Part shown: piece after piece, positions 1 to 64,000 of the stretch
How positions within the stretch are numbered: the stretch's first letter is position 1
Layout: every line of letters begins with the position of its first letter
From: a virus
Virus record (IMG/VR): IMGVR_UViG_3300050821_017570
Span: 32,001-96,000 of that record
Strand: one strand, 5' to 3'
Length of the DNA stretch: 64,000 bases
The notes under the pieces: generated by a model
Told to the model about the DNA's origin: nothing
Databases searched by the model: none
What the model saw: only the letters and a program-made list of their open reading frames with translations
Translations under genes and position numbers: made by a program

Positions 1-1
1 C

Positions 2-754
2 GGTCTGGGTAACAACGTAGATACCGTTATAGGGGGCGTTGCCACCGGACTCGTTCTTAACCAACACACGATCATTGGTGAGCGGGCTTCCGCCGTCGAT
101 CGAAAGGGCACCGTTGGCGTTAGCGGTGAGGGTACCACCGGCGGTCGAGCTGAACGTGTAGGCAGGGAGGGCGGCCGTGGTGGCCCACTCACAGGCAGCC
201 TTCGGAGTCAGACCGGCGGTTGACGCGTCAACATATGCCTTGGTGGCCGCATCCTGCGGGTTAACCGGATTGGCCAAGTTGGTGATGTTGTAGCCACCGT
301 TTGACCAGCTACCCGTAGGGGTCGTCAGGCTATTGACGGGAATCGCCTCAACCGCGGTGGTGAAGTCGCTGATCGTGCTGGCGGTTTGGGTGCCAGTCTG
401 GTTGGCACGGTTCAGATAGTAGGAACCGTTGTAGTAGGGGCCACCCGAACCGGTCGAATCGAGAGTCGTCGCCTGGCTGGCCGTACCCGTTAGATTGGCG
501 GTGATGGTGCCGGCAGAGAAGTTACCCGACCCGTCGCGCAGTACCTCAGTGTTGGGAGTATCGGCAGTCGTCGACGGATAGATGTACCACGAAGTGGTTC
601 CGTCGTACCAGCGAGGACGATCCACATCCGAGCGAAACCACAGCTGACCAACAACCGGTGAACCAGGATCAGAGCCGAGCTGCTGCAACTGTACGTTGAG
701 CAGCTGCAGCTGTGTCAGGTCGATCGGGGTCGTGAACTTCTTGGGTGCAGACAT
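2..754 (-). CDS. Virion structural/tail-fibre-like protein, runs off the left edge (missing from ORF track)
   Basis: Manual translation from ATG at 754: MSAPKKFTTPIDLTQLQLLNVQLQQL...NLANPVNPQDAATKAYVD...DRVLVKNES; DAATKAYVD-type motif typical of phage fibre proteins. Confidence 0.75.
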   Translation of the reverse strand, partial: MSAPKKFTTPIDLTQLQLLNVQLQQLGSDPGSPVVGQLWFRSDVDRPRWYDGTTSWYIYPSTTADTPNTEVLRDGSGNFSAGTITANLTGTASQATTLDSTGSGGPYYNGSYYLNRANQTGTQTASTISDFTTAVEAIPVNSLTTPTGSWSNGGYNITNLANPVNPQDAATKAYVDASTAGLTPKAACEWATTAALPAYTFSSTAGGTLTANANGALSIDGGSPLTNDRVLVKNESGGNAPYNGIYVVTQT

Positions 755-763
755 GGTGGCTCA

Positions 764-1354
764 CTAAGTCAGAATGGCAGTGCCGGAAAACGCGTAGATA
801 GACGAACTGGTGAGGCTGTTGCTATCTATATAAGCGATGGCTGTTTCTACGATAGTATTGGTAGAATCCATCACCGTTACGGCTGGGTAGGTACCTAGAT
901 TATGATTGATGGTCCAAATTGCAGCCGCAACCCCTTGGGTGTAGAGGAAGGAGCCTTTGGTCCTATAGAGGGTGTCGGCTTCTGCTTCGCTCAGTCCGGG
1001 GGCAGCCAGTTGCCCCCAATATGGGGCAAGCGATGACGGCGGCACCCCAAGACTAGGTTCCAGCGCTAGATAGCTACCGCCTTGGTAGGCGACAATGTCG
1101 TTAACGAAATAACTGTCCGAGGACACCCAGTCGCCTCGGAAGTTGAAATCGACGTTACCACTGGAACCAACCTGTATCCACTGAGCCGCACCTGGGGTGT
1201 TGTCGCTGCACGCGTATAGGGTGAATGGGCTTACACCACGGTTCACCCATAGCATGCCATTGATGAACCCGGAATTCGCATCATCTGTAGTAGTTGGCGC
1301 CGCTACTTGATACGACACCATTGACGGGGACGTATTGCGAGCAATTGTGCGCAC
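764..1354 (-). CDS. Virion fibre/decoration protein with shared N-terminal module
   Basis: N-terminus highly similar to 1430..3991; FRGDWVSSDSYFVNDIVAYQGGSY carbohydrate-binding-like repeat; WTINHNLGTYPAVTV motif. Confidence 0.7.
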   Translation of the reverse strand: MRTIARNTSPSMVSYQVAAPTTTDDANSGFINGMLWVNRGVSPFTLYACSDNTPGAAQWIQVGSSGNVDFNFRGDWVSSDSYFVNDIVAYQGGSYLALEPSLGVPPSSLAPYWGQLAAPGLSEAEADTLYRTKGSFLYTQGVAAAIWTINHNLGTYPAVTVMDSTNTIVETAIAYIDSNSLTSSSIYAFSGTAILT

Positions 1355-1429
1355 GATTGAAAGATTATGACGGTAACGTTACCGTCCTAGCCCATAATCT
1401 TGTGTTGCATGGCAAAACACTCAATAACC

Positions 1430-3991
1430 CTAAGTAAACGCGCAATAATGCCAGGATCCACCATAGTAGGCCCATAGCTTACCATCTACCGGATCAATGC
1501 GGCACGCGATCCCATTGGGAAACGACGACTGTAAAACCGGGAAGCCTGTCGGTGCCCCTGGGGTGGAAGGCATGAAAAAGAAGCCAACCTGATCCGCGAC
1601 GTTAAACCCGCTTGGGTTACCCATCCCGACGTCACCACCCGATACCGTGTTGAGCCCTAACGGAAGTGCCCCAACGCCGTTCTGCTGGACCTGGACGGTC
1701 AATCCGGTGGGGCCGACTCCAAAGTCAGCCTGATAGGGAGTCGAGCCGTCAGGTACCAGAATGCGGAATGGGCCATCGGTTTCGACCCTACCGCCACTCG
1801 GGTTAAGGATTAGAGGGATGCTGCTGACGCCAGAATCCTGCGAATCAATGGTGTTGCCGGTGAGGTTGGATTCCATCCAAAGGATAGGGTTATGACCAGG
1901 CGAGGGAAGCCCCTGAACGATAAGGTTGGGAAACTCCCCCATCACGTTGATGGGCGACTCATTCGTATAGATGGCCTCGACCTCTACCAACGCATTCGCA
2001 CCTGTCCCACCATAGAGGGGCTGAGTGAGCTGGAAAAGCAGATTTGCATCTCCGGTAATTCGCGGGACAAACTTAAGCGTAATCGGACGCCACTCTGGCG
2101 TCATCTGAAGTTGCTGCGAATAGTGGTTGGTACCACCAGGGACTGCTTCCCAAATCGACACCTGTAGGAATGACAACGGATTTGACGAAGCTGCCTTCAC
2201 ATTCAGCTTCATAAAGATTGGTTTGCCAGCCACGACAGCTGACCCAGGCGCCAAGAGTGCCTGAATGGCAGACGTGGGGGTGGGTAGCGAAATCGCACCA
2301 GCGGATAACCGTCCATACGGGTTAAGTGTCGGGGTACAGGTTGCACCGCTCTGAAGGGAGAACCCATTGATAAGGTTGTAAGCGTTGTATCCAATCGTCA
2401 GGAGGGCGAACCCCACCATATCGTTGGACGTTAGCTGCGAGGTATCGTGCCCAGACTGGATCCGACCCCGTGGGTCTATGACAAACCCCATACCGGCGAC
2501 GTTCGATATATTGACCGAATAGAATGACGCCGTCCCAACCCCATCACCATAAAAGGGACCAAACTGATTGTCCGAATTATAGGCATCCGGATCAGGCTGG
2601 TAGAGCATCTGAAGGATGTAGGCGGGCGGGTACGGCAGCAAACACAACGGGCCAAACATGCATCCACGCAGATTAGGACACGTACTGTAGACGAATGGTG
2701 GAGATGGACTCCATCCCCCAACCTCGCACCCATTGAAGATGTGACCGGCAATGTATCCGTTGCTCACCCCGATCGCTACCGTCAACCCAGACACGCTACC
2801 TGCGGTGCCTGGGGCGGCCAAGACGGCGGTAGTGGGGTTGGTGACACTAGCGATGGTGGTGTGGAGGCTCAGTCCATATTGGAGCCCCTGCTTAACCACA
2901 ACGTTGCGCCCAACATCAGCAGACGTGAACACAGCGGTCGCGCTGGTGAGGGTGGTGGAATTATTCATCACCCCATCGGTTACGCTACGCCCCAACAGCG
3001 GCAGTCTGCCACCAGTATCTGAACCGGTCGAAAGATCCTCATCCGCATAGCAGACCGGAATCTCTGCCGTGCTGAGGTTCTCGCCACCAAACTTTGCAAC
3101 ACATGAGAAGCCCTGACCGGCGGGTTCATAAACCGGCGATGGTACCACCCACAGACCATAACGGCCATACGTGGTGTACGGATTGAGCCGAATGAACTCG
3201 CAAGCATGGATGTATGCGGCGTCCCCGCCCTGCATGAGCTTCAGACCCACACGATTATTGTTGAAGGCACATGAGATCCATGCCGACGAGTCAGGCTTAC
3301 CCGAGTGGGCAAACCCAATGGTCGTCTCGTCATTAGCGGCATTGAAGGTACAGTTCTGGACATGCCAATACGGCATATCTGAGGCCTGCGTATAGACAGC
3401 ACACCGCGTGTATTGAAGGAAATCCACATCACGAATCACATGTTGGTTCGTGACATTCACGCCAGTGAATAGGTGCTGAACCGCCCCAAGCCCACCACTA
3501 AACGAGATACCTTCTAGGTGAAAGCTGGTCCACTTGAGTGACGAACTGACAAAATAATTGCCAGATAGGACGATGCTGGTGACGGCGCGCCCATCGCCAA
3601 TGATGACAAGATTCGCGCCAGAGAGACCGGATCCGGTGGTGTAGTGGTAGGTCGAAGCTGGGAAGTAGAGCGCTAGGTTGCCAGATATGGCTACCGCCGC
3701 AGCTGCGTTGATCGCAGCGGTGTCATCCCCACCGGTCCCGACGTTCAGACCATAATTCTTAACATTCACCCACGCGACAGGTGTTCCGGTCGCACTGGTT
3801 GTCCCAACCTGGATCCATTGAGCCGCACCTGGGGTGTTATCGCTACACGCGTAGAGAGTAAACGGAGTTGTGGCTCTATTTACCCACAACATACCGTTAA
3901 TAAAACCTACCGTTGCGCTGTCATCGATTCCTGGCGCATGGGTCTTGTAGACCACCATCGCTGGTGACGTAGTGCGGGCGATGGTTCTCAC
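1430..3991 (-). CDS. Tail fibre/tailspike with pectate-lyase-like beta-helix (putative depolymerase)
   Basis: VNVKNYGLNVGTGGDDTAAINAA motif (pectate_lyase_3-like start), G/N/T-rich beta-helix-like sequence, fibre-like C-terminus. Confidence 0.7.
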   Translation of the reverse strand: MRTIARTTSPAMVVYKTHAPGIDDSATVGFINGMLWVNRATTPFTLYACSDNTPGAAQWIQVGTTSATGTPVAWVNVKNYGLNVGTGGDDTAAINAAAAVAISGNLALYFPASTYHYTTGSGLSGANLVIIGDGRAVTSIVLSGNYFVSSSLKWTSFHLEGISFSGGLGAVQHLFTGVNVTNQHVIRDVDFLQYTRCAVYTQASDMPYWHVQNCTFNAANDETTIGFAHSGKPDSSAWISCAFNNNRVGLKLMQGGDAAYIHACEFIRLNPYTTYGRYGLWVVPSPVYEPAGQGFSCVAKFGGENLSTAEIPVCYADEDLSTGSDTGGRLPLLGRSVTDGVMNNSTTLTSATAVFTSADVGRNVVVKQGLQYGLSLHTTIASVTNPTTAVLAAPGTAGSVSGLTVAIGVSNGYIAGHIFNGCEVGGWSPSPPFVYSTCPNLRGCMFGPLCLLPYPPAYILQMLYQPDPDAYNSDNQFGPFYGDGVGTASFYSVNISNVAGMGFVIDPRGRIQSGHDTSQLTSNDMVGFALLTIGYNAYNLINGFSLQSGATCTPTLNPYGRLSAGAISLPTPTSAIQALLAPGSAVVAGKPIFMKLNVKAASSNPLSFLQVSIWEAVPGGTNHYSQQLQMTPEWRPITLKFVPRITGDANLLFQLTQPLYGGTGANALVEVEAIYTNESPINVMGEFPNLIVQGLPSPGHNPILWMESNLTGNTIDSQDSGVSSIPLILNPSGGRVETDGPFRILVPDGSTPYQADFGVGPTGLTVQVQQNGVGALPLGLNTVSGGDVGMGNPSGFNVADQVGFFFMPSTPGAPTGFPVLQSSFPNGIACRIDPVDGKLWAYYGGSWHYCAFT

Positions 3992-4035
3992 GATGCTAGG
4001 CCAGCGTCGGTTAAATTAATCGGTCAGGATGGACA

Positions 4036-6183
4036 TCATGAGAGTACGACTGACTTCCATGCACCGTTGTAGGCGTAGAGCTTGTTGTCCGTGGTGTCGT
4101 AGCAAAGCGCTACGGTGGCACCGTGCGTGGTTGGGGTCCCGGTTGGGGCGCCAGCGACCGATGGGATATAGAGGAAACCATCAGTCGCCGCGTTAGCCAG
4201 TACGGTATTACCGATGACAGCAGACGCGGTCGCAACCGCCAGTGTGCCGTCAACGTGTAGGATTCCGCCACCGGTCCAGATATCGGAATTATAGTTCGTA
4301 TTCAGGAACAGTGACGAGCCACCAGGTGCCTCGATATAGAGGGCGTTACCGGCCACATAAATGGATCCGGTGGTGCCGTTGTTGGGCGCAACCTTGTCAC
4401 TGAAATTTAGAATCGCACTACCCGCGCTCTGTAGGGAGAGCCACGCCGTACCGGTGGTGGCGGATGCGGTATCGGTGATATTGATCACCAAGCCCTGGAA
4501 GGCCACCGATGCGCTGTTCCAGATCTGGGTGATCGTCAGAGGAGGCGTGCTGGCCGTAACGGTCCCACCAGCCATCGTCGAGGCTCCGCTGGCCCCCACA
4601 TGGAGGACACCGTTGCAGAAATCAACATCCGCACCATACGGATTGAAATAGAACGGAAGATACGAGACCCCAACCTGCTGGGCCTGGAATGCTGCCGAAA
4701 CCCCTGCGGTGACGTCGAGGAAGATGCATGTCCCACCAGTGGTGACCCCGTTTCCGATATAGAGCGGGTTGCCGACATCGCTGTAGAGGAAGGCGTGGTT
4801 GGCAGCAATGAACTGAAGGTACCCACTGTTGATCTGGACGCTTCCACCGTTGAAGACGGTCCCACCGGGCTGTACCGAGAATGTGGATGACCCCCCAACC
4901 TGCACATCGAGAATCTTAGAGCCAGCCGCAGACGCAGTATTCGTTACGTCAATTATGACGGTTTCGAAATTGACCGACCCGTTGTTCCAGGTCTGGCTGA
5001 CACTAATCAACGGAGTGCTGGCAGTAACGGTCGCATTCGGGAACACAATTGGGCCGGCACCCAGTGGGCCCACAACCGTGCTGGCGTGCTGGTAGTAAAG
5101 CCCAGACGTCGTCATCCAGATGTCGCCATCGCTTGGCGTGCTGGGCGCGGTACCTTCAGCGATATTGAGCGCCGCAGCGGCTGCAGAGGCGGCTGGGAAA
5201 AGGGCTCGGTATCCGGTGCTGACAAAGTGCACATCACCGCCAGCCCCATTGAACGAGATCGGCAGGTAAGAGGTGCCTTCCTGCTGAGCCTGGAAGGTGA
5301 CGCTGACCCCGGGGTTAATTTGCAGCTCAAGATTGCTGTTACCGGAGCCAACCCCATTACCGAAGAAGAGATTGTTAGGCCCAACCGTGCTGACCAGGAT
5401 GTAAGCCCCACCGGTGAACTGGAGATACCTACCCGTCCCATTGAGGGTCAGGGCGGTACCATCGAACGTCAGTGCGCTAGAGCCCGTCAGAATGTCGGGC
5501 CCACTCCCGTAGGCGACCTGATTGGTTGCGGCGCTCCCACCGAGTCCGCCCATCAGGGGACCCACTACACCGCTACCGTAGTTGTAGAACAACCCTGCGG
5601 TGGTCATCCAGACGTCACCGTTGTTAGGAATCGACGGAGCAGTGCCGAACGGGATGTTGAGGCTCGCGGTGAGAGACGTCGACGCTGGAGTCAGCACCTG
5701 ACCAATCGTCTGCAGCGACCCCTGCACCACCGTATTGCCACTACCCGCGATGGTGACCTGTGTGGTTGATCCGGCGACAAAGTTGAGGGTGCCGCCGTTA
5801 CCGTAGAGGCTCCAACCCGGACTACGACCATCACGGTCATGAAGGCTGAGCGCGGTCATGCTGCCAGCCAACTGGAGGGCTCCCCCGTCCGTATACGTTA
5901 GGTTGCTGGTTCCGGTGATGGTGTCTGTAGAGACACCAAACGCCACCTGGTTCGCCGAAATCGACCCACCGATACTTCCGCCTCCACCCCCGCCACCAAC
6001 CTGACCCCACGATGCGGCCCCGACGCTATTATCGGCACACATGTAAATCGTGCCAGGCGTGGTACTTGTATTGACCCAAAGCGTACCCGGTAGGTAGCCT
6101 ACCGACAAATCATCCGAGACCGTCGGTGCAGACGGATGATAGAAAACCGTTGATTTAAGAGTGTTGAAGCCCCATCGCAGCAT
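4036..6183 (-). CDS. Tail fibre protein with internal repeats
   Basis: G/S/T-rich; duplicated segments (GTAPS..GD.WMTT.GL; TVTASTP...Q.WN); C-terminus similar to 1430..3991. Confidence 0.7.
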   Translation of the reverse strand: MLRWGFNTLKSTVFYHPSAPTVSDDLSVGYLPGTLWVNTSTTPGTIYMCADNSVGAASWGQVGGGGGGGSIGGSISANQVAFGVSTDTITGTSNLTYTDGGALQLAGSMTALSLHDRDGRSPGWSLYGNGGTLNFVAGSTTQVTIAGSGNTVVQGSLQTIGQVLTPASTSLTASLNIPFGTAPSIPNNGDVWMTTAGLFYNYGSGVVGPLMGGLGGSAATNQVAYGSGPDILTGSSALTFDGTALTLNGTGRYLQFTGGAYILVSTVGPNNLFFGNGVGSGNSNLELQINPGVSVTFQAQQEGTSYLPISFNGAGGDVHFVSTGYRALFPAASAAAAALNIAEGTAPSTPSDGDIWMTTSGLYYQHASTVVGPLGAGPIVFPNATVTASTPLISVSQTWNNGSVNFETVIIDVTNTASAAGSKILDVQVGGSSTFSVQPGGTVFNGGSVQINSGYLQFIAANHAFLYSDVGNPLYIGNGVTTGGTCIFLDVTAGVSAAFQAQQVGVSYLPFYFNPYGADVDFCNGVLHVGASGASTMAGGTVTASTPPLTITQIWNSASVAFQGLVINITDTASATTGTAWLSLQSAGSAILNFSDKVAPNNGTTGSIYVAGNALYIEAPGGSSLFLNTNYNSDIWTGGGILHVDGTLAVATASAVIGNTVLANAATDGFLYIPSVAGAPTGTPTTHGATVALCYDTTDNKLYAYNGAWKSVVLS

Positions 6184-6313
6184 ACCCTAATATTAGGCAG
6201 CCAGGTAGCGCAACAACCTCAAGTGCCAAAAAGGCTCAGGCTGCCCCATGAGAGCAGCCTGAGCAGATTCCCATCCACCAACACTAATCTGTCCCTATCA
6301 ACGATTAGAGATC

Positions 6314-6559
6314 TTAGGACTCTTCGGACTGGCGCAACTCTTTTTTCCGTTTGTGGTCGACCCAACTCATCAGCAGGATCCACAGCAAGGGTAGGACGAC
6401 AAACGCCATCACATCGATTGCCAGCATTGGATCTAGGTGGTGCCTAGACGGGGATGTCTCCACCGATGGTTGTGGGAAAATCGGTTCATGAACCTGATTC
6501 AGTACCACCACAGGTGCGACATCCATAAGGGTCCTTAGGTGAGGAGACGGGCTCCACAT
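6314..6559 (-). CDS. Small membrane protein
   Basis: One hydrophobic segment LAIDVMAFVVLPLLWILLMSWV followed by a basic tail. Confidence 0.4.
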   Translation of the reverse strand: MWSPSPHLRTLMDVAPVVVLNQVHEPIFPQPSVETSPSRHHLDPMLAIDVMAFVVLPLLWILLMSWVDHKRKKELRQSEES

Positions 6560-7254
6560 GAGACGCAGTACTTGGCCCCATCAATCCTCTTGGCACCGCA
6601 GGCGTGGCAATAGAGAGCCGGAGCCGTTGTACCGGTTTTGCTGGTGAGTCGGAAGTTAAACGTGACAGGAACCGACGAGACATCGCCATTCCAGTACACG
6701 TTCGTGAACTGTTGATTTGACGACGAGCCTTCGACGGTTTTCATCGGCTCAACCGGCATGGCAGCCTGAAGGTTGCCACAGAAATTGAGCTGCTGCGGCT
6801 CCGCACCGGCCGAGTACATACACCCAATGGTGTCACCAGGATACCAATAACCCTGACCCATTTGTGCGGTAAACGTGCGAAGGATTGGCGGGCTATAGAG
6901 TTGGATCTCTTCCCACACGTCCACACGGATCAGTCCGTTGGTTGGGCTGGTGGGGTCGCCGGTACCATCAGAGCTAGCCAGCACGGCTTTGAACCGTTTG
7001 TCGCTGTCCTGGAATCGCTCCAGATCGACTGAGCCGTACGAGGGGACAACCAGGCCACACATGACCTTGGTCCCATCGATCGTCACATCGACTCGCCGAC
7101 GCTCACACTTGAGATTACGGACACGGAGCATGTACTCAGTGTCATGGTCGATCGCTATACGAGCCGTATTGGTGATCTTGTCGTGGTCGAACTCTCGGAG
7201 GACTGAGCCACCCTTAGCCACCACCATAATAGATACAAAGCTGTCACGATGCAC
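6535..7254 (-). CDS. Hypothetical protein with C-terminal zinc ribbon
   Basis: AAGGAG RBS before GTG; C-terminal CHACG...YCVSCG. Confidence 0.6.
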   Translation of the reverse strand: MHRDSFVSIMVVAKGGSVLREFDHDKITNTARIAIDHDTEYMLRVRNLKCERRRVDVTIDGTKVMCGLVVPSYGSVDLERFQDSDKRFKAVLASSDGTGDPTSPTNGLIRVDVWEEIQLYSPPILRTFTAQMGQGYWYPGDTIGCMYSAGAEPQQLNFCGNLQAAMPVEPMKTVEGSSSNQQFTNVYWNGDVSSVPVTFNFRLTSKTGTTAPALYCHACGAKRIDGAKYCVSCGARLLT

Positions 7255-7353
7255 GATAGGCTCCTTTATTTGTTAAGCTGACGGTCTAGGCAGCTGTGGG
7301 TTAAAGACCGTAGAACCTGTGCCCGTGCACCCTAATCGGATCAAATCAATATG

Positions 7354-7956
7354 TCAAGACGAAGGTAATGCAACCAATCTAGCATGCAGCTTTCGATGAC
7401 AGTTCTCACAGATACAGATACATTTTGCCAACTCGGCAATCACTTCTTCTACCGGCCTATGGTTCCAAACCATACGAGAAACCGAACTCTCTTTCTCAGT
7501 CGGATTCAGGTGATGGGCTACCAAGCAACATAGAGTTTTTTCATCACAGATCGCACAGCCATTGGCACGAAATGCATCAACAAGATCACGTAGTCTTTTA
7601 TGCCGTTCCTTTTGTCGAACTTGTCCAGCAGCACGTCTGCGACTTATAACAGCTGGATCGGTACACCTGAGTCGACTCAAGCCGTTATAGACGATAACAC
7701 AAGGTTTACAGAATCTGTGTAATCCGTCCTTGTAATTACTATGCGCATAAAATTCTGTCTTCGGCTTCTCTAATCCGCATCTCGAACAGATCTTTACACC
7801 GTCATAATCAGGTTTGTACTTTATAGCTGGCTTATGCGGATACCTCGATTTGCAGACTCGACAGTAATAACTTAGGCCATCTTTAGTAGCCTTGTCTTTA
7901 TTAAACGCCTCAAACGGTTTTTCTTGCCGGCATCTAGAGCAACACTTTGTACTCAT
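7354..7956 (-). CDS. HNH (homing) endonuclease with N-terminal Cys-rich repeats
   Basis: Two CxxC..K.DGL..CxxC repeats; CAIC..AHHLNP..CENCHRKLH; visibly AT-richer than flanks. Confidence 0.75.
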   Translation of the reverse strand: MSTKCCSRCRQEKPFEAFNKDKATKDGLSYYCRVCKSRYPHKPAIKYKPDYDGVKICSRCGLEKPKTEFYAHSNYKDGLHRFCKPCVIVYNGLSRLRCTDPAVISRRRAAGQVRQKERHKRLRDLVDAFRANGCAICDEKTLCCLVAHHLNPTEKESSVSRMVWNHRPVEEVIAELAKCICICENCHRKLHARLVALPSS

Positions 7957-7988
7957 GACACGAGTACTGTACGGTTCTTACTTCTAAA

Positions 7989-8492
7989 TCAATCCTTAGG
8001 CGGTCGCAACGACGCCGGCATCCGGGCTGGATGCGGAAGCGGCTGGGCGACACCCTTCAGGCCCACCAATCGGTTCTGCTCGGCCAGCAGTTGCTCGATA
8101 TAGACGGCTTCCCACAGATTCGCATGTTGAGTTTTCGGATACAAGGCTTCCCACTGAAAGAACCGCTTCGAATGGTCCGGCTCATTCTTTACCGGAAATT
8201 GGTCCTGGAACGTGTGACATAGTTCATGCCACAGGATGGCGTCCAACACCTCTTTGGGGACCCAATCGGCCGCTAACACGAGGCTGATATAGATGACCTG
8301 TTCATCGGACGCGTAGATACCGAAGACGATGTTTCGCTTACTGGCTCGCTTCGGATACATCCACACGCACACCGGCAGTACTTTTTGCCAGGGCGCATAT
8401 TTGTCCCGTAGCTTGCGAAGCCTCGCATTGAGATCGGGTGGACCGGATGGCTTACCCATACCGTCATGTTCAGGTATGGGTAAGCGGAACAA
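7989..8492 (-). CDS. SprT/YgjP-like zinc metalloprotease
   Basis: ILWHELCH (HExxH) followed by DHSKRF. Confidence 0.65.
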   Translation of the reverse strand: MFRLPIPEHDGMGKPSGPPDLNARLRKLRDKYAPWQKVLPVCVWMYPKRASKRNIVFGIYASDEQVIYISLVLAADWVPKEVLDAILWHELCHTFQDQFPVKNEPDHSKRFFQWEALYPKTQHANLWEAVYIEQLLAEQNRLVGLKGVAQPLPHPARMPASLRPPKD

Positions 8493-8509
8493 CCAGGAGA
8501 GCTAGAAGG

Positions 8510-8698
8510 TCACGGCCAGACTAGTTCCAGCTTAGCGAAGCCTGTATCGAACTCCTTGACACCATGGTCGTTAAAGCGAATCACGATGCTACCATAGCCA
8601 GCGTAATCCTTCACCTCAATGACGATGCCGTGGCCGAACAGTGGGTGCGCCACCTCCTGGCCGGGCCGAAGCTCCAATATCTCCTCGGGCGACAGCAT
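8510..8698 (-). CDS. Stand-alone Tudor/SH3-like domain (resembles UvrD/PcrA C-terminal domain)
   Basis: GQEVAHPLFGHGIVIEV..IVIRF..GVKEF..FAKL pattern. Confidence 0.55.
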   Translation of the reverse strand: MLSPEEILELRPGQEVAHPLFGHGIVIEVKDYAGYGSIVIRFNDHGVKEFDTGFAKLELVWP

Positions 8699-9162
8699 TA
8701 GTGGTTAGGAGGCAGCTGGGGTGGCGGATGGACCAAGAGCTGAAACGGTGTGGTGTTTTCGGCCTCAGGCTCGCCCTCACTATCATAGGCTTTCTGCACA
8801 ATCAGCCGGTAGTACTTTTTCGTTATCCGATGACCCGTCTGATCGATAATCGGCACGGCTATGTCGTAGGTACCCGAATGGGCAGTTTCGATCACGATGA
8901 TGTATTGGGTCGCGTGGGTACCATCATCTAGTTGATAAAAAGCACCCGGCTCAATCATTGCGACCCGAATGCCTGGCTGGGCCTCAGGCTCGATCGCCTT
9001 ATTGGGATCCGAACAGGTGGCAAACAAATCTGCATAGTCACCAGCCGTGCAGACCACGGTATGAACGTGCGCGGGATCCACTGGCGTATCGACAGCAACG
9101 CCTGGGGTGCTAGCGCCCCAGGCGAGACAGCCAATCAGCCAGACGAGCCAATACGCCTTCAC
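8698..9162 (-). CDS. Secreted Ig-like protein (paralog of 9159..9584)
   Basis: Signal peptide; DG...Q..IVIE...SG.YD....I.D.TG pattern shared with neighbour. Confidence 0.55.
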   Translation of the reverse strand: MKAYWLVWLIGCLAWGASTPGVAVDTPVDPAHVHTVVCTAGDYADLFATCSDPNKAIEPEAQPGIRVAMIEPGAFYQLDDGTHATQYIIVIETAHSGTYDIAVPIIDQTGHRITKKYYRLIVQKAYDSEGEPEAENTTPFQLLVHPPPQLPPNH

Positions 9163-9584
9163 GGCGTCACAGGAGCCGCTGGCTGAGGCAGTGAGGGCAG
9201 GGGGTCCGACGGATCTGGCGCCGTCACGTTGATCTTTCGAAGCTGCTGATACACAATCTTTCCAGTTGCGTCAGCAATGTCGAAATGGACATCATAGGAA
9301 CCGGCGATATCGCACTCGATGACCACACGATGCGTCTGTACGGTCACACCATCCGACAGCACGTCGGTACCAGTGTCCTCATCATCAACCACCTTCAGGC
9401 CAGCCGGAAGAGCTGGGGCGACAAGATGTTCGCTATCCAGGTAGATGAAGTGGATCTCACCCACCTGACCAACCTTGGGGGCGTCGACCTGAACGGTCGA
9501 ATGGGGGATGACCGGCGCGTCGGCCGCCACGAGAGACGAAGCCATCAGGAGTGACGCCATAAGCGTCATGAACGGGAATCGCAT
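9159..9584 (-). CDS. Secreted Ig-like protein (paralog of 8698..9162)
   Basis: Signal peptide ending LVAA/DAP; shared beta-rich pattern. Confidence 0.55.
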   Translation of the reverse strand: MRFPFMTLMASLLMASSLVAADAPVIPHSTVQVDAPKVGQVGEIHFIYLDSEHLVAPALPAGLKVVDDEDTGTDVLSDGVTVQTHRVVIECDIAGSYDVHFDIADATGKIVYQQLRKINVTAPDPSDPLPSLPQPAAPVTP

Positions 9585-9601
9585 AGGTTGTCCTAGCCGG
9601 G

Positions 9602-10273
9602 TTAGTGGAGAGGAAGAAGAACGAAGTTACCAGCCCAGTGCTCGGTCAGACCGGTCACCGGATGCGTGATCGTGAGGCCACCAGACGAAACCACCAGATC
9701 GCCCACCGCTACGTGTTCAGTCTTGAGCGGACGGCCATCAGCGTCTTGGAAAATCACCGTAAACGCCACAACATCATGCTGCAGCGAATGCGGGGCACCA
9801 TGATGGTTGCGGTAGTAGTGATGGGCCCCATAGGCACCACCACCAAGCGCACACACCGACATGATGACCGATATGAGACCAGAAATCTTATGAATCTTCG
9901 ATGCACTCACGGCGGCTGCGTGGCTCGGGCTCGTGTTAGAGAACTCTGACGTCACCTGTCCCCAAAGAGCAAAAATATGAGCCAGCACCCAACGGACCGC
10001 CGGATGTATACACTGCTTTACCAGCAGGACCAATCGCGAGAGCGGGGCATAGCAGATTCGGACCAGCCGATGGATCGTCACTGACATCAGACCGGACACC
10101 AGACTCGTGAGCCGCTTCGATAGAGCAGGTTCATCCTTCAGGACAGCTTCGGCCTCCTGCCAATACTCAACCACCTTACCAGATGCGGCGGCCTTGAGGA
10201 TTGCGATGACATGCTTGGCATCCGTCACTAGGACGGTTAGCCAACCGTGGAGAAGAGCGAGAAGTTTCGTCAT
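9602..10273 (-). CDS. Hypothetical membrane-associated protein
   Basis: ORF with hydrophobic segment ISGLISVIMSVCALGGGAYG. Confidence 0.5.
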   Translation of the reverse strand: MTKLLALLHGWLTVLVTDAKHVIAILKAAASGKVVEYWQEAEAVLKDEPALSKRLTSLVSGLMSVTIHRLVRICYAPLSRLVLLVKQCIHPAVRWVLAHIFALWGQVTSEFSNTSPSHAAAVSASKIHKISGLISVIMSVCALGGGAYGAHHYYRNHHGAPHSLQHDVVAFTVIFQDADGRPLKTEHVAVGDLVVSSGGLTITHPVTGLTEHWAGNFVLLPLH

Positions 10274-10281
10274 ACAATATC

Positions 10282-10569
10282 CTATCTACTAACTAATGGT
10301 TGCAGGCACCAACGACCACTCTTGAAGGTGGCCATCCGCTGGGTCCCAATGGGGATTTGGTGATCAGACTTCTGAATCCCAAGACAAAACACAGGCGTAT
10401 CGAGAATGGTCGGCTTTTCCATGATGCCGTTCCCATAGACGGAAGCCCTGTGTTTGGTACGCGTATCCCTGGTGTCGTCGTTAGCCGTGATGATACAGAT
10501 GGCGGTATAGCCTTCTGGGATCGCCGGTAACCGAACGCTACGTGGGTAAAACTTGGATCTCGCTAGCAT
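10282..10569 (-). CDS. Hypothetical protein
   Basis: ORF fits gene tiling. Confidence 0.45.
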   Translation of the reverse strand: MLARSKFYPRSVRLPAIPEGYTAICIITANDDTRDTRTKHRASVYGNGIMEKPTILDTPVFCLGIQKSDHQIPIGTQRMATFKSGRWCLQPLVSR

Positions 10570-10608
10570 GGTTACCTTAGGCTCAAAACGTATCAGGAGG
10601 GTTTCGGC

Positions 10609-10836
10609 TTACAACGCTTTGTTGGCGTTGAGGGCTCCACGGGCACTCGTGAGGATAAACAGCAGATTAAGGACAACGAGGGGTAACGAGTGAATCGCTA
10701 GGCCAAACAAAACCCAGAATAAGTCACTAACGATCCAAACGATAAACCCGATACGGCGCCACTTAGCTAGCTTGGAACCAGCCGGCCAAGCCCCGAGCGC
10801 GCCTAGCGCCATACCGACCCAGTCGAACCAATGCAT
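10609..10836 (-). CDS. Small 3-TM membrane protein, PnuC/PQ-loop-like
   Basis: Three hydrophobic helices; GF.VWIVSD.FW..FG pattern. Confidence 0.4.
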   Translation of the reverse strand: MHWFDWVGMALGALGAWPAGSKLAKWRRIGFIVWIVSDLFWVLFGLAIHSLPLVVLNLLFILTSARGALNANKAL

Positions 10837-11885
10837 CAGGGGGCTTGGTAGAAAAAGAAGTCGAACCCAGGATTCGTCCCATTCGTGGGATAGAGGGTCG
10901 TCATGGTGGTGATGGGGCTGAGAGGAATATTGAGGGCACCGTAGTTGATCTGGATCGGAACGTAGGTGCCGGCGTTCGGGTACCCACCGCCAGTCGTGAT
11001 GTGAGCGGTGCCGATCGATGCGTTGATACCAAACCAGACCGCAAACTGTGACGGCAGATTGGACCGATTGAAACTGTAGCTGGTGGTTGGGTAGACGATA
11101 TTGAAGGTCGCCTGGGTCGTGATGATACCCTGATCGTGCGGCGCAGTCGTGTTATCGATCGTGGTGGTCTGACCGGACAACGTGATGACACCCGTATAGG
11201 GCGACGGCACTCCCGTGAGGGTTGATGGCGTTAGGGTCTGCAGGATCGACAGGGTGGGCGGCACCGTTAGGCCAGCCGAGAAGTCAGCCAGATAGAGGTT
11301 CGCATAGATGGCAAACTTGTATGGTACGAGACCCCAGGTTTGCGTGCTTGGCGTGACGCTAACCGTCGGGTCGATCGTGAACGCCTGCTGGGGTATCGTG
11401 ATGTACCACTGGTTACCACCAACGAGCGTACCAGGAGATACGACGGTTGTGATGGCCGCGTACTGGCGGATCCCCAGGTCATAACCAATCGGGTAGGGGC
11501 CAGACCCACCGGGAAAGGTCGGAACAGCGAAGCTCTCATCAAATAGGAACCCGAGATTAAAGTAATGCATGTTCGGGACCGCATCGCCAATCACGGGCCC
11601 AGACGTAATCGGAATGGTCTCACTACCGTTGCAGGTAGCGAGACTGGTCGAACCCGATCCCTCGGTGATGTAGCTGCTGTAGGCGCACGGGAACTCATTA
11701 TAGAGGACCAGTGGGTCCCCAACGTACATGGCGAACGGCGGTAGAAACGCCACATTGCCAACCACCATGTCACCGATATAGGTGAGCCGGTTGGCCTGCA
11801 GGGTTGGCGCCCCCGTTGTATCGACTGGATGCGAACCACTCGGGATGTCGACTGGCTCGCCCGTGTAGGTGCTGTACTGGGCCAC
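10836..11885 (-). CDS. Probable virion structural protein
   Basis: T/G/P/Y-rich beta-type composition, next to other structural genes. Confidence 0.5.
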   Translation of the reverse strand: MAQYSTYTGEPVDIPSGSHPVDTTGAPTLQANRLTYIGDMVVGNVAFLPPFAMYVGDPLVLYNEFPCAYSSYITEGSGSTSLATCNGSETIPITSGPVIGDAVPNMHYFNLGFLFDESFAVPTFPGGSGPYPIGYDLGIRQYAAITTVVSPGTLVGGNQWYITIPQQAFTIDPTVSVTPSTQTWGLVPYKFAIYANLYLADFSAGLTVPPTLSILQTLTPSTLTGVPSPYTGVITLSGQTTTIDNTTAPHDQGIITTQATFNIVYPTTSYSFNRSNLPSQFAVWFGINASIGTAHITTGGGYPNAGTYVPIQINYGALNIPLSPITTMTTLYPTNGTNPGFDFFFYQAP

Positions 11886-11888
11886 CGG

Positions 11889-12743
11889 TTAGTTCCAGAC
11901 AGGGGACTGTACGTACCAAGCGCCAGCGATACGGGTGGCGATCGCCCACGTGCCGGTCGCTAAGGTGGAACTCCCTGAGATCTGAAGCTGTGTGACCGGT
12001 ACGCCAGTATCGGTGTACGGTTGGGTTGGGCCCAACGCGTAGAAATTCGCCGTATAGGAGGCACCTGGACCACCACCGGTGATTTCACAAAGACAGGTGT
12101 TGCTGCCCAGTGGACTCACCGACCATGCGTAGCTGTAACCCATCGGGAGGGCACCGGTAATCTGGCTGGCTGGCAACCGGGCGTTAATCAGCTGGAGCGC
12201 CCCTGGCATGGCGGCATCCATGGCAGGATTCAGGGCAAACACACCATCGAGATTCGTCGACAGGTATCCCATCTTGGACCGTGTCGAATGCCCCGTTTGG
12301 TCCACAAACTCCAGCTCCATATACTGGCCCGCATAGGCGGTCTGATAGGTTGTGGTACCAAAGTTGAGGTAATTGGTAACCGCCACGGCAGTGAATGTCG
12401 GTTCAATCACCGTGCTGTAGCAGGTCGTCGTTCCCGCATCAACCGACGCATCCTTACGAATCAGAACGAACGGTTGATTCGCACGTATGTACGAGATGGG
12501 GAGGGTTGGTGCCACCACGGTGCCGAACCAAAATAGGTTCGCCGCATACGCCGTACACGGTATGGCGTTCGGTAGCATCACCCTGACGGTCAGATTCGTT
12601 CCAGGCGGACCCGCCGGCGTATCAGAGTCATTGATCACGCAGGTTGCCAAGGCCTGGCGCTCCCCTGCGGGACTCGACATGTCGGTCGAGTCCTCAACAG
12701 TGGTCTGAATGACCCGCCCCCTAAATAACGCCGGATCCGACAC
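11889..12743 (-). CDS. Probable virion structural (tail) protein
   Basis: Long ORF, beta-rich composition, coupled to neighbours. Confidence 0.5.
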   Translation of the reverse strand: MSDPALFRGRVIQTTVEDSTDMSSPAGERQALATCVINDSDTPAGPPGTNLTVRVMLPNAIPCTAYAANLFWFGTVVAPTLPISYIRANQPFVLIRKDASVDAGTTTCYSTVIEPTFTAVAVTNYLNFGTTTYQTAYAGQYMELEFVDQTGHSTRSKMGYLSTNLDGVFALNPAMDAAMPGALQLINARLPASQITGALPMGYSYAWSVSPLGSNTCLCEITGGGPGASYTANFYALGPTQPYTDTGVPVTQLQISGSSTLATGTWAIATRIAGAWYVQSPVWN

Positions 12744-13138
12744 TAGTAGCCTCTATCATCCGCTTCTGGCTTGAAGTTCGGGTTCCGCTCCAGCCTCAGC
12801 TGGTAGGCAATCTCACCGTCCAACAGGATGTTGTAGCCGGTAAGTCGGTACGGGATGCGTGAGCGCCCAAACGAGATCTCCTGCCCCTCAGCACAACGAG
12901 CGGTAATCATGCGAGCCTGATCAATCACCTGATCGATGCTGCTACCCCTCTGGACGGGTTGGAAGATCTTATGCTCATGCCCTTCCTGATCCACCACTAG
13001 GGCCACCATTTGCAATCGCGTGTCGGATGCCTGTCGCAGCACCTCATCGGAGCAGGTGTCCCAGTGGAATGGTTCCATCACCTTAACCCCCATGGTGGCC
13101 TCCGCGGCCAAGTATGAGTTTCGGTCGAATCGGGTCAA
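12743..13138 (-). CDS. Hypothetical protein
   Basis: ORF; stop overlaps next start. Confidence 0.5.
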   Translation of the reverse strand: MTRFDRNSYLAAEATMGVKVMEPFHWDTCSDEVLRQASDTRLQMVALVVDQEGHEHKIFQPVQRGSSIDQVIDQARMITARCAEGQEISFGRSRIPYRLTGYNILLDGEIAYQLRLERNPNFKPEADDRGY

Positions 13139-13157
13139 CCTCTACTGGTAAAGCCAA

Positions 13158-13532
13158 TCAGGTGGGATCAGCAGGCTGATCGGTTTGCGGGGCCGGCGCT
13201 TCTGCCGGAACTCGAACCACCCGCACGGTACCATCAGCCAGAGCGTCCTCCAGGTACATCTCCAGCAGCATCATCTGGGTCTCATGGGTCGCTACCTGAC
13301 GGCCATAGGGGGCCCAGATAGACGTCCAGTAGCCACGGATCATGAGACCCGCACACGCGTTGGCCATTCGAGCGCCAGCGAGATTGCCAACCCGCCTGCC
13401 CAGCAGGCCAGACACGACAAAACGTGTCACACGGATCGCCAGCTTACCGCAAAAGGGTAGCAGCTTGAGAAATCCAACCAGCGGCAGCGTGATCAGGACG
13501 AACCCAGCATAGTAGCGAAGCGATTTAAGCAT
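13158..13532 (-). CDS. Hypothetical membrane protein
   Basis: Hydrophobic N-terminus; AAAGGGGA RBS. Confidence 0.5.
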   Translation of the reverse strand: MLKSLRYYAGFVLITLPLVGFLKLLPFCGKLAIRVTRFVVSGLLGRRVGNLAGARMANACAGLMIRGYWTSIWAPYGRQVATHETQMMLLEMYLEDALADGTVRVVRVPAEAPAPQTDQPADPT

Positions 13533-13566
13533 CGTGGTCCCCTTTCGGGATCATGGGATTGGATAG

Positions 13567-13603
13567 TAAAAAACAAGAGGGCAGGGGTTGAACCCCTGCC
13601 CTC
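13567..13603 (-). terminator. Rho-independent terminator
   Basis: GAGGGCAGGGGTT/AACCCCTGCCCTC stem followed by TTGTTTTTT on minus strand, downstream of 13629..14267. Confidence 0.8.
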
Positions 13604-13628
13604 CACGCGAACCACTCTATCGGCCTAA

Positions 13629-14267
13629 TTAGGCGAGGGGGTTCACCACAGTGACGGCGATCGTGCACGAGCCAGCCGTCAGAACATTCAGGTCCGCACC
13701 AGTCGAGGTGGCGGTCAGTAGGATGGCGGTCGAGCTAGTGGCAGACTCGATACCAGCGACCCCACCAAGCTCAATATTGTCACCAGCCGTCAGAACCGTG
13801 TGGGCGGCCATGTACTTGGCGAGCGTACCGGTGATACCAACCTCAACCGTCACGTTGGTGACCGAAGGGCCAGCAAAGTGCGGGGTAGCGGCAGCCTGGA
13901 TCAGATCCACGCCAACGATCTTGTAGCTGGCAGGAAGCGTCAGGAGGGTAAACGAACCAGTCGTCACGGCGCCCAGGGCAACCAGCTCAGCATACCCAAC
14001 CGTAATCGGAATCACGACCGGGATGTTGACGACATTGGAAATCGTCGCCGGGGTCAGGCTAGCGTAGGGGTTGGTCACGCAGCGCCAGCTTGCCGCACCA
14101 GCCGCGTTGCTCAGGCAGACGTACTGATTCCGAGGGCTGACCGACGTATCGACCCAAAGGGTGCCCTCAAAGATGCCGAGGGTGCTGTCATCGGACACGG
14201 TCGGCGCACGGTCCTGATAAACCGTCCAGCCAAGATCAGTGAGTAGACGCTTCGTTAGGGTATGCAT
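13629..14267 (-). CDS. Virion decoration/fibre-like protein with shared N-terminal module
   Basis: Start refined to MHTLTK; APTVSDD..G..EGTLWV..YVCLSNAAGAASW matches module of 764, 1430 and 4036. Confidence 0.65.
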   Translation of the reverse strand: MHTLTKRLLTDLGWTVYQDRAPTVSDDSTLGIFEGTLWVDTSVSPRNQYVCLSNAAGAASWRCVTNPYASLTPATISNVVNIPVVIPITVGYAELVALGAVTTGSFTLLTLPASYKIVGVDLIQAAATPHFAGPSVTNVTVEVGITGTLAKYMAAHTVLTAGDNIELGGVAGIESATSSTAILLTATSTGADLNVLTAGSCTIAVTVVNPLA

Positions 14268-14549
14268 GATAATCCAAGCTTGTGTTGCGCTTAGTATAAG
14301 GGGGCCTATCAGGCGTACCAGATAGGATTTTCTTAGACCCGCTAGTGGGTGGCCCAATACTGGTTCGCCGCATGACGTTCCAGCTGTTTCGCCAATTCTC
14401 CCCACACCGGGTCGCCTGTCAAACTACCCCTATACCAGGTCATCGGAGCCCCTACTTCGCCCTCGTCGTCCCGTATGTAGTCCCGACCCTCATACTCGAC
14501 CCGCACGGGTTCATCCTACCCGCCGGCGGATACATGGTTGCCATAATGG

Positions 14550-14738
14550 CTATGTGGCGGCCTGCGGAGGCTCATATGGCTCCGGAAGCGGCTGCCACGC
14601 CACCACGTCCGGAACCGCCCAGCCGACCCCACTGAGCCAAAACGCCTGCTGGACCGCTCGCTTACCCTGGCTGTTGCAGCGGCTCACCAGGTAGTTGCCA
14701 CCCGTCTTGGGCACGCAGGGAGAGGTGAGCCAGGTCAT
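14550..14738 (-). CDS. DUF551-like phage protein
   Basis: W....P...G.YLV ... VVAWQPLPEPY. Confidence 0.6.
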   Translation of the reverse strand: MTWLTSPCVPKTGGNYLVSRCNSQGKRAVQQAFWLSGVGWAVPDVVAWQPLPEPYEPPQAAT

Positions 14739-14965
14739 TTGGGTGCCTGTGGATCAATCCACTGGAACTGAAGGACCGGGTCAGCCTCGTCTGCCTTGGG
14801 ATCGATAATCCATTTGGCCACCCCATGGTTGATCGCCTGGGACCGTACCACAGCGGTCCCCATCGCCTCACCAATCGGAATGCCAATCACGACGCCAAAT
14901 AAAACGATACCAATGATAATTCCGAAGAAACCGAAAAGTTCGCTAGTTGTTGGCTTATCACTCAT
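14735..14965 (-). CDS. Small membrane protein
   Basis: One TM segment; ATGA overlaps. Confidence 0.5.
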   Translation of the reverse strand: MSDKPTTSELFGFFGIIIGIVLFGVVIGIPIGEAMGTAVVRSQAINHGVAKWIIDPKADEADPVLQFQWIDPQAPK

Positions 14966-15201
14966 TTGGTTTCCTTACACCAGGCCACAACGGTACCGTT
15001 TGGCCCAAAAATCGGGAACCAGTGCTCGGTAAGAGCGTGCTTGGGTTCCACCGGTATCCGCATGACGATCACCTCGCGTGCACTCTCGGTCTCGCTGGTG
15101 GACAGCCCCAACCATACCCCGAGTGCCAAAATACTCATCGTGTACCAGCCCAACAGGACCGCATTCAGGACCTGCCGCAGTACCGTCACCCCGCTAGTCA
15201 T
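14962..15201 (-). CDS. Small membrane protein
   Basis: Start refined to MTSGV; TM segment. Confidence 0.4.
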   Translation of the reverse strand: MTSGVTVLRQVLNAVLLGWYTMSILALGVWLGLSTSETESAREVIVMRIPVEPKHALTEHWFPIFGPNGTVVAWCKETK

Positions 15202-15460
15202 GGGGGAACTCAGGCGCCGCACAGTGGCACCACATACAGCCGAGGCGACGATACTCAGCGATGTCGTCGATGGTCGACCAGTTGTTCCAGTTGCTATGCA
15301 GGGAGATGACTGGCCCACCCGCTCCGTGAGGGTTGTAGATCCAGATGTCGACCCCACTGGGCTGCATCTCGTCCATCACCTCAGGCAGCATGCTGAATGG
15401 GCGCCAGGCCTGCATCTCGTACCGCACCTGCGGTAGTCGCTTACGCTCAGCAAGACTCAT
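15194..15460 (-). CDS. Hypothetical protein
   Basis: Start refined to MSLAER; tiles with neighbours. Confidence 0.4.
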   Translation of the reverse strand: MSLAERKRLPQVRYEMQAWRPFSMLPEVMDEMQPSGVDIWIYNPHGAGGPVISLHSNWNNWSTIDDIAEYRRLGCMWCHCAAPEFPHD

Positions 15461-15671
15461 GGTTTTCCTCTTTGATCGTGACAACAAAGTTACCCGGATG
15501 GTCAATCCGACAGCTATCAAAGCAATCGGGACAGTCTTCGTTATCGCCAGTCGCCTCAACCCACGCGGCAAACCGATCACCCATTCCGACGGGAATGAAG
15601 TACCAGTGGGCGTCATCGTCCTTGGTGAAGAACCCGGTGGTTGGGCGCTTCACCGGTTTGGCTGACTTCAC
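15447..15671 (-). CDS. Hypothetical protein
   Basis: ORF tiling. Confidence 0.45.
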   Translation of the reverse strand: MKSAKPVKRPTTGFFTKDDDAHWYFIPVGMGDRFAAWVEATGDNEDCPDCFDSCRIDHPGNFVVTIKEENHESC

Positions 15672-15871
15672 GACGACCGACTGAACCGATAGTGTCGCCT
15701 ACGACGCGCGTCAACCGGCCGGATAATGCCGTCCGCGGTGCCCCACAGACAAGCATGATAGGCCCGTTCGGCTGCGGCCTCACGTTCACCGAAGAACTTC
15801 TCAAGCGCCTTACTCCGTAGGGTACGCGCGCTCGAAGCATCGATAGCAGTTACCCAGTTGCGCCAGCTCAT
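15668..15871 (-). CDS. Hypothetical protein
   Basis: ATGA overlap with upstream gene. Confidence 0.45.
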   Translation of the reverse strand: MSWRNWVTAIDASSARTLRSKALEKFFGEREAAAERAYHACLWGTADGIIRPVDARRRRHYRFSRSS

Positions 15872-16074
15872 CGCTCTAACCACGTTTCAGAGATCTTGAG
15901 GTTGTAGCTGCGGGTGGCGAACTCGCCAGCCTTGCGAGCTTCACGCACCATATCGGTATCGGCGCCCAGATGGGTCAGAATGCTGGCAAGGCGACGCTTC
16001 GCCGCAGTCTTGGTACGATAGGCGGTTGGGACGACTTGGCTGCCGTCACGCTCCGTTAGGATGAAAATCTTCAT
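15868..16074 (-). CDS. Hypothetical protein
   Basis: ORF tiling. Confidence 0.45.
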   Translation of the reverse strand: MKIFILTERDGSQVVPTAYRTKTAAKRRLASILTHLGADTDMVREARKAGEFATRSYNLKISETWLER

Positions 16075-16104
16075 ATTGTGGTTTCCGAAAAAGATAGAAA
16101 TGAA

Positions 16105-16443
16105 TCAATCTGACAATTCAGCCGTACTGACCGAGCCGCTAGCCGCCGGTGGCTCATACGGTGCACCGGTTCGCCACGGAATGTCGGTGGCGGATTCAAC
16201 GTCGAGGCAGAATTCCTCCAACGCATCCAGCAGATCGCGCTTACCATACTTGCTGCAGTCCTCGTAACCGGGAATCGTTGCGAACGTTCCGTCAGCCAGC
16301 ATGGTCTTAATCTGCTGGTATGTGTACTGGTTGAGTGAATCCATCGAGTACCAAACCGATAGGTTCTGTTCCTCCTTGGTCGGCCCACTATCACAGTGCC
16401 AAAAGATGTACCATTCGGAATCACTCCAACGGCAATAGCTCAT
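16105..16443 (-). CDS. Hypothetical protein
   Basis: MSYCRWS start, GGAG RBS. Confidence 0.55.
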   Translation of the reverse strand: MSYCRWSDSEWYIFWHCDSGPTKEEQNLSVWYSMDSLNQYTYQQIKTMLADGTFATIPGYEDCSKYGKRDLLDALEEFCLDVESATDIPWRTGAPYEPPAASGSVSTAELSD

Positions 16444-16754
16444 CTGTTGCTCCTAATGAGATCATCGAAAAACCAACACCATTCGACACACTTGAACCCA
16501 TCACCCGCCACTCGGAAACAATACTCAGCGCTCAGGAGCCCTGACCCTTTCGAGTAGGTGAACTTGAGCCCAATTTGGTGAGCCCGATGGCTAACCGCAC
16601 GAATGACCTGACCGGCCATCAGAGCACCGATCTCGATCTGTCTGGTAGTGGTCATGACCCTACCGCCCAGCATTTCACCCACGGGGACCATCTGATCGAA
16701 ACTGAAATGACGATTTGGGTTACCGGATACGACGGGGCAATGAAACTCATGCAT
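16440..16754 (-). CDS. Hypothetical protein
   Basis: ORF tiling. Confidence 0.45.
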   Translation of the reverse strand: MHEFHCPVVSGNPNRHFSFDQMVPVGEMLGGRVMTTTRQIEIGALMAGQVIRAVSHRAHQIGLKFTYSKGSGLLSAEYCFRVAGDGFKCVEWCWFFDDLIRSNR

Positions 16755-17001
16755 TGTCGATATCCTCTGGTAGTTCGTGGATCTTCAGGCAAGCCGTACG
16801 TTCAGCCTGCAGTGACGCATTCAGACGATCCAACTCAGTAGCGATGGCTCGCAAGGTAGCAGCTGTCATATCCCCGGTATAGTGGTCTGGGCGCCAATGG
16901 GGATGACTCGTAAACCGGCAATCGGGATTCCAGACGTAAGCGCCTTGGTCACCCAGAATGATACCGAGATAGTTAGGAGCCGGAGGTGGAAGATCGCTCA
17001 T
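16747..17001 (-). CDS. Hypothetical protein
   Basis: ORF tiling. Confidence 0.45.
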   Translation of the reverse strand: MSDLPPPAPNYLGIILGDQGAYVWNPDCRFTSHPHWRPDHYTGDMTAATLRAIATELDRLNASLQAERTACLKIHELPEDIDNA

Positions 17002-17329
17002 CGTGTGCTTTCACGTAGGCCTCGTACTCAGCCTCTAATGGTGCGTTCAAACGGTTCAGCTCATTGGTCAGTACGGTTAGGCTACCGGCGTCTAGGAAAC
17101 CTTTGATCACGCGTGGCCACCAGACGTACTCACCTGTCTCGATCCGAACGATCCCATCCTCATGGAATCGACGAATCATATGGGAGCGCCACGGTTCCTG
17201 AACCGCAGACTCAGTAATCGGATTATCCGGTTTGGCCTCCAGCCGAGGCGGCACGGGTTCTGGTTCCGGTGGTAGTGGGATTCGGGAGCGCCGACGCCCA
17301 ACCAGCCCTTTAGATTTTGGTTTCGGCAT
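16973..17329 (-). CDS. Hypothetical protein
   Basis: Start refined to MPKPKSK. Confidence 0.45.
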   Translation of the reverse strand: MPKPKSKGLVGRRRSRIPLPPEPEPVPPRLEAKPDNPITESAVQEPWRSHMIRRFHEDGIVRIETGEYVWWPRVIKGFLDAGSLTVLTNELNRLNAPLEAEYEAYVKAHDERSSTSGS

Positions 17330-17483
17330 CTGGCTTAGCTTTCGCTGGTTTGGCTGTCTTGGTTTCGCTGTCGAGACGTCGCTGTGCCTCCTCAGGAGTG
17401 TCACCGTAGACCTTGAGTTCACCCGTAGCGGTCTTGACGGTCAGTTGGAAACGGCCATTGGGAAGCTTCTTGGGTTTACTCAT
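17310..17483 (-). CDS. Small basic protein
   Basis: Start refined to MSKPKK; GRFQLTVK...KVYGDTPEEA. Confidence 0.45.
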   Translation of the reverse strand: MSKPKKLPNGRFQLTVKTATGELKVYGDTPEEAQRRLDSETKTAKPAKAKPDAETKI

Positions 17484-17490
17484 CTGGCTC

Positions 17491-17862
17491 CTAACAAGTA
17501 AGTTCGCCGACGCTCTGGTCGTCGATCGTGTAGATAAACCTGGTACACCCAAGGTGCCCAAGCAGACGCTGACACTGCTGGCACGGACGGGCCAGCCGGA
17601 TCCGATGATCGCGGCCTATCCGGACGTTAATGCAGCAGAATTCATCTCGCGAGAGCCGACGCCTCGCTTTACTGTAGGCGCAATACTCCGCATGGAGGGT
17701 GCGCTCATAGTAGGGGTTCGGCTCATCTATATTCATGCCACACGAGAGGATCTCTCCGTGCTGGAAGATAAAGCTAAAATGTTTGAACCCGAGAGTGTTC
17801 TGGAACCGACGGTCAAAGGCGCGCCGGATACACTCCCGGACCACCTTCTGACCGGGTCTCAC
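17491..17862 (-). CDS. Zinc-dependent cytidine/dCMP deaminase-fold protein
   Basis: HAE and PCQQC motifs. Confidence 0.75.
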   Translation of the reverse strand: MRPGQKVVRECIRRAFDRRFQNTLGFKHFSFIFQHGEILSCGMNIDEPNPYYERTLHAEYCAYSKARRRLSRDEFCCINVRIGRDHRIRLARPCQQCQRLLGHLGCTRFIYTIDDQSVGELTC

Positions 17863-17930
17863 GTTACTCTTTCGTATTCCTAAGGTACCACAACAGGATC
17901 AGCAGCCCAATCACCAACATGATGAGGAGA

Positions 17931-18746
17931 TCAACCATTGGGTTGGCGCCCTCGGTTAATCACACCTTCCGTCGTCATCTGAATGTTGACCTCTGGAAGC
18001 AACCGTACGTTTTCGTCATTCACGTGAGCGTGTTGGACACCGTTAACGGTCCACATGTCACCGTTCGCTGGGGTCGGATTCGGGTCAGGGTCGACCGGCA
18101 ACCCTAACCCATGCCATCTGTTGCCCGTCCATAGGTAGGGTTGACCTGTGAGGGTGTTCCACACCATACCACCAGCGGTTTGTGGCTGACCAGGTTGAGG
18201 AGTAATGGCCTCAGCCACGCCTTCACCAGTTTGGCCAAACTGAAGCTCAACATCATCATCATCGGGCGGTGGCACCGGTGGGTAGACCACCATCGTGGTG
18301 TTTTGGGTTGTGGTTATCGTGGCGCCGGTAGCCCGCTGGGTCCCTGGCCATTGCTGGGCATGGGCCTCATAGAGCTGGCCAGGATTCAGCACACCATTGG
18401 TAATGCCGATACCGTAGTCACGACCAAGTCGCTCATCCTTGTATCCAGCGGGGGTATCGCGCCACTTACGAACCTCTTCACAAGCGCGCCACACACGATC
18501 ACGCGATCGTTGGTCAAACAGTTCGATATGTTGCTGGATCCAATCGAGTTCCGTACGACCCAAACGGATAAGCCGGCAGTTTTCCATGCCGAACCATGGG
18601 CCACGGACCTCTAGTCGATCATAAGTTTCATTGAAGGTGTATTCGTACCATGTGAACCCAGCCGCTAGATCAATCTCAATGTCGGGAAGGGCGGTATAGC
18701 CTTGGCCATCTGGTAGCTCAATGTTGCGCATGCGCCCTAGTGTCAC
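17931..18746 (-). CDS. Hypothetical protein
   Basis: Long ORF; C-terminal G.MVWN/GDMWT segments. Confidence 0.55.
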   Translation of the reverse strand: MTLGRMRNIELPDGQGYTALPDIEIDLAAGFTWYEYTFNETYDRLEVRGPWFGMENCRLIRLGRTELDWIQQHIELFDQRSRDRVWRACEEVRKWRDTPAGYKDERLGRDYGIGITNGVLNPGQLYEAHAQQWPGTQRATGATITTTQNTTMVVYPPVPPPDDDDVELQFGQTGEGVAEAITPQPGQPQTAGGMVWNTLTGQPYLWTGNRWHGLGLPVDPDPNPTPANGDMWTVNGVQHAHVNDENVRLLPEVNIQMTTEGVINRGRQPNG

Positions 18747-18997
18747 CGATGAACAAACGAATCAAGCACAATATGATCGGCATCCTCTGGGTCCAGACAA
18801 TGCTCGTACCAGGCCTGGAAGTCCTCCATCGTTCTGACGAGACCTTCGATATTCTCGTTACGAGGGAACTCAATCAGGTTGGTGCGCCAGATCGGTACAC
18901 TGAATGGGCTTACGTAACGAAACCAGTAATCCCAAACAGCCAGCTGGCGTCGACTCGTCAGGCTAAGCCCCATCAGGAGGGGAATCGGTTTTCTCAT
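18743..18997 (-). CDS. Hypothetical protein
   Basis: Start refined to MRKPIP. Confidence 0.4.
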   Translation of the reverse strand: MRKPIPLLMGLSLTSRRQLAVWDYWFRYVSPFSVPIWRTNLIEFPRNENIEGLVRTMEDFQAWYEHCLDPEDADHIVLDSFVHR

Positions 18998-19439
18998 CTG
19001 GTACCTTTCTGGCACCGACGTAACGGGTAATACGGGCCGTCTTGGCCCCATACAGGAGATCAAACGCAGGGCTGCCGCGAGCGATGTTTCGGCTACCCAG
19101 CGGCCCCACACCGAGTCGGCGAAGGGCCCGTCGGAGGGTCGCCACATTCACCCCAACCGAATCAGCGATCTGCTGGGCCAACCGCCCCTGTCGCACCATC
19201 AGCTGGATGTGCGGGATCAGCTCCTGCCACTGTCGGGTGGATCGGCGTCGCCACCGGGGCGGTTGCAGCGGACGTTTGGGGCGCTGGCATCCCAGGAGGG
19301 TTCGCTTGTCCGCTACCGTCCTCAGTGACTTCCCCAGCTGGACCGCGATATCCAAGTTGGTGCGAGCCGGGTCCTGGAGTAGTGGTAGCCATTGCGTCTG
19401 ACTGCAACCACGTAATGGCTGATTCGGTGGCCGAGACAT
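18963..19439 (-). CDS. Helix-turn-helix DNA-binding protein (two HTH-like motifs)
   Basis: NLDIAVQLGKSLRTVAD and AQQIADSVGVNVATLRRALRRLG. Confidence 0.55.
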   Translation of the reverse strand: MSRPPNQPLRGCSQTQWLPLLQDPARTNLDIAVQLGKSLRTVADKRTLLGCQRPKRPLQPPRWRRRSTRQWQELIPHIQLMVRQGRLAQQIADSVGVNVATLRRALRRLGVGPLGSRNIARGSPAFDLLYGAKTARITRYVGARKVPDEKTDSPPDGA

Positions 19440-19629
19440 TCCATATGAATGTAACGGGCTGGCGACGCAGGCAAGCTTTGGCCCGCTCGAACGGCACCTC
19501 TTCCCCGGCGATCCAATCGACCGTACACCAGGGATACTGCATCCCACCTAGGATCTCGACCCGGAACTCCAGATGGAGATTCCCGGCGCTATCTTCCCAC
19601 GCACGCTGGAACACCCCGCCCCACCTCAT
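19162..19629 (-). CDS. Hypothetical protein with low-complexity tail overlapping HTH gene
   Basis: ATGA-coupled start; first ~65 codons look globular, remainder A/P/G-rich. Confidence 0.35.
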   Translation of the reverse strand: MRWGGVFQRAWEDSAGNLHLEFRVEILGGMQYPWCTVDWIAGEEVPFERAKACLRRQPVTFIWNVSATESAITWLQSDAMATTTPGPGSHQLGYRGPAGEVTEDGSGQANPPGMPAPQTSAATAPVATPIHPTVAGADPAHPADGATGAVGPADR

Positions 19630-20075
19630 AGGTTGAGCCGGTCGGCCCATTCCTTCATCATCTGGATCTGGACCTCATGAGACGACCTCTGGAAGGCCTC
19701 TTGGTTCTCAGCAAACAGGTCAATCAGCTGCCAGTTATCGGCCGCAACCGCCGCACGGATCCGGGCGATGGTTTGGCGATCCTGGTCCAACATGGCGAGC
19801 CGCTCTACACATTCCTCGCGTTGGATATCAAGCAGCCGGATCTTATCGTGAATCTCTCGCAGCTCGGTCAGGCTGGCTGCCGATTCGACCCAATAGGCGA
19901 CCGTTATGGACCCAACAAAAACCGTCACCACGGCTGCCAACGTGGTCAGCACACCATCGTGCCCCACACCCGCACATAGGGTCAGTCCTGCCAATACTGT
20001 CGTGGCGACCAAATAGCCGATCCTGGTACGCCAGACCATCCGGACGAATCTTTCGTACTCGGACCGACTATTCAT
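19626..20075 (-). CDS. Membrane protein with coiled coil
   Basis: Two TM helices then heptad-like region. Confidence 0.55.
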   Translation of the reverse strand: MNSRSEYERFVRMVWRTRIGYLVATTVLAGLTLCAGVGHDGVLTTLAAVVTVFVGSITVAYWVESAASLTELREIHDKIRLLDIQREECVERLAMLDQDRQTIARIRAAVAADNWQLIDLFAENQEAFQRSSHEVQIQMMKEWADRLNL

Positions 20076-20250
20076 CTGGTTGGCCAGATGTCCGGAATGC
20101 CATATAGACACAAAAGATGATCAACGGGATTTGGAAGCATAAACACCACCAAGTATCTTTTGAGAACCCGATCAACATGAGCCCGAGGTTCAGCATCGCC
20201 AAAGCGACCCACCAGAGGGCTACCAGGGTACGTAACTGTTGTGGCGACAT
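20068..20250 (-). CDS. Small membrane protein
   Basis: Two TM helices. Confidence 0.45.
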   Translation of the reverse strand: MSPQQLRTLVALWWVALAMLNLGLMLIGFSKDTWWCLCFQIPLIIFCVYMAFRTSGQPDE

Positions 20251-20251
20251 G

Positions 20252-20512
20252 TTATCTTCGATCCTGAAACGTATCGACGGGTTGTTTCGATTGCAGCTTA
20301 CGCAGCCGAACGAACGACCAGATGGCCCCCACGATGCCCGCGCAGTCCACCACACCGCAGAAAAGACTGAACCAGATTGACTGGTCAATCACACTGATGA
20401 TGGTCCAAAACCCCATGATGGCCAAACTGACGAGACTGCAGGTGAGGCTCTGGTGGGCCCAATGGACCTCCGACTTATCCTCATCCGTCAGTCTGCTGTA
20501 CCAATCGGTCAC
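20252..20512 (-). CDS. Small membrane protein
   Basis: Two TM helices. Confidence 0.5.
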   Translation of the reverse strand: MTDWYSRLTDEDKSEVHWAHQSLTCSLVSLAIMGFWTIISVIDQSIWFSLFCGVVDCAGIVGAIWSFVRLRKLQSKQPVDTFQDRR

Positions 20513-20730
20513 AGGTCGTCCTGTCGAGCGAGTGGTGCTTTCTCTACAATGGGCTTGGCCTGATCTACCGCGCTAACGTAGTGTGCCTCTCGATCAGCTT
20601 TCTCGGCTCGCAGCTGTTCCAGTTCGGCCAGCAACGGATCGACATCGGGCGCGGCATAGAACAAACCAGTCGCAGAGTGCTCCATGCGGTTGGTGGCCCA
20701 ATCGTCTGAATATTTTTGAAGCTGAATCAT
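20509..20730 (-). CDS. Hypothetical protein
   Basis: ATGA overlaps. Confidence 0.5.
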   Translation of the reverse strand: MIQLQKYSDDWATNRMEHSATGLFYAAPDVDPLLAELEQLRAEKADREAHYVSAVDQAKPIVEKAPLARQDDL

Positions 20731-21182
20731 ACACCCAATCCTAGTATGAGTCTAAGACGTGAACGAATATCCATCAGGACGAGACCAAGGTGGTTCTCGC
20801 CAACTCCATTACACCGACCCCAGAATTGGTCACCCCAACCGTTCTCCTCGACCAATTCATGTGGGTATGTGTTGACCAGACGTTCTGCCAGATCCGCATG
20901 CCGGGTGAATTTGTCCAGGTTGACCGAATACATCACCCCAACCCGCACGTCGAGCCAATCGGGACGATGGCGCTCCGGCTGGGTTCGACCCAACCGCATG
21001 GCCTGCCCACAGGTCAGCGTCGTACCCGGCAGGGCAAACACGGCCCGCATCCTGACGTCGGGTAGCTTGGCCGACTGGTAAGCGTGCTCGGTCGACGGAT
21101 ACAGCAGACCCTCGTACGCCACCTCACAGAGATGGAAGTTGGAGAGCCAGCGGTACTCGCCGTACATCTGATCGATCGTCAT
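20727..21182 (-). CDS. NADAR (YbiA-like) family protein
   Basis: YRWLSNF..YPSTEHAYQSAK..M..V...KF..H..LVE....D.FWG..G.GENHLG..LM. Confidence 0.9.
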   Translation of the reverse strand: MTIDQMYGEYRWLSNFHLCEVAYEGLLYPSTEHAYQSAKLPDVRMRAVFALPGTTLTCGQAMRLGRTQPERHRPDWLDVRVGVMYSVNLDKFTRHADLAERLVNTYPHELVEENGWGDQFWGRCNGVGENHLGLVLMDIRSRLRLILGLGV

Positions 21183-21322
21183 TCGTATTTCCGCTCATAG
21201 ATCAGGTCACACGTACCCAGCATCCGCTTGGCGCGTCTGGCATTCTTCAGGCTCTTGTACTGGCCAATGATGAAGGGTCGACCACTGTGCTCTTGCTCAC
21301 AGATGATGACAAATTGTTTCAT
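21179..21322 (-). CDS. Small hypothetical protein (47 aa, not in track)
   Basis: Manual translation MKQFVIICEQEHSGRPF...; ATGA overlap with NADAR gene. Confidence 0.4.
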   Translation of the reverse strand: MKQFVIICEQEHSGRPFIIGQYKSLKNARRAKRMLGTCDLIYERKYE

Positions 21323-21326
21323 TTTT

Positions 21327-21842
21327 CTAGCCACGGGTGTCTTTCATGACTCGGCCCGCAATCCGGGCCTTGGCGCGCCAATACATACGTGCAGGTTCCG
21401 ACAGCTCCTCCCACGGAATGGGCGCTTCGGCTCCATCGGACTCACAGAGTGCCCGTGCGATCGCCTCTACCTGTGCGTCAGTCGGCCAGGCACCGATCAT
21501 GGCACCGGCGTCGATCCAGTCGACACAGTTGCAGTACTCGGGCGTACCGTCTGGCCTCATCCCACCACCGATGGGGGTCAGACGACTGAAGTTACAGAAC
21601 GGATGATGGTAGAAGTACGTCCTAGGTTTGCCAGCCTCTAGCTCTTCAATCAGCTGGCGTGCTTGTGCTAACAGTCGGGCAGTTTCCTCATGTTGGGCGC
21701 ACTCGACCCGATAGCTCTCACAGCAGCAGCGTGGCTGGATCTTACCGATCCGGACGACCTCATACGGAAGCCCACAGTGCTCGCAGGTAGTATTTAGGGC
21801 CTCATTCTCGGTGTCGGACCACTCATCGTAATCGTCGCTCAT
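21327..21842 (-). CDS. Hypothetical protein with Cys clusters
   Basis: AAGGA RBS; CEHC, CC. Confidence 0.5.
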   Translation of the reverse strand: MSDDYDEWSDTENEALNTTCEHCGLPYEVVRIGKIQPRCCCESYRVECAQHEETARLLAQARQLIEELEAGKPRTYFYHHPFCNFSRLTPIGGGMRPDGTPEYCNCVDWIDAGAMIGAWPTDAQVEAIARALCESDGAEAPIPWEELSEPARMYWRAKARIAGRVMKDTRG

Positions 21843-21920
21843 TTGATTTCCTTGTCAGTCAGAGAGATTTCATCCATAGGGATACAAGGCCTGCTAGAAC
21901 CAGCAAGATAAGAAACCAGA

Positions 21921-22400
21921 TCATGCCGGTATCTTGAGAAAGTATTCGTGCCCCTCGTCATCCACCACGCTGACGCGGCAGCCATCGAATTGACAATCGA
22001 CCTCATAGTTGGCATGCGGGTCAGCCGGCCATACCTTAATCAGATCACCGTAATGATCGTCTGGCGCATCATAATGCTCAAAGAACTTATAGTAGTTTGG
22101 AATCGCCATACGGGCCGTCTCGTTCCGTGACTGCCAACCGCCTGTCTTTGACTCTAGCTGCTGAAGCTGTCTCACCACGTCGACTAATTCCTTGCAGATG
22201 GCACGACGCCCCAACGGAATGACAAACTCTTCGGACCGATATCCGTCGGCATCGCCTTCCATGAAACGGATCACGAAATGCCAACCCGGTGGCTTGAGAC
22301 GCTTTGTCGGCTCGGCCTCAACCAGTCCGGTACCATCAAGATTCAGCATGTGGTGTTTCCTTTTTTGAGCCCTGGCATCTACGGGATTCAAACTCAGCAA
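21921..22400 (-). CDS. Hypothetical protein
   Basis: ORF; true start may be MLNLDG. Confidence 0.5.
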   Translation of the reverse strand: MLSLNPVDARAQKRKHHMLNLDGTGLVEAEPTKRLKPPGWHFVIRFMEGDADGYRSEEFVIPLGRRAICKELVDVVRQLQQLESKTGGWQSRNETARMAIPNYYKFFEHYDAPDDHYGDLIKVWPADPHANYEVDCQFDGCRVSVVDDEGHEYFLKIPA

Positions 22401-22710
22401 GCGATCCAGCCCTGTAGGTGCGGCTATGATCGGATTCGATCTCCATCATATCACGGCCACAGTTACGGCACTGACGGGTCAACGGGCAGAACCGATGGGT
22501 CGCCCACAACGTGGGGAGCGCGTCTATCTGTGCCTGCTCCTGTCGAGCCCGCTTCTCCGCGTCCAGCATCGCGACAAACTGCTGGGCAGTCATCCCACCG
22601 TAGGGGCCATACGATCTATCCGGCTGACACTCTACTGGACTGGTGGCGCGGCTACGGGCGATGGTGGCCAATAAGCCGAGACCGGCCAATAGGAGGAGGA
22701 ACCAGATCAT
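22336..22710 (-). CDS. Hypothetical protein, N-terminal TM/signal
   Basis: Hydrophobic N-terminus. Confidence 0.5.
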   Translation of the reverse strand: MIWFLLLLAGLGLLATIARSRATSPVECQPDRSYGPYGGMTAQQFVAMLDAEKRARQEQAQIDALPTLWATHRFCPLTRQCRNCGRDMMEIESDHSRTYRAGSLAEFESRRCQGSKKETPHAES

Positions 22711-22904
22711 CGGAGTCGTCGATACGCCCGGTAGCTGGCCCAGCCATTAACGGCTGTCACAACCGCGCCAACTACGTTTAGGGCAAGGAGCGCCCAAGCC
22801 CCTACCACAACATCATGGACCGCACACACAATGTTGAGCGGGCATAAGATGCCGCACAACACACATACGATCCATACACAGACGAGGTGTACGGTTGTCT
22901 TCAT
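22707..22904 (-). CDS. Small membrane protein
   Basis: Two TM helices. Confidence 0.45.
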   Translation of the reverse strand: MKTTVHLVCVWIVCVLCGILCPLNIVCAVHDVVVGAWALLALNVVGAVVTAVNGWASYRAYRRLR

Positions 22905-23179
22905 GGGCTGCCCGTGCCACGCAGGCTAGCCACCTGCTCGGACGTAGACCGGCGAAGAATGCGATCACGTTGGCTCCAACTGAATGGAGCATGCTCACCC
23001 GTTCCGCGGGCGCGCTTCGCCTCCTTGGCGACCGTCTGAAGCTGATGATCGAACCGTAGTGGCTGCCGCTGGGCCAAACTACGGAGTGGGGCGGTCTGCG
23101 GGGTACGATGTTTGTAATGAGTCATTTGGTTTCCTTTATTCCCGACTACGCCGGTACTCGTCCATGGAATGAACAACAT
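22901..23179 (-). CDS. Hypothetical basic protein
   Basis: ORF; AAAGGA RBS before internal MTHYK. Confidence 0.4.
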   Translation of the reverse strand: MLFIPWTSTGVVGNKGNQMTHYKHRTPQTAPLRSLAQRQPLRFDHQLQTVAKEAKRARGTGEHAPFSWSQRDRILRRSTSEQVASLRGTGSP

Positions 23180-23360
23180 GATTAGCCACAGCTTTACCTG
23201 CTACCTCCCACGCAGCCTGGATTTCAGGCTTCTGCGCGTCATAGGTGGGCAACGGAGCGCCGCTGATGAGCGACTTACCGCCACACTGTGCTAGATATGC
23301 TTCGTAGGCCATACGTCCATAATCAGGTGGTGGGTTCATTGGGCCGCCTTCGCCTTCCAC
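23136..23360 (-). CDS. Hypothetical protein
   Basis: ORF tiling. Confidence 0.5.
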   Translation of the reverse strand: MEGEGGPMNPPPDYGRMAYEAYLAQCGGKSLISGAPLPTYDAQKPEIQAAWEVAGKAVANHVVHSMDEYRRSRE

Positions 23361-23584
23361 TCGCGCTCCTCCGACAGATACGACTGCAGGAGTTTCGCCA
23401 GCCTAACCATGGCAGACCCATAGTTCAGCGCATGGGCGGTCAGACGATGGCTGTCCGACAGTTCGATCGTCGCCTCAACCCACTGACCATCGGGGTCACG
23501 GGTCACAACCGCGTGGAGGTCCCAATCCGGACGGACCAACATATCCTTGCCTCGAAACTTGAGGCGGTCTTCAGCGATAGTCAT
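23336..23584 (-). CDS. Hypothetical protein
   Basis: AAAGGA RBS. Confidence 0.45.
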   Translation of the reverse strand: MTIAEDRLKFRGKDMLVRPDWDLHAVVTRDPDGQWVEATIELSDSHRLTAHALNYGSAMVRLAKLLQSYLSEEREWKAKAAQ

Positions 23585-23623
23585 TTAGAATCCTTTTCAT
23601 CCATCTGAATGATCTCCACGGGT

Positions 23624-23866
23624 TTACGGCTCATTGTGGTCCCACCTGACGTAGTAGGTGACGTTCGTCAGAACACCCAATGGACCAGTATGCGGCACAA
23701 TCGCCGTGACGGTACCCTCCTGGTCAGGATGGTCAACGTTGTAGACGCGTTCGCCAACCGAGTAGTCGTACCCACAGGCAAACCATGGAGTCGCCTGGTC
23801 ACGTACCCCGCCACAGCCCATCAGTCCCAATAGGGCGGCCAACATGATAAGTTTTCGCATAACCAC
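23624..23866 (-). CDS. Small lipoprotein with SH3-like domain
   Basis: Lipobox LMGC; YSVGERV..EGTVTAI..YYVRWD. Confidence 0.55.
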   Translation of the reverse strand: MVMRKLIMLAALLGLMGCGGVRDQATPWFACGYDYSVGERVYNVDHPDQEGTVTAIVPHTGPLGVLTNVTYYVRWDHNEP

Positions 23867-24055
23867 TCACTTCTCGGCGAGGCAATCGCCATCTGTGTTG
23901 TAGAGATCGTAGACAAACGGACAGCGCTTGCGCTCAGAGCACCCATCACATGTGAAGGCCGGATCACGCCTCAGCTGCTGGTTTGCATCAATCAGCGCTT
24001 GGGCCCGAATGCTCGCGAGTTGCTCATCGGTCAGAAGTCGCTCCCGTTTAGGCAT
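23867..24055 (-). CDS. Hypothetical Cys-rich protein
   Basis: CDGC..CP..C. Confidence 0.5.
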   Translation of the reverse strand: MPKRERLLTDEQLASIRAQALIDANQQLRRDPAFTCDGCSERKRCPFVYDLYNTDGDCLAEK

Positions 24056-24443
24056 CGGGTGTCTCCTTGGCTGGATGACACTCGTTAAGCCCGTGATCGA
24101 TCCACGTTTGCTCAGCTGCCAACATGGCAGCCCGAGAGATCGCCAGCTCAGGCGTCGTCTCGGTCACCTCGGCATGGAGGTCCAGCTGAGTATGATGGAA
24201 CTGAACGTACACCTTCTGATTCAGCATCCGCAGGGTCAGACTCCACCCGAGCTGATCCATCCGGTGGGCGACCTGCCAGGCGTCTGCCGGATCGGTCGTG
24301 GGGTTCCACTCGTCGACATGGAGCCCAACCGGATCCCACACCTGATAGCATGCCAGGAAAAGCCCTGACGCGTTCGTACGCTCCCAGCCCATCACCTGTT
24401 GGGCCACCTGCGCATCCAGTATCTGCGGAAATTCGTGGCTCAC
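24048..24443 (-). CDS. Phage ABA-sandwich-domain-like protein
   Basis: LDAQVA..VMGW..WNPTTDPADAWQV..PELAISRAAMLA. Confidence 0.7.
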   Translation of the reverse strand: MSHEFPQILDAQVAQQVMGWERTNASGLFLACYQVWDPVGLHVDEWNPTTDPADAWQVAHRMDQLGWSLTLRMLNQKVYVQFHHTQLDLHAEVTETTPELAISRAAMLAAEQTWIDHGLNECHPAKETPDA

Positions 24444-24878
24444 TCTACCCCACTCATCGGAACAGATCTTTCAGTGCTAGGTCGTAGAACACCCACAGGC
24501 CACCAAACGCAGCCAGCGTGATGATGAGCCTGATGCCAACCCGATTGATTGGGTTCATGAGCCAGCCTCATACAGCCAGACCAGCAGGGTGCCGACCACG
24601 GGTGCGATCACCAGGATGAGGCCCACGTAGAGCGCCATGTTGTCGTTCCACTTGTTACGACTGAACCGGCGGTTTCCAAATCGACGCATTCGTTCTCCTT
24701 AGAAGATGTCGAGCCACCTCAACAAGAGGAGCACGAGAATAACAATCGCTCCGAACATTCCAACCGCTAAGAGTGCGGTATCTAACCCATCCATATCATT
24801 TCTTTCGTGTCAGCCAGCAGAAGAGACCAAACAGTCCACCCGCCAGACAGATCATGACGATCGTAGCGAGGAAGACAC

Positions 24879-25100
24879 TCACCTGCCACCCAGCCGATAC
24901 AGGATGCTGAAGTGGACCCACTTGCCCAGCGTCATAATGGCATCGCCAAGCCGACTGACCAGGCCAGCTAGCCAAACGATCGCCACGGCCAGATAGTCAA
25001 CCAATGCGGCCCCTACCCAACAGGCCACCGCCAACGGAAGCCAGCAGATCGTCCACACCACGATGATTGCCGTCACGGCAAACTCACGAATCTTGTTCAT
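24879..25100 (-). CDS. Small membrane protein
   Basis: Hydrophobic helices. Confidence 0.45.
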   Translation of the reverse strand: MNKIREFAVTAIIVVWTICWLPLAVACWVGAALVDYLAVAIVWLAGLVSRLGDAIMTLGKWVHFSILYRLGGR

Positions 25101-25495
25101 AGGTGGTCCTCAATCACGTCGGCTAGTTTGCTGAAACTAACACCGTCATCGTTCGCCTCGCTCAGGCAGCCATACTGCGTACGACCACACTCAAAATCAA
25201 AGTGCGGCTCATCGTCCCGAATCAAGGCGGCCTTACCCTTGAGGGCCCACTTCCAGACTTTCTCTGGTGGGTGCGTCTCATTCGACTCGCCCTTGGGGCT
25301 TGCCTGAAACTCAAAGTCACCTGCTTCGGGTTCGATCCACTGGGCCTTCGGATGCTCTTTCCGGTACAGCTCACACAGCACACCCAACACGCAGAATCGC
25401 TCGCCACGATGCATGACGTTACGGATCTTTCGGTAGCGACCGGACCGTAACGCACGCACCAGCTTCTTCTTAATTTTTGGTTTTAACACAACCAT
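25097..25495 (-). CDS. Hypothetical phage protein
   Basis: ALRSG.Y..FCVLGVLC..ND..SF..LADVIE pattern. Confidence 0.55.
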   Translation of the reverse strand: MVVLKPKIKKKLVRALRSGRYRKIRNVMHRGERFCVLGVLCELYRKEHPKAQWIEPEAGDFEFQASPKGESNETHPPEKVWKWALKGKAALIRDDEPHFDFECGRTQYGCLSEANDDGVSFSKLADVIEDHL

Positions 25496-25504
25496 ATGGT
25501 TCCC

Positions 25505-25816
25505 TTAGGATTCGTACAACAGATACATGAGATCGCGGTCATGCAGGTCTTCAGGATATCCACTATATCCGTAAAAGTATAAGTTACTCCATTCGCTCCA
25601 AGTGCTTGCCGCCACTCGGGCGCTATCGCTCTCAACCGTGCCATCACTAGCGTAGCTGACACAGGTGTAGGTGAGGTGATACTGCCAACGATGCGTGTGG
25701 CCACCGCGATCATGCCGCTGGCCAGCACTACGGTCGATTCCTCGGATCGTGTACCGATATAGATGGTTTCGAGTCATCCAGACCTGACCGATCCGTAAGG
25801 GTGCCAAATCTGTCAT
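25505..25816 (-). CDS. GQIW-family array protein
   Basis: LRIGQVWMTRN ... DLMYLLYES. Confidence 0.75.
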   Translation of the reverse strand: MTDLAPLRIGQVWMTRNHLYRYTIRGIDRSAGQRHDRGGHTHRWQYHLTYTCVSYASDGTVESDSARVAASTWSEWSNLYFYGYSGYPEDLHDRDLMYLLYES

Positions 25817-26103
25817 GGTGGAATCTTTCCATTTGGGTCACCAGCGGTTTCGAAACTTACTGGTGAGATCTCGCTAGCATACTCGCAGGTCTCGCCAGCC
25901 GCTCGGTTCAGCATACTGCTCGCCAATTGACCGTTTCCAAACGCGACCTTGATCGCTTCAAGCGTCTCGGCTGAAATCACATCGGTATGTGGGAACGTGC
26001 CGACACGTACCCACATCCCACGAGGTAGCATTGCGTATACGGCCTGCTGATCATCGAACCGAGAGACCACAAACTCTGGCACAAAATGTAACGTCTCATC
26101 CAT
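25813..26103 (-). CDS. Hypothetical protein inside array
   Basis: Start overlaps stop of array gene. Confidence 0.5.
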   Translation of the reverse strand: MDETLHFVPEFVVSRFDDQQAVYAMLPRGMWVRVGTFPHTDVISAETLEAIKVAFGNGQLASSMLNRAAGETCEYASEISPVSFETAGDPNGKIPP

Positions 26104-26452
26104 GGTATGCTTTCGGGTCCCACAAGAGGGTTATGAGGTCCACACCTTCGGGATGATTTGGTGTCTGATGAAACCACCAGGCGGTCGAACCCATGTATGC
26201 GGTATAGATGGTGTCGCGATCGCCTAACGAAATGTCAGGATAATCTGGATGAAGCCCACACCGATATCCGTGGGAGTAGATCCGAACATCATACTTACCC
26301 AGACCGGATCGCACTCTCGTTACGTGCACAATCTCAACACGGTGTGACTGATCGCGCAGCTGCCAAATCTGACCCGCCCGCAGCATGGGTGGATAGACCC
26401 CCCAGTGGAGCGGGAACAACCAGCCCGGCAGGTTACTGACGAACCGCCACAT
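26096..26452 (-). CDS. GQIW-family array protein (start may be MLRAGQ)
   Basis: LRAGQIWQLRDQ ... DLITLLWDP. Confidence 0.75.
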   Translation of the reverse strand: MWRFVSNLPGWLFPLHWGVYPPMLRAGQIWQLRDQSHRVEIVHVTRVRSGLGKYDVRIYSHGYRCGLHPDYPDISLGDRDTIYTAYMGSTAWWFHQTPNHPEGVDLITLLWDPKAYHG

Positions 26453-27105
26453 CAGGTGGCCCGACAGAAGCCAAGTGAATCCAAGGTCTCGTTCGGGTCA
26501 CGGAAGTATCCGATGATCTGCTTGGGCGTCACCCGGTTGGTCCCACTCATGGTGCCACCGTTCTGGATCATCTGGATCAGAATGCCGACCGTGTCGATCG
26601 TCAGGTTCGACTGGCCGGTTTGTTCACGCAGGTACTTGGCGAACTCAGGCCAACTGGCCAGCTGGGCGTGCCCCTGACGGCTCATGATGCCTTCGCACAC
26701 GTAGGCCAACCCAATCGAGCAGCTCGGGAAGTGGGTCAGCAGTTGAACTTCGGGAATCTGGTAGAGCACCGACTCAACGTCGGCGACCGGGTTACGGAGG
26801 TAGCTATCGCACCAGCTGATGGCTCTCAGGAGGCCCAGACTGCGGGTGCAACCGATGACCTGTTCGGCTCGTAGGCTAAACGTCTGATCGAGCCATTCGG
26901 TCATCCGCTTGTCACGATACTCGTACCCACAGAGCGTGGTGGCCTCAAGCCCATCACCCCATGGCATGGACAGCGTCTGGGCCAACACGAGGTTCCACTG
27001 GGTCAGCTCGGGCTGCCGGACGAACTCAGGTGCATTCTTCAGGACGACAAGACCTGCTTTGGTCGCGCGAGCCAATTGGCCGGCGCGTTTCGATTGTTTC
27101 GACAT
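26452..27105 (-). CDS. Hypothetical helical protein, possibly base-excision-glycosylase-like
   Basis: Long ORF with AAAG RBS; function guess is weak. Confidence 0.4.
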   Translation of the reverse strand: MSKQSKRAGQLARATKAGLVVLKNAPEFVRQPELTQWNLVLAQTLSMPWGDGLEATTLCGYEYRDKRMTEWLDQTFSLRAEQVIGCTRSLGLLRAISWCDSYLRNPVADVESVLYQIPEVQLLTHFPSCSIGLAYVCEGIMSRQGHAQLASWPEFAKYLREQTGQSNLTIDTVGILIQMIQNGGTMSGTNRVTPKQIIGYFRDPNETLDSLGFCRAT

Positions 27106-27120
27106 GATGTGCTTTCTAGT

Positions 27121-27765
27121 TCACGAACCTGAACTGGTATCAGCCGGGTTGGGACCAGGATCCTGATCCGACGTCGGACGGGCCGGCTTCGCCATATCGT
27201 CCGGCTTGGGCCAATTCAGCGGACAGGTTCGCTGGCTCGAAACCGAACTATCGTCATCAAAGTACTGAACCCGTACCTCACTGGGGAGGCGACCGGCCTC
27301 AATCGCCTTGGCCGCACCCTCAGGCCAATCAAGCCGACGGGTCACCTCATGAGCCGTAGGTTCCGACATCACGCTGGCCTGGATCTCCTTGGCCAGCCCT
27401 TCGCCGTGCCGCTTATGGGCCGCCGGATCACGCGCGTGAGCCAGCCAGGTGACCCCCATGGCGGCCAGCTCGGGATCCTGCTGGGCCGACTTACCAGTGA
27501 CGAAGTCATTGTGAGCTTCATCGAACCCAGCATACCCGTGCTGTCTCGCCACCTGATCGATCTTGTGGGCCTGATCTCGTTGGTAGCGAATGCTGGCCCT
27601 ATGGTTGCGCCAGTACTTGAGTGCGATCCGGAAGGCGTCCCAGGCCGCATGGACGACAGATGGGCGACCCGTCGCTACAGGCATTCGGGTGGCTGGGTCG
27701 TATCGGTAGTTCTGCTGACGCTGCGAATGGTAGGCTGACCGAAACGACTGAATCAGGTTGAACAT
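27121..27765 (-). CDS. Hypothetical protein
   Basis: AAAGGA RBS before MFNLIQ. Confidence 0.5.
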   Translation of the reverse strand: MFNLIQSFRSAYHSQRQQNYRYDPATRMPVATGRPSVVHAAWDAFRIALKYWRNHRASIRYQRDQAHKIDQVARQHGYAGFDEAHNDFVTGKSAQQDPELAAMGVTWLAHARDPAAHKRHGEGLAKEIQASVMSEPTAHEVTRRLDWPEGAAKAIEAGRLPSEVRVQYFDDDSSVSSQRTCPLNWPKPDDMAKPARPTSDQDPGPNPADTSSGS

Positions 27766-27773
27766 ATGGTCCT

Positions 27774-28262
27774 TTAATCCAAATGATGGAGGAGCCACCA
27801 GACCGCCACTAACTCGCGACGGCTCATCAGGTGGAGGGGTCGGGCAGTCGCGCGTAACGCGACGATACGGTCAAAGATGGGGCCACAATCGGCTCGCTCG
27901 TCGGCCGACACCATCTCACAGATCTGCTGATCCAGCAGATCGATCTGGTGGGTCAACCGCCTAGACTGACCAGTCTGGAACAGCTCAGTCAGGCGAATCG
28001 CATCGGCCGCCTCATTGGCCATCAGGTTGGGCCAATAGATCAGGTGGTAGCGAATCTGACTGGTGACATAACTCAGTATGCCGACCTGATAGTCAGCCGA
28101 CGTGTAGTCACCGTGTGGGTCCACCAGAGCGGGCAAATGGACCTCGTCAGCCCACCGGCCGGCTGTGACGGTATCACCATAGGGCCAGTACCGTTCCATC
28201 GCTACCTCATGCGTGGCGAGCTGTTGACAGAACTCTGGCGTCAGTACCGATGGAGCACCCAT
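27774..28262 (-). CDS. Hypothetical protein
   Basis: AAAGGA RBS. Confidence 0.5.
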   Translation of the reverse strand: MGAPSVLTPEFCQQLATHEVAMERYWPYGDTVTAGRWADEVHLPALVDPHGDYTSADYQVGILSYVTSQIRYHLIYWPNLMANEAADAIRLTELFQTGQSRRLTHQIDLLDQQICEMVSADERADCGPIFDRIVALRATARPLHLMSRRELVAVWWLLHHLD

Positions 28263-28272
28263 AGTGGGTCCT

Positions 28273-28560
28273 TTATAGGAGTTGGGTCTCTACATGCAAG
28301 GCAGGATCGTACAGACACTGCGTGAGATCCCAATCCGATCCACACCGAGAGTGCCAGTAGTTGGCCGTGGCGATCCACCGGTAAGGCATGAGTTCACTCA
28401 CATGATCAGACCAACAGCCAGACGGCAACATACGGCGGGTATGCGGATGAACCCCTTCGGCATCAATGGTAGTGTCAACGATACGGTATCGATGCTGCTG
28501 GCTCCGACACAGCCAGACCTGACCTGGCAGCAATCTGCTGGGGTTTAGGATGGGGTCCAT
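28273..28560 (-). CDS. GQIW-family array protein
   Basis: LLPGQVWLCRSQ ... DLTQCLYDP. Confidence 0.75.
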   Translation of the reverse strand: MDPILNPSRLLPGQVWLCRSQQHRYRIVDTTIDAEGVHPHTRRMLPSGCWSDHVSELMPYRWIATANYWHSRCGSDWDLTQCLYDPALHVETQLL

Positions 28561-28814
28561 AGGAGTTGCCAGGTGTTGTTATCTCCGTCTTGAAACGCGA
28601 CATCGGACAACACTTTCGACACACGAAACGCCCATCCTGGGGACTGAATCGCTCCTTCATAGTTCCCCCAGTAATTCCATCCGAACCAGCGGTCACCGTG
28701 CCGGATGATGGCAACCCGATTGACTGATTCCTGTCGCAACTCAAAATATTCCCGATACATCCGCATCCAGATCTGTCCATGTCTGAACCGAATCGATGAT
28801 TTGTGTGGTTCCAC
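28545..28814 (-). CDS. Divergent GQIW-family protein
   Basis: FRHGQIWMR ... WQLLWTP. Confidence 0.55.
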   Translation of the reverse strand: MEPHKSSIRFRHGQIWMRMYREYFELRQESVNRVAIIRHGDRWFGWNYWGNYEGAIQSPGWAFRVSKVLSDVAFQDGDNNTWQLLWTPS

Positions 28815-28815
28815 G

Positions 28816-29172
28816 TTAGGTCTCGGTCGACCCTGCCTCAGGGTCCCAGTAGAGGAGAATGTAGTTGGCCTGGTCAGACGGGGTGTAGAACTGGGTAGGT
28901 GTCATGACTTTGATATCAGGCAGATAGTCAGAGAGTGGTCTAACCTCCGCATCATCACTTTCCAAAAATCTGAACACTGCGCCGCCGTGTGGTTTCAGCT
29001 CATACCCACCGTAGTAGCAGCCATGGAGACTCAGCCGCCCGCTAGGACCTTTGGCTCGGAAAACTGCGAAGTATTCGGTCATACGCTCGTAACGGCGTTC
29101 CTCACTGCCACAACGGTCTAATAGTGTCCCATGTTGGCGCCAAATCTGAAAGTGTTTGAAATGGTGCTTCAT
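28816..29172 (-). CDS. Divergent GQIW-family protein
   Basis: FKHFQIWRQ ... YILLYWDP. Confidence 0.5.
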   Translation of the reverse strand: MKHHFKHFQIWRQHGTLLDRCGSEERRYERMTEYFAVFRAKGPSGRLSLHGCYYGGYELKPHGGAVFRFLESDDAEVRPLSDYLPDIKVMTPTQFYTPSDQANYILLYWDPEAGSTET

Positions 29173-29483
29173 ATGATGGCCTGTTCTGTGTCTTCATACG
29201 TGAGAATCCAAGCGGTGCCGTGTGGTTCTACCAGCACGGTGGGCTCGATAAGTTTGGGCTGGCTAAGACCGTGTTGGAGTTTCCACGGCTTGGAAACACG
29301 CTGTAGGTAGGTTATTACCGTGAGACCACCTCGTACGGCGCTACGCTTGAAGAACCAACCACCCAAACGATCCCTGGTATTGTGGTGCCGCATGACCGCC
29401 ATCAACCACGGATCCTCAGGATCATCTGTAGCCTGCCAGAGCTGGAAGTGCCTGAAACAATCGTAGGGGTTCGGAGCCGTCAT
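29169..29483 (-). CDS. Divergent GQIW-family protein
   Basis: FRHFQLWQA ... WILTYED. Confidence 0.45.
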   Translation of the reverse strand: MTAPNPYDCFRHFQLWQATDDPEDPWLMAVMRHHNTRDRLGGWFFKRSAVRGGLTVITYLQRVSKPWKLQHGLSQPKLIEPTVLVEPHGTAWILTYEDTEQAII

Positions 29484-29770
29484 GTTGGACTCCAGACGAG
29501 ATGGATGAGCGGGTAGTTGTCTAGCCCAGTGTGTCCTTTATCGCGGCTCCAAACTCCTCCGTAGCGATAGAACGTATTGGTGGTTGTCCTATGGTCACAA
29601 CTATACTTGGTTTCACAATCAATCGAATCGTCTCGTTTATACCGCTTGATAATCTCAACGATCTGGCAGGTCACCTCTTGATCGTCTGTCATCCAGATCT
29701 GACCGGCCTGTAGGTCACACGGTAAGCACGAGTCCTGGGTTGAACCCATTGGTTTCTCCTCGATAGCCAC
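29480..29770 (-). CDS. GQIW-family array protein (start uncertain)
   Basis: LQAGQIWMTDDQ ... PLIHLVWSPT. Confidence 0.7.
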   Translation of the reverse strand: MAIEEKPMGSTQDSCLPCDLQAGQIWMTDDQEVTCQIVEIIKRYKRDDSIDCETKYSCDHRTTTNTFYRYGGVWSRDKGHTGLDNYPLIHLVWSPT

Positions 29771-30614
29771 GCGGGTTGGCTACCAAACGGGTCTGGTCGA
29801 TATGAAAGTCAAACTCAGTATGGGTGTGACCGAAGCACCAGAGGTCTGGCTGGGTTCGGTAGATCAGATCATCCAGTGGGGCACAGAAATAGGGGTTCAG
29901 CCAATGGCCACGGAACTTTGGCGCAATCGCCTCCTCTGAGGGAATCCAATGGGTCAGCACGATCCGCTTGGGAGTAGGGATCTGCATGGCGCGATCGGCC
30001 CGTCGGAGCCAACCCGTTAGCCTCATCACGGCATCCTGGTGGGCCTCAATATGTCGGGCTGGAGTCCATTCAAACCTATCCCGCATGATGAGGTTCGGGC
30101 TAAAGTCGCTCACCCCTACCGAGGTGAGCCAGCAGTTGAGCCCAACCTCGGTGAGGCCGCCAGGTGGCGTCACCTGAATGGGAACCAACGGGTTCAGTGG
30201 GTTGACCAGTCTGAGGCCGTCACGCTCGATCCGCTGTCTCAGATCGGGGTCCAGCGATATGGTGAGGCCGCTCCACAAGGGGGTTCCGTAGATCTCATAG
30301 GGTTGGCCCCCAACCATCAGGGTGGTGGCCTCGTTGTGAAGCAACGTCACATGCGGACATTCCTGAAGTGCGGCCTTGAAATACGGTGACAGGAGATCTT
30401 TATGCCGGAGATCCTGAGAGTCGGTGTGGTAGAAGTCATGGTTACCGAGCACCAAATAGACAGGCCGTTCAATCTGGTTGAGAAAATCGATCACCAGTTT
30501 GGGTTTAGACCAGTGGCCCAAATCCCCACATACGCAGGTGATGTCGGCCTCCACCTCCGGCAACCCAAGGTAGCGGCCCTCAAGATGGAGATCACTAATG
30601 AGGTGAAGCCGCAT
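29715..30614 (-). CDS. Calcineurin-like metallophosphoesterase
   Basis: SDLH, GD, GNHD, TH, GHTH motifs. Confidence 0.9.
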   Translation of the reverse strand: MRLHLISDLHLEGRYLGLPEVEADITCVCGDLGHWSKPKLVIDFLNQIERPVYLVLGNHDFYHTDSQDLRHKDLLSPYFKAALQECPHVTLLHNEATTLMVGGQPYEIYGTPLWSGLTISLDPDLRQRIERDGLRLVNPLNPLVPIQVTPPGGLTEVGLNCWLTSVGVSDFSPNLIMRDRFEWTPARHIEAHQDAVMRLTGWLRRADRAMQIPTPKRIVLTHWIPSEEAIAPKFRGHWLNPYFCAPLDDLIYRTQPDLWCFGHTHTEFDFHIDQTRLVANPRGYRGETNGFNPGLVLTV

Positions 30615-30869
30615 TTAGCCTTCTGGGTTGTAGATAAGGGTTATGAGATCAAGCCGTTGAGGATCGGTGGTCCCAAGATCATCGAAACGATAATAGGAGC
30701 CATCAGGCGATGGAACCCACCTATACGTTAGATTAGCTAGTCGCATACCATCGGTATGAAACCATCGACACTGTATCCGACCATCTGGCCATGGGTTTGT
30801 ATCTACTTTCAGACGCCAATCCTGATCCCTAGAGAGCCAAATCTGCCCGGCCTTAAGCGGAGCTAGCAC
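30615..30869 (-). CDS. GQIW-family array protein
   Basis: LKAGQIWLSRDQ ... DLITLIYNP; GTG start in junction. Confidence 0.8.
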   Translation of the reverse strand: MLAPLKAGQIWLSRDQDWRLKVDTNPWPDGRIQCRWFHTDGMRLANLTYRWVPSPDGSYYRFDDLGTTDPQRLDLITLIYNPEG

Positions 30870-31120
30870 GGTGGCTCCCACAGCAGAGTGATGAGATCGT
30901 CCTGTGATGGATTACTCGGCAGGAACGCCCAATAGGCATTATTATAGGATGGTCGCCAATGAAGTTTTGTGGCACCGAAACCAGCAGACCCGGTCGAACG
31001 ATCCCGAAACGTGACTTCAAGCCAACCCTCAGTCGACGTAACGGGCTCACCAGTTACCTGGATACGACGATCCTGTCTCCGGCAGAGCCACACCTGGCCC
31101 TGTCGTAGTGGTACTAACAT
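30863..31120 (-). CDS. GQIW-family array protein
   Basis: LRQGQVWLCRRQ ... DLITLLWEPPC. Confidence 0.8.
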   Translation of the reverse strand: MLVPLRQGQVWLCRRQDRRIQVTGEPVTSTEGWLEVTFRDRSTGSAGFGATKLHWRPSYNNAYWAFLPSNPSQDDLITLLWEPPC

Positions 31121-31130
31121 GCAGGCCCCT

Positions 31131-31871
31131 TTAGCGTGGGGTTGTGTGCCTCAAACTGCCAGACAGACGGAAGCTGCGACGCTCCCGTCGTGACCCCACG
31201 GGGGCCGCATGAGCCATCCGGAATCTGCGGACCTCAGCATCGCTCACACCCTCTAGGGACGCGAACTCAAAATTCGTCGCTTGGTTCCACCGCATGGTAT
31301 GCAGGTCGAAATACCCAATGTAACCACCCTTGGCCAACTCAAACGCTCGGTGAACGTTCTGCCGGAAGCTACACGGGCCGACAAACCCAGGTTCGAACCA
31401 CTGAGGGGTCACGAAGTCACTCACGAGGGTGTTGTTGATCTTATACCCTAACGAGTCGTCTTCGACCGCATCAGCTACCTCGTAAGCCATGATGCGTGCG
31501 GTATGTGGGTCCAACACCGAGAGATTAACGTAGGGGTCTAAAATTTGCTCAAGAAGTTCGTGACTCACCGTAACTGACAACGCGTCGCCCGCCTGCTGGT
31601 CCGCCCGGGCAAACACCTTGCCGATCGGCTTGCCTGAGCTACTAAGGTCGTGGTATCCAAGCGCTCCAGCCTGATCCGCATCGTCCAGAATCAGCAGCTG
31701 CCAACACGCCGGGTCGATCGGATCGGTTCGACCGCAGAACTCCAGATGTGCATCAAGATCCCAGATTGGTGCAAAGTCCCTACTGATCTGGGTTTGAAGA
31801 TCTGGCACCATTGCCGCCACCACCGCATCTGATGTAATGGTCGAATGGTTAATCAGGCTGATACAGATCAT
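31131..31871 (-). CDS. Zincin-like metallopeptidase
   Basis: ALGYHD..VSHELLEQILDP..YEVADAVE pattern. Confidence 0.6.
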   Translation of the reverse strand: MICISLINHSTITSDAVVAAMVPDLQTQISRDFAPIWDLDAHLEFCGRTDPIDPACWQLLILDDADQAGALGYHDLSSSGKPIGKVFARADQQAGDALSVTVSHELLEQILDPYVNLSVLDPHTARIMAYEVADAVEDDSLGYKINNTLVSDFVTPQWFEPGFVGPCSFRQNVHRAFELAKGGYIGYFDLHTMRWNQATNFEFASLEGVSDAEVRRFRMAHAAPVGSRRERRSFRLSGSLRHTTPR

Positions 31872-31886
31872 GTGGGACCTCGCCGG

Positions 31887-32171
31887 CTAACCTACTTGGT
31901 CGATTGGGTCCCACAAGAGGGTGATGAGGTCAGTTATGCGTACAATGTCCGGCAGCTCGTCTGAAGAGCACTCGTGCCAATAGTCGCCGGTGCGGCCGAC
32001 TTGGTATCGGAAAACCATTGGCAACCAACGCCGTCCAGGTTGCTTCCACGAGTAGGGTTGCATCAGAGTATCAAACGCATCGTCATGCGGCGTAATCTTT
32101 ATGATCTGAAACGTAACATGCTGGCCGCGCACCAACCAGATCTGCCCATCCCTAAGCGGCGTGAGGGTCAT
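31887..32171 (-). CDS. GQIW-family array protein
   Basis: LRDGQIWLVRGQ ... DLITLLWDP. Confidence 0.8.
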   Translation of the reverse strand: MTLTPLRDGQIWLVRGQHVTFQIIKITPHDDAFDTLMQPYSWKQPGRRWLPMVFRYQVGRTGDYWHECSSDELPDIVRITDLITLLWDPIDQVG

Positions 32172-32415
32172 ACAGACAGACAGACAGACAGACGATCATT
32201 GTGAGATTAGCAACCCCTGGGATGACCAACGTACCGTCCTGCTCATGAACAGAGCCCCAGGTCAGCTGCCTGCCACGCTGCACGCGGCTCAGTAGGTCGG
32301 TCGTGGTCACGTAGTAATGGGTACTACGGTCTTCCTGTACCTGTATGGCGTCGATTCGTAACCACGTAAATTGTTCGAGCGTCTGCCAGATTTGTCCGAT
32401 TCGGATTGGCGTCAC
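32152..32415 (-). CDS. GQIW-family array protein
   Basis: IRIGQIWQTLEQ ... VCLYDP. Confidence 0.75.
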   Translation of the reverse strand: MTPIRIGQIWQTLEQFTWLRIDAIQVQEDRSTHYYVTTTDLLSRVQRGRQLTWGSVHEQDGTLVIPGVANLTMIVCLSVCLYDPHAA

Positions 32416-32651
32416 GTGGGCTCCCACAGCAGGTTGGTGAGTACGAAGTTGTCACAATGGTAGTACTCACCCTTCGGCACAAACGTACGTTCAAACGTGG
32501 CTTCATCTAACCGAGCGTTGTAGTCGTCACTGTATGTGAAGCTGAGCCAGATGTTGTGCCGGACGTGCTGGCCAATCAGGACACGGGAATCGTGACCCGA
32601 CAGGCCAAGCCGGTGGATCAGCCAGCGCTGACCCGTCTGCAGTCGTATCAT
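32412..32651 (-). CDS. GQIW-family array protein
   Basis: LQTGQRW ... LTNLLWEPT. Confidence 0.75.
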   Translation of the reverse strand: MIRLQTGQRWLIHRLGLSGHDSRVLIGQHVRHNIWLSFTYSDDYNARLDEATFERTFVPKGEYYHCDNFVLTNLLWEPT

Positions 32652-32920
32652 GGTGGGCTCCATAGTAGGTAGGTTGGGTCGCCAGGGACGGGGTTGAAAT
32701 CATCATGGTGGTACCAACCATAGTGGGCTGGATCACTGTGAAAGCGAATCAGCAGCAACGTTGTGCCTGGCGTACCGTCCTCACGGGGCAACCACGATGA
32801 CTCGGCTTCACACCACCAGTGGGTTCCATCATACGATTGGAACCCAACCGTTCGTATGAGTCGGCGGCCACACTGATTCCGGCTCAGCCAGATCTGACCT
32901 ACTCGTAATGGTTCGGTCAT
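32648..32920 (-). CDS. GQIW-family array protein
   Basis: LRVGQIWLSRNQ ... DPTYLLWSPP. Confidence 0.8.
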   Translation of the reverse strand: MTEPLRVGQIWLSRNQCGRRLIRTVGFQSYDGTHWWCEAESSWLPREDGTPGTTLLLIRFHSDPAHYGWYHHDDFNPVPGDPTYLLWSPP

Positions 32921-33204
32921 GTGGGCTCCCACAACAACTGCATGAGGTCCCACGGCTGGACATCGGATTCAGCCCAACGGTGACAGCTAGGGTCGAGGTC
33001 ACTCACGTACCACCAGTTCTGTTGTCCACAGAACCCACGATCCGTCCCACCAGGCGAGCAACGCATCGCCTGGACCGCATACTGGGCACGCTTCCTACCA
33101 TCCATACCTGACGGACGGATGACTCTGAAGACCTGAACCCGTAGGTTGGGGTTTCGACACAGCCAGACCTGGCCCTCACGGATCGACACCAGCTCACCTG
33201 TCAT
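32917..33204 (-). CDS. GQIW-family array protein
   Basis: IREGQVWLCRN ... DLMQLLWEPT. Confidence 0.8.
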   Translation of the reverse strand: MTGELVSIREGQVWLCRNPNLRVQVFRVIRPSGMDGRKRAQYAVQAMRCSPGGTDRGFCGQQNWWYVSDLDPSCHRWAESDVQPWDLMQLLWEPT

Positions 33205-33520
33205 CGCCAGACCCACGGAGCGTGCCGCGTGCGATGCGGCCCTCGATTTTCTGTTGTGAAAGTTCCAAGATGGTAGACATGCTGACTCCATAGTGGGTCG
33301 CTAGACTAGAGATGATGATCATCAGGTCGCCCAGCTCCAACAGCAAGTGGGGCAGGTCGATTGGTGTCCCATCCCTCAGGTGCTTCTTAATCAGTTCGAT
33401 CGCCTCTCCGGCCTCGCCTCCGAGGTTCAGACCCAGGAGCGCCAGATGGGGAAGCCCTTCGGCCTGTGGGTGTGGCTTCGCCGCCATCCAGGCTTGGTAC
33501 GTATCGATGTTAGGGTCCAT
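33194..33520 (-). CDS. mazG: MazG-like nucleotide pyrophosphohydrolase
   Basis: LGGEAGEAIELIKKHLRD..ELGDL..KIEGR..RGTLRGSGDDR; start refined to MDPNID. Confidence 0.9.
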   Translation of the reverse strand: MDPNIDTYQAWMAAKPHPQAEGLPHLALLGLNLGGEAGEAIELIKKHLRDGTPIDLPHLLLELGDLMIIISSLATHYGVSMSTILELSQQKIEGRIARGTLRGSGDDR

Positions 33521-33821
33521 GGATGTCCGGATCGTAAATGAGATGAACCAACTGCAGGGGTCGGGTATGCCGTCGGTAGTCAACCAGCCACTGTGGGGTA
33601 AAGAACTGATGGTTGCCGGATAGCCGGAATCCCAGCCCGCTCACCACACAATGCCGGTCACCCAGCGCGCCGCCTTCATAGACCGGCTCGTAATCGTGAC
33701 ACCATCCGTCACACAGGTAGGTTTGATGGTCCGGTACGTAGGTGACCCGCACCAGCTGATAAACAACCTGCTGGTTTCGACACTGCCAGACCTGACGGTC
33801 TTTGAGTTGCTTCGGTATCAT
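33510..33821 (-). CDS. GQIW-family array protein
   Basis: LKDRQVWQCRNQ ... LVHLIYDP. Confidence 0.75.
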   Translation of the reverse strand: MIPKQLKDRQVWQCRNQQVVYQLVRVTYVPDHQTYLCDGWCHDYEPVYEGGALGDRHCVVSGLGFRLSGNHQFFTPQWLVDYRRHTRPLQLVHLIYDPDIHGP

Positions 33822-34090
33822 GGTGGCCCCCACAGCAGGATCATCAGGTCGTCCGGTGCAAAACGTTCGGTCTGGTGATAATGCCAGGTCTGATCAGTTG
33901 GATCGAACCGAAAGGCGTGGTGGTGTATGCTACCCCACCCACCCTGCTTACCATTCCAGAAGTTAGCCTGCTGATAACTCACCTCTGCTGTCATGTCCTC
34001 TACGGCGATCACGGGGTCGGTGACGATGAAACAGCGATAGTGCTGGTACCGTAGCTGCCAGATCTGACCCACCCGGAGCGGGACTAGCAT
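33818..34090 (-). CDS. GQIW-family array protein
   Basis: LRVGQIWQLRYQ ... DLMILLWGPP. Confidence 0.8.
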   Translation of the reverse strand: MLVPLRVGQIWQLRYQHYRCFIVTDPVIAVEDMTAEVSYQQANFWNGKQGGWGSIHHHAFRFDPTDQTWHYHQTERFAPDDLMILLWGPP

Positions 34091-34347
34091 GGCGGTTCCC
34101 ACAGCAGGATCACCAGGTCTAATGACCGATCCATAGGGCTATAACGGTTCCCTGCTGCCTGCAGCTCACCTTGATAGTAGTCGCCCCGGTCGCTCCATCG
34201 GATCCAACTGGTTCCATAGGTTTGGACCGGATTATGGTCGACCTGCTCGACAAAATAGCCTCCTGACGGCTCAGCAATCTGCTGAAAGTGGTAGCGATAT
34301 CGCTGATTCCGACACATCCAGATTTGTCCTGCTCTCAAAGCTAGCAT
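34084..34347 (-). CDS. GQIW-family array protein
   Basis: LRAGQIWMCRNQ ... DLVILLWEPPC. Confidence 0.8.
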   Translation of the reverse strand: MLALRAGQIWMCRNQRYRYHFQQIAEPSGGYFVEQVDHNPVQTYGTSWIRWSDRGDYYQGELQAAGNRYSPMDRSLDLVILLWEPPC

Positions 34348-34649
34348 GGTGGCTCCCACAGAAGGGTTATGAGGTCATGTTTCAGATCAGGCAGCCCTAT
34401 GAGGCCAAACCAACGGTAGTAGGTCTGGCAATCGGAGACACAGAACGTTACGCCGCTGGTTTCATGACTCAGCGTCCGCTCGTCTAGGATGACGCGAAAA
34501 TGACCGCCCCACACCTGTTCTGACATCTGGTGCTGACGTCGATGATCGGCACCATACTGAGCAGGCCCGTACTGGAGCCGTAGGATTTGATATCGTGCCG
34601 ATTGGTCTCGACACAACCAAATCTGATCTGGTTTCAATGGGGCTAGCAT
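34341..34649 (-). CDS. GQIW-family array protein
   Basis: LKPDQIWLCRDQ ... DLITLLWEPPC. Confidence 0.8.
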   Translation of the reverse strand: MLAPLKPDQIWLCRDQSARYQILRLQYGPAQYGADHRRQHQMSEQVWGGHFRVILDERTLSHETSGVTFCVSDCQTYYRWFGLIGLPDLKHDLITLLWEPPC

Positions 34650-34897
34650 GGTGGATCCCAGAGACAGACGATAAGGATTCGGTCAGGATGGAGGGTTGAC
34701 AGCTGGTAGTACCCATCAGGATGTGGGACAAACTCTCGCCACGTCTCTATCTGCTCAGGACGGGGTGGTCGCTCCCGTAGTGGCGCGTACAGATAGCTGC
34801 ACCAGATGGTATGCCGTACATGCTTACCGATATGGATCCGTATGCCCTCGCGGTCACTCATCAGCCAGATCTGACCCTGTCTAAGCGGTGGGGTCAT
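34643..34897 (-). CDS. GQIW-family array protein
   Basis: LRQGQIWLM ... LIVCLWDPPC. Confidence 0.8.
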   Translation of the reverse strand: MTPPLRQGQIWLMSDREGIRIHIGKHVRHTIWCSYLYAPLRERPPRPEQIETWREFVPHPDGYYQLSTLHPDRILIVCLWDPPC

Positions 34898-35129
34898 ACA
34901 TCAGCCCCATGAGGTCAAACCCACGATAGGATTGGCCCTTCTGCTCCCAAATCCCTTCGTTCCACCGGACGTTCCAAATGAGATTGCCGGTATAGCCGCC
35001 ACTAAACTGGAGATAGGAAAACCTGATGTTGTAGCCGCTACCATCGGGTCGCACCTCCTCAAGCGTCAAACGATACTGCTGGTTACGGGTCAGCCAGACT
35101 TGGCCGACCTTCAGTTGGATTCGATCCAT
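34881..35129 (-). CDS. GQIW-family array protein
   Basis: LKVGQVWLTRNQ ... DLMGLMYDPT. Confidence 0.8.
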   Translation of the reverse strand: MDRIQLKVGQVWLTRNQQYRLTLEEVRPDGSGYNIRFSYLQFSGGYTGNLIWNVRWNEGIWEQKGQSYRGFDLMGLMYDPTA

Positions 35130-35132
35130 AGG

Positions 35133-35420
35133 TTAGCCTTTGGGTTCCCACAAGAGAGTTATGAGATCACAGTTACGATAGTCATGAAGCTCGTTTTGAG
35201 CCGCCGTCAGCGCGGCATTATGGTAGCGATAACAGAGTGGCTGACGGATCCAGCAGACTTGGTTAAACGGGCCGAACCTCTCATCAGGCGTGGTCCACCA
35301 GCCGTACCCATCAACCAGGTATCGATCTGGCTGTGGGGCAGCCACCACCCTATGGAGTCGCACGCGCCACCAACCCGATCGGGCCATCCAGATCTGACCC
35401 GGTCTAACCTGGGGGATCAT
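35133..35420 (-). CDS. GQIW-family array protein
   Basis: VRPGQIWMARS ... DLITLLWEP. Confidence 0.8.
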   Translation of the reverse strand: MIPQVRPGQIWMARSGWWRVRLHRVVAAPQPDRYLVDGYGWWTTPDERFGPFNQVCWIRQPLCYRYHNAALTAAQNELHDYRNCDLITLLWEPKG

Positions 35421-35700
35421 ACCGTAGCCAGACGAGGTCGTCGATATCGGCCCGAAACGCACCATCGGCATTGCAGTAGCAGATCGACTCGCCTCGTGGG
35501 CACCAATAGACACGATCAACCGTACGGTCAACCGTCTGGGTGGCAAAATCCTCACTCAGCCGGATGATTTCGCGCTGCACCCGAACCATCTCTCCGTCTG
35601 ACGTATCGGATTCTACCCACACGCCCAGTACCCGCAGGGTAGCGAGACTCCTCGGGTTCCGAAACTGCCAGATCTGCCCGACCCTAAGTGGATGGCTCAT
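35404..35700 (-). CDS. GQIW-family array protein
   Basis: LRVGQIWQFRN ... DLVWLRYDPP. Confidence 0.8.
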   Translation of the reverse strand: MSHPLRVGQIWQFRNPRSLATLRVLGVWVESDTSDGEMVRVQREIIRLSEDFATQTVDRTVDRVYWCPRGESICYCNADGAFRADIDDLVWLRYDPPG

Positions 35701-35932
35701 ACAGGCACGTGACGAGGTCATAGTTTTCTGACATCCGATTGGTTCGGGCCCAACAGTCGGGCTGATCACAGTAGCTGAACTGTTCGCGCGGCCACTGATG
35801 ACCGTCATACATGTCATACGTCGTTACCGTCAGCGTAACGGTCCGATTCGAGTGAGTCGTAATCTCACGGATCAGGAACCGCCGGTTCTGGCCGCGGTTC
35901 ATCCAGATCTGGCCAATCTTAAGTGGGGTCAT
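35684..35932 (-). CDS. GQIW-family array protein
   Basis: LKIGQIWMNRGQ ... DLVTCLYEP. Confidence 0.8.
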   Translation of the reverse strand: MTPLKIGQIWMNRGQNRRFLIREITTHSNRTVTLTVTTYDMYDGHQWPREQFSYCDQPDCWARTNRMSENYDLVTCLYEPST

Positions 35933-36191
35933 AGATCAGACTCGTGAGATCGTATTCATCGTTTTGTGACCCCACCCGATCGTAGTGGTAGACCGGCGAA
36001 CCTGATCGTTGGTACAGCGTTATATCAAGATCCATGTCCTCCATTCCCTCACCGAGATCGAGGTGGTCCCAGCGACCCTGAATCCGGTAACGAACACATC
36101 GGGTGAACCGCCGGACCGTGACGCGTTCGATGTGGTAGCGGGCCTGCTGATCCCTACTCAGCCAGACCTGACCCACCCTAAGCGGGCGCAT
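35919..36191 (-). CDS. GQIW-family array protein
   Basis: LRVGQVWLSRDQ ... DLTSLIYDPT. Confidence 0.8.
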   Translation of the reverse strand: MRPLRVGQVWLSRDQQARYHIERVTVRRFTRCVRYRIQGRWDHLDLGEGMEDMDLDITLYQRSGSPVYHYDRVGSQNDEYDLTSLIYDPT

Positions 36192-36429
36192 ATAGCATCT
36201 GCACGAGGTCTAACGGTGGTGCGTGCAGCCCACGTCCAAGCGCATTGATCCACAATTGCCAGCATCGGGTTGGTTCATCCCACCGGTGGCATCGTTCGGT
36301 TGCGTCGTCATGCAGTATGAGACCGTTATCGTCAACCCACTCGTAGTACCCCTGATCAGGGCCGGTGACGCAGAAGGTATAGCGTTGGCCCCGACACTGC
36401 CAGATTTGTCCAGCTCTTAAAGCTAGCAT
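36178..36429 (-). CDS. GQIW-family array protein
   Basis: LRAGQIWQCRGQ ... DLVQMLYAP. Confidence 0.8.
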   Translation of the reverse strand: MLALRAGQIWQCRGQRYTFCVTGPDQGYYEWVDDNGLILHDDATERCHRWDEPTRCWQLWINALGRGLHAPPLDLVQMLYAPA

Positions 36430-36722
36430 GGTGGCTCCCACAGCAGGCTGATGAGTCGATACGCCATTGTCAGTTCACATTTTAATGGTCCAATGGGAAA
36501 TCCGTCGCGCGCACCCGGAACGGTGGTCCACCAACCACCCTCATACCAGCAGAACGGCCGTCGAAATTCGGTCTTAATGTGTCGGCTGGTCTCTAGGCTG
36601 CTACCCACGTAACTGTACCAGATCGAGTCGGTGTCATGGGCGCCAATGAAAATCCGATTACGATGGTTCTGGTCCATCGCTCCACTGAGCTGCCACTGCT
36701 GACCCATCCGCAGGGCAATCAT
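36423..36722 (-). CDS. GQIW-family array protein
   Basis: LRMGQQWQL ... RLISLLWEPPC. Confidence 0.8.
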   Translation of the reverse strand: MIALRMGQQWQLSGAMDQNHRNRIFIGAHDTDSIWYSYVGSSLETSRHIKTEFRRPFCWYEGGWWTTVPGARDGFPIGPLKCELTMAYRLISLLWEPPC

Positions 36723-36952
36723 GGTGGATCCCACAGTAGCGTGATGAGCCGATGAGCCTGATCGATTCGCCAGAAGCCGTTTGACTCATAGATACGTCGC
36801 ATGGTCCAGTCCTCAAAAGGAATTCGGTTACGATCCATTCCATACCAGGTCCTCCATACCTGCTCTTTCACATGACAACCGACAAACAGCCGGTTTGGAT
36901 GAAGGTCCAGTACATCGACCAGCCAGATCTGACCTTCTCGTATGGCAATCAT
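36719..36952 (-). CDS. GQIW-family array protein
   Basis: IREGQIWLV ... RLITLLWDPP. Confidence 0.8.
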   Translation of the reverse strand: MIAIREGQIWLVDVLDLHPNRLFVGCHVKEQVWRTWYGMDRNRIPFEDWTMRRIYESNGFWRIDQAHRLITLLWDPP

Positions 36953-37188
36953 GGTGGGTCCCACAGCAGGTTGATAAGTCGATGACTCAGGTCGAATGCC
37001 CACACGGGGCCAGCCCTACGGATCGTGCGGGTCGTCCAGATTCGGGTATTTGGGTCTGGGTCGATCCCATACCAGGTTCGCCAGTCCTCACCCGTCACGT
37101 GTGCGCCAATAAACAGCCTATTCGGATGGTTGGCCCGAATGGTGGAATCCACCTGCCAGATCTGGCCCGACCGGATAGGACTCAACAC
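36949..37188 (-). CDS. GQIW-family array protein
   Basis: IRSGQIWQV ... RLINLLWDPP. Confidence 0.8.
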   Translation of the reverse strand: MLSPIRSGQIWQVDSTIRANHPNRLFIGAHVTGEDWRTWYGIDPDPNTRIWTTRTIRRAGPVWAFDLSHRLINLLWDPP

Positions 37189-37445
37189 GATCGCTCCCAC
37201 AGTAGGATCATCAGATCGTTAGGGCCAGGCCCGGTGCTGTAGTGGTGGCAACCAAGCTGATCGTCTGGCCACCAATAGATGGTACTCCATCCGTTTGACC
37301 CACTGGATCGGTTCAGATGGGCGTGAAATTGGTGCCAAATACGTGTGCCATCGTCGTGATCACCAATGTAGCGGCCAATGGTGGCTCGATACGCCTGAGC
37401 CCGGCACAGCCAGATCTGACCCTCTCTAAGCGGCGGGAGGATCAT
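37182..37445 (-). CDS. GQIW-family array protein
   Basis: LREGQIWLCRAQ ... DLMILLWER. Confidence 0.8.
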   Translation of the reverse strand: MILPPLREGQIWLCRAQAYRATIGRYIGDHDDGTRIWHQFHAHLNRSSGSNGWSTIYWWPDDQLGCHHYSTGPGPNDLMILLWERSC

Positions 37446-37704
37446 ACAGGCAAACCGTGAGATCGAACTCGTTGGGGTGACCGGAGCGGTTGCGGCACCA
37501 GGCCTGCCCGACTCCGCTGTATTCCCAATCCGTGCTACCGGCGTCACCGTTATCGTGGATCCGATGGACGGTAAAGCTGACCCTCAGTTGGGGCGGACTA
37601 CCACGCTGATCGGCGATGCTCTTGATGTGAAATCGGTACTGTTGGTAACGGGTCATCCAGATCTGACCGGGCCGAAGCTGTACTGGCGTATCAGTGGGTT
37701 CCAT
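37426..37704 (-). CDS. GQIW-family array protein
   Basis: LRPGQIWMTRYQ ... DLTVCLYDPP. Confidence 0.8.
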   Translation of the reverse strand: MEPTDTPVQLRPGQIWMTRYQQYRFHIKSIADQRGSPPQLRVSFTVHRIHDNGDAGSTDWEYSGVGQAWCRNRSGHPNEFDLTVCLYDPPAA

Positions 37705-38257
37705 AGGTGGTTTCCAAACTAGAAAGGAAGGGGCGAAACATCTCAATACTTGCCAAACAGTCATCAAGGCTCCGGTGGGCCGGATTACCCTTCGGGCGCG
37801 GCACACCCGTCACCATCTCCTTGCCGATCTCAAAGCTACTAACGTCGAGTAGACGGTAGCTGAGTTCTGACAAGCAGTTAGGTGTGTGCCAGCGGAGCCA
37901 CCGAACGTCGAAATGTACGCTGCTGCCGGCCAGGTAGGTTTGCTGGCGATCCACACGATGCGAGCGAATCCACTCGATCAGATCGGTATCACTGAAGTAG
38001 TGGCAGTCACAGATACCCTGCTCGTACCGCTGGACGATCTCACCGATCAGACCCGATTGGGTATGCAGGCGGACGCACTGGTGGTCCATCCCCTCGACGC
38101 ATTCATCATACGGCATGCCGGCCAGCCAGTGGAAGCGGCCCAGCTCAGTGAGATGTCGATCCGTAACGATACATCCGACCTCACGGATCTGGCCATCTTC
38201 GGGCTCAAGTCCCGTGGTCTCCAGATCCAGCCATACCAAACGTAACGGGTCAGTCAT
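37691..38257 (-). CDS. orn: Oligoribonuclease-like DEDDh exonuclease
   Basis: LVWLDLETTGL..LAGSSVHFD..YRLLDVSS..HRSLDD. Confidence 0.85.
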   Translation of the reverse strand: MTDPLRLVWLDLETTGLEPEDGQIREVGCIVTDRHLTELGRFHWLAGMPYDECVEGMDHQCVRLHTQSGLIGEIVQRYEQGICDCHYFSDTDLIEWIRSHRVDRQQTYLAGSSVHFDVRWLRWHTPNCLSELSYRLLDVSSFEIGKEMVTGVPRPKGNPAHRSLDDCLASIEMFRPFLSSLETTYGTH

Positions 38258-38266
38258 AAGTTCTTT

Positions 38267-38548
38267 CTAGTCAGGCTGATAGATCAGCCAGACGAGGTCA
38301 TGCGGGTCAGGTCTCAGATCGCGCCACCAGCTATGGATGGCAGGTATGCCAACATACCAACAGTAATGGTCCGAACGGTGTGCGGGGTCAAACCCAGTGT
38401 GGGTGAACCATACAGTCGAGCCATCGGATTCGAACGGAGGCCGCGGTAGGGCTACGACCTGTGTGATCCGAATCCTCCAGGCCTGTTCCCGACACAGCCA
38501 GACTTGGTTTGCCTTGAGTGGTTCTAACATCTTAACCTGCAGGCTCAT
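38267..38548 (-). CDS. GQIW-family array protein
   Basis: LKANQVWLCREQ ... DLVWLIYQP. Confidence 0.75.
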   Translation of the reverse strand: MSLQVKMLEPLKANQVWLCREQAWRIRITQVVALPRPPFESDGSTVWFTHTGFDPAHRSDHYCWYVGIPAIHSWWRDLRPDPHDLVWLIYQPD

Positions 38549-38801
38549 ATAGCAGAATCATGAGATCCAAATCGGTCGGGTCGTCGTCTCGTTGGCTCAT
38601 ATGACAGGCACGAGTTGGGTTAAACCAATAGGTACAGCGATCGTTTCGGCTGAACCTCCCATCCTGTTCAACCCGATAGCGTATGGGCTGTCGATGCTGG
38701 CCTTCATCACTCACATGTGGGTCACCCAGCTCGGTAATGATAATGCGTTCGGTCTGATCTCTTCGGAGCCAAATTTGTCCGACCCTCAGTTGTTCCAGCA
38801 T
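38532..38801 (-). CDS. GQIW-family array protein (first gene of array)
   Basis: AAGGA RBS; LRVGQIWLRRDQ ... DLMILLYEP. Confidence 0.8.
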   Translation of the reverse strand: MLEQLRVGQIWLRRDQTERIIITELGDPHVSDEGQHRQPIRYRVEQDGRFSRNDRCTYWFNPTRACHMSQRDDDPTDLDLMILLYEPAG

Positions 38802-38810
38802 AGTGTCCTT

Positions 38811-38843
38811 AAACAGATAAACCCAGGCAGAGCCTGGGTTTAT
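38811..38843 (-). terminator. Perfect 12-bp hairpin, probable terminator at head of array
   Basis: ATAAACCCAGGC-TCT-GCCTGGGTTTAT followed by CTGTTT on minus strand. Confidence 0.6.
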
Positions 38844-38865
38844 GACAACCAACCATCATATGGGT

Positions 38866-39216
38866 TCAATCAGTCCGATTATGCAGACGTCCCGCTAGAT
38901 CCCAATCCGGTCCCCACACCGGATCCTCGGTCAGCCAGCGGACCAGCGGTTCCGCCCCTTCGCCCCGCCAGGTCAGATCGACCTGCTGGCCCTGACTGGT
39001 CACAATCAGCCGAACCTCCCAATCGTCACGGCAGGTCTGGTCCTCGGACACCATGGGGGTGATGTCAAAACCGTCTGGGCAACGTCTCGACAGATGCGAT
39101 ATAAGTTCTCCACCTGCAGAGACTTGTGTCGCCGCGCTAAACAGGTGGACCCTATATCGGAGGTAGCGGGCCACGCCGTCGACCGGATGTCGAATCCGTA
39201 GACTCGTGTGGCGCAT
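38866..39216 (-). CDS. Hypothetical protein
   Basis: ORF tiling. Confidence 0.5.
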   Translation of the reverse strand: MRHTSLRIRHPVDGVARYLRYRVHLFSAATQVSAGGELISHLSRRCPDGFDITPMVSEDQTCRDDWEVRLIVTSQGQQVDLTWRGEGAEPLVRWLTEDPVWGPDWDLAGRLHNRTD

Positions 39217-39605
39217 CAGTCACCCGTCGCGGCTTCGGCAGCCAGGCTGGCCAGCTTGGCGGTCTCGAACTCCGTCTGAGGCCAAATCATCGCGCTGTAC
39301 TGGGGCTCAAACGTCAGGCCGGCAACGATCGGCTTGACCGTGGCGGTCACACTGGTCCCAACCGGTCTACCAACCACCGCCGACACCACACTACGGAGGT
39401 CGTACCAAAGTACCGTCTGGGCCGACAGGTCACCCGTGGTGGGATCGATCTGACTTGGGTAGTAGATATGGACGTTGCTAATCACGTGAAACCGCCTTAT
39501 GCGCGAAATGCCGTCTTGGGCACTATTTTGGGATTTTGAGACTGCGGGGGAGCTGCCCCCGCTGGCTTTCTTTTTGCTATCGTAGGGACTAACCGGTTGG
39601 GTCAA
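39216..39605 (-). CDS. Hypothetical protein
   Basis: ORF tiling. Confidence 0.5.
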   Translation of the reverse strand: MTQPVSPYDSKKKASGGSSPAVSKSQNSAQDGISRIRRFHVISNVHIYYPSQIDPTTGDLSAQTVLWYDLRSVVSAVVGRPVGTSVTATVKPIVAGLTFEPQYSAMIWPQTEFETAKLASLAAEAATGD

Positions 39606-40137
39606 TAACCAAGATAGGGTTGGTCATCGGGTTCGTCCTCATCGGGGAGCCCCAACCCATCCTTACCCATCAGTGGGCCCTCGTCCGCCCAATCTAACTC
39701 AGAGGCAAACATCTCGTCGGGTGACGTGATAGGTGACTCATCATCATACTCGTACAGTAATGGGTCCATAACGACTCCATAGGCTGGTTGCGGTTACACC
39801 GGTCGGTACTCCAGCTGCCAGGTTAGGGAATCCCTACGGTCCGGGCAACTACAGGTTATGTCTCCAGAGGCAATAGATTCGGATGCTGACAAACCACGCA
39901 CACGTCAGGGCCATTCCGGCAACCGTCACAGCCGCTCCGTCCGATCGATCCTCGACTGCAGGACCCGACAGAATCGGCAGATCTGAGAGCGTGGGCGCCC
40001 CGGGTCGGGCAGAAACCAGAGCCTGCATTCCAAGCACTTCTTTTTCAGATCCGTCTGGTCATCCTGGTCCGCATATCGGCACCACGGCTCTTCCAGATCG
40101 GCCAACTCGTCAGACAGATGATCGGCTTCGTCTCCCA

Positions 40138-40563
40138 TCAGGTGGTCTCACCACAATGGCGACAGACCCGTGGTTCCACATACACCATATCGGGATCAAG
40201 CGCGTCGCCCAGGACGCTTTCCGAAACCGCATGTTCATGGAGTTCAACACCCGTAGCGGTAAGCAGGCCGGCGTCATTAAGTCGATCCAGGTCCGGAGGT
40301 ATACGAATCATATCAACCGCTTGGACCGCGTAACTGAAGTAATAGCGCCAACTGATACCGCTGGTTGACTTAAAGGGCTCAACCCGGTTCAGATGGGCCT
40401 CCCCAGTCTCACACATCTGGTCCAAGATGGCTTCCAAGTCATCCGGTTGGATCGGCTCTTCTGAATCCAGCACAAGCCGCCACACCAGATAGGTGTCGAC
40501 TTCAACCGGTGATGGTTCCGCTACGGGCTTGGCCGGAGCTGATTTTGCTTTCTTGTGCGTCAT
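40138..40563 (-). CDS. Hypothetical protein
   Basis: AAGG RBS; C-terminal CRHC. Confidence 0.55.
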   Translation of the reverse strand: MTHKKAKSAPAKPVAEPSPVEVDTYLVWRLVLDSEEPIQPDDLEAILDQMCETGEAHLNRVEPFKSTSGISWRYYFSYAVQAVDMIRIPPDLDRLNDAGLLTATGVELHEHAVSESVLGDALDPDMVYVEPRVCRHCGETT

Positions 40564-40566
40564 ACC

Positions 40567-41034
40567 TTATCCTTGTGACATGTAGGGGTGGTCCATCTCC
40601 GGGGCGGCAGCCGCCTCACCGGTTGGCTTGGGTCGAGCCGTGCAGAACGACGGGTCCGGCCGCTCCATCGTGGCCACTAGGTCTTCCATCTCCAGCTCGG
40701 GAACAAAGTCGTCATCATCCTGATCCGGGGCCTCACCCATACCCTCGTAGGGCTCGTCGGGGGCCTGATCGGTCATCTCGAACGGCATGAGGTCCTCGTT
40801 CGTCAGCTCATCCCGCACCTTCTCGACCGCCATGAAGAGACGATCGATCTCGATCTCGATCTCCTGACGGATCTCACGCCGCACCGGCTGTGGGTCCACC
40901 AGGTTGAGGGCCGCGATGAGTCCTTCCAGGCGACCCGCCAGATTCGCCAGCTCTGAGAGCGCGAACTGCGACTGCTGGGTATCCACGGCCGTGTCGGGCG
41001 CCGTATCGGTGTCATCCGTGCTGTAGAAATCCAT
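40567..41034 (-). CDS. Acidic hypothetical protein
   Basis: Start refined to MDFYS; D/E-rich. Confidence 0.55.
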   Translation of the reverse strand: MDFYSTDDTDTAPDTAVDTQQSQFALSELANLAGRLEGLIAALNLVDPQPVRREIRQEIEIEIDRLFMAVEKVRDELTNEDLMPFEMTDQAPDEPYEGMGEAPDQDDDDFVPELEMEDLVATMERPDPSFCTARPKPTGEAAAAPEMDHPYMSQG

Positions 41035-41175
41035 TGGTTTGCTTTCTATCGGGCTGTAGCCCTTCGGGTTTTGCTCGCTTTGATCGCTGGAGCGCGCGAC
41101 TAGCACATTCGTGGGCCCTTCGGACCAGCTCAGCGTCGCGCTGCAGCTGGTGGGGATCGTGGGTCAGACGGCCCA

Positions 41176-41409
41176 TCAGAGCCTATCTTCCAGATAGGGA
41201 GTTTCCGTAGGGGTCAAACGAGCGACCTCCCGTTGCAGGAGGTCGACTATCATCAGATGATCCGCTAGCTCAATCCATTTACCCGTATCGTGGGGCCGCA
41301 TGGCCACCAGAACGAACGGGTCATCCACCGGGCTAGGCCGGTACCGAAATATCTTTGGCAGTTGCATGTGGCCCCACCAGGTAATCCAGACAGATGTAGG
41401 TAACCTCAT
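41176..41409 (-). CDS. Hypothetical protein
   Basis: ORF. Confidence 0.4.
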   Translation of the reverse strand: MRLPTSVWITWWGHMQLPKIFRYRPSPVDDPFVLVAMRPHDTGKWIELADHLMIVDLLQREVARLTPTETPYLEDRL

Positions 41410-41680
41410 CCGGCAGATCGGTCGTCGCGGTGACGAAGCAGAAGCCTTCCTGAATCGTCAGGTTGGTAACCCGATAGAGCTGGCCAGCCGTCCAGTACTG
41501 GACGCCAGTCAGCCGATACGAAAGGTCCTGAGCCGCTTCGACCCAACAGCCAATGAATAACCGGTCTCGGTATTCGGTTTGGTTGCGAGGCCTGACGACC
41601 ACGCGGGGCGGTGCGGTCCTGTCAACCGCACACGCCCCCCGATCGTGCCCTAACCGTCCACAGTCAGGGCAATAGTGCAT
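41333..41680 (-). CDS. Hypothetical protein with N-terminal Zn knuckle
   Basis: MHYCPDCGRLGHDRGAC; TGATG coupling. Confidence 0.5.
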   Translation of the reverse strand: MHYCPDCGRLGHDRGACAVDRTAPPRVVVRPRNQTEYRDRLFIGCWVEAAQDLSYRLTGVQYWTAGQLYRVTNLTIQEGFCFVTATTDLPDEVTYICLDYLVGPHATAKDISVPA

Positions 41681-41814
41681 CAGAAGCCCTGACGGAACCG
41701 ACGGGTCTGAACGGCCTTGAAGGCTGCCTGACGACGGATGCTCATCTGGCGGGCCTGATTGGCCCGACGGGTGATCCAAGCCTTCTTGGCGGCGCGGCTA
41801 TACTTGGTTGACAT
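41680..41814 (-). CDS. Small Arg/Lys/Ala-rich peptide (44 aa, not in track)
   Basis: MSTKYSRAAKKAWITRRANQARQMSIRRQAAFKAVQTRRFRQGF; AAAGGA RBS. Confidence 0.6.
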   Translation of the reverse strand: MSTKYSRAAKKAWITRRANQARQMSIRRQAAFKAVQTRRFRQGF

Positions 41815-41839
41815 GGTTTGATTCCTTTATTCGTGTTGG

Positions 41840-41989
41840 TTACTTGGTCTGCAGATACTTGGAAATAGCATCTGTGATGCGATTCAGTTCGCGCGTAAAC
41901 GCGGCCCTCTTCGCAATATTGCTGCGACGGGCCTGATTGGCCCGACGGGTCGCCACAGCCTTGTGGGCTGCCAGCTGACGCTTACTCAT
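41840..41989 (-). CDS. Small Arg/Lys/Ala-rich peptide (49 aa, not in track)
   Basis: MSKRQLAAHKAVATRRANQARRSNIAKRAAFTRELNRITDAISKYLQTK. Confidence 0.55.
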   Translation of the reverse strand: MSKRQLAAHKAVATRRANQARRSNIAKRAAFTRELNRITDAISKYLQTK

Positions 41990-42479
41990 CTGTCTCATCG
42001 TACGTCACTTCCGTGTGGCTGTCGGTTTGACAGCGTTGACACAAACATGATAACCAGCCGGTGCGATGCGACACAATCCGGGCGGGCTCACCGCCACAGG
42101 ATTGGCAATGCTTGCCGGCTGCGTTTTCGATCTCGGTAGCTAGCTGCCAGAACCGATCGTAAAGCGACTCAGCTAATGCCTTATCAGCCTTACAGGCCTC
42201 GGTAAGCGGAACTCCGTCGAGATAGAAACGGCATCCACCGAACTTCTCTTTGATCTGTGCGATCGAGATAGGTTCGTCAAAATGCTCTTTTAGTTCCAGA
42301 TAGAGGGCCCACAGGGTGCGACAACCGGTCCGAATCGGTTCATGCCACCCAGGTGGATACTCTACCCGGCACGATCCGAGCATCTCAGGAAACTCAGCGA
42401 CCAATTCCTTGTAGGGAAGGTCGTATTCTTCATCATCCATACGGTGGTGGATCCTTTGCTTGTTCCTCACATAGCTCAC
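41982..42479 (-). CDS. Conserved phage hypothetical protein
   Basis: PPGW..QIKEKFGGCRFY..CQSCG..GWLSCLC motif. Confidence 0.65.
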   Translation of the reverse strand: MSYVRNKQRIHHRMDDEEYDLPYKELVAEFPEMLGSCRVEYPPGWHEPIRTGCRTLWALYLELKEHFDEPISIAQIKEKFGGCRFYLDGVPLTEACKADKALAESLYDRFWQLATEIENAAGKHCQSCGGEPARIVSHRTGWLSCLCQRCQTDSHTEVTYDETDE

Positions 42480-43170
42480 GTGCTAGCCAAATATGGTAGT
42501 CGATCACCACTTCCTCCCAAACCCGCAGATCGGGTTCTCGTCGGAGGCTACTTCTGATTTCGGCCAATCCGGCAAGCTCGGTAGCTTCTCGGAATCGATC
42601 TTGCCATTCATTATAGCTAAGACCCGCCTGTTTCACCTGCATGAGTGACTCTGCCATCCTTCGGTCAAAGTCACTCACTCGAACCGGCCAGGTGCCGTTT
42701 TCGAGACAAAACCACAACTGCCACAGTGTCCTAAGCGCATGGTGTTGGGCTTTCCGGCACTGACGCTCGCCTGGAGCGCCACGCTGGAACCACTTCTCCA
42801 CATCACGCTGTTGACCCTTGCAGAACCCGTGGATCGCCTTCGTCATTGGGTCGCTAGCGAGGCTGAATCGCTTGAGACTCAAGAGTTTGTCGCCCCACGG
42901 ATCACGTTCTACGATACATTCGTCTGGCGCCCAAAGGGTATCCAGATGTGTGAAGCTGCTTTTGCAGCCCACTAGGAAACAGAATTTTCGGAAAGACTCG
43001 AAACAAATATCAAGTTCCCCTTCGGGACGATACTGCTCGAATGCACTAAACCCTACCAGGTGAGAAAGCGTGCCCTGCCAACAGACGCCTCTATAATCGA
43101 AATCCGACTCAGCGGTGTGGAAGCCATAGGCACGCGATCCACCAATCACTTTGAGATGTTGTCGTTCCAA
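42433..43170 (-). CDS. Pol-beta superfamily nucleotidyltransferase (RlaP-like)
   Basis: IGGSRAYGFHTAESDFDYRGV (GS..D.D). Confidence 0.8.
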   Translation of the reverse strand: MERQHLKVIGGSRAYGFHTAESDFDYRGVCWQGTLSHLVGFSAFEQYRPEGELDICFESFRKFCFLVGCKSSFTHLDTLWAPDECIVERDPWGDKLLSLKRFSLASDPMTKAIHGFCKGQQRDVEKWFQRGAPGERQCRKAQHHALRTLWQLWFCLENGTWPVRVSDFDRRMAESLMQVKQAGLSYNEWQDRFREATELAGLAEIRSSLRREPDLRVWEEVVIDYHIWLARELCEEQAKDPPPYG

Positions 43171-43181
43171 TCGGCCCCTCC

Positions 43182-44294
43182 TTAGGTGTCGTGAGTGGCT
43201 AGATAGTCCGAGCTACGTTGTTTCAGAATCAACCTGCCAAGCTTCGGATCACGCTGCTCACGCATTGGGCGAATAACTATGCCCTCGCGAAGCGTATCAC
43301 CCAGCACGGATCTACCTGTGCTAGCCTGATCCATACTGGTATAGCCGTTCTCGGTCATCCATTCACGCAGCGTCCGTCCCTTCGACAACACGGGCGCCAC
43401 ATAATCGTAGCCATCCAGGACCTCATAGAACTTCTCGGCATCGATCGGTTCGGAGTCTACCTCGATATCAAAAAGCCTCACATGAAGCTCTTTGAATCCA
43501 TAGATGTTCCCATTCATGCCTGGACCCAACAGCTCACCACGCACGGTGATGAGGTGACGACCAGGGAAGAATCGGGTACTCAGGTGGATCAGAATGTCTT
43601 CCAGGTGCGAAGCTTTGGCACCAACGTGCCAGTTAGTCACCGGGTCAACCAGCAGAAGACGTCGGCTGCAGTAGAGGAATCCCCTGTCAGGATCCAAGCT
43701 AACCGATGCGTGCGAACCTTCCATCTTCTCCGTCGCCACGACCGGTTGATCCATCAGGTCCTCGACCTGCCGTTTGAATCGAGCGCATGACTCAAGGTCA
43801 TACATCGAGACACCCGTCGGCAGCGTCATGGTACGCGAGCCATGGTTGTGGCCGCCACTGATACGCTCCTCTGGTTCCCACTTCACAATGCCCAGCACGG
43901 TAGAGTAGTCGACCGGTTCACCATGTGGGGTTGCGGCAGCTGACGCCATGTCGGCGACCAGACACTGGTGAGCTGCGGTCTGATAGTCGGGGTGATCCAG
44001 CAGACTCGTGTTGGCAACCACACCCTGCGAGATCTCCTGACGCAACCGTATGGTCTTCACACGATTCTTGTCCTTACCCGACAGCTTCCCCGTGAGGCCT
44101 ATCTTGTCCGTCACATGGGTCGGAAGGATCGAGTCGACCGGGAAGTACAGTACCTTGTCACCGGGCTGAAATTGGCCTTTGGCCACGACGAACTGATAAT
44201 CGATATCGGCCAATTTGGCTAGGTCGAGCCTATCCGCATTCGGATGTGGCCATACCTTCTCGATTGTCTCGATACGAATGTACCAGCTGGACAT
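43182..44294 (-). CDS. RNA ligase, DRB0094/Rnl5 family
   Basis: N-terminal HPNADRL..VV.KGQF..GD..YFPVDS; TEKMEG; RGELLG; FDIE; REGIVIRP; LKQRS..YL. Confidence 0.9.
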   Translation of the reverse strand: MSSWYIRIETIEKVWPHPNADRLDLAKLADIDYQFVVAKGQFQPGDKVLYFPVDSILPTHVTDKIGLTGKLSGKDKNRVKTIRLRQEISQGVVANTSLLDHPDYQTAAHQCLVADMASAAATPHGEPVDYSTVLGIVKWEPEERISGGHNHGSRTMTLPTGVSMYDLESCARFKRQVEDLMDQPVVATEKMEGSHASVSLDPDRGFLYCSRRLLLVDPVTNWHVGAKASHLEDILIHLSTRFFPGRHLITVRGELLGPGMNGNIYGFKELHVRLFDIEVDSEPIDAEKFYEVLDGYDYVAPVLSKGRTLREWMTENGYTSMDQASTGRSVLGDTLREGIVIRPMREQRDPKLGRLILKQRSSDYLATHDT

Positions 44295-44623
44295 TAGTCG
44301 TCCTCGATATCGCCGTCAGAGTCCGCATCCATGTCCAGATCAGCATCCATGTCCTCAAGTGGATCATGGTCATGGAAGCTAACGAACTTCTCTTCCTCTT
44401 CATCGGGCTCAGTATGCAGGCCATCGAATGGCGGCACCTGCATGGCCGGATGATCGATGAATGCCTGCATCTGCTCTTCGGACATCGTGTCCAGGGCGGC
44501 CGTCAGGGCGGTGGCCATCGCCTCATAGATGAGACCAAGCTCATGGGCCGGCTTCATGCCATCCGTGTGGCCAGCGATGCTATCGAAAACACTCTCAACG
44601 ATACTCTCAGGGGTGAGATCCAT
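44294..44623 (-). CDS. Highly acidic small protein
   Basis: D/E-rich C-terminus. Confidence 0.55.
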   Translation of the reverse strand: MDLTPESIVESVFDSIAGHTDGMKPAHELGLIYEAMATALTAALDTMSEEQMQAFIDHPAMQVPPFDGLHTEPDEEEEKFVSFHDHDPLEDMDADLDMDADSDGDIEDD

Positions 44624-44661
44624 GTGGACTCTTTCCTACAAAGGTAACTACAAAAGGTGAT

Positions 44662-45258
44662 TCAAGCCGCTGGCGGCTCAACAGGTGCGGCCGGCAAAGC
44701 CAGCTGGCGCTCCTGAGCTATCCTGATGAGATAGCGGGTGTCCTCTTCGAGCCGATCGCTCAGAAAGGGATTCGCGTCATGGAGAACCTGATTCAGCTGA
44801 AGCGTTTCCTCCCCATACTGGATACAGAACCCATAGTCGGTGCACTGATCGCGATGCACACAATTGATCGTTTCATTCACGTTGTCGCGACGATCCAACA
44901 GCTTCAGCAGCTTGGAGCGCCGCGGGATCGTACGGATCCGATCCCAGTCTGATTGCTTCTGCTGCTCACGTGTCAAACCAGGCAGCTTGACATTCGTCAT
45001 GTCCTGAACGATCCACCCGACCGCATCGCCAAACAGCATAACGATCAGATCGATCGGGCACTTCTGAGGTTGGTCCTCTATTGAATCGTGAAGCCATGCC
45101 GCCGCTACCATCTCAGGACTGGTGCCCCAGATGATGGAGGCCTGAGCCGCTACCCTGGCGCAGTGGGTGTGGTAGGGGTCCCCACTATATTTACGCTTCT
45201 GGTCAGCATGCACCCACAGACAAAATCTGGAAACCTGTTCCAAGTCAATCGGCATCAT
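44662..45258 (-). CDS. HD-domain hydrolase, RelA/SpoT-like ((p)ppGpp hydrolase/Mesh1 type)
   Basis: HADQKRKYSGDPY.TH...VA; AAWLHDSIED; LKLLDR.DN. Confidence 0.85.
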   Translation of the reverse strand: MMPIDLEQVSRFCLWVHADQKRKYSGDPYHTHCARVAAQASIIWGTSPEMVAAAWLHDSIEDQPQKCPIDLIVMLFGDAVGWIVQDMTNVKLPGLTREQQKQSDWDRIRTIPRRSKLLKLLDRRDNVNETINCVHRDQCTDYGFCIQYGEETLQLNQVLHDANPFLSDRLEEDTRYLIRIAQERQLALPAAPVEPPAA

Positions 45259-45632
45259 GGTTTGCTCTGTCGGGGATCATGCCGTGCGTGAGGGCGTCGG
45301 GCCCGCTCCTTGAGCCGACGATCGAGTTCTGAGGAGTCAAAGCTTCCCTCAGGCAGATCGCCAAGCGCCATAAGCCGCTTGCGCAACAGCACCAGAACAT
45401 CCTGGGTTGAGAAGCCACGGAATGGGCTATCACAACCAGGAGCGTCCACCACATCCATAATCATGCTGTTGACCAGCTGAATCGCCTGCTCTTTGGCCAG
45501 ATGTTCCATCTCGGTCAGCTTGGGGCGCGCCGCCTCCATAATGACCCGAACGGCTATCGAACGCTCCTCCGGTGTCGGCTTATCCATGGCTCGCTGAAGC
45601 TCGTGTGTGAGGTCGTTGAAGAAATCATGCAT
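45255..45632 (-). CDS. Hypothetical protein
   Basis: Start refined to MHDFF. Confidence 0.5.
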   Translation of the reverse strand: MHDFFNDLTHELQRAMDKPTPEERSIAVRVIMEAARPKLTEMEHLAKEQAIQLVNSMIMDVVDAPGCDSPFRGFSTQDVLVLLRKRLMALGDLPEGSFDSSELDRRLKERARRPHARHDPRQSKP

Positions 45633-46116
45633 TGTCGTCATCCTCAGGTTCATCGTAGTCTTCATCCTCATCTTCATCTTCGTCTTGATCCTCATCACCA
45701 TCCGGATGGGGTGTGGCCGGTATGCCGCGGAACCACTCTTCATTACCCAGCTCGGGTTCCCAAATCAGCCGCACGAGTGAGAATGCTATCTCGTAGGTAC
45801 CACGAGCCTCCTCAGATCCGGTTGGGAAAAGGTAATAGGGTACCGATATCCGGGTATTGGGTGGCAGACAGCCAGTTAGCCAGTGGTACTCATCACCCTG
45901 ATAACCTATCCTGAAACCGCCGATATGACTGGTGGCCATTTCGGTTCCGTCGGGAGCCGAACTAAGCAACCAACCGAATACTCGGTCTTCATAGTCATCG
46001 CGATCCGGACTAATTATGACAGCCGTATACCGCTGGTCGAAGCATTGCCAGATCTGACCTTTCGATAGCAGTGGTAACGCTTCGTTTACCGGCTTTACAG
46101 CCCGTGTTCTCGTCAT
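45625..46116 (-). CDS. Dispersed GQIW-family protein with acidic tail
   Basis: LSKGQIWQCFDQRY ... SLVRLIWEP + poly-D/E. Confidence 0.7.
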   Translation of the reverse strand: MTRTRAVKPVNEALPLLSKGQIWQCFDQRYTAVIISPDRDDYEDRVFGWLLSSAPDGTEMATSHIGGFRIGYQGDEYHWLTGCLPPNTRISVPYYLFPTGSEEARGTYEIAFSLVRLIWEPELGNEEWFRGIPATPHPDGDEDQDEDEDEDEDYDEPEDDDNA

Positions 46117-46167
46117 AGGTTGCCCTTATTCCTATTGTATTGGTTTTTTGATTCATATCATATCGCA

Positions 46168-46776
46168 ATGCATACTAAAATTTGCACCAAGTGTAAGACG
46201 CCTCTGCCGCTAAGTATGTTTCATAAGCATACTAACGCAAAAGACGGGCACCGTGCGAGATGTAAAGCCTGCATATCGGTGGCGAGCGAAATTTACTATC
46301 AGAAAAATGAAGCACGTATAAAAGAACGTGTAAACGCGTCTCGCGTTGAACATCCTGACCGTAAACAGGCTACAAATCGAGCATACAGGAAAAATAACCG
46401 TGCTAAGAAAAATGAGTGGGCTAAAAAGTGGTTAGCTGAAAAATATCATTCAGATATCGAATTCAAGCTGACTAGTGGGCTGAGGTGCCGCTTATATCAA
46501 GCTCTTAAAAATAGTCACAAAGCCGCTGCAACATTAGAACTCTTAGGGTGTACTATCAGTGAATTAAAAATACACCTAGAATCGAAATTTTTACCTGGCA
46601 TGACTTGGGAAAACCACACACGTGATGGCTGGCATGTAGATCACATCATCCCGTGTGCTGCATTCGACCTCACCAAAGAGGAAGAGCAGCGTAAGTGTTT
46701 CCACTACACAAACTTGCAGCCATTGTGGTGGTTTGACAATATTAAAAAAGCCGCAACGATACCATATTCACACTAA
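46168..46776 (+). CDS. HNH homing endonuclease
   Basis: CTKC..KDGHRARCKAC; LLGC..L..HLE.KF..GMTWEN..WHVDHI.P..CFHYTNLQPLW; AT-rich; only credible + strand gene. Confidence 0.85.
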   Translation: MHTKICTKCKTPLPLSMFHKHTNAKDGHRARCKACISVASEIYYQKNEARIKERVNASRVEHPDRKQATNRAYRKNNRAKKNEWAKKWLAEKYHSDIEFKLTSGLRCRLYQALKNSHKAAATLELLGCTISELKIHLESKFLPGMTWENHTRDGWHVDHIIPCAAFDLTKEEEQRKCFHYTNLQPLWWFDNIKKAATIPYSH

Positions 46777-47334
46777 TCTAACAGGTGCATAGTGATCTGG
46801 TATATATTGGTCGGCTAATACGAACCTTTCTCCTGTAGGATGAAACCCCCATTTGCGAATACGTGGGCCTGTCGTTACAAGCGACCATGTGTTTGGCTTA
46901 AGCCGGCACACAGAGTGCAGATCCGTTGCTTCGTGTTCAATTGTGTCACCAGCAACATGTTCATGAACATGTTGACTAATACGAGGGCCTAACACCGAAC
47001 CTAGCTTCCACGTCGACACCGGCAACTGTTCGCTATACCCTCCATTTAAAAGATGAGTGCGAAACCACCACGGATGGTCGTGTAGGCTGGGGTCGGTATC
47101 TGGACGAAAAAATCTATGAATCATGGTGGAATTAGCTGACTGCAATCCACCGTCCTCAGAATCAATCAAAGGCTTTGTGAGCCAACAACGAAGCATATAA
47201 GCGTCATTGTCGCTGCGAGATGTAATAATGATAAAATGGTGCTGTTGAATGGCTTGAAATGCCGCCTGTTCCCACCATTTGGCAGAATCAGACCATTTGG
47301 TCTCAGCTAGCTCTAGCACTTGTTCTGGTTTCAT
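46768..47334 (-). CDS. Cupin-fold protein
   Basis: LHDHPWWF..L.GGYSE..H.V......WSLV.TGP..WGF; AT-richer than flanks. Confidence 0.65.
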   Translation of the reverse strand: MKPEQVLELAETKWSDSAKWWEQAAFQAIQQHHFIIITSRSDNDAYMLRCWLTKPLIDSEDGGLQSANSTMIHRFFRPDTDPSLHDHPWWFRTHLLNGGYSEQLPVSTWKLGSVLGPRISQHVHEHVAGDTIEHEATDLHSVCRLKPNTWSLVTTGPRIRKWGFHPTGERFVLADQYIPDHYAPVRLV

Positions 47335-47351
47335 ATCTACCCCTCAAATAG

Positions 47352-47377
47352 AAAAAGGCCCCCTTGCGGAGGCCTTT
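47352..47377 (-). terminator. Rho-independent terminator
   Basis: AGGCC..GGCCT stem followed by TTTT on minus strand. Confidence 0.7.
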
Positions 47378-47380
47378 CGA

Positions 47381-48400
47381 TCAGGTTGTCGCTGGCGGTT
47401 GTATAGGTTCAGCAGCTGGTTTAGCCTCACCAGCCGGGACAAGCGTTGCGGTATAGTTGGCCGCAGCCTTCAGGGCACCAAACACATTGGTTGACTGATC
47501 AAACGGTTCCAACACCGGTTGCAGGGCTGGAATCATCGTCATGGCTTCCTTGAGTACCGTGCGGATCAGCTCGGGCTCAGCCGTCTTGTTGGCGGCCAGG
47601 AACTGTAGCTTGGCATTGAAGTTCAGAAGCAGCTCCTCAGCCGTAACCGTCACGGTCGGAACCAGCACGGTCGTCCGGTAGTGCTTACGGGTCGCATCCT
47701 CGTTCAGCTGCATGCGTAGCCACTCACACGCCACGCCTGCCAGGTCCTCAATCTTGAAGTCACCTGATAGGTCAGGCTGCAGCTTCAGCTCGGGATTCTC
47801 CATACCGAACCGAACCAGCCGCATATCGAGCTTAGGACACTGGATGCAGGCCAGCTTCAGCACATTCAGAAGATCGGTCTGGGCCTGCTGGAAAGGTCCC
47901 ATTTCGCCGATGTCACGTGCTGCATTGAAACGCTTGATGTAGTCGGACAGGGCTTCGAAGTTATCCACCATCTTGGCACGCTCGTACTCGGTCAGATCGA
48001 CCGTCGCGTCTGCCGCAGCCCCGCTCTGAACGCCACTGATCAGCTTCTCGACTCGGAACGCGCCTTCGAAATCCGTCATCTTGGCCAGCTTGAAATCCTG
48101 GGCCCAAAACAACCGTGACGCAGTAGTTGGGTAGAAGCCAGTGCCGTCATCCTTACCAATTGGCTGGTAGTGGTTCTCACCCAGCTTGGCAAACACAACA
48201 CCGTTTTCGATCAAGATGCCGGTCTGACGCCACAGGAAGTTCTCATCCTTGCGGGTCACCAGCATCGAGCCCTCATTGGCCGCCAGCACGTCCTGCAGCA
48301 TACCAAGCCACGCATAGAGCGCGGTCCGATTGGTCGCTGCCGTCTCTGGGGTGATGGAGTCGATAACGAGAGGTGTCTTCTTGCCAGTCTGGTCAGTCAT
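47381..48400 (-). CDS. Hypothetical protein
   Basis: 339-aa ORF with strong coding composition; AAAGG RBS. Confidence 0.65.
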   Translation of the reverse strand: MTDQTGKKTPLVIDSITPETAATNRTALYAWLGMLQDVLAANEGSMLVTRKDENFLWRQTGILIENGVVFAKLGENHYQPIGKDDGTGFYPTTASRLFWAQDFKLAKMTDFEGAFRVEKLISGVQSGAAADATVDLTEYERAKMVDNFEALSDYIKRFNAARDIGEMGPFQQAQTDLLNVLKLACIQCPKLDMRLVRFGMENPELKLQPDLSGDFKIEDLAGVACEWLRMQLNEDATRKHYRTTVLVPTVTVTAEELLLNFNAKLQFLAANKTAEPELIRTVLKEAMTMIPALQPVLEPFDQSTNVFGALKAAANYTATLVPAGEAKPAAEPIQPPATT

Positions 48401-48443
48401 TGGGTACCTTTGGTGGCCCCATCATGACGGATTTTACGCTACG

Positions 48444-49040
48444 TCAACTAGGTTTTGGATGCTTTTCCAACAGCATGTGAATGATCTGTTCGGGCGTTGC
48501 GTGTGGATTGTTCAGCAGGATCTGCTGCATCACCTTATCGAGCCGCACCGCATCAACCCCCAGCTGACCCAACGCTAACGCCACGGTCGTGGACCGTGGG
48601 TCCGAAGGGAGCAGTGAAAGCCCCTTGGTGGCTAACGTTTCGACAATCGCCGTAAGCGGCTTGGGCCCAAATCCCTTAACCACCTCACGCAGCTCATCAA
48701 TCGAACGTGATTGCACCGCACGACCGATTCGCTCGATTCCGGCCTGTGTGACAAAGCTATGCGCTTTAGAGGGTCCTATCCCGTCGGTCTTTGCCACCAG
48801 CTTGGCCAGTTCACGATCGTGTACATCAGGAAACCCAAACAAAACGTCCTGACCTGCCAATTCACTGAATACGTGCCAAATCCAAACCCCAGTATTGGGT
48901 TTGGCGAACAGCTGATCGAATCCTGGCCACACCCGAATCTCGTACCCAACCGCATAACCCGCAACCGAACAGACCTGCAGGATGGCTGATGTTGAATCAG
49001 GCGACACCCAGATAGGGCAACCGATCAGATAGCCGATCAT
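48444..49040 (-). CDS. ruvA: Holliday junction branch-migration protein RuvA
   Basis: MIGYLIG..VGYEI..LFGF..DGIGPSKA..KGFGPK HhH pair..ALALGQLG. Confidence 0.8.
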   Translation of the reverse strand: MIGYLIGCPIWVSPDSTSAILQVCSVAGYAVGYEIRVWPGFDQLFAKPNTGVWIWHVFSELAGQDVLFGFPDVHDRELAKLVAKTDGIGPSKAHSFVTQAGIERIGRAVQSRSIDELREVVKGFGPKPLTAIVETLATKGLSLLPSDPRSTTVALALGQLGVDAVRLDKVMQQILLNNPHATPEQIIHMLLEKHPKPS

Positions 49041-49041
49041 G

Positions 49042-49293
49042 TTAGACTTTCTTCAGTTTGCGTTTCACTGGCTTTGAAGGTACCTGCACGGGGAGAGCGG
49101 CGGTCGGAAGTTGGACACCTGTATGGTTGAAGACCAACAGGCTCACCACGGGGTCAACCTCGGGGCGCCGCATCGCAATCAGGAGGGCCCCACCCGACAT
49201 GTTGAGTCTCATCGCTATCGTGGCCTGCCACAAACTACCATACCGGGTAACCAGAACGGCTCGTGCCTGCTCAACCAACCCATCGTGTTCCAT
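49042..49293 (-). CDS. Hypothetical protein
   Basis: ORF tiling. Confidence 0.45.
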   Translation of the reverse strand: MEHDGLVEQARAVLVTRYGSLWQATIAMRLNMSGGALLIAMRRPEVDPVVSLLVFNHTGVQLPTAALPVQVPSKPVKRKLKKV

Positions 49294-49329
49294 GCCTGGC
49301 AGTAAATCACGAGGGGGCTAGATGTCCAA

Positions 49330-49365
49330 CCAAAACAACTAACCCCAGGAACATCCTGGGGTTAG
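49330..49365 (-). terminator. Rho-independent terminator
   Basis: CTAACCCCAGGA/TCCTGGGGTTAG 12-bp stem followed by TTGTTTT. Confidence 0.75.
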
Positions 49366-49392
49366 ACACTACCTTACATGGATAGCGTTTTG

Positions 49393-49713
49393 TCACTCTT
49401 CTAGCACGGTCACACAGCAGACCGTTTGATCGTCGTAGCGCAGATAGATGTCGTTGGCGGGCATTTCAGGCTCAACCATCAATGTGACACCGCACAGTTT
49501 CCTGGCTTGCTCGAAATCAACGTACTGGTCAGGCACAAGCGTGCTGCTAAGTCGACCCACAAATCCCGGGCTGGTATGCCAGCTACAATGCGTTTCCACC
49601 TCAGGGCGAATGTCCGGGCCTACATGACTGTAGGTGTGCTTCAGTGCGTTTAAGAGAGTCTCTCGTAACGACTGACTCCCCCAACGACACATTAGCTGCT
49701 GGAACGGAATCAT
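49393..49713 (-). CDS. Hypothetical protein
   Basis: TAATG-coupled start MIPFQQ. Confidence 0.45.
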   Translation of the reverse strand: MIPFQQLMCRWGSQSLRETLLNALKHTYSHVGPDIRPEVETHCSWHTSPGFVGRLSSTLVPDQYVDFEQARKLCGVTLMVEPEMPANDIYLRYDDQTVCCVTVLEE

Positions 49714-50039
49714 TAGGTCGCCGGAGTCGTAGCGGTGGCAGGGACGGTGGAGGCCGGCACCGCGTGCTTGATCGTCAGGCCCTGCAGGTAGGTCTGGCAG
49801 ACCTGATTCACGACCGCCTCGATGATGCGGAAGATACAGTAGACCTGCGCGCCCCACTTGAGCGTCTCCAGCACAACGGTCTGTTGGCCCCAAAAGAGCC
49901 AGGTACCGAGACCGGTCGCAGCCGCGATGGCCAGAAACTTGGTTGAGAACACGCCGGTCGGTAGATCCTTGGCGACGATCGACTTAATCTTCGCGGAGAT
50001 CGTATCGAAGACCTGGGACAGATGAGGGAAGCTGAGCAT
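49713..50039 (-). CDS. Holin-like membrane protein
   Basis: AAGGA RBS; hydrophobic helices; near 3D-domain gene. Confidence 0.4.
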   Translation of the reverse strand: MLSFPHLSQVFDTISAKIKSIVAKDLPTGVFSTKFLAIAAATGLGTWLFWGQQTVVLETLKWGAQVYCIFRIIEAVVNQVCQTYLQGLTIKHAVPASTVPATATTPAT

Positions 50040-50053
50040 TGGATATCCTTGGG

Positions 50054-50674
50054 TTAGAATTGAATTGAGAGGGAAGCGTATGGCATGAAATGGGAATGTC
50101 CACTGTGGTAGTCCCACACCTCACCCACACCGGCTCCAAGATGCTCCCAGTAATGACCGAACAGCTCAGCTGGCGGAAACACCGAAATCCCAACACCAGC
50201 GGCCTCACGACCAATCAGCAGGTCAGGTGAAAAAAGGTCAAATACGCGAGCGTCTGAGATCCTGACACCTACGTCGACCCGACTATCACCATCAGCTAGC
50301 GAACCATTCAACATGACACCCATGTAGGTGCCGACGTCAAGCCCCACGTAGAGCTGTGGAACCTGTCTGGTGTCCTTAACCGTGTAGTCTTTTAGCGCCG
50401 GATCGTTTGGGTCCGTATAGATCTCACCGGCGGACTCGTACAGCGTGAGGTCTGGCTCCAGGGGAGCCTTGGGGTCCTGATTCGTATGCTTGATCACAAT
50501 CACGTGATCAATGTCGTTGTGGCGGCGTACCCCGACGGGTTTCGATACCGTCGGAACAATGGTCTTGCCATCAATCGTACCGATTGGCTTCGCGATCACA
50601 TTGACGAAGGCGATCCAGCAGCCCACTAGGATCAACCCGATCATTACAACACGACCAATCGCATCCTGATTCAT
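50054..50674 (-). CDS. Membrane-anchored protein (lysis/spanin-like?)
   Basis: N-terminal TM; beta-rich C-terminus ending in F. Confidence 0.45.
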   Translation of the reverse strand: MNQDAIGRVVMIGLILVGCWIAFVNVIAKPIGTIDGKTIVPTVSKPVGVRRHNDIDHVIVIKHTNQDPKAPLEPDLTLYESAGEIYTDPNDPALKDYTVKDTRQVPQLYVGLDVGTYMGVMLNGSLADGDSRVDVGVRISDARVFDLFSPDLLIGREAAGVGISVFPPAELFGHYWEHLGAGVGEVWDYHSGHSHFMPYASLSIQF

Positions 50675-50684
50675 AGGCTGCTCA

Positions 50685-51074
50685 TTATGGAGAGTCGTAC
50701 ACCTTTATCCACATGTGCTTGACCCCATAGTCGACCGCATCATCAAACGTCGGAAGCCGTAGATCGATATGAAGGATATGATGGGCGCGCCAATCACGCC
50801 GCATGGCTGAACCGGTGTCATCGACAACCGTCACCCCGTATCCCGGAACCTCTATCTTGGTGTGATAGGGGATGGCGCGTGGATCGGCAGCCACACCACG
50901 AACGTAACGCCCAGCTATGTGCCGGCCATCACCAGTGATATGGGTCAACGGATAACAGCACTCCTCGCAGTCCGCGTAAGCGGTCACCAGAGCGTATTCC
51001 CAGTGAAACGATGGCTCATCTGCCGCCCACAAACGGGTCAGAAGAACCAGGAGGCTTAGCAGGCTTAATCTCAT
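50685..51074 (-). CDS. Signal-peptide 3D-domain protein (lytic transglycosylase-like, candidate endolysin)
   Basis: VTAY..C..C..T.DG..VAADPR.IPY.T.IEVPGYG..VVDDTG..IDL..A..YG. Confidence 0.8.
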   Translation of the reverse strand: MRLSLLSLLVLLTRLWAADEPSFHWEYALVTAYADCEECCYPLTHITGDGRHIAGRYVRGVAADPRAIPYHTKIEVPGYGVTVVDDTGSAMRRDWRAHHILHIDLRLPTFDDAVDYGVKHMWIKVYDSP

Positions 51075-51600
51075 GGTTCTTCCTTTCAGCGGCACGTTCG
51101 GCCGCAAGCTTGGCAGTTGATCTCTTATGACAGGGCACGCACAGCGTGGCAATACCCTCTAACCCGCACTCACCGCCTCCACGACAAACTGGTACCAAGT
51201 GCTCGGCTTCCCACCAGTCACGCTCAACCGTAGCGGGCCAACCATCTTGTTTCCACTGCTCACCAAGCCGTTTGGCAATCTCGTACCCCTTTGGTGACCA
51301 GACGCGTGGGTTACCCGCTGCTTCGAATGCTGCTCTGAGTTCGAGCCTCGCATCCTGTTGGCGTTTAACCGTGTCTATACCACAGCTCTTGCAAATGCCA
51401 GAATCACGGCCAAACACACAGCTACGCATGTAGCCGACATTGGATCGAATCTGCCACTCATGCACGCATTCGTCGCTACACCAGGATCGGCGAGGCGGTG
51501 TCACTTCCGTCTTACACCACCAGCATAGTAGGTGACCATTGGGCCCCCTGGGCCGCTTACTCATTGGGGGTAGCTTGCGAGCGACCCGGCGGGTACTCAT
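51016..51600 (-). CDS. HNH endonuclease
   Basis: CWWC..WCSDEC; RDSGICKSCG; EAEHLVPV..GG..LCVPCH. Confidence 0.8.
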   Translation of the reverse strand: MSTRRVARKLPPMSKRPRGPNGHLLCWWCKTEVTPPRRSWCSDECVHEWQIRSNVGYMRSCVFGRDSGICKSCGIDTVKRQQDARLELRAAFEAAGNPRVWSPKGYEIAKRLGEQWKQDGWPATVERDWWEAEHLVPVCRGGGECGLEGIATLCVPCHKRSTAKLAAERAAERKNHEIKPAKPPGSSDPFVGGR

Positions 51601-51607
51601 GCGGTCA

Positions 51608-51982
51608 CTATAGGTCAGCTAGAGGGTCTGCAAGCCCGTCTGTGGGCTCCGCAGGCTTCTCTGGTGGCTTTGGTGCTTTACGCGACTTGCGTGGCACCCG
51701 AGGCTTCTGGGAGGGCTTGGCGTAGCCTTCCCAGGGGTCGGTCCACACATCATTATCGGTGTGCTTGGCTGGCAGCCCATCCGCGTACCCCCAGAGCCCA
51801 CACTGGGCCTGGCCCACCAGTGGGCACTGCCGCAGCGTCTCTACCACCTCCTCTGGAGAGATCCCACAGTAGCGGGCCAGCTCTCCAGAGGACCTGCCGA
51901 TGATCCGGTAGTTTCGCGTCTCAGCCAAATGGATGAGACGCTGAATCCCAGGATTATCGCGGGGATGTAATTTTCGGCTCAT
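51608..51982 (-). CDS. Hypothetical protein, possible HTH
   Basis: ELARYCGISPEEV. Confidence 0.45.
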   Translation of the reverse strand: MSRKLHPRDNPGIQRLIHLAETRNYRIIGRSSGELARYCGISPEEVVETLRQCPLVGQAQCGLWGYADGLPAKHTDNDVWTDPWEGYAKPSQKPRVPRKSRKAPKPPEKPAEPTDGLADPLADL

Positions 51983-52292
51983 ACTTCGAGATACTCAGGT
52001 CCTTCGTGAGCCGAACCGCCATCGCGTAGGGGTGTAGGACCGTGCGGCGCTGAGCCGCCCTGTGGAGCAGGTCAGTAATCTCGGGCGGCATGGCCTCGGA
52101 TTCGACATCACAGTCCGATACCGTGCTGTCGTAGTACTGCTCTAGGATCTCAAGATCCGTCTCCTCTAAGTCCGCCGAACCATTCTCGGTCAGATAGACC
52201 AGGAAATCGAACGCCATGGCGGACCGACAGAACTGCACGAGCATCGACACATCACGCGAAATCAACTTGGTTTGAGCGGCTTTATCTTCCAC
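51954..52292 (-). CDS. Hypothetical protein
   Basis: ORF tiling. Confidence 0.5.
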   Translation of the reverse strand: MEDKAAQTKLISRDVSMLVQFCRSAMAFDFLVYLTENGSADLEETDLEILEQYYDSTVSDCDVESEAMPPEITDLLHRAAQRRTVLHPYAMAVRLTKDLSISKYEPKITSPR

Positions 52293-52295
52293 GGT

Positions 52296-52751
52296 TTAAC
52301 CTTCAGCCGCGGCGGCCATGTTCTCGACCGACGTGGGGATAAAAATGGTACGACGACGAGCCATCAGGCCAGCCATGCGATCACCAGATGCGGTAGGACT
52401 CACATGGTTGGCAAACCACGCGGGAGTGGTTTCGGCAAGGCAACCGATCAGGTCGATATTCTCACGGACCTGACGGCCAGCGCGGCGATAGCATCCTGAG
52501 GTATTCCGGTAGGTATCCCGGTAGGTATAGCTAATCGTACTACCATAGTGGTCACGATTGTAGGGTCTACCGTCGTAATTCCAGGCGAATTCAGCATCGT
52601 AGACGTAGGCCAACAGGGCTATGGGGTCCCCACGCCGCTGGGTCACTTCGGTAATGATGGCCCTAGTGTCCTGCCCACGACATAACCAGATCTGACCAAC
52701 CTTTGGAGTCGGAAGTTCGACTTTTTCACTGCTAGTTCGACGACGAGCCAT
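52296..52751 (-). CDS. Dispersed GQIW-family protein
   Basis: PKVGQIWLCRGQ..RAII ... DLIGCL; flanked by 15-bp direct repeat. Confidence 0.7.
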   Translation of the reverse strand: MARRRTSSEKVELPTPKVGQIWLCRGQDTRAIITEVTQRRGDPIALLAYVYDAEFAWNYDGRPYNRDHYGSTISYTYRDTYRNTSGCYRRAGRQVRENIDLIGCLAETTPAWFANHVSPTASGDRMAGLMARRRTIFIPTSVENMAAAAEG

Positions 52752-53094
52752 CTAAGGCTCCTTTGGTTGGATGAAACACGTCATAAAGACGTTGGTAGAT
52801 ATCTTCAATCGACAGACCTGTATCCCAGAGAAGCAGCATATCGTCGACCCACGGGTATTGCTGTGTCATACGATTGAGCCATTCGGCATCGGCTCGCTTG
52901 TAGAGTACCAGGTGGATCAACAGGATCTCGTCACTGCAACGAGACTCTCGCGGATCCCTCGTACCGGCCAGCAGCTTATCGATTTCATAGGCTATCGCGC
53001 CAGGCGCAACGTATGGTCGATTCTCCTGATATACGACTGGCCCACGTTTGGCCAGACACAGTGCATTGAAATCGGGAATACTGTACTCACTCAT
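52732..53094 (-). CDS. Hypothetical protein
   Basis: ORF tiling. Confidence 0.5.
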   Translation of the reverse strand: MSEYSIPDFNALCLAKRGPVVYQENRPYVAPGAIAYEIDKLLAGTRDPRESRCSDEILLIHLVLYKRADAEWLNRMTQQYPWVDDMLLLWDTGLSIEDIYQRLYDVFHPTKGALDGSSSN

Positions 53095-53422
53095 CTAGGA
53101 GATCTCTTATCGGATCGGGGGTTGGTTCAACCGGTTTGGCAGCAGCGGGTGGCTCGGGCTCTGGCGCAAATTCCGCGTCCAGCAGGTCAGCCACCACGGG
53201 TGAGTCCCAACCCAGCTGGGCTCCGGCGGTCATGGCTGACACCTGAAACGGTGTAACGCCAAGCGCCTGATTCATCGCTAGGGCTCGTTCAGCCGTTTGG
53301 GCACCCGGGTAGGGTCGATAACCTCGACCGCCCAACATGATGACCCCAACTCGGCCTTCCTCAGGGACAAAAACATAGCAACGCGTTGGCAGACGTGCCA
53401 GCGTCTCGTGTATTTTTGACAT
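53087..53422 (-). CDS. Hypothetical protein
   Basis: N..LGVT..Q..AM..GA..GW pattern. Confidence 0.55.
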   Translation of the reverse strand: MSKIHETLARLPTRCYVFVPEEGRVGVIMLGGRGYRPYPGAQTAERALAMNQALGVTPFQVSAMTAGAQLGWDSPVVADLLDAEFAPEPEPPAAAKPVEPTPDPIRDLLDE

Positions 53423-53429
53423 AACACCT

Positions 53430-55742
53430 TCAGATCAGCTGGCAGCTGCCCCCGCTGCACGCGATGGTCTCGCTGGGGCGTGTGTTATCTTCGGCTTCAA
53501 TCAGATCACGATAGTCGACAGGCTGGTGGTCTCTCGTGAGATCTTCCCATAGCTTACAATTGCTCACATTCTTCAGGCAATACGTCATACGACGAACATC
53601 ACCATCGAAGTAGCGGGCTGCAAACTGCTTGGCACGTCGAATGAAGTCCTGCTGCATGATGACCTGGTTGCAGGTAGCACGGAACTGGGCCAACGACTTG
53701 TCGTCCCAATCACGCGATACATCTAACGCCGGCACCTCCAGCTTGCGCCCCGTACCAAGTACACACGCACAGGCGGCCCAGAGGTCGTCATCAAACGCAT
53801 GGAGCCCATCAACGATCAGACCGGACGCAAACAGCGCCCCGGTGCCAAACTCGTCAACGATCTCACGGTACGTGGGGACCTCACAGAACGGGGCCTGCGG
53901 ATAGTCAAGGTCACCGCCCTCCGGTAGGAGTGAGATGCCTGCAAAGTACTGGCGGTTCTCATAGATATAGTTGGAGACTTCCTCCCACTCGGTCGCCTTC
54001 ACACTGATGGTGTTGGAGACGCTATGACGGAGCCAAGGCTGGGCACATGCCTCGTAGACCGTACCGGCCTCGACCCAGTTTTGCTGAGTCAGCTTGACCG
54101 CCTCCAGGAGAGCCAACGCGGTGACGGACCGCTTGGTCTTCGAATGCGCCTCAGCTTCGACACAGAAGATGATGCTGGCATCGGTCTTATTGGCCGACCA
54201 GACACTCACCTCGGTGGCACGCGGGTTCGTAGCCGCATAGTGGGCATACACGGGATCCGACGTATTCGACTGCACGCGTCTAAAGTAGCGCCGTGCGTGT
54301 CGTGGGTGGATACCAGACGCCGTATCGAGTAGGCAGCTGACCGACCCCTCAGGCTTCACGCACGTCGTGCGAGCCGCTCTCGGGATACCCAACTTGGCAG
54401 CCAGCGCGGCATTGGTCTGCTTGATCAGTTCGGCACCACGCCGCTGGATCTCAGGATCCAACGTAATGTCGGGGGAATCCATGATTCCGGTCATGCTGAC
54501 GCCCAGCAGGGACTCACGAATCGTAATGGCCTCACTGATGGGGCCCAAGTAGTCAAAGCGAGTGTAGGCGGCCTGAAGCGTACCCAACATGGCGGCAGCC
54601 CGACAGGCTAACTGGAACTTCGCCTCCGTCCGACACAGTTTGGCATTGATCGTGCTGAGGTTGCAGAACTGCCAGCCAGTGATCTCGGTCTCCATATCGG
54701 TGTCTGGACTGAGATTCCATTCGCCCTGAGGATGCACCTTTAGCGCCTTGGTCAGGCTGATCTTGGGGCACGTGGTGATCTCACAGCACGGGTTCACCAG
54801 CACTTCGGTCGAGTCGGTAAAAACGAAACCTGGCTCACCAAACTCCTTGACCGACTCCATCAAACGAAGGAATTGCTCCTTTGAGGTCTGGTTACGCACC
54901 AGAATGGCAGAGTTGTTGGAACGACCACGCTGAGGATTATCAACGAACCAAGACCCCGTCTTAGCAGTCGCCATCTCGGTATCTTCGGGGCTAAACAGAC
55001 AGATGGTGGCTGACCGTCTGACCCCACCGGACAGAACGGCGTCGCTGGCGTGCATCATGATGTCGTAGGCATCGATTGGGCGCAATCTATCCGAGACGAC
55101 AGCGCACCGGTCAAGCACCTGTCGGCACAGTTCGAGTGAACGGGCCAGCCCATCCGGTCCAGGCGCCTTCCCCGAGCAGCTACTCAGGTAGGCACCCTTG
55201 GGTCGAATACCAGAATAATCGAATTCAATCGTATGGCCCTTACAGAGGCCGATCGGTTGATTGGAGTCAAAGTAACTCGACAGCAGGGCACCCAGTGCGT
55301 CAGCCCAACCCTCGATCGAATCATCCACCCGATAGACCCGCTTGGGACCCGTGGGGGCTGAAATCGATGGAAGCTGTGCGATATGATGGTGTTGGACGCT
55401 GAACCCAACCCCACACCCACACAGCAACAGCCATAATGCTTCCTGAAAGAATCTCGGACGGTCACAGTAGCTCATCACACAATTGTAAACCCGAGCGTGC
55501 TTACGCTCGATCGGCGCGCCACCGAACTGAAGGGCCCGTTGGGACCCTTGAATCAACTGCCCCAAAAGGGCTCGTTCGACCAGATCAATCTCTGCCCCCA
55601 CATCCTTGTCGGCAAAGTGCCGACGATGCATTTGGACGACACGGTCGATAGCTTCCTCATAAGTTTCCCGGCGGCCGAGTTCGGGCGACCAACGGGCATA
55701 ACGCGACGTGAAAGTAAAATTCTGCAAGTCTTGACGGGACAT
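53430..55742 (-). CDS. nrdJ: Class II (adenosylcobalamin) ribonucleotide reductase, monomeric type
   Basis: YNC; GCGVGFS; GGVRRSA; RGRSNNS; GEPG; NPCCEI; FCNL; TCVKPEG; C-terminal CSGGSC. Confidence 0.92.
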   Translation of the reverse strand: MSRQDLQNFTFTSRYARWSPELGRRETYEEAIDRVVQMHRRHFADKDVGAEIDLVERALLGQLIQGSQRALQFGGAPIERKHARVYNCVMSYCDRPRFFQEALWLLLCGCGVGFSVQHHHIAQLPSISAPTGPKRVYRVDDSIEGWADALGALLSSYFDSNQPIGLCKGHTIEFDYSGIRPKGAYLSSCSGKAPGPDGLARSLELCRQVLDRCAVVSDRLRPIDAYDIMMHASDAVLSGGVRRSATICLFSPEDTEMATAKTGSWFVDNPQRGRSNNSAILVRNQTSKEQFLRLMESVKEFGEPGFVFTDSTEVLVNPCCEITTCPKISLTKALKVHPQGEWNLSPDTDMETEITGWQFCNLSTINAKLCRTEAKFQLACRAAAMLGTLQAAYTRFDYLGPISEAITIRESLLGVSMTGIMDSPDITLDPEIQRRGAELIKQTNAALAAKLGIPRAARTTCVKPEGSVSCLLDTASGIHPRHARRYFRRVQSNTSDPVYAHYAATNPRATEVSVWSANKTDASIIFCVEAEAHSKTKRSVTALALLEAVKLTQQNWVEAGTVYEACAQPWLRHSVSNTISVKATEWEEVSNYIYENRQYFAGISLLPEGGDLDYPQAPFCEVPTYREIVDEFGTGALFASGLIVDGLHAFDDDLWAACACVLGTGRKLEVPALDVSRDWDDKSLAQFRATCNQVIMQQDFIRRAKQFAARYFDGDVRRMTYCLKNVSNCKLWEDLTRDHQPVDYRDLIEAEDNTRPSETIACSGGSCQLI

Positions 55743-55800
55743 TGAGACGCAACCTTAGCTTGGATGAAGTGGTTCCTCAGATTCATCTTCTGAGCCGGTC

Positions 55801-55831
55801 AAACAACCCGAGGGCCTCTGTGACCCCCGGG
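55801..55831 (-). terminator. Probable rho-independent terminator
   Basis: CCCGGGGGTC/GGCCCTCGGG stem with G-U pairs followed by TTGTTT. Confidence 0.55.
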
Positions 55832-55902
55832 GCTTGACTGGAACGCTACTTGGGATTGGGGATCCGAATCCTGACAAGACTCGGATCCAACACAACTATC
55901 TT

Positions 55903-56862
55903 CTAACCCCTCTGATGGGGCGGATACTTCGGAGGCGGTACGTCCATCAGGTCTCGACCGGGTTCGTAGTCACCCTCTGGAAAGTCGATTCCAAATCCGT
56001 CGCCAGGCATCCACGGCAACCGAGCCTCCGTTGCGGGTGGCCCTTCCTGCGTCACCGGTGCCCCAATGGGTCCAAACGGATACACCGTGTCGACCGGCTC
56101 GGGAACCGGCTTGGCCGTCTTGGTATCGACCAGACCGACCACTTCCATCACCTCGGGCGTGAGGACTCGGTGGCGGACCAACGAGATCTCCAGGGCGACC
56201 AGCTTGGTCAGAATGGAGAAGTCGACATCTAGTCCACCATCAGGCTGCTCGTGCCCCACACAGACCCAGCAACGCCCCTCGATCAGCTCAGAGTATGTGC
56301 CGAATATCGTCTTCAGGATCCAGACGTTCTGATTGACCGCACTGCTGGTCTCGGCTTCCGCCCATGCGAGTTCTTCAGAGATGACGTGCCAGAGTCCATA
56401 CTTACGATCCGGGTCATCAGACGAGTCAGCCTTCGGGTGGCTCCGCAGCTGGTCGATCCCACCCTGGAGCCGCTCCAGCATCTGGGCCGCATCAGGCAGC
56501 TTCTGCTTGAGCCGGCCAGCCAGATCGGGTTCGCTCCAGTGGAATCGCGGATCCGACTCGGGAGCCGGGTAGGCCGGATATGGGCTCTGACCGTGCTTGA
56601 GGGCTAGCCTCAGATGGAACTCCCACTGATGGTTAAACCCATACGCCACATGCGCCGCCTCATCAGCCGGCAGGTCTCTAATCCACTGTGGCAGCTTGCC
56701 CTTACAGCTGACACACCCGTAGCCCTTGATCAGTGCGTCCAACTCCCAGGATTTCATGCCGGTGGCGTCATCGAGACTCAAGCCTTTGGGGGCATAGACG
56801 ATGTCTCCACAGCAACGGCAGTACAGACTTACGATTGCATTAGCAGCCATAGCAGTTTTCAT
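55903..56862 (-). CDS. Hypothetical protein with N-terminal Zn-binding motifs
   Basis: CRCCG and CVSC. Confidence 0.6.
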   Translation of the reverse strand: MKTAMAANAIVSLYCRCCGDIVYAPKGLSLDDATGMKSWELDALIKGYGCVSCKGKLPQWIRDLPADEAAHVAYGFNHQWEFHLRLALKHGQSPYPAYPAPESDPRFHWSEPDLAGRLKQKLPDAAQMLERLQGGIDQLRSHPKADSSDDPDRKYGLWHVISEELAWAEAETSSAVNQNVWILKTIFGTYSELIEGRCWVCVGHEQPDGGLDVDFSILTKLVALEISLVRHRVLTPEVMEVVGLVDTKTAKPVPEPVDTVYPFGPIGAPVTQEGPPATEARLPWMPGDGFGIDFPEGDYEPGRDLMDVPPPKYPPHQRG

Positions 56863-56969
56863 GCTACCAGATCCTTGTTCCTAGGAAACAAACCTAGGTC
56901 TAAGTTGTGAGTCGCTTAGCAATGGCGACCCAACCACCCTTATGGGTTGGGTTCATAGCACGGTCATCG

Positions 56970-57269
56970 TCATGTTGGTTTCTCGAATTGCTTTTTTAGG
57001 CGCTTGTATTCTTGGAGTTTCTCACGGTGGCGGTCAGCCGCGCGAGCTTCCTGGTCTTCACGCTCCTCCTGATTTGGTGGGCGCTGAAACACGATACTCC
57101 TGTCGATACCGCCACCGTATCCCGTATCGATGCTTAGCTGGAGATTGGTTGCGTCAGGGTGTTCGGCCATGATCTCGGCTTCCAGATCCCTAATGTTCTT
57201 GATCGCCTGATCGAGTGTACAACACTCAAGCTCGATGTAGCGGCTATCGCTTACATTCTCGTATTTCAT
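56970..57269 (-). CDS. Hypothetical protein
   Basis: TGATG coupling. Confidence 0.5.
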   Translation of the reverse strand: MKYENVSDSRYIELECCTLDQAIKNIRDLEAEIMAEHPDATNLQLSIDTGYGGGIDRSIVFQRPPNQEEREDQEARAADRHREKLQEYKRLKKQFEKPT

Positions 57270-58069
57270 CAGAACATCCCTTCACTTCGGTACCTGCTAA
57301 GAAATTCAGTCATGATGGGATCGGTCTCCCGCCCCTCCATCATCTTGCCCATGACCTGCTCGAACGCTTCGTTCCGCCAGTCACGAGGCAGCACACCCGT
57401 ACAGTAGAGGACCCGACCCAGCACAGCGATCGTGTTCAGCACATCGGTGGCACAGTAAGCGGAGATCGTGTCAAGACGACCGGCCTCAAACAACGCTTCG
57501 ACATCGGTTCCATCAACCCCAACCTTACCCGGTGCACCCACCTGGTGGGCCCAAAAACCCAGACTCCCGTGTTTGCCGAGCGTGTCGAACAGATCGATGT
57601 GACCGTTGCGGCACAGGATGTGCCTTGGGTCTTCCCAGGGCGGACACGACAGCTTCAACCACTGGGTCAGATCGGTCCCATAGGCTAGCCCGAGTGCCTC
57701 CATGACCTTCATGTCGAAGCCACGACCATTGAAGGTCACCAGGGTGGGCTGATAGTGTTGCTTCACCTCATTGTACTCACGCCAAAACTCATGAACAATA
57801 TGACCGGGTTTGGTCAAATCGGTATGCGTGAGCGTCTTATGCCCCATGTACTGGAGCTGTGGATCCAACAGGGTCAGCACGATGCAGACCGGCTGATGAT
57901 ACCGAGGAGGGATGAAGCAGTCTTCCGCATCCTTGCCCTGGCAGAGCGTCGCCTTGATCCGAATCAGGGCTTCCTCCCTAGTCTCGGTACCGAGAATGCC
58001 ACCGTTGGTCTGGAGGATGAGATCGTTGTCTGGCACCGACTCTATGTCGGTCACAAAATAGCCGCCCAT
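57269..58069 (-). CDS. 3'-5' exonuclease related to PolB exonuclease domain
   Basis: DIE; LVTFNGRGFD; HIDL.D; YCATDV. Confidence 0.85.
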   Translation of the reverse strand: MGGYFVTDIESVPDNDLILQTNGGILGTETREEALIRIKATLCQGKDAEDCFIPPRYHQPVCIVLTLLDPQLQYMGHKTLTHTDLTKPGHIVHEFWREYNEVKQHYQPTLVTFNGRGFDMKVMEALGLAYGTDLTQWLKLSCPPWEDPRHILCRNGHIDLFDTLGKHGSLGFWAHQVGAPGKVGVDGTDVEALFEAGRLDTISAYCATDVLNTIAVLGRVLYCTGVLPRDWRNEAFEQVMGKMMEGRETDPIMTEFLSRYRSEGMF

Positions 58070-58336
58070 TTAGAATCCTTTGTAGAAGTGCTCGATCAGC
58101 GCTTCCAGATTGTGTTGTGTGTCTGCCGGAGTCTGCCCCAGCACCTTTGGCGCCGGTCCACCCTCATTCAGGAAATGGACGAATGGGTCACTCGGATCAC
58201 AGCCCTTTAGGACGATGATGAAGTTCCAAGAAGCATGATTCTCAAAATAGAAATACTCGAAATCATGATCAAACGTACCTTTGGCCTCGATCTCGTCCTC
58301 TAACGAGCCAATCGAGATAGTGATCCCATCAAGCAT
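58070..58336 (-). CDS. Hypothetical acidic protein
   Basis: ORF tiling. Confidence 0.5.
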   Translation of the reverse strand: MLDGITISIGSLEDEIEAKGTFDHDFEYFYFENHASWNFIIVLKGCDPSDPFVHFLNEGGPAPKVLGQTPADTQHNLEALIEHFYKGF

Positions 58337-58344
58337 ATGATCCC

Positions 58345-58797
58345 TTAGTTAATAGGGAAATCCGGCGGAGTAGACGCCTGGAAGGCTTCTACCTCTTTCC
58401 TCGCACAGGCATAAAAATGACCAATCTTGAGTTGATCGGCTGAGAAAGCCAACGCCACACCAGCTTCACACAGGATGGGGAGCCAAGGCTCCGCGATCTC
58501 CATGTGGCCTTCACCCGTTGGGGTCAGCTTGAGAATCTGGCAGTCACGGAGCGGCACCCCGATGTGGCTTTTCTGGTGACCCACCAGGTTGGTTGGCTCA
58601 CCAGCCAATAGCCGCTGGTGGTTCCATTCATCGGCTTTGCCGTCGCGTATCACCAGATAGTTGGCCCGCATGTCCAATTTGCTGAACATGAGCACCGCTA
58701 TCTCAGCCACCACTTCGTCAATTTTCTCCGGGCTCATCATGATCTTCTTCCTCAGAGGCCTCGTTGGCCCCATCGTAGTTCTCGTACGACAAACCAA
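58345..58797 (-). CDS. Hypothetical protein (start probably MMSPEK)
   Basis: ORF. Confidence 0.5.
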   Translation of the reverse strand: MVCRTRTTMGPTRPLRKKIMMSPEKIDEVVAEIAVLMFSKLDMRANYLVIRDGKADEWNHQRLLAGEPTNLVGHQKSHIGVPLRDCQILKLTPTGEGHMEIAEPWLPILCEAGVALAFSADQLKIGHFYACARKEVEAFQASTPPDFPIN

Positions 58798-59194
58798 TCA
58801 CCGTACGGAGCGAAATCGCCAACCTATCCATCATACGAGCGATCTCACCCTGAACGAGAGTAAGGCCGTGCTCGATCAGCCGCGGCTCATCGCCACGGCA
58901 GCAGAACCCGCTGAAGAAAAAATCAAACCCATCACCATTGCAGGTGTCGATATCCTCGATATGTGGGACCCCAAACTCGTAGGCCGGTAACGGCGCAAGT
59001 TTGGTCTGGGCAAGCGGTATGCCGGATTCGGAAAACTCGGAGTCACCCGTGATGAGTGGGATGGGACCATCGAAGCCAGTCACCACCATATGGGTGACCT
59101 GGATAAACGGATCGTCCTTATTCCAGCTATGCTGGTATTTAACCAGCGAGACACGGTCACCGATCTGGAACTTCACCATGCTGATTGCCGTCAT
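58718..59194 (-). CDS. Hypothetical protein
   Basis: KFQIGDRV KOW-like start. Confidence 0.5.
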   Translation of the reverse strand: MTAISMVKFQIGDRVSLVKYQHSWNKDDPFIQVTHMVVTGFDGPIPLITGDSEFSESGIPLAQTKLAPLPAYEFGVPHIEDIDTCNGDGFDFFFSGFCCRGDEPRLIEHGLTLVQGEIARMMDRLAISLRTVIGLSYENYDGANEASEEEDHDEPGEN

Positions 59195-59195
59195 G

Positions 59196-60146
59196 TTAGA
59201 CCTTCGATGCCGCCAATACCTGGCGGCCCTTCTCGGTAATTGTGCGACCCGCTGGAGTCGTCTCGATGTAGCCGCTCTTCAGCAGCCACGGCAGGTATAT
59301 CTCAGACACCGTCAATGCTTCCTCATCCATCACTGAGGCCAACGTATTGAGCCCCATGGTACCACGGGAAGAGCCGGCCAGGCAATCCAGCAGCTGAACC
59401 TCAGCGGCCGACAACCCAGTGGGGGCGTACCTGAGCCGCGTGAGGGTAGAAACCGCCACCTCACGTGTGATAGCTAGCGTGGGAAGCCCACCCGCGGCTG
59501 CGGTCTCGACACATGACTCGATAAGGCGGCCAGCGTGTCGGGCCGTCCCGTGACAGGCGGTCGCCAGCACGGCTGCCGCTTCCCCAGTGATGGCCTCCGC
59601 TTCAGAATTTTGAGCCATCCAGGTCAGCACGTCGATCATCTCACGGTCAGTATAGGATTCGAGGCGAATCGTATGTTTGAACCGATCCAGCAGTGGAATC
59701 GGAAGCAGCCCGTCTCGTGTGGTGCAGCCGACCAACGTAAACGCCGGTAGCGTTAGGTTCAGAACCTGACGCTTATCACCCTCACCCAACACGATCGGTA
59801 AGACCGAGTCCTGCATCACACTGTAGAGGGTTTCCTTGAGCGGCATCAGCAGGCAATGGATCTCATCCAGCACCAGGACCTGACCCTGCTTGACCGTTGA
59901 CAGCGTAGGGAGCAGGTCGGCCGGTTTCTCGATACTGGCACAGTTCACGACCGTGGACTGGCTCCCCAGCTCGGCCGGCAGTACATAGCTGGCCAGTGTG
60001 GATTTACCCAGACCGGGTGCACCCGTGAACAGAACGTGACCGTGAGGGCGCCCCAATCGCTTGGCCGCCCTCGTGGAAACCTTCAGATGCTCAATCGCTG
60101 CCGTCTGCCCGAGAAATGTCTCAAAGCTATTCGGCCGCGGAATCAC
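59196..60146 (-). CDS. ruvB: Holliday junction branch-migration ATPase RuvB
   Basis: RP..F..F.GQ; HVLF.GAPGLGKSTLA; LDEIH; FTLVG.TTR.G.L..PL.DRF; E..Y.P.L..GY...TP.GR. Confidence 0.95.
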   Translation of the reverse strand: MIPRPNSFETFLGQTAAIEHLKVSTRAAKRLGRPHGHVLFTGAPGLGKSTLASYVLPAELGSQSTVVNCASIEKPADLLPTLSTVKQGQVLVLDEIHCLLMPLKETLYSVMQDSVLPIVLGEGDKRQVLNLTLPAFTLVGCTTRDGLLPIPLLDRFKHTIRLESYTDREMIDVLTWMAQNSEAEAITGEAAAVLATACHGTARHAGRLIESCVETAAAGGLPTLAITREVAVSTLTRLRYAPTGLSAAEVQLLDCLAGSSRGTMGLNTLASVMDEEALTVSEIYLPWLLKSGYIETTPAGRTITEKGRQVLAASKV

Positions 60147-60484
60147 GGAGCCGGCTCAGCAGCGGGCGTAGCAGCGGGCGTAGCAGCGGGTGCTGCGGGT
60201 GCTGCGGGGGCCGCGGCATCGGCAGGAGCGGGTGTCTCGACCGGCTTCGCCATCTGAGGATTCTTCTCCAGCCACAAGCTGGTGGTTATGGCGGCGTTGG
60301 CCAGGTGCTCGATGTCGATATGGAAGGTACGATCCTTATCACCATTGAACTGGACAACCAGGCCACCGCCCTTGCGAGCGATCATCACGAGAGCATTCAC
60401 CTCGTCGGAGACCTTTGCCATAAGGACTGGGATAATCATCAGGTCATCAAGATTGAAATCAGCGGGTAGCTTTTGCGTCTGCAT
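60143..60484 (-). CDS. Hypothetical protein with Ala/Pro tail
   Basis: ATGA coupling to ruvB. Confidence 0.5.
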   Translation of the reverse strand: MQTQKLPADFNLDDLMIIPVLMAKVSDEVNALVMIARKGGGLVVQFNGDKDRTFHIDIEHLANAAITTSLWLEKNPQMAKPVETPAPADAAAPAAPAAPAATPAATPAAEPAP

Positions 60485-61022
60485 GGATGTCCAAAAGAGT
60501 AATGAGGGTAAGGATATGGTCGCGTTCCAGGTCGATGCCTTCGGCGTGGTCCGCGTACCGTACCTGAGAATAGCTCGCAGAGAAGCACTTTATGTTGTCG
60601 TCCTGAATGATGCGATTATCGGTCAACGCATCCACTAGGCCTTTGCAACCACCCACGAGATTCGCATGATCGTAAAAACGACCACGCTTGGGTACCAGGC
60701 GGGTAAAGTGCCAAACCGAGTAGGGGAGTGAGAGCCCAGACAGCTCACGCATCAGTACCGACACGAGGGTTCGCCAATCCTTAGCTTCCCGAGCAGCTTG
60801 AGACCAGTGGCGTCTCGCGTACTGGTTCTGAGAAGGGATTTCGAGCGTCGCTCGATACGTGACCGGCAGCGTAACCGGAAGCGTAACTGACTCTGTCGTA
60901 GCCGTCTTAACAGCTGGGTTACAGGCGCTGAGATGCTTACGTGCACCAGCGATATCATCAATCTCTACGACACGGCCACAGCTAGGGCAACTAAACCGCA
61001 CGAGCAGGCTTCTCCAGCACAT
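60459..61022 (-). CDS. RusA-like Holliday junction resolvase
   Basis: IPSQN; D.ANLVGGCKGLVDAL....I.DD. Confidence 0.65.
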   Translation of the reverse strand: MCWRSLLVRFSCPSCGRVVEIDDIAGARKHLSACNPAVKTATTESVTLPVTLPVTYRATLEIPSQNQYARRHWSQAAREAKDWRTLVSVLMRELSGLSLPYSVWHFTRLVPKRGRFYDHANLVGGCKGLVDALTDNRIIQDDNIKCFSASYSQVRYADHAEGIDLERDHILTLITLLDIHADAKATR

Positions 61023-61413
61023 CAGTGAGCTGGTAGATCCGATGAAGCGAGAAGCTCGTCACGGTAATGGGTTCGGCCACCGGTGCACCCTCCATGGGCT
61101 TACCAGTAGCGATCGCATAGACGACTGCACCAGTAGCGCTGGGGACAAACAACCGAATACCGTCGAGGGCCAAAATACTGAAGGGCTGTTGAAGCGAAGC
61201 CTCTGGCTCACGAATCAACTGCTTAACCACCGAAGCAACCAACGGTGGCTTGAAACCGGCCAAGCCAAGTAACACACCCAGAACCCCTATGGCGACCTCA
61301 AGCCTACTCAAGGCTTCAAGGTCGGCGCAGTAGGGGGTCAGCAATCCATCAAAACTATCCGAATGATCACCAAGACCGACTCGGGTCAGCACCTTAAGTC
61401 CTTGTTCAGACAT
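60991..61413 (-). CDS. Hypothetical protein
   Basis: ORF tiling. Confidence 0.5.
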   Translation of the reverse strand: MSEQGLKVLTRVGLGDHSDSFDGLLTPYCADLEALSRLEVAIGVLGVLLGLAGFKPPLVASVVKQLIREPEASLQQPFSILALDGIRLFVPSATGAVVYAIATGKPMEGAPVAEPITVTSFSLHRIYQLTDVLEKPARAV

Positions 61414-61444
61414 AGTGGCTCCGATCGGTCTTGGTGATGTGGAT

Positions 61445-61753
61445 TCAGATATTGGCGGTGAGACGGAAGTCGAGCTGGTATCCCTTCACGAGACCACCAT
61501 CTGCTTCATCTCGGAACGGGTGTGGGCCGCCCGCAACCGCGATACCATAGTTGCCGTAGCCCATCTTGGCCGCTTCCTTCACCACCGCGCTCTTGCATTC
61601 GCTGGAGCGCAGGGCCGTAATGGCCTGTGAGATCTGTTCGGGCTTCGACGGATCCACCGTTACGTGGGCGATCAGAATTGCCTTATTCATACTCACGATG
61701 GTATCGGACTTACGAACCTCGAACGGTAGGCCATCAAGCGTCATGTCACTCAT
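61445..61753 (-). CDS. Hypothetical protein
   Basis: AAAGGA RBS. Confidence 0.55.
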   Translation of the reverse strand: MSDMTLDGLPFEVRKSDTIVSMNKAILIAHVTVDPSKPEQISQAITALRSSECKSAVVKEAAKMGYGNYGIAVAGGPHPFRDEADGGLVKGYQLDFRLTANI

Positions 61754-61798
61754 AGGATTCCTTTAGGTTGGGTCTAGCATATGGGGTTACCTGGTGAG

Positions 61799-62437
61799 TC
61801 AACCCTCATCCAGGTAGGTAAAGCCGTCACCATAACTCCAATATTTCGGCCCCAACAGGCGCGGGCCAATCCGCTTCTCTGTAACGATCTCCCCATCGGG
61901 CTGAGCCAGTGTGACATCTCTTTCAGTTAACTCATCAGCAATGATGGTCTTCACGTGTGCAATCAGGTTGGTCACATACTCAACCCACTCGTCAAGATGG
62001 GTTGCAAAGCTACTACCATAGTGGTACTGGAATTCTGCTTCAGTCAATAGCCCCATATCGGTGGAGTCGACGAAGATGACACCAGTCTCACTGATTGCGA
62101 TCGACTTAACCAAATGTGAATCAATCTTCTGGATCCAACACAAATTGATGGTCTTCGGATTCCAATGATTGTCCTCATTCAGAATCGATGCCCAGTCCAG
62201 CGCAGCCGCCGACCAAGCCTCATACAGCGCTTCCCCGCCAGCCTGGCAGGCTAAACGAAACCGCTCCTTCTCGGACCAGTCGATGATTTCGTGTACACGA
62301 GCCACGTGCTGTGGCTCATACGGAAGTGCTTCAAAACAACAGGTAAGAAACTCCTTTGATAGGTCATCGGGTAACCCGATCGGCCTTGGGGTTTCTGGGA
62401 TGGCCAGCTTTCCATCCCTAAACGTTATCTTCGCCAC
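61799..62437 (-). CDS. Hypothetical protein
   Basis: ORF. Confidence 0.55.
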   Translation of the reverse strand: MAKITFRDGKLAIPETPRPIGLPDDLSKEFLTCCFEALPYEPQHVARVHEIIDWSEKERFRLACQAGGEALYEAWSAAALDWASILNEDNHWNPKTINLCWIQKIDSHLVKSIAISETGVIFVDSTDMGLLTEAEFQYHYGSSFATHLDEWVEYVTNLIAHVKTIIADELTERDVTLAQPDGEIVTEKRIGPRLLGPKYWSYGDGFTYLDEG

Positions 62438-62455
62438 AATGTGGCTTTCTAGAGA

Positions 62456-62950
62456 CTAGGTCTCTTGGGGAGCCTCACTCGGGTCGGCTTCTGCCTCCGG
62501 CGCGGTCTCCGGTTCCTGGTCCCGTTTAAAGCTATTCCAGCCAGCTTCCCGCTTACGAGAAGTCTGACCGTACTGGAGCCTAAACGTGGCCTGGTCGATA
62601 AATGGAAATGGTGTCGTGAACCTACGAATAATCTGAAGTGAATCTTGAAGAATACGGTTCAGACGACCGATCTCCTGACAACATTGCGCCGTTGTGAGCG
62701 TTGTAGGGTCTAGCCGAAGCGAAGCCGTGGTAGCGGTCTGAAACCTAACGTACTCGACAAGAGGGTGTTTGGCCCTTCCGACCTTAGCGAGTAGAAAGTG
62801 GATCTCCTCCATCACCCCAACCAGACGAGTCACCTCGCCTGGTAACAGTTCAGCCGGCTGATCTACATATCGGATCGTTTCCTCTCCGATTCGGTAGACG
62901 ACTGGGACGCTACGGGGCTTCTGTTTACGCTTCCGCGACTTACGTGGCAT
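62456..62950 (-). CDS. Hypothetical protein
   Basis: Start refined to MPRKSRK. Confidence 0.5.
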   Translation of the reverse strand: MPRKSRKRKQKPRSVPVVYRIGEETIRYVDQPAELLPGEVTRLVGVMEEIHFLLAKVGRAKHPLVEYVRFQTATTASLRLDPTTLTTAQCCQEIGRLNRILQDSLQIIRRFTTPFPFIDQATFRLQYGQTSRKREAGWNSFKRDQEPETAPEAEADPSEAPQET

Positions 62951-62954
62951 AACC

Positions 62955-63314
62955 CTACCTATCCAGTTGGGTGGTGAGTTTGACCGAAATCTCCGCGCCG
63001 AGTAACGCCACCACCGAGGCGTGCTCGAACTCAACCTGGTGACCCTTAACAATCGCTAACACAATCTCACCACGGATCAGGTTAGCTAGCTCTCGATGAC
63101 CAGAGTCATCATCCTCATACTCGTGTACCATCGGAACCCCACCCTTGCGAGGGGCCGACATAGCGAACAGCTTCGGCTTGGCCTGAACCGCCATAGGGGT
63201 GGCTGGTCCAACAGCTTCTGACCGAAACGCTTCGAGTTGTTCCGGAGCCAATCCTACCTGATAGGAGGGCTGACCAAGCGGCTCATGTCTGAATCCAAAT
63301 ACCTTACTGGGCAT
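62955..63314 (-). CDS. Hypothetical protein
   Basis: ORF tiling. Confidence 0.45.
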   Translation of the reverse strand: MPSKVFGFRHEPLGQPSYQVGLAPEQLEAFRSEAVGPATPMAVQAKPKLFAMSAPRKGGVPMVHEYEDDDSGHRELANLIRGEIVLAIVKGHQVEFEHASVVALLGAEISVKLTTQLDR

Positions 63315-63978
63315 GAGGAGTCACATTCTTAGTACGAACCATCCCAATCATAGGGATGGCCGAGCCTAGGGCGGGGCTGGCGACGATCATACCGCGTTGC
63401 TGAGTGATGTTTTGGGGCAGTGCGATATAAGCTCTCACCTTACGATCGCCACTGGCGAACGGATCAACGATTGTGGTGGACTTGAATCGAATCCGCCAGC
63501 AATGCTTGGTGTCGTGACGATTGAACTGGTAACTCTCCAGATAATCGATCAACGACTGCACGTGGGTAGGCTCAACCCCTTGAATGATACCAGACCATTC
63601 GTTCTCTGCCCAGGCGGTAGAGCCATTTACCGCCAGAAGTGGACGCCCAACCTGATAGGTCGAGAGCACAAAACTATGCCCAAGGCTATACCGGTAGGCC
63701 TCCATAAGGGATCGATCGATCCGAATCATGCAGTAGGCGAGCCCAAGGATGAACCAACCCATCTCAGGATTCAGGCTGTTGGGTAGAGCGTCAAACTCTT
63801 CGAACCGTTTCTCCACCTCGATCTTTTGATACCTAAAGGGCTGATCTTCGGGCACCGCCAGGGTTCGGTGAAGCTGTTCGACGTCCTTGGGGTCTACGAT
63901 CGAATCAGGTGGGTTGGTGAAGTCGGGAATACTAGGCTGGCTTGGCATTCGGTCCTCGTTACGGCGCAGTCGAAGCAA
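63304..63978 (-). CDS. Hypothetical protein (start probably MPSQPS)
   Basis: ORF. Confidence 0.5.
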   Translation of the reverse strand: MLRLRRNEDRMPSQPSIPDFTNPPDSIVDPKDVEQLHRTLAVPEDQPFRYQKIEVEKRFEEFDALPNSLNPEMGWFILGLAYCMIRIDRSLMEAYRYSLGHSFVLSTYQVGRPLLAVNGSTAWAENEWSGIIQGVEPTHVQSLIDYLESYQFNRHDTKHCWRIRFKSTTIVDPFASGDRKVRAYIALPQNITQQRGMIVASPALGSAIPMIGMVRTKNVTPHAQ

Positions 63979-64000
63979 TGGTTGGTAAGTCCGTTGGGGC

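Follow-up and report, generated by a model that had tools for sequence, protein, structure and literature searches.

The array and its genes

The window analysed here, a stretch of 64,000 nucleotides, belongs to the 187,139 bp virus record of an uncultured soil phage of ~187 kb and carries, between positions 25505 and 38852, an array of small genes all on the minus strand (Table 1). Their L..GQ(I/V)W-type starts and DL...L(W/Y)(E/D)P ends are as the preliminary description gave them. A profile HMM built from 30 members, a step which that description had proposed, recovered the family: within the array range 30 minus-strand ORFs of 77-103 aa are significant (E 5e-9 to 1e-23), and all 30 frames are intact. 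About 32 genes, 29 clear and three divergent, had originally been counted. Two of the three divergent ORFs share with the family just an F-K/R-H-F-Q-I/L-W start (E about 0.04-0.15 in a four-sequence profile test) and lack profile support, so that the count is stated here as 30 plus two doubtful relatives.

The family also extends beyond the range first given for it, with two further genes in the window and six elsewhere in the genome. The same HMM, run against the entire record, thus yields 38 family genes; ~5% of the phage genome consists of highly divergent copies of one tiny barrel-protein family. The minus-strand frames of the array contain the motif G[QH][IVL]W 27 times, and the two outlying genes add two more matches; outside family genes, the window holds just two unrelated matches, and the plus strand none. 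The shorter of the outlying genes lies directly downstream of a class II ribonucleotide reductase (RNR) gene. The array ORFs are genuine coding genes, and they belong to a single multigene family that is not yet catalogued.

Table 1. Family genes and doubtful relatives in the window.
Feature	Coordinates	Strand	Evidence
Family gene, 103 aa	25505..25816	-	HMM E 3.4e-18; motifs present
Family gene, 96 aa	26096..26386	-	HMM E 8.5e-19
Family gene, 95 aa	28273..28560	-	HMM E 1.5e-15
Divergent family gene, 89 aa, GTG start	28545..28814	-	HMM E 5.2e-9; aligns end to end
Doubtful relative, 118 aa, F-K-H-F-Q-I-W start, LLYWDPE end	28816..29172	-	Two profiles, neither significant, E 0.14-0.15
Doubtful relative, 104 aa, F-R-H-F-Q-L-W start only	29169..29483	-	Not significant, E 0.04-0.05
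Family gene, 89 aa	29480..29749	-	HMM E 4.7e-17
Family gene, 84-88 aa (start uncertain)	30615..30881	-	HMM E 4e-21; groups with external P0040, support 97
Family gene, 85 aa, structure model 1	30863..31120	-	HMM E 1.4e-23; AF2 pLDDT 90, six strands
Family gene, 94 aa	31887..32171	-	HMM E 1.1e-17
Family gene, 91 aa, 3' end is a (CTGT)n repeat	32152..32427	-	HMM E 5.1e-15; repeat seen
Family gene, 79 aa	32412..32651	-	HMM E 6.1e-13
Family gene, 90 aa	32648..32920	-	HMM E 3.7e-19
Family gene, 95 aa	32917..33204	-	HMM E 2.4e-18
Family gene, 103 aa, last in 16-gene chain	33510..33821	-	HMM E 1.6e-17
Family gene, 90 aa	33818..34090	-	HMM E 2.3e-21; identical copy in another soil sample (L086)
Family gene, 87 aa	34084..34347	-	HMM E 1.5e-20
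Family gene, 102 aa	34341..34649	-	HMM E 1.2e-20
Family gene, 84 aa	34643..34897	-	HMM E 7.2e-17
Family gene, 82 aa	34881..35129	-	HMM E 2.7e-20
Family gene, 95 aa	35133..35420	-	HMM E 1.5e-14
Family gene, 98 aa	35404..35700	-	HMM E 9.6e-17
Family gene, 82 aa	35684..35932	-	HMM E 1.3e-23
Family gene, 90 aa	35919..36191	-	HMM E 2.1e-20
Family gene, 83 aa	36178..36429	-	HMM E 3.1e-16
Family gene, 99 aa, N-R-I/L-F-I-G subgroup	36423..36722	-	HMM E 1.7e-15
Family gene, 77 aa, N-R-I/L-F-I-G subgroup	36719..36952	-	HMM E 6.1e-12; 57% identity to next gene, dS 1.4
Family gene, 79-83 aa, structure model 2	36949..37200	-	HMM E 1.8e-12; AF2 pLDDT 88, all-beta
Family gene, 87 aa	37182..37445	-	HMM E 1.2e-21
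Family gene, 92 aa, first in 16-gene chain	37426..37704	-	HMM E 1e-23
Family gene, 87 aa	38267..38530	-	HMM E 1.6e-20
Family gene, 89 aa	38532..38801	-	HMM E 1.2e-19
Outlying family gene, 163 aa, barrel plus poly-Asp/Glu C-terminal tail	45625..46116	-	HMM E 6.2e-7; wider profile 8e-14
Outlying family gene, 151 aa, barrel plus ~45-aa C-terminal extension	52296..52751	-	HMM E 2.4e-11

Sixteen genes do indeed follow one another without interruption (33510-37704), 14 of the 15 junctions overlapping by 4-20 nt and the remaining one being a 3-nt gap. In genes ending in W, the W-E/D-P-P codons provide both a GGGA Shine-Dalgarno-like element and an ATG overlapping the stop; in those ending in Y, the ATG of the next gene sits within the Y-D codons. 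Promoter- and terminator-like sites in the array were not above shuffled expectation and no convincing internal ones were seen. Together with the overlaps and junction signals, this fits a single polycistronic message, the translation of which would be coupled at the overlapping junctions. The array is surrounded by early/nucleotide-metabolism and replication genes on the same strand. A diversity-generating retroelement was considered and rejected, since no reverse transcriptase (RVT_1) match is present in the 187-kb genome; repeats at the DNA level amount to weak similarity at gene junctions alone (60-88% identical).

A common small barrel with variable surfaces

AF2 models of two members from different subgroups (pLDDT 90 and 88) are both six-stranded and all-beta and represent the same barrel, bearing out the idea of one common scaffold. 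Both agree with the SH3-like small-barrel class, which is defined by five to six strongly bent antiparallel strands closing into a small barrel of ~60-90 residues, and modelling shows the family protein as a predicted six-stranded small beta-barrel of ~80-100 aa, of the SH3/KOW/Tudor type. The proposed assignment to this type holds for the architecture, while structural neighbours of the type are weak: KOW, Tudor, EF-P-N, Sm and MazF-type small barrels score best, at Z 4-5.3, headed at 5.3 by Spt5 KOW (rmsd 2.5, 60 residues) and PcrA Tudor (rmsd 2.1, 53 residues), with Spindlin at 5.0. Foldseek gave no match with E <0.3. Structural matches this weak (Z no higher than 5.3) are uninformative on function. 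A toxin of the MazF/PemK/CcdB group was rejected: Z is just 4.0-4.5, there is no Pfam or PADLOC match, and the neighbours are more family copies, with no antitoxin.

Nor did sequence searches place the family, in agreement with the earlier view that it is not a described one: Pfam, PHROG, NCBIfam, PADLOC and PDB sequences contain no match (in the PDB, nothing with E <0.08). With ten window members and ten external homologues, Pfam at E up to 1 returned just scattered unrelated matches (E 0.01-0.16); membership of the KOW or Tudor sequence families was rejected on the lack of a Pfam profile match. No member matched known anti-defence, immunity or defence models, Imm families included. By language-model features the nearest named cluster, for two members, is DUF6354 (PF19881; 0.86 and 0.88, leads only), which has in common with the array family a start of the form x-G-Q-hydrophobic-aromatic and, after it, an R-x-x-V/I strand. 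However, DUF6354 is an uncharacterised actinobacterial family of ~110 aa with a helical C-terminal part, not known in arrays; its Pfam model, searched at E up to 10, has no match in the genome, and hhalign aligns the two families with a probability of 28% over the N-terminal 31 columns only.

Conservation was computed over 112 domains and is numbered as in an 85-aa member. The middles of the proteins are variable and rich in W, Y, H and R, as had been described, but they are not featureless: G47, W55, Y/F59 and Y/W64 are conserved at 87-96%. The fold is held by the first strand (G-Q-I/V-W), the last strand (D-L-x-x-L-L-W/Y-D/E-P) and these four middle positions, one Gly and three aromatic. The N-terminal motif, the best-conserved part, lies beyond the gene overlap; loops differ widely in length, exposed positions are strongly variable too, and most of the remaining positions change freely. 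Relative to the other long ORFs of the phage, W is enriched 3.1-fold, R 1.8-fold and Y and H each 1.7-fold, with K and A depleted (Lys 0.4x). Net charge ranges from -8 to +4, most members being neutral or acidic, and this spread suggests diverse rather than uniform surfaces.

The barrels might bind nucleic acid or RNA polymerase, as do KOW, the Tudor domain of the PcrA/UvrD C-terminus, Sm and cold-shock-type domains, the paralogs adjusting, in the course of infection, how different targets are transcribed or translated or how stable their RNA is. The inclusion of Spt5 KOW, the RNA polymerase-binding PcrA/UvrD Tudor, EF-P domain I, Sm/LSm and ribosomal SH3-like proteins among the neighbours would agree with this, as would the enriched aromatics, Arg and His and the setting among nucleotide-metabolism and replication genes. 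We nevertheless consider it unlikely: the Z-scores are those expected of a generic fold, neutral or acidic members predominate and Lys is so reduced, and 38 divergent copies are hard to square with one conserved machine.

Several polar residues are also conserved over the 112 domains (Q9 100%, R14 79%, Q16 79%, D75 71%, D/E82 75%), and their retention in all copies could reflect a ligand or partner common to the whole family, as opposed to targets that are purely individual. If a constant face docked on one common partner, or the copies on each other, the proteins would be interchangeable adaptors or subunits of mixed assemblies rather than independent inhibitors. This we rate as quite improbable. 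These residues and P83 change little or not at all from copy to copy, coupled translation of overlapping genes is characteristic of complex subunits, the two- and five-domain fusions of other phages resemble Rosetta-stone links and the genome encodes a ThiF-type E1; the polar residues may, however, just cap or clamp the barrel, which in relatives (all protein lengths searched) is never fused to a known enzyme or adaptor domain.

Age of the copies and their relatives

The copies share a median pairwise identity of 26% and a maximum of 57%; the closest pair has a dS of about 1.4, all six closest pairs have dS of at least 1.0, and neighbouring genes are no more similar than any other pair. The suggestion that the array expanded like an accordion therefore fails if taken as recent amplification, there being no near-identical tandem copies. 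Known gene accordions (poxvirus K3L, as cited in PMC13359090; T4 tifA, Srikant et al., bioRxiv 10.1101/2022.04.14.488369) resemble the array in the tandem amplification of a small viral gene and, putatively, in an arms race with host defence, but accordion copies are near-identical and transient, whereas those here are ~26% identical with saturated synonymous sites. The copies are old, with low median identity and with a saturation of synonymous sites that extends to the closest pairs, and they reflect long-term birth-and-death evolution: old tandem duplication was followed by deep divergence and by gain and loss, two distant relatives differing in copy number at syntenic sites. Selection acts at the protein level, as indicated by the scrambled codons of conserved residues (two to eight different codons at each of the L, R, G and D positions) and by dN/dS of 0.24-0.56 in the closest pairs.

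Among 1.84 billion proteins the family has ~66 other cluster representatives, all metagenomic. These external relatives likewise lie in tandem arrays, present in relatives L001, L002 and L003, and some are two- or five-domain fusions. As anticipated, array content differs between two distant relatives: L003 carries five copies flanked by RuvB-like and PolB-exo genes, a site without any in this phage, and L002 about five at a syntenic site where this phage has three. Sister pairs inside a single phage at such sites have support of 83-98. RNR-based relatives in IMG/VR have no family copies, and in two soil runs holding the phage the sequence is identical to the window.

T4-type hyperplastic regions with PeSL cassettes (Arbiol et al. 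2010, PMC2839356; Comeau et al. 2014, PMC4122927) similarly place small variable accessory ORFs between conserved replication and nucleotide-metabolism modules and differ in content between related phages. They consist, however, of unrelated ORFans, whereas the array is one paralogous family, without intergenic promoter/stem-loop cassettes because most neighbouring genes overlap. It seems very unlikely to us that the array is mostly dispensable filler, in which small ORFs were duplicated within a hyperplastic region and are kept by harmless folding and by end-of-gene start signals for the next gene. Copy number is indeed very different among relatives, down to none in the RNR-based ones, and part of the C-terminal motif doubles as the ribosome-binding site or start codon of the next gene; yet none of the 30 frames in the range is broken, the residues that define the fold persist although synonymous change is saturated, the N-terminal motif is best conserved though beyond the overlap, and giving ~5% of the packaged genome to such genes is costly.

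A possible repertoire of binders

By analogy, the array may encode a standing repertoire of proteins that bind other proteins specifically, every copy directed at a different variable host factor, a reading we favour tentatively. The binders may be inhibitors, decoys or antitoxin-like neutralisers, with variable host defence or toxin proteins as candidate targets, one per paralog. Such a repertoire would be the viral counterpart of the homogeneous polyimmunity loci of bacterial polymorphic toxin systems, which comprise tandem same-strand paralogs with small or no spacers, variable content and poly-domain fusions (Zhang et al. 2012, PMC3482391). Their architecture recurs here in close-set, tandem, same-strand distant paralogs of one small domain, probably on one message, and again relatives vary in the content of the array and the number of copies, and fusions of several such domains exist. 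Unlike those loci, the array is in a lytic-type phage genome rather than a bacterium, and its barrel fold is unrelated to the SUKH, SuFu or Imm families, no Imm model having matched.

It is a long shot that the proteins are two-faced adaptors, the constant face (the invariant Q9 and W11, together with R14, Q16, D75, D/E82 and P83) docking on one phage machine and the hypervariable face picking different host proteins. A candidate machine would be a ubiquitin-like conjugation system, the ThiF-type E1 being encoded ~40 kb downstream of the array. Were this true, the family would parallel, in a bacteriophage, the expansions of F-box/BTB/ankyrin substrate receptors seen in large eukaryotic viruses.

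The literature searched has little on large phages whose small-barrel genes overlap in chains, and this family, absent from Pfam, PHROGs, NCBIfam and PADLOC, consequently goes unannotated in metagenomes. If the paralogs are individual binders, they would constitute a natural library of ~38 specificities on one 9-11-kDa scaffold in a single virus, offering direct handles on unknown host defence or toxin proteins of soil bacteria as well as a compact scaffold for binder engineering.

Membership and conservation of the family

Small minus-strand ORFs are packed densely in 25505-38852, starting with L-(R/K)-x-G-Q-(I/V)-W and ending with D-L-x-x-L-L-(W/Y)-(D/E)-P. The family profile, an HMM built from 30 array ORFs (alignment A1), matches 30 ORFs within this interval at E-values of 5e-9 to 1e-23, confirming the dense array of small genes with fixed start and end motifs recognised in the preliminary description; the coordinates given there for a chain of 16 consecutive genes, 33510-37704, proved exact. 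Together with the confident folds, these E-values rule out spurious ORFs. Among three ORFs earlier taken to be divergent members, 28816-29172 and 29169-29483 have no support from the family profile, their sole likeness to the family being a short F-(K/R)-H-F-Q-(I/L)-W start. The extent first assigned to the family holds for those 30 members but falls short of the whole, with two more in the window and six elsewhere in the virus record, an IMG/VR contig of 187,139 bp (95% complete by estimate) of which the window represents bases 32001-96000. The 38 members found by the profile across the record together occupy ~10 kb, or about 5% of the genome. The acidic tail of one outlying member, some 25 residues that follow the barrel and are nearly all Asp/Glu, recalls acidic DNA-mimic or SSB-type tails.

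Other genes within the array, and family members lying outside it (window positions unless stated otherwise)
Feature	Position	Remark
Metallophosphoesterase	29715-30614	interspersed in array
MazG-like pyrophosphohydrolase	33194-33583	interspersed in array
RNase T-type exonuclease	37691-38257	interspersed in array
Outlying family gene	45625-46116	poly-acidic C-terminal tail
Outlying family gene	52296-52751	~45-aa C-terminal extension
Six further family copies	about 115.3-116.0 kb, 119.1-120.0 kb and 180.8-181.1 kb (record positions)	

Conservation was profiled over 112 domains drawn from this and other phages, with the numbering of an 85-aa member. Q9 and W11 are invariant, conservation is 86% or more at G8, G47, L76, L79 and P83, and it is also strong at R14, Q16, W55, Y/F59, Y/W64, D75, L80, Y/W81 and D/E82. 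Nearly all remaining columns exceed 3 bits of entropy and the loops differ in length, so that the middles are indeed hypervariable, as first described, but not featureless, since G47, W55, Y/F59 and Y/W64 lie conserved among them. The polar residues among those conserved would also be compatible with a common partner or ligand, the family then acting as adaptors or in an assembly. The codons of conserved residues are scrambled (six are used for Leu, five for Arg, four for Gly and both for Asp), which shows that conservation acts on the protein and not on a DNA repeat and rules out DNA-level homogenisation of the ends; at the DNA level, repeats in the array are limited to gene junctions, with identities of only 60-88%. 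Relative to the remaining long ORFs of the phage, family members are enriched in W (3.1x), R (1.8x), and Y and H (1.7x) and depleted in K and A, with net charges ranging from -8 to +4.

A predicted small-barrel fold

The AlphaFold2 model of the 85-aa member, obtained with A1, is all-beta with six strands (pLDDT 90, pTM 0.79), and that of a member of the most divergent subgroup, based on an 87-sequence alignment, has an identical strand order (pLDDT 88). In an exhaustive structural comparison both models had as top neighbours Spt5 KOW, the PcrA/UvrD Tudor domain, TraI C-terminal domains and EF-P domain I, as well as Spindlin/Tudor/BAH, Sm/LSm, ribosomal SH3-like proteins and MazF, with a Z of just 4-5.3. 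The scaffold is thus predicted to be a small barrel of SH3/Tudor/KOW type, as had been proposed from the start motif, this being a fold class with no specific family implied. Foldseek searches of PDB and BFVD gave nothing significant (no match below E 0.06), and a shape search of the ESM Atlas returned unnamed clusters only, at TM about 0.5-0.6. The structural neighbours of the modelled fold leave room for the family to bind nucleic acid or RNAP. Homodimer prediction for the 85-aa member scored 0.09 against a mark of 0.42 and is informative neither way.

Relatives, age and mode of evolution

The view that the family is undescribed is supported by the absence of matches to its members in Pfam, PHROGs, NCBIfam, PADLOC and PDB sequences. 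DUF6354, the only named lead, has a weak N-terminal resemblance to the family (probability 28%), and its HMM finds no match in the phage genome. When 1.84 billion representative proteins were searched exhaustively with the HMM, 97 matched: 30 are the phage's own, one is a spurious repeat protein (P0086) and 66 come from metagenomes, measure about 80-110 aa and have ends as in the family. The last group includes five two-domain fusions, such as P0033 (210 aa, two barrels), and one five-repeat protein, P0068 (L005:4070-5416, on a phage-like contig), whose 448 aa comprise tandem copies of a shortened G-Q-x-W ... D-L-x-x-L barrel.

On readable contigs the external proteins sit in tandem arrays, overlapping where checked; contig L001, for example, has four family genes in 2 kb. 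As anticipated, array content differs between relatives. The soil contig L002, syntenic with record positions 111-125 kb, carries ~5 copies between its terminase and SbcD-like genes, compared with three in this phage. L003, a related phage contig from an NCBI metagenome assembly that encodes P0033 and is syntenic with the RuvB-RNR region, has arrays at L003:3609-5038 and L003:9720-10950, in which five copies separate the RuvB-like and PolB-exo genes, a place at which this phage has none, and three or four follow the RNR gene, as against one here. No family member was found in four more distant IMG/VR phages that share 48-54% identity with this one in class II RNR. A degenerate pattern for G-Q-I/V-W-Q-C-R-D/N-Q matched nothing in IMG/VR and two loci in JGI metagenome contigs, neither a true member; a looser pattern gave at least 120 loci in genome contigs, and the matches listed, with no true member among them, give no evidence for the family in cellular genomes. 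Two soil metagenome runs and a second JGI sample contain the phage itself, identical to the window; the contigs from both soil DNA runs, compared with the window except for 32163-32201, skipped as a repeat, show no within-population variation.

Marine phage contigs (L141, L115, L122 and other IMG/VR loci) carry up to 10 mini-genes per ~8 kb for M-K-V-G-D-L-V proteins of 50-75 aa that often end L-E-V-I/L-S-E-S/G-R. These share the architecture of the soil family, but a profile-profile comparison with 163 of them detected no similarity (probability 2%), indicating a separate sequence family.

The family is old, deeply diverged and under purifying selection on its fold. Its 38 copies have a median pairwise identity of 26%; neighbours along the genome resemble one another no more than any two copies do, and even the closest pair is 57% identical with a dS of about 1.4. 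The accordion-like expansion earlier suggested is accordingly not supported, and a recent accordion is ruled out. Among the closest pairs with finite dS, dN/dS is 0.24-0.56. That the array is mere filler is disfavoured, since frames are intact and fold-level constraint has been kept despite saturated synonymous change. A diversity-generating retroelement is ruled out, there being no reverse transcriptase in the genome. The family tree is mostly open (67 of 109 inner branches) and only a few sister pairs are usable; at sites of the L002 and L003 type, copies from the same phage are in several cases mutually closest, with support of 83-98, which points to local duplication after the phages diverged.

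Gene organisation and possible function

Most adjacent family genes overlap by 4-20 nt. At one type of junction the upstream protein ends W-(E/D)-P-P, the codons reading TGGGANCCACC then ATG, so that a GGGA Shine-Dalgarno-like element lies 5 nt ahead of the start codon and the start overlaps the stop. At the other the upstream protein ends L-Y-D-P and the next ATG, within the TAT-GAC codons, lies 14-20 nt before the stop without a Shine-Dalgarno element. Since both types place start signals within the end codons, the C-terminal motif is partly dual-coding. Large genes around the array are all on the same strand, those nearby encoding an RNA ligase, a class II ribonucleotide reductase and a RuvB-like ATPase, and promoter- or terminator-like sites in the array do not exceed shuffled expectation. 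We infer that the array would be transcribed as one or a few long early/middle transcripts with coupled translation.

A (CTGT)n run of about five units at 32152-32200 forms the 3' end of gene 32152-32427, whose protein ends V-C-L-S-V-C-L-Y, and reaches the next gene's ATG; it is a candidate slippage site that could shift the frame at this junction. The ORF at 46120-46776 (+), one of only three plus-strand ORFs of at least 180 aa in the window, shows by eye Cys-x-x-Cys pairs and an H-V-D-H-I-I-P motif of HNH endonuclease appearance, and may encode a free-standing homing endonuclease. Outside the window, a ThiF-type E1 match (Pfam PF00899, E 1e-21) lies at G000:C1:109669-110220 of the phage's record.

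The array combines a stable single scaffold, extreme diversity of exposed positions and charge, a composition rich in aromatic residues and Arg, genes chained polycistronically, copy numbers that turn over from relative to relative, and poly-domain fusions. Such a combination was described by Zhang et al. for homogeneous polyimmunity loci and polyimmunity proteins (PMC3482391), the likeness extending to the whole set of features, and these also fit the accessory 'hyperplastic regions' of T4-type phages (PMC2839356, PMC4122927). By this analogy a binder function of the family is plausible, and the reading we favour, although we put it at somewhat under an even chance, is that the array may equip the phage with a repertoire of proteins that specifically bind or neutralise variable proteins of the host.

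Follow-up and report, generated by a model that had tools for sequence, protein, structure and literature searches.

A tandem array of small paralogues in a soil phage

The DNA analyzed here is a 64,000-nt stretch (the window) from an uncultured soil phage of 187 kb. Open reading frames, their translations, and a family HMM identify 25 paralogues (about 26) arranged head to tail on the minus strand between positions 30615 and 38852, with three non-family genes between them (Table 1). Each unit of this main array matches the family HMM with an E-value of 1e-12 to 1e-23, and ~40 family units were found genome-wide. A looser continuation contains five to seven further diverged members. No terminator-like sites were found on the minus strand within 28000-38900.

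The proteins are typically ~85 aa long (~77-103 aa), beginning with PLRxGQIW and ending with DLxxLL[W/Y][E/D]P. The family is an unnamed small beta-barrel with no match in Pfam, PHROG, or NCBIfam. In the AF2 model, the first and last strands form a high-confidence core, with a pLDDT of 92-95 at both ends and about 50 in the middle of the protein. Because the conserved parts are the first strand (GQIW) and the last strand (DLxxLL[W/Y]), the spacer between the conserved codon that closes one gene and the conserved codon that opens its neighbor measures only 19-35 nt. At the nucleotide level, units resemble each other only within 30-100 nt around the junctions.

Table 1. Coordinates of the array, its neighboring genes, and its junctions
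Feature	Positions	Strand	Details
Main tandem array	30615..38852	-	25 paralogues, three non-family genes between
Looser continuation	25505..29779	-	Five to seven diverged members; HMM matches, public gene calls
Diverged members in continuation	25505-25837, 26096-26497, 28273-28578, 28816-29193, 29480-29779	-	HMM
Marginal member	28545-28901	-	HMM
Sub-threshold member	29169-29537	-	HMM
RNase T-type 3'-5' exonuclease	37691..38257	-	Pfam PF00929, E 3.6e-11; 5', 9-nt gap; 3', class-B-like TATGG, 14-nt overlap with paralogue starting 37704
MazG-like pyrophosphohydrolase	33194..33520	-	Pfam PF03819, E 3.9e-5; overlaps each neighbor by 11 nt, in other layouts
246-aa ORF, non-family	31131..31871	-	Non-overlapping junctions with own SD-like motifs on both sides
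Metallophosphoesterase, non-family	29715..30614	-	Pfam PF00149, E 4e-13; 5', TAAATG; 3', 35-nt overlap and GAGGAG SD
Ambiguous junction	38530..38549	-	TATGAG gives possible class B ATG 38548; ATG 38530, one nt past the stop, favored by standard-length N-end and public gene call
Class A variant, W-E-R-S-C-stop	37182..37199	-	GTG 37188, +11 from TGG, 7-nt overlap
Class A exact, W-D-P-P-stop	36949..36963	-	ATGA, start 36952
Class A exact, W-D-P-P-stop	36719..36733	-	ATGA, start 36722
Class A exact, W-E-P-P-C-stop	36423..36440	-	ATGCTAG, start 36429
Class A exact, W-D-P-P-C-stop	34643..34660	-	ATGCTAG, start 34649
Class A exact, W-E-P-P-C-stop	34341..34358	-	ATGCTAG, start 34347
Class A variant, W-E-P-P-C-stop (GAA CCG CCA)	34084..34101	-	Start 34090
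Class A variant, W-G-P-P-stop	33818..33832	-	ATGA, start 33821
Class A variant, W-E-P-T-stop	32917..32931	-	ATGA, start 32920
Class A variant, W-S-P-P-stop	32648..32662	-	TGGAGC gives GGAG; ATGA, start 32651
Class A variant, W-E-P-T-stop	32412..32426	-	GTGA, GTG start 32415
Class A variant, W-E-P-P-C-stop	30863..30880	-	GTGCTAG, GTG start 30869
Class A geometry outside the main array, W-S-P-T-stop	29480..29494	-	ATGA, start 29483; downstream gene matches the family very weakly
Class B, Y-D-P-P-A-A-stop	37426..37446	-	ATG 37445, 20-nt overlap, stop in CTTAG
Class B, Y-A-P-A-stop	36178..36192	-	ATG 36191 (TAT GCG CC), 14-nt overlap, stop in CTTAG
Class B, Y-D-P-T-stop	35919..35933	-	ATG 35932, 14-nt overlap, stop in CTTAAG
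Class B, Y-E-P-S-T-stop	35684..35701	-	ATG 35700, 17-nt overlap, stop in CTTAG
Class B, Y-D-P-P-G-stop	35404..35421	-	ATG 35420, 17-nt overlap, stop in GTTAG
Class B, Y-D-P-T-A-stop	34881..34898	-	ATG 34897, 17-nt overlap, stop in CTTAG
Class B, Y-D-P-H-A-A-stop	32152..32172	-	ATG 32171, 20-nt overlap, stop in CTTAG

Two classes of overlapping junction

Within 30615-38852, neighboring paralogues overlap at 19 of 21 junctions, the exceptions being 38532/38530 and 35133/35129. Overlaps occur at ~92% of family junctions, compared with roughly 14-23% for the remaining same-strand gene pairs of the genome. Three further family junctions lie elsewhere in the genome, two of class B (window numbering 87695 and 87460) and one ATGA at 83588.

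Class A junctions (n = 12 in the array) have the form TGG-GAx-CCx-xxA/G-TG, in which the downstream ATG or GTG is always found 11 nt past the Trp codon, in the -1 frame. The genes overlap by 4 nt (ATGA or GTGA, about seven junctions) or by 7 nt (ATGCTAG type, about five). The Trp-Glu/Asp codons spell GGGA(G) five nt 5' of the start. Five junctions match TGG GA(G/T/C) CCA CCA TG(A / C TAG) exactly, and the other seven, together with 29483 just outside the main array, are variants of the same geometry. The downstream start is kept in all 13. The terminal Cys of WEPPC is composed of the TG of the ATG and the C/T of the next Leu codon.

In class B junctions (n = 7 in the array), the ATG lies inside the TAT-G of Tyr-Asp/Glu (TAT GAN CC, except TAT GCG CC at 36191), at offset +1 and in the +1 frame, and is kept in all seven as well as in the two elsewhere in the genome. 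These overlaps span 14-20 nt here and up to 23 nt in relatives, and the upstream stop is embedded in the Leu-Arg/Lys codons of the downstream gene, always 4 nt ahead of the GQIW Gly codon. Class B starts lack an SD-like motif.

A sequence-only reading of this DNA had described both classes from 13 example coordinates, all of which are true start positions on the minus strand. Its central claim holds: a single short stretch encodes how one gene ends (tail and stop) and, in another frame, how its neighbor begins (start and N-terminal tail). The proposed Shine-Dalgarno role of GGGA(G) in class A is supported by its spacing, which is that of the SD-like motifs of other phage genes. Some details needed amendment. 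The class A geometry and frame were correct, but the start at 33821 follows W-G-P-P (TGG GGG) rather than W-E/D; most class A starts are ATG as described, but three (37188, 32415, and 30869) are GTG, and the P-P tail is partly replaced in four variants (32920, 32415, 29483, and 37188). In class B, the ATG lies in TAT-G at all seven junctions, and the stop lies in CTTAG or CTTAAG, as claimed, at six; that at 35420 lies in GTTAG (Val-Arg). Starts agree in 21 of 22 public gene calls retrieved for the family. For the 13 examples, the calls agree at about 11; the truncating ATG at 34317 is called instead of 34347, and no call was retrieved for 34897 or 35420.

Inheritance of the junctions and codon choice

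Arrays on seven further metagenomic contigs show these two classes again, along with a third; the contigs are independent and come from other samples. Class A occurs on L001 and L006, with the start at +11 or +10, and class B occurs on L002, L003, and L006. The third class, LLYCP[T/S]W..., is found on L009 and L010; its Tyr codon is TAC, and 9 of its 13 junctions again place the start 11 nt past a Trp codon. Therefore, the junctions were inherited with the family. Their regularity goes far beyond chance because they are homologous copies rather than independent events. The pattern is real and inherited, but it amounts to gene overlap of the ordinary kind in an orderly form rather than to a novel mode of operon assembly.

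The locus is an array of old, strongly diverged paralogues with inherited class A and class B junctions, whose products are probably co-translated through the overlaps. The spacer has to hold the upstream tail and stop together with the downstream ribosome-binding site, start, and N-terminal tail, and it does so in two frames. In both directions, a motif under constraint in one frame overlies a free tail in the other, which makes the overlap cheap. The junctions may have spread through tandem duplication or through unequal recombination at the conserved ends, each event copying a core along with its junction.

Synonymous choice is forced only where the overlap demands it. Tyr is TAT in all 18 junctions in which it supplies the ATG, compared with 3 of 20 elsewhere (Fisher 4e-8; 0.003 without L009 and L010). 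In genes downstream of class B junctions, Leu is CTT in 8/8 cases versus 2/19, and Arg is AGR in 7/7 versus 3/15. Single-coding flanks and cores follow codon-usage expectation approximately, one Leu codon excepted, and the single-coding N-terminal flank shares codons at 0.50 versus 0.46 expected (P = 0.07). The synonymous constraint for which the sequence-only reading proposed a test is measurable at TAT, CTT, and AGR. Residual biases at Leu(-5) (CTC, 20/29), the first Pro (CCA, 8/12), and Leu(-1) (CTG/TTG, 11/13) count against inherited, co-translated junctions as the explanation.

The sequence-only reading had also proposed that any cassette placed between two such junctions is automatically coupled, giving a self-assembling operon. 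The junctions would then be recombination joints at which shuffled cores are expressed automatically, as in a combinatorial library. The restriction of similarity to the junction modules is consistent with this idea, as is the class-B-like junction at the 3' end of the exonuclease gene. Also consistent is the pair 36429/34347, which shares a 79-nt tract of 86% identity with the rare codons CTA, AGA, GGA, and CAA, drops abruptly to background beyond it, and has a synonymous-sharing score of 9.39 against a 95% null maximum of 8.08. However, excess synonymous identity is seen, marginally, in only 1-2 of 561 junction pairs, and the sharing in the N-terminal flank is not significant. A family-type junction is present at just one of the eight boundaries of the four non-family genes, and we saw no case of identical junctions around non-family cores. 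Junctions carry no recurrent inverted repeats, att-like sites, or recombination sites, and the array has no structural variants between two soil samples. Since the foreign genes mostly use other junctions, and neither recombination sites, slippery sites, nor start-masking structures were found, the self-assembling operon is unsupported, and we judge such an adaptor role very unlikely. The resemblance to integron gene-cassette arrays is one of concept only: many short co-oriented units within a single transcription unit and variable content between repeated boundaries. Unlike integrons, the array has boundaries that are coding overlaps, not recombination sites, without attC-like imperfect inverted repeats, and its units all belong to a single paralogous family, whereas integron cassettes are unrelated. 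A simpler reading is that every tandem duplicate inherited its junction.

Translation across the junctions

The regular -1 and +1 offsets could also suggest programmed frameshifting into fused multi-domain polyproteins. Two-domain (P0018, P0022, P0026, P0072, and P0082) and tandem-repeat (P0054, P0066, and P0077) metagenomic proteins share the N-strand xGQxW and C-strand DLxxL[LV]. Their 6-8-residue linker between last and first strands equals the class B spacer length ± 1 nt, and the class B Tyr-to-Gly spacing (19, 22, or 25 nt) differs by one nt from that of a linker read in frame. Those domains, however, are joined in frame within a single polypeptide, whereas the array paralogues are separate genes. 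Kinship of the multi-repeat proteins is a lead and not established because they match the family profile over the first 25-30 positions only. Within 48 nt of 24 stops, there is no in-frame slippery X XXY YYZ heptamer; the last sense codons before class B stops (GCT, ACT, and GGT) cannot re-pair in +1; stimulatory RNA structure is absent; and every downstream unit retains a start codon of its own, always in the same place. Frameshifting is therefore disfavored, to the point of being extremely improbable.

Translational coupling across the junctions is plausible, and the overlaps would keep ~25 products co-translated. Class A would represent ordinary -4/-7 stop-start coupling assisted by the SD. 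GAG is not favored as the class A Glu codon over what codon usage predicts (6/7 vs 0.63, P = 0.2), which gives no hint that SD strength is under selection. SD-like motifs precede the first ATG in 39% of other phage genes versus 12% of control ATGs. Because ~60% of the phage's genes also lack such a motif, class B starts may initiate on their own. Start-masking RNA structure was not found at the family junctions (mean z, +0.5 and +0.4), so an RNA-unfolding route to coupling is unsupported.

In a neutral alternative, the overlaps would be a by-product of compaction in a duplicated array, each gene would initiate independently, and no coupling would operate. Unstructured junction RNA would make the starts accessible without upstream translation, class A has its own SD-like motif, most phage genes lack one anyway, flanking synonymous sites are near expectation, and the non-family genes are also tightly packed, by assorted means. 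We nevertheless regard this alternative as unlikely, given how much more often family junctions overlap than other pairs in the genome, the retention of the layouts in several diverged phages, and the finding that 4-nt stop-start overlaps are generally coupled where tested (PMC6728339, PMC12548453).

If class B junctions are coupled as well, a ribosome terminating just downstream could re-initiate after a short backward move of 14-20 nt (up to 23 nt in relatives). Against this, such overlaps exceed the -4/-1 spacings at which coupling is best documented (PMC12548453). In upstream-start re-initiation (the scanning model; RNA-phage coat/lysis, PMC12548453), the ATG likewise precedes the stop and lacks an SD; the class B distance, however, is at the long end of reported good coupling, and this mechanism is a candidate for class B. 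De novo initiation independent of an SD would explain these starts just as simply.

The array resembles known stop-start coupled pairs (ATGA/TGATG, e.g., the trp operon; PMC6728339, PMC12548453) in being co-directional and tightly polycistronic, with 4-nt ATGA/GTGA overlaps in class A and an SD within the upstream coding sequence. Unlike those pairs, the array, in which coupling is a prediction, also has 7-nt class A overlaps and long class B overlaps without an SD; it repeats the junction ~20 times between paralogues; and a conserved structural Trp codon supplies its SD-like bases.

Organization of the array and its protein family

The minus strand of the window carries 25 small ORFs, each of 77-103 aa, between 30615 and 38852. 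They share an N-terminal P-L-R/K-x-G-Q-I/V-W motif and a C-terminal D-L-x-x-L-L-W/Y-E/D-P motif, and are about 20-35% identical outside these ends; one adjacent pair, 37188/36952, retains 62% identity over 301 nt. All 25 adjacent units match the family HMM (E-values of 1e-12 to 1e-23), and the region is thus a tandem paralogue array, that is, at least three adjacent, co-oriented, and mutually similar genes. A family profile built from the array ORFs recovered about 40 members genome-wide, with a looser continuation of the array to 25505 and small groups elsewhere. These copies make up roughly 6% of the phage genome (IMG/VR record length, 187,139 bp, of which the window is bases 32001-96000; estimated completeness, 95%). 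Four genes that do not belong to the family interrupt or follow the main array.

Genes foreign to the family in and next to the main array
Gene	Place	Window position	Strand
RNase T-type exonuclease	Interrupts main array	37691-38257	
MazG-like protein	Interrupts main array		
246-aa ORF	Interrupts main array	Start 31871	Minus
Metallophosphoesterase	Next after main array		

All array units are co-directional, as overlapping pairs in one transcription unit must be. Because no terminator-like site was found on the minus strand within 28000-38900, the array is likely to be carried on one long message. No RNA runs are listed among the runs holding the array sequence. At the edge of the array, two very diverged units (29169-29483 and 28816-29172) have HFQLW or HFQIW in place of GQIW, showing that the family grades into barely recognizable members.

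Profile searches with 10-27 members against Pfam, PHROGs, and NCBIfam yielded no match at E ≤ 0.1, and the Atlas returned weak leads only (DUF6354, DUF2158/YodC, and DUF1653). An AF2 model computed from the paralogue alignment (pLDDT of 77) is a six-stranded small barrel in which the first and last strands form the confident, conserved part and the middle is poorly defined. A Foldseek search with this model gave no hit at E ≤ 0.001. The best match by VIA-align was the Spt5 KOW domain (Z of 5.2, rmsd of 2.4 over 60 residues), followed by EF-P domain I and Tudor (Z of 4.3-4.5), all below a convincing level.

Dual-coding junctions and codon choice

We printed the junctions between units in both frames and then extracted them automatically, using the conserved W/Y and GQIW residues as anchors. 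The sequence-only reading had proposed that one stretch of DNA encodes the end of one gene and the start of the next, in two classes of junction. With every junction checked in both frames, each of its examples was correctly placed, and the dual coding is real: the upstream tail and stop share one stretch with the downstream start in shifted frames.

Class A junctions, in which the next start follows the Trp codon of the upstream tail, occur 12 times in the main array and once more at 29483. Their upstream genes end in W-[E/D/G/S]-P-[P/T]-(C)-stop, with a single W-E-R-S-C-stop. The start codon lies in the -1 frame exactly 11 nt after the T of TGG at 13/13 junctions (10 ATG and 3 GTG). Within the main array, the overlap is 4 nt at seven junctions (ATGA/GTGA) and 7 nt at five (ATGCTAG and variants). 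Translation of class A units may instead start at an upstream GTG (in CT GTG GG), which is present in 10 of the 13 junctions. However, the start codon at +11 is retained in all 13, is preceded by an SD-like motif, and is the one chosen in public gene calls.

In class B, found seven times in the main array and twice elsewhere in the genome, the AT of a Tyr TAT codon and the G of the codon after it form the next ATG in the +1 frame. The upstream stop lies within CTTAG, CTTAAG, or GTTAG, always 4 nt ahead of the Gly codon of GQIW, giving an overlap of 14, 17, or 20 nt. Class A is a stop/start overlap of the usual kind (typically -4 or -1), and the 14-20 nt of class B is outside typical spacing. 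Two family junctions, 38532/38530 and 35133/35129, have no overlap. Our choice of start agreed with public gene calls, retrieved by protein searches, in 21 of 22 cases. A genome-wide census of overlaps was built on a greedy ORF set and is approximate only.

The spacer from the W/Y codon to the next Gly codon is 29-35 nt long at class A junctions and 19-25 nt at class B junctions. The conserved residues are the two terminal strands, and within this short spacer the constrained motif of one gene overlies the tail of its neighbor, which is unconstrained. Downstream residues 1-3 lie under the upstream W/Y-E/D-P and follow from the shifted frame (L/I in class A, T/S/R/I in class B), and the upstream tail lies under the downstream P-L-R/K. 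The Cys that ends WEPPC is purely a by-product: past the A of the ATG, the upstream frame continues with TG and then the first base of the second codon of the next gene. An A at that base gives a TGA stop, C or T gives Cys, and G gives Trp, and all three outcomes occur among relatives (tails PPC, PSC, PTW, and others).

Codon choice was compared with a reference drawn from 169 long ORFs outside the array. Where Tyr supplies the ATG, it is encoded by TAT in 18/18 unambiguous junctions, compared with 3/20 Y-type motifs whose next start lies elsewhere (Fisher, 4e-8). The bias holds without the many paralogues of two metagenomic contigs, L009 and L010 (Fisher, 0.003), and within this phage alone (9/9 against a genome frequency of 0.42, P = 4e-4). 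Genes downstream of class B junctions use the rare Leu codon CTT in 8/8 cases (2/19 in other units) and the rare Arg codons AGR in 7/7 (3/15 in other units). In class A, the first Pro prefers CCA (8/12 versus 0.25, P = 0.003), and no bias is seen toward the Glu codon that would make the SD stronger (GAG in 6/7 versus 0.63, P = 0.2).

Across the blocks of the gene, the proportion of same-codon pairs was 0.50 in the N-terminal block (0.46 expected, P = 0.07), 0.34 in the variable middle (0.33 expected), and 0.41 in the C-terminal block (0.31 expected), the last excess coming nearly all from one Leu. This Leu, in the D-L pair five codons before W/Y, takes CTC, a codon with a genome frequency of 0.24, in 20 of 29 units (P = 4e-7). 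It sits in single-coding sequence, and GAC/GAT-CTC is likewise common in two other metagenomic contigs, L002 and L003. Synonymous bias is thus strong where the overlap demands a given base and weak beyond it. Conservation beyond protein constraint was borne out at the bases forced by the overlap (TAT, CTT, and AGR), and the flanks are near expectation. Junction conservation is therefore largely explained by amino acid constraint in two frames together with the start and stop codons, with small residues. On this test, which the sequence-only reading had itself suggested, the result comes most of the way to what that reading named as its refutation.

Proposed ribosome binding and translational coupling

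The GGGA(G) of class A occupies the position where other genes of the phage carry GAGG or GGGG, and SD-like motifs precede 39% of the first ATGs of other genes compared with 12% of control ATGs. The repeated Trp-plus-11 spacing and the purine-rich pair after TGG would fit a role of TGG-R-R as a ribosome-binding site. Among class B starts in this phage, none matched any of five SD-like motifs; the start at 34897 has GGGG 8 nt upstream.

Stop-start overlaps of the class A type are generally coupled where tested (PMC6728339, PMC12548453). Coupling declines with distance, and most overlaps are short (PMC12548453). Class A is a familiar stop-start overlap, and class B would need a short backward re-initiation after termination or initiation independent of an SD. 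Translational coupling of the array units, as the sequence-only reading proposed, is plausible.

Coupling by unfolding of RNA is unsupported, since no start-masking structure was found at the family junctions: mean z-scores against dinucleotide shuffles were +0.51 for class A and +0.37 for class B, with 45-48% of the start region unpaired. The one textbook start-masking structure predicted in the array is at the start of the 246-aa gene. This is a 12-bp hairpin on the minus strand (31868-31918), in which the L-L-W-D codons of the paralogue ending at 31887 pair with the bases 5' of and including the ATG at 31871, and the loop holds the upstream stop and GAGG (MFE of -22.1 kcal/mol, z of -1.4).

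A programmed frameshift that fuses neighboring units is very unlikely, because none of the 24 junctions contains a slippery heptamer (X XXY YYZ) and the P-site codons before class B stops (GCT, ACT, and GGT) do not re-pair at +1. The +1 frameshift site of yeast Ty1 is CUU-AGG-C. We rejected the likeness of the class B CTT-AGG-G to this site, as the motif is in the downstream gene's own frame and no shift is needed.

The array adds a new case, of unusual regularity, to a known phenomenon and reveals no new mechanism. Its two junction designs recur about 20 times in one genome, with further copies in relatives, and provide a natural replicate set for the study of overlapping genes and coupling. 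The junctions illustrate how the next gene can draw its SD (Trp-Glu) or its start codon (Tyr TAT-G) from a conserved protein motif, and which synonymous codons pay for this. They also bear on whether an SD-less start 14-23 nt upstream of a stop can re-initiate. Of greater interest are the protein family itself and its roughly 40-fold expansion.

Relatives and the probable inheritance of junctions

We searched 1.84 billion cluster representatives exhaustively with the HMMER profile and obtained 90 hits, 30 of them the phage's own proteins and 60 from other metagenomic sources. Seven retrievable contigs from other samples carry arrays (L011 being a second slice of the L010 contig). Class A junctions are present in L001 and L006, with the start at +11 or +10 after TGG and including an exact W-E-P-P-C-stop; class B junctions are present in L002, L003, and L006, with the stop in some cases placed two to five codons before its position in this phage. 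A third layout occurs in L009 (3664-4392) and the 14.6-kb L010 (1285-8614), where units end in LLYCP[T/S]W-x(2-7)-stop with Tyr encoded by TAC. Nine of 13 junctions place the next start 11 nt downstream of the tail Trp, so this layout keeps the class A spacing, but away from the structural aromatic residue. L010 has one class B junction, which is its sole junction with Tyr TAT.

Two members queried by tblastn against 50,697 phage records had no match, and profile searches of the nearest RNR relatives, Microcystis phage Mel-JY01 and Rhizobium phage RHph_I1_18, gave no family match. Pattern scans yielded confirmed loci in JGI metagenomes (one), and none in IMG/VR or GTDB genomes; a word-indexed protein search matched only the phage's own proteins. 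The family is known only from uncultured phages. A tree of 66 cores, built to test whether W/Y type or junction class is inherited, left 47 of its 63 branches open; the P value for clustering by W/Y was 0.06 overall and 0.17 for the cores of this genome.

Some relatives repeat the same xGQxW ... DLxxL[LV] module within one protein, either as two in-frame domains (P0018, P0022, P0026, P0072, and P0082) or, in putative relatives, as 3 to 10 or more repeats (P0054, P0066, and P0077). The in-frame linker of these multi-domain proteins differs in length from the class B spacer by no more than 1 nt, a hint that single-base indels may have split or joined such genes. The arrays of L002 and L003 end at a PolB-exo-like 3'-5' exonuclease (L002, 1521-1964; L003, 1307-1381; PF10108, E = 1.4e-8) that has no detectable similarity to the RNase T-type exonuclease inside the array (E = 0.34). 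An array neighborhood with DEDD-type exonucleases is thus recurrent.

The proposal that any cassette placed between two such junctions becomes coupled, giving a self-assembling operon, is not supported. Of the eight boundaries of the four foreign genes, one has a family-type junction. Units resemble one another at the nucleotide level only within 30-100 nt around the junctions, and the imperfect inverted repeats of attC type that bound cassettes in integrons are absent from the family junctions: the four inverted repeats of at least 12 nt in 30500-38900 neither recur nor lie at a family junction. The array is present letter for letter in two DNA runs labelled soil metagenome, from two studies, and their contigs are identical to the window, with no joints, indels, or structural variants; they are therefore silent on gain or loss of units. 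The sequence-only reading was right on dual coding and plausible on coupling, and over-reached on self-assembly.

One pair of junctions, 36429 and 34347 (36379-36455 and 34297-34373), shares a 79-nt tract that is 86% identical and includes rare codons. Identity drops abruptly to background on both sides, and the flanking genes are otherwise dissimilar. The synonymous-sharing score of this pair (9.39) is barely above the 95% limit of the null maximum (8.08), and no other pair is clearly above it. The tract may reflect gene conversion or mosaic duplication, and junction modules may occasionally convert one another. The data lend no support to a general adaptor mechanism and are explained if each tandem duplicate inherited its junction.

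We regard as improbable a further reading in which the junction module (last strand, overlap, and first strand) is itself the selected unit. It would serve both as a homology patch for exchange or conversion of hypervariable cores and as a termination-reinitiation chain forcing roughly 25 small binders in fixed ratio from one message. If so, the array would amount to a binder library that the phage encodes and that expands itself, and in effect to a repeat protein split into separately released domains. Inheritance with each duplicate remains our preferred explanation.

The RNase T-type exonuclease ends in ...T-T-Y-G-T-H-stop (TAT GGA ACC CAC TGA, 37691-37705) and supplies the ATG of the next paralogue. 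This end resembles class B (TAT GAC CCC ACT TAA) with one extra base and, judged by this likeness, may be a remnant of the 3' end of a family gene. The Q-I-W codons CAG-ATC-TG form an 8-nt palindrome, CAGATCTG, and 11 of its 23 copies in the whole phage genome lie in the array (30000-39000). GATC occurs 1,590 times in the 187 kb; with equal base frequencies, roughly 730 occurrences would be expected, about half as many.
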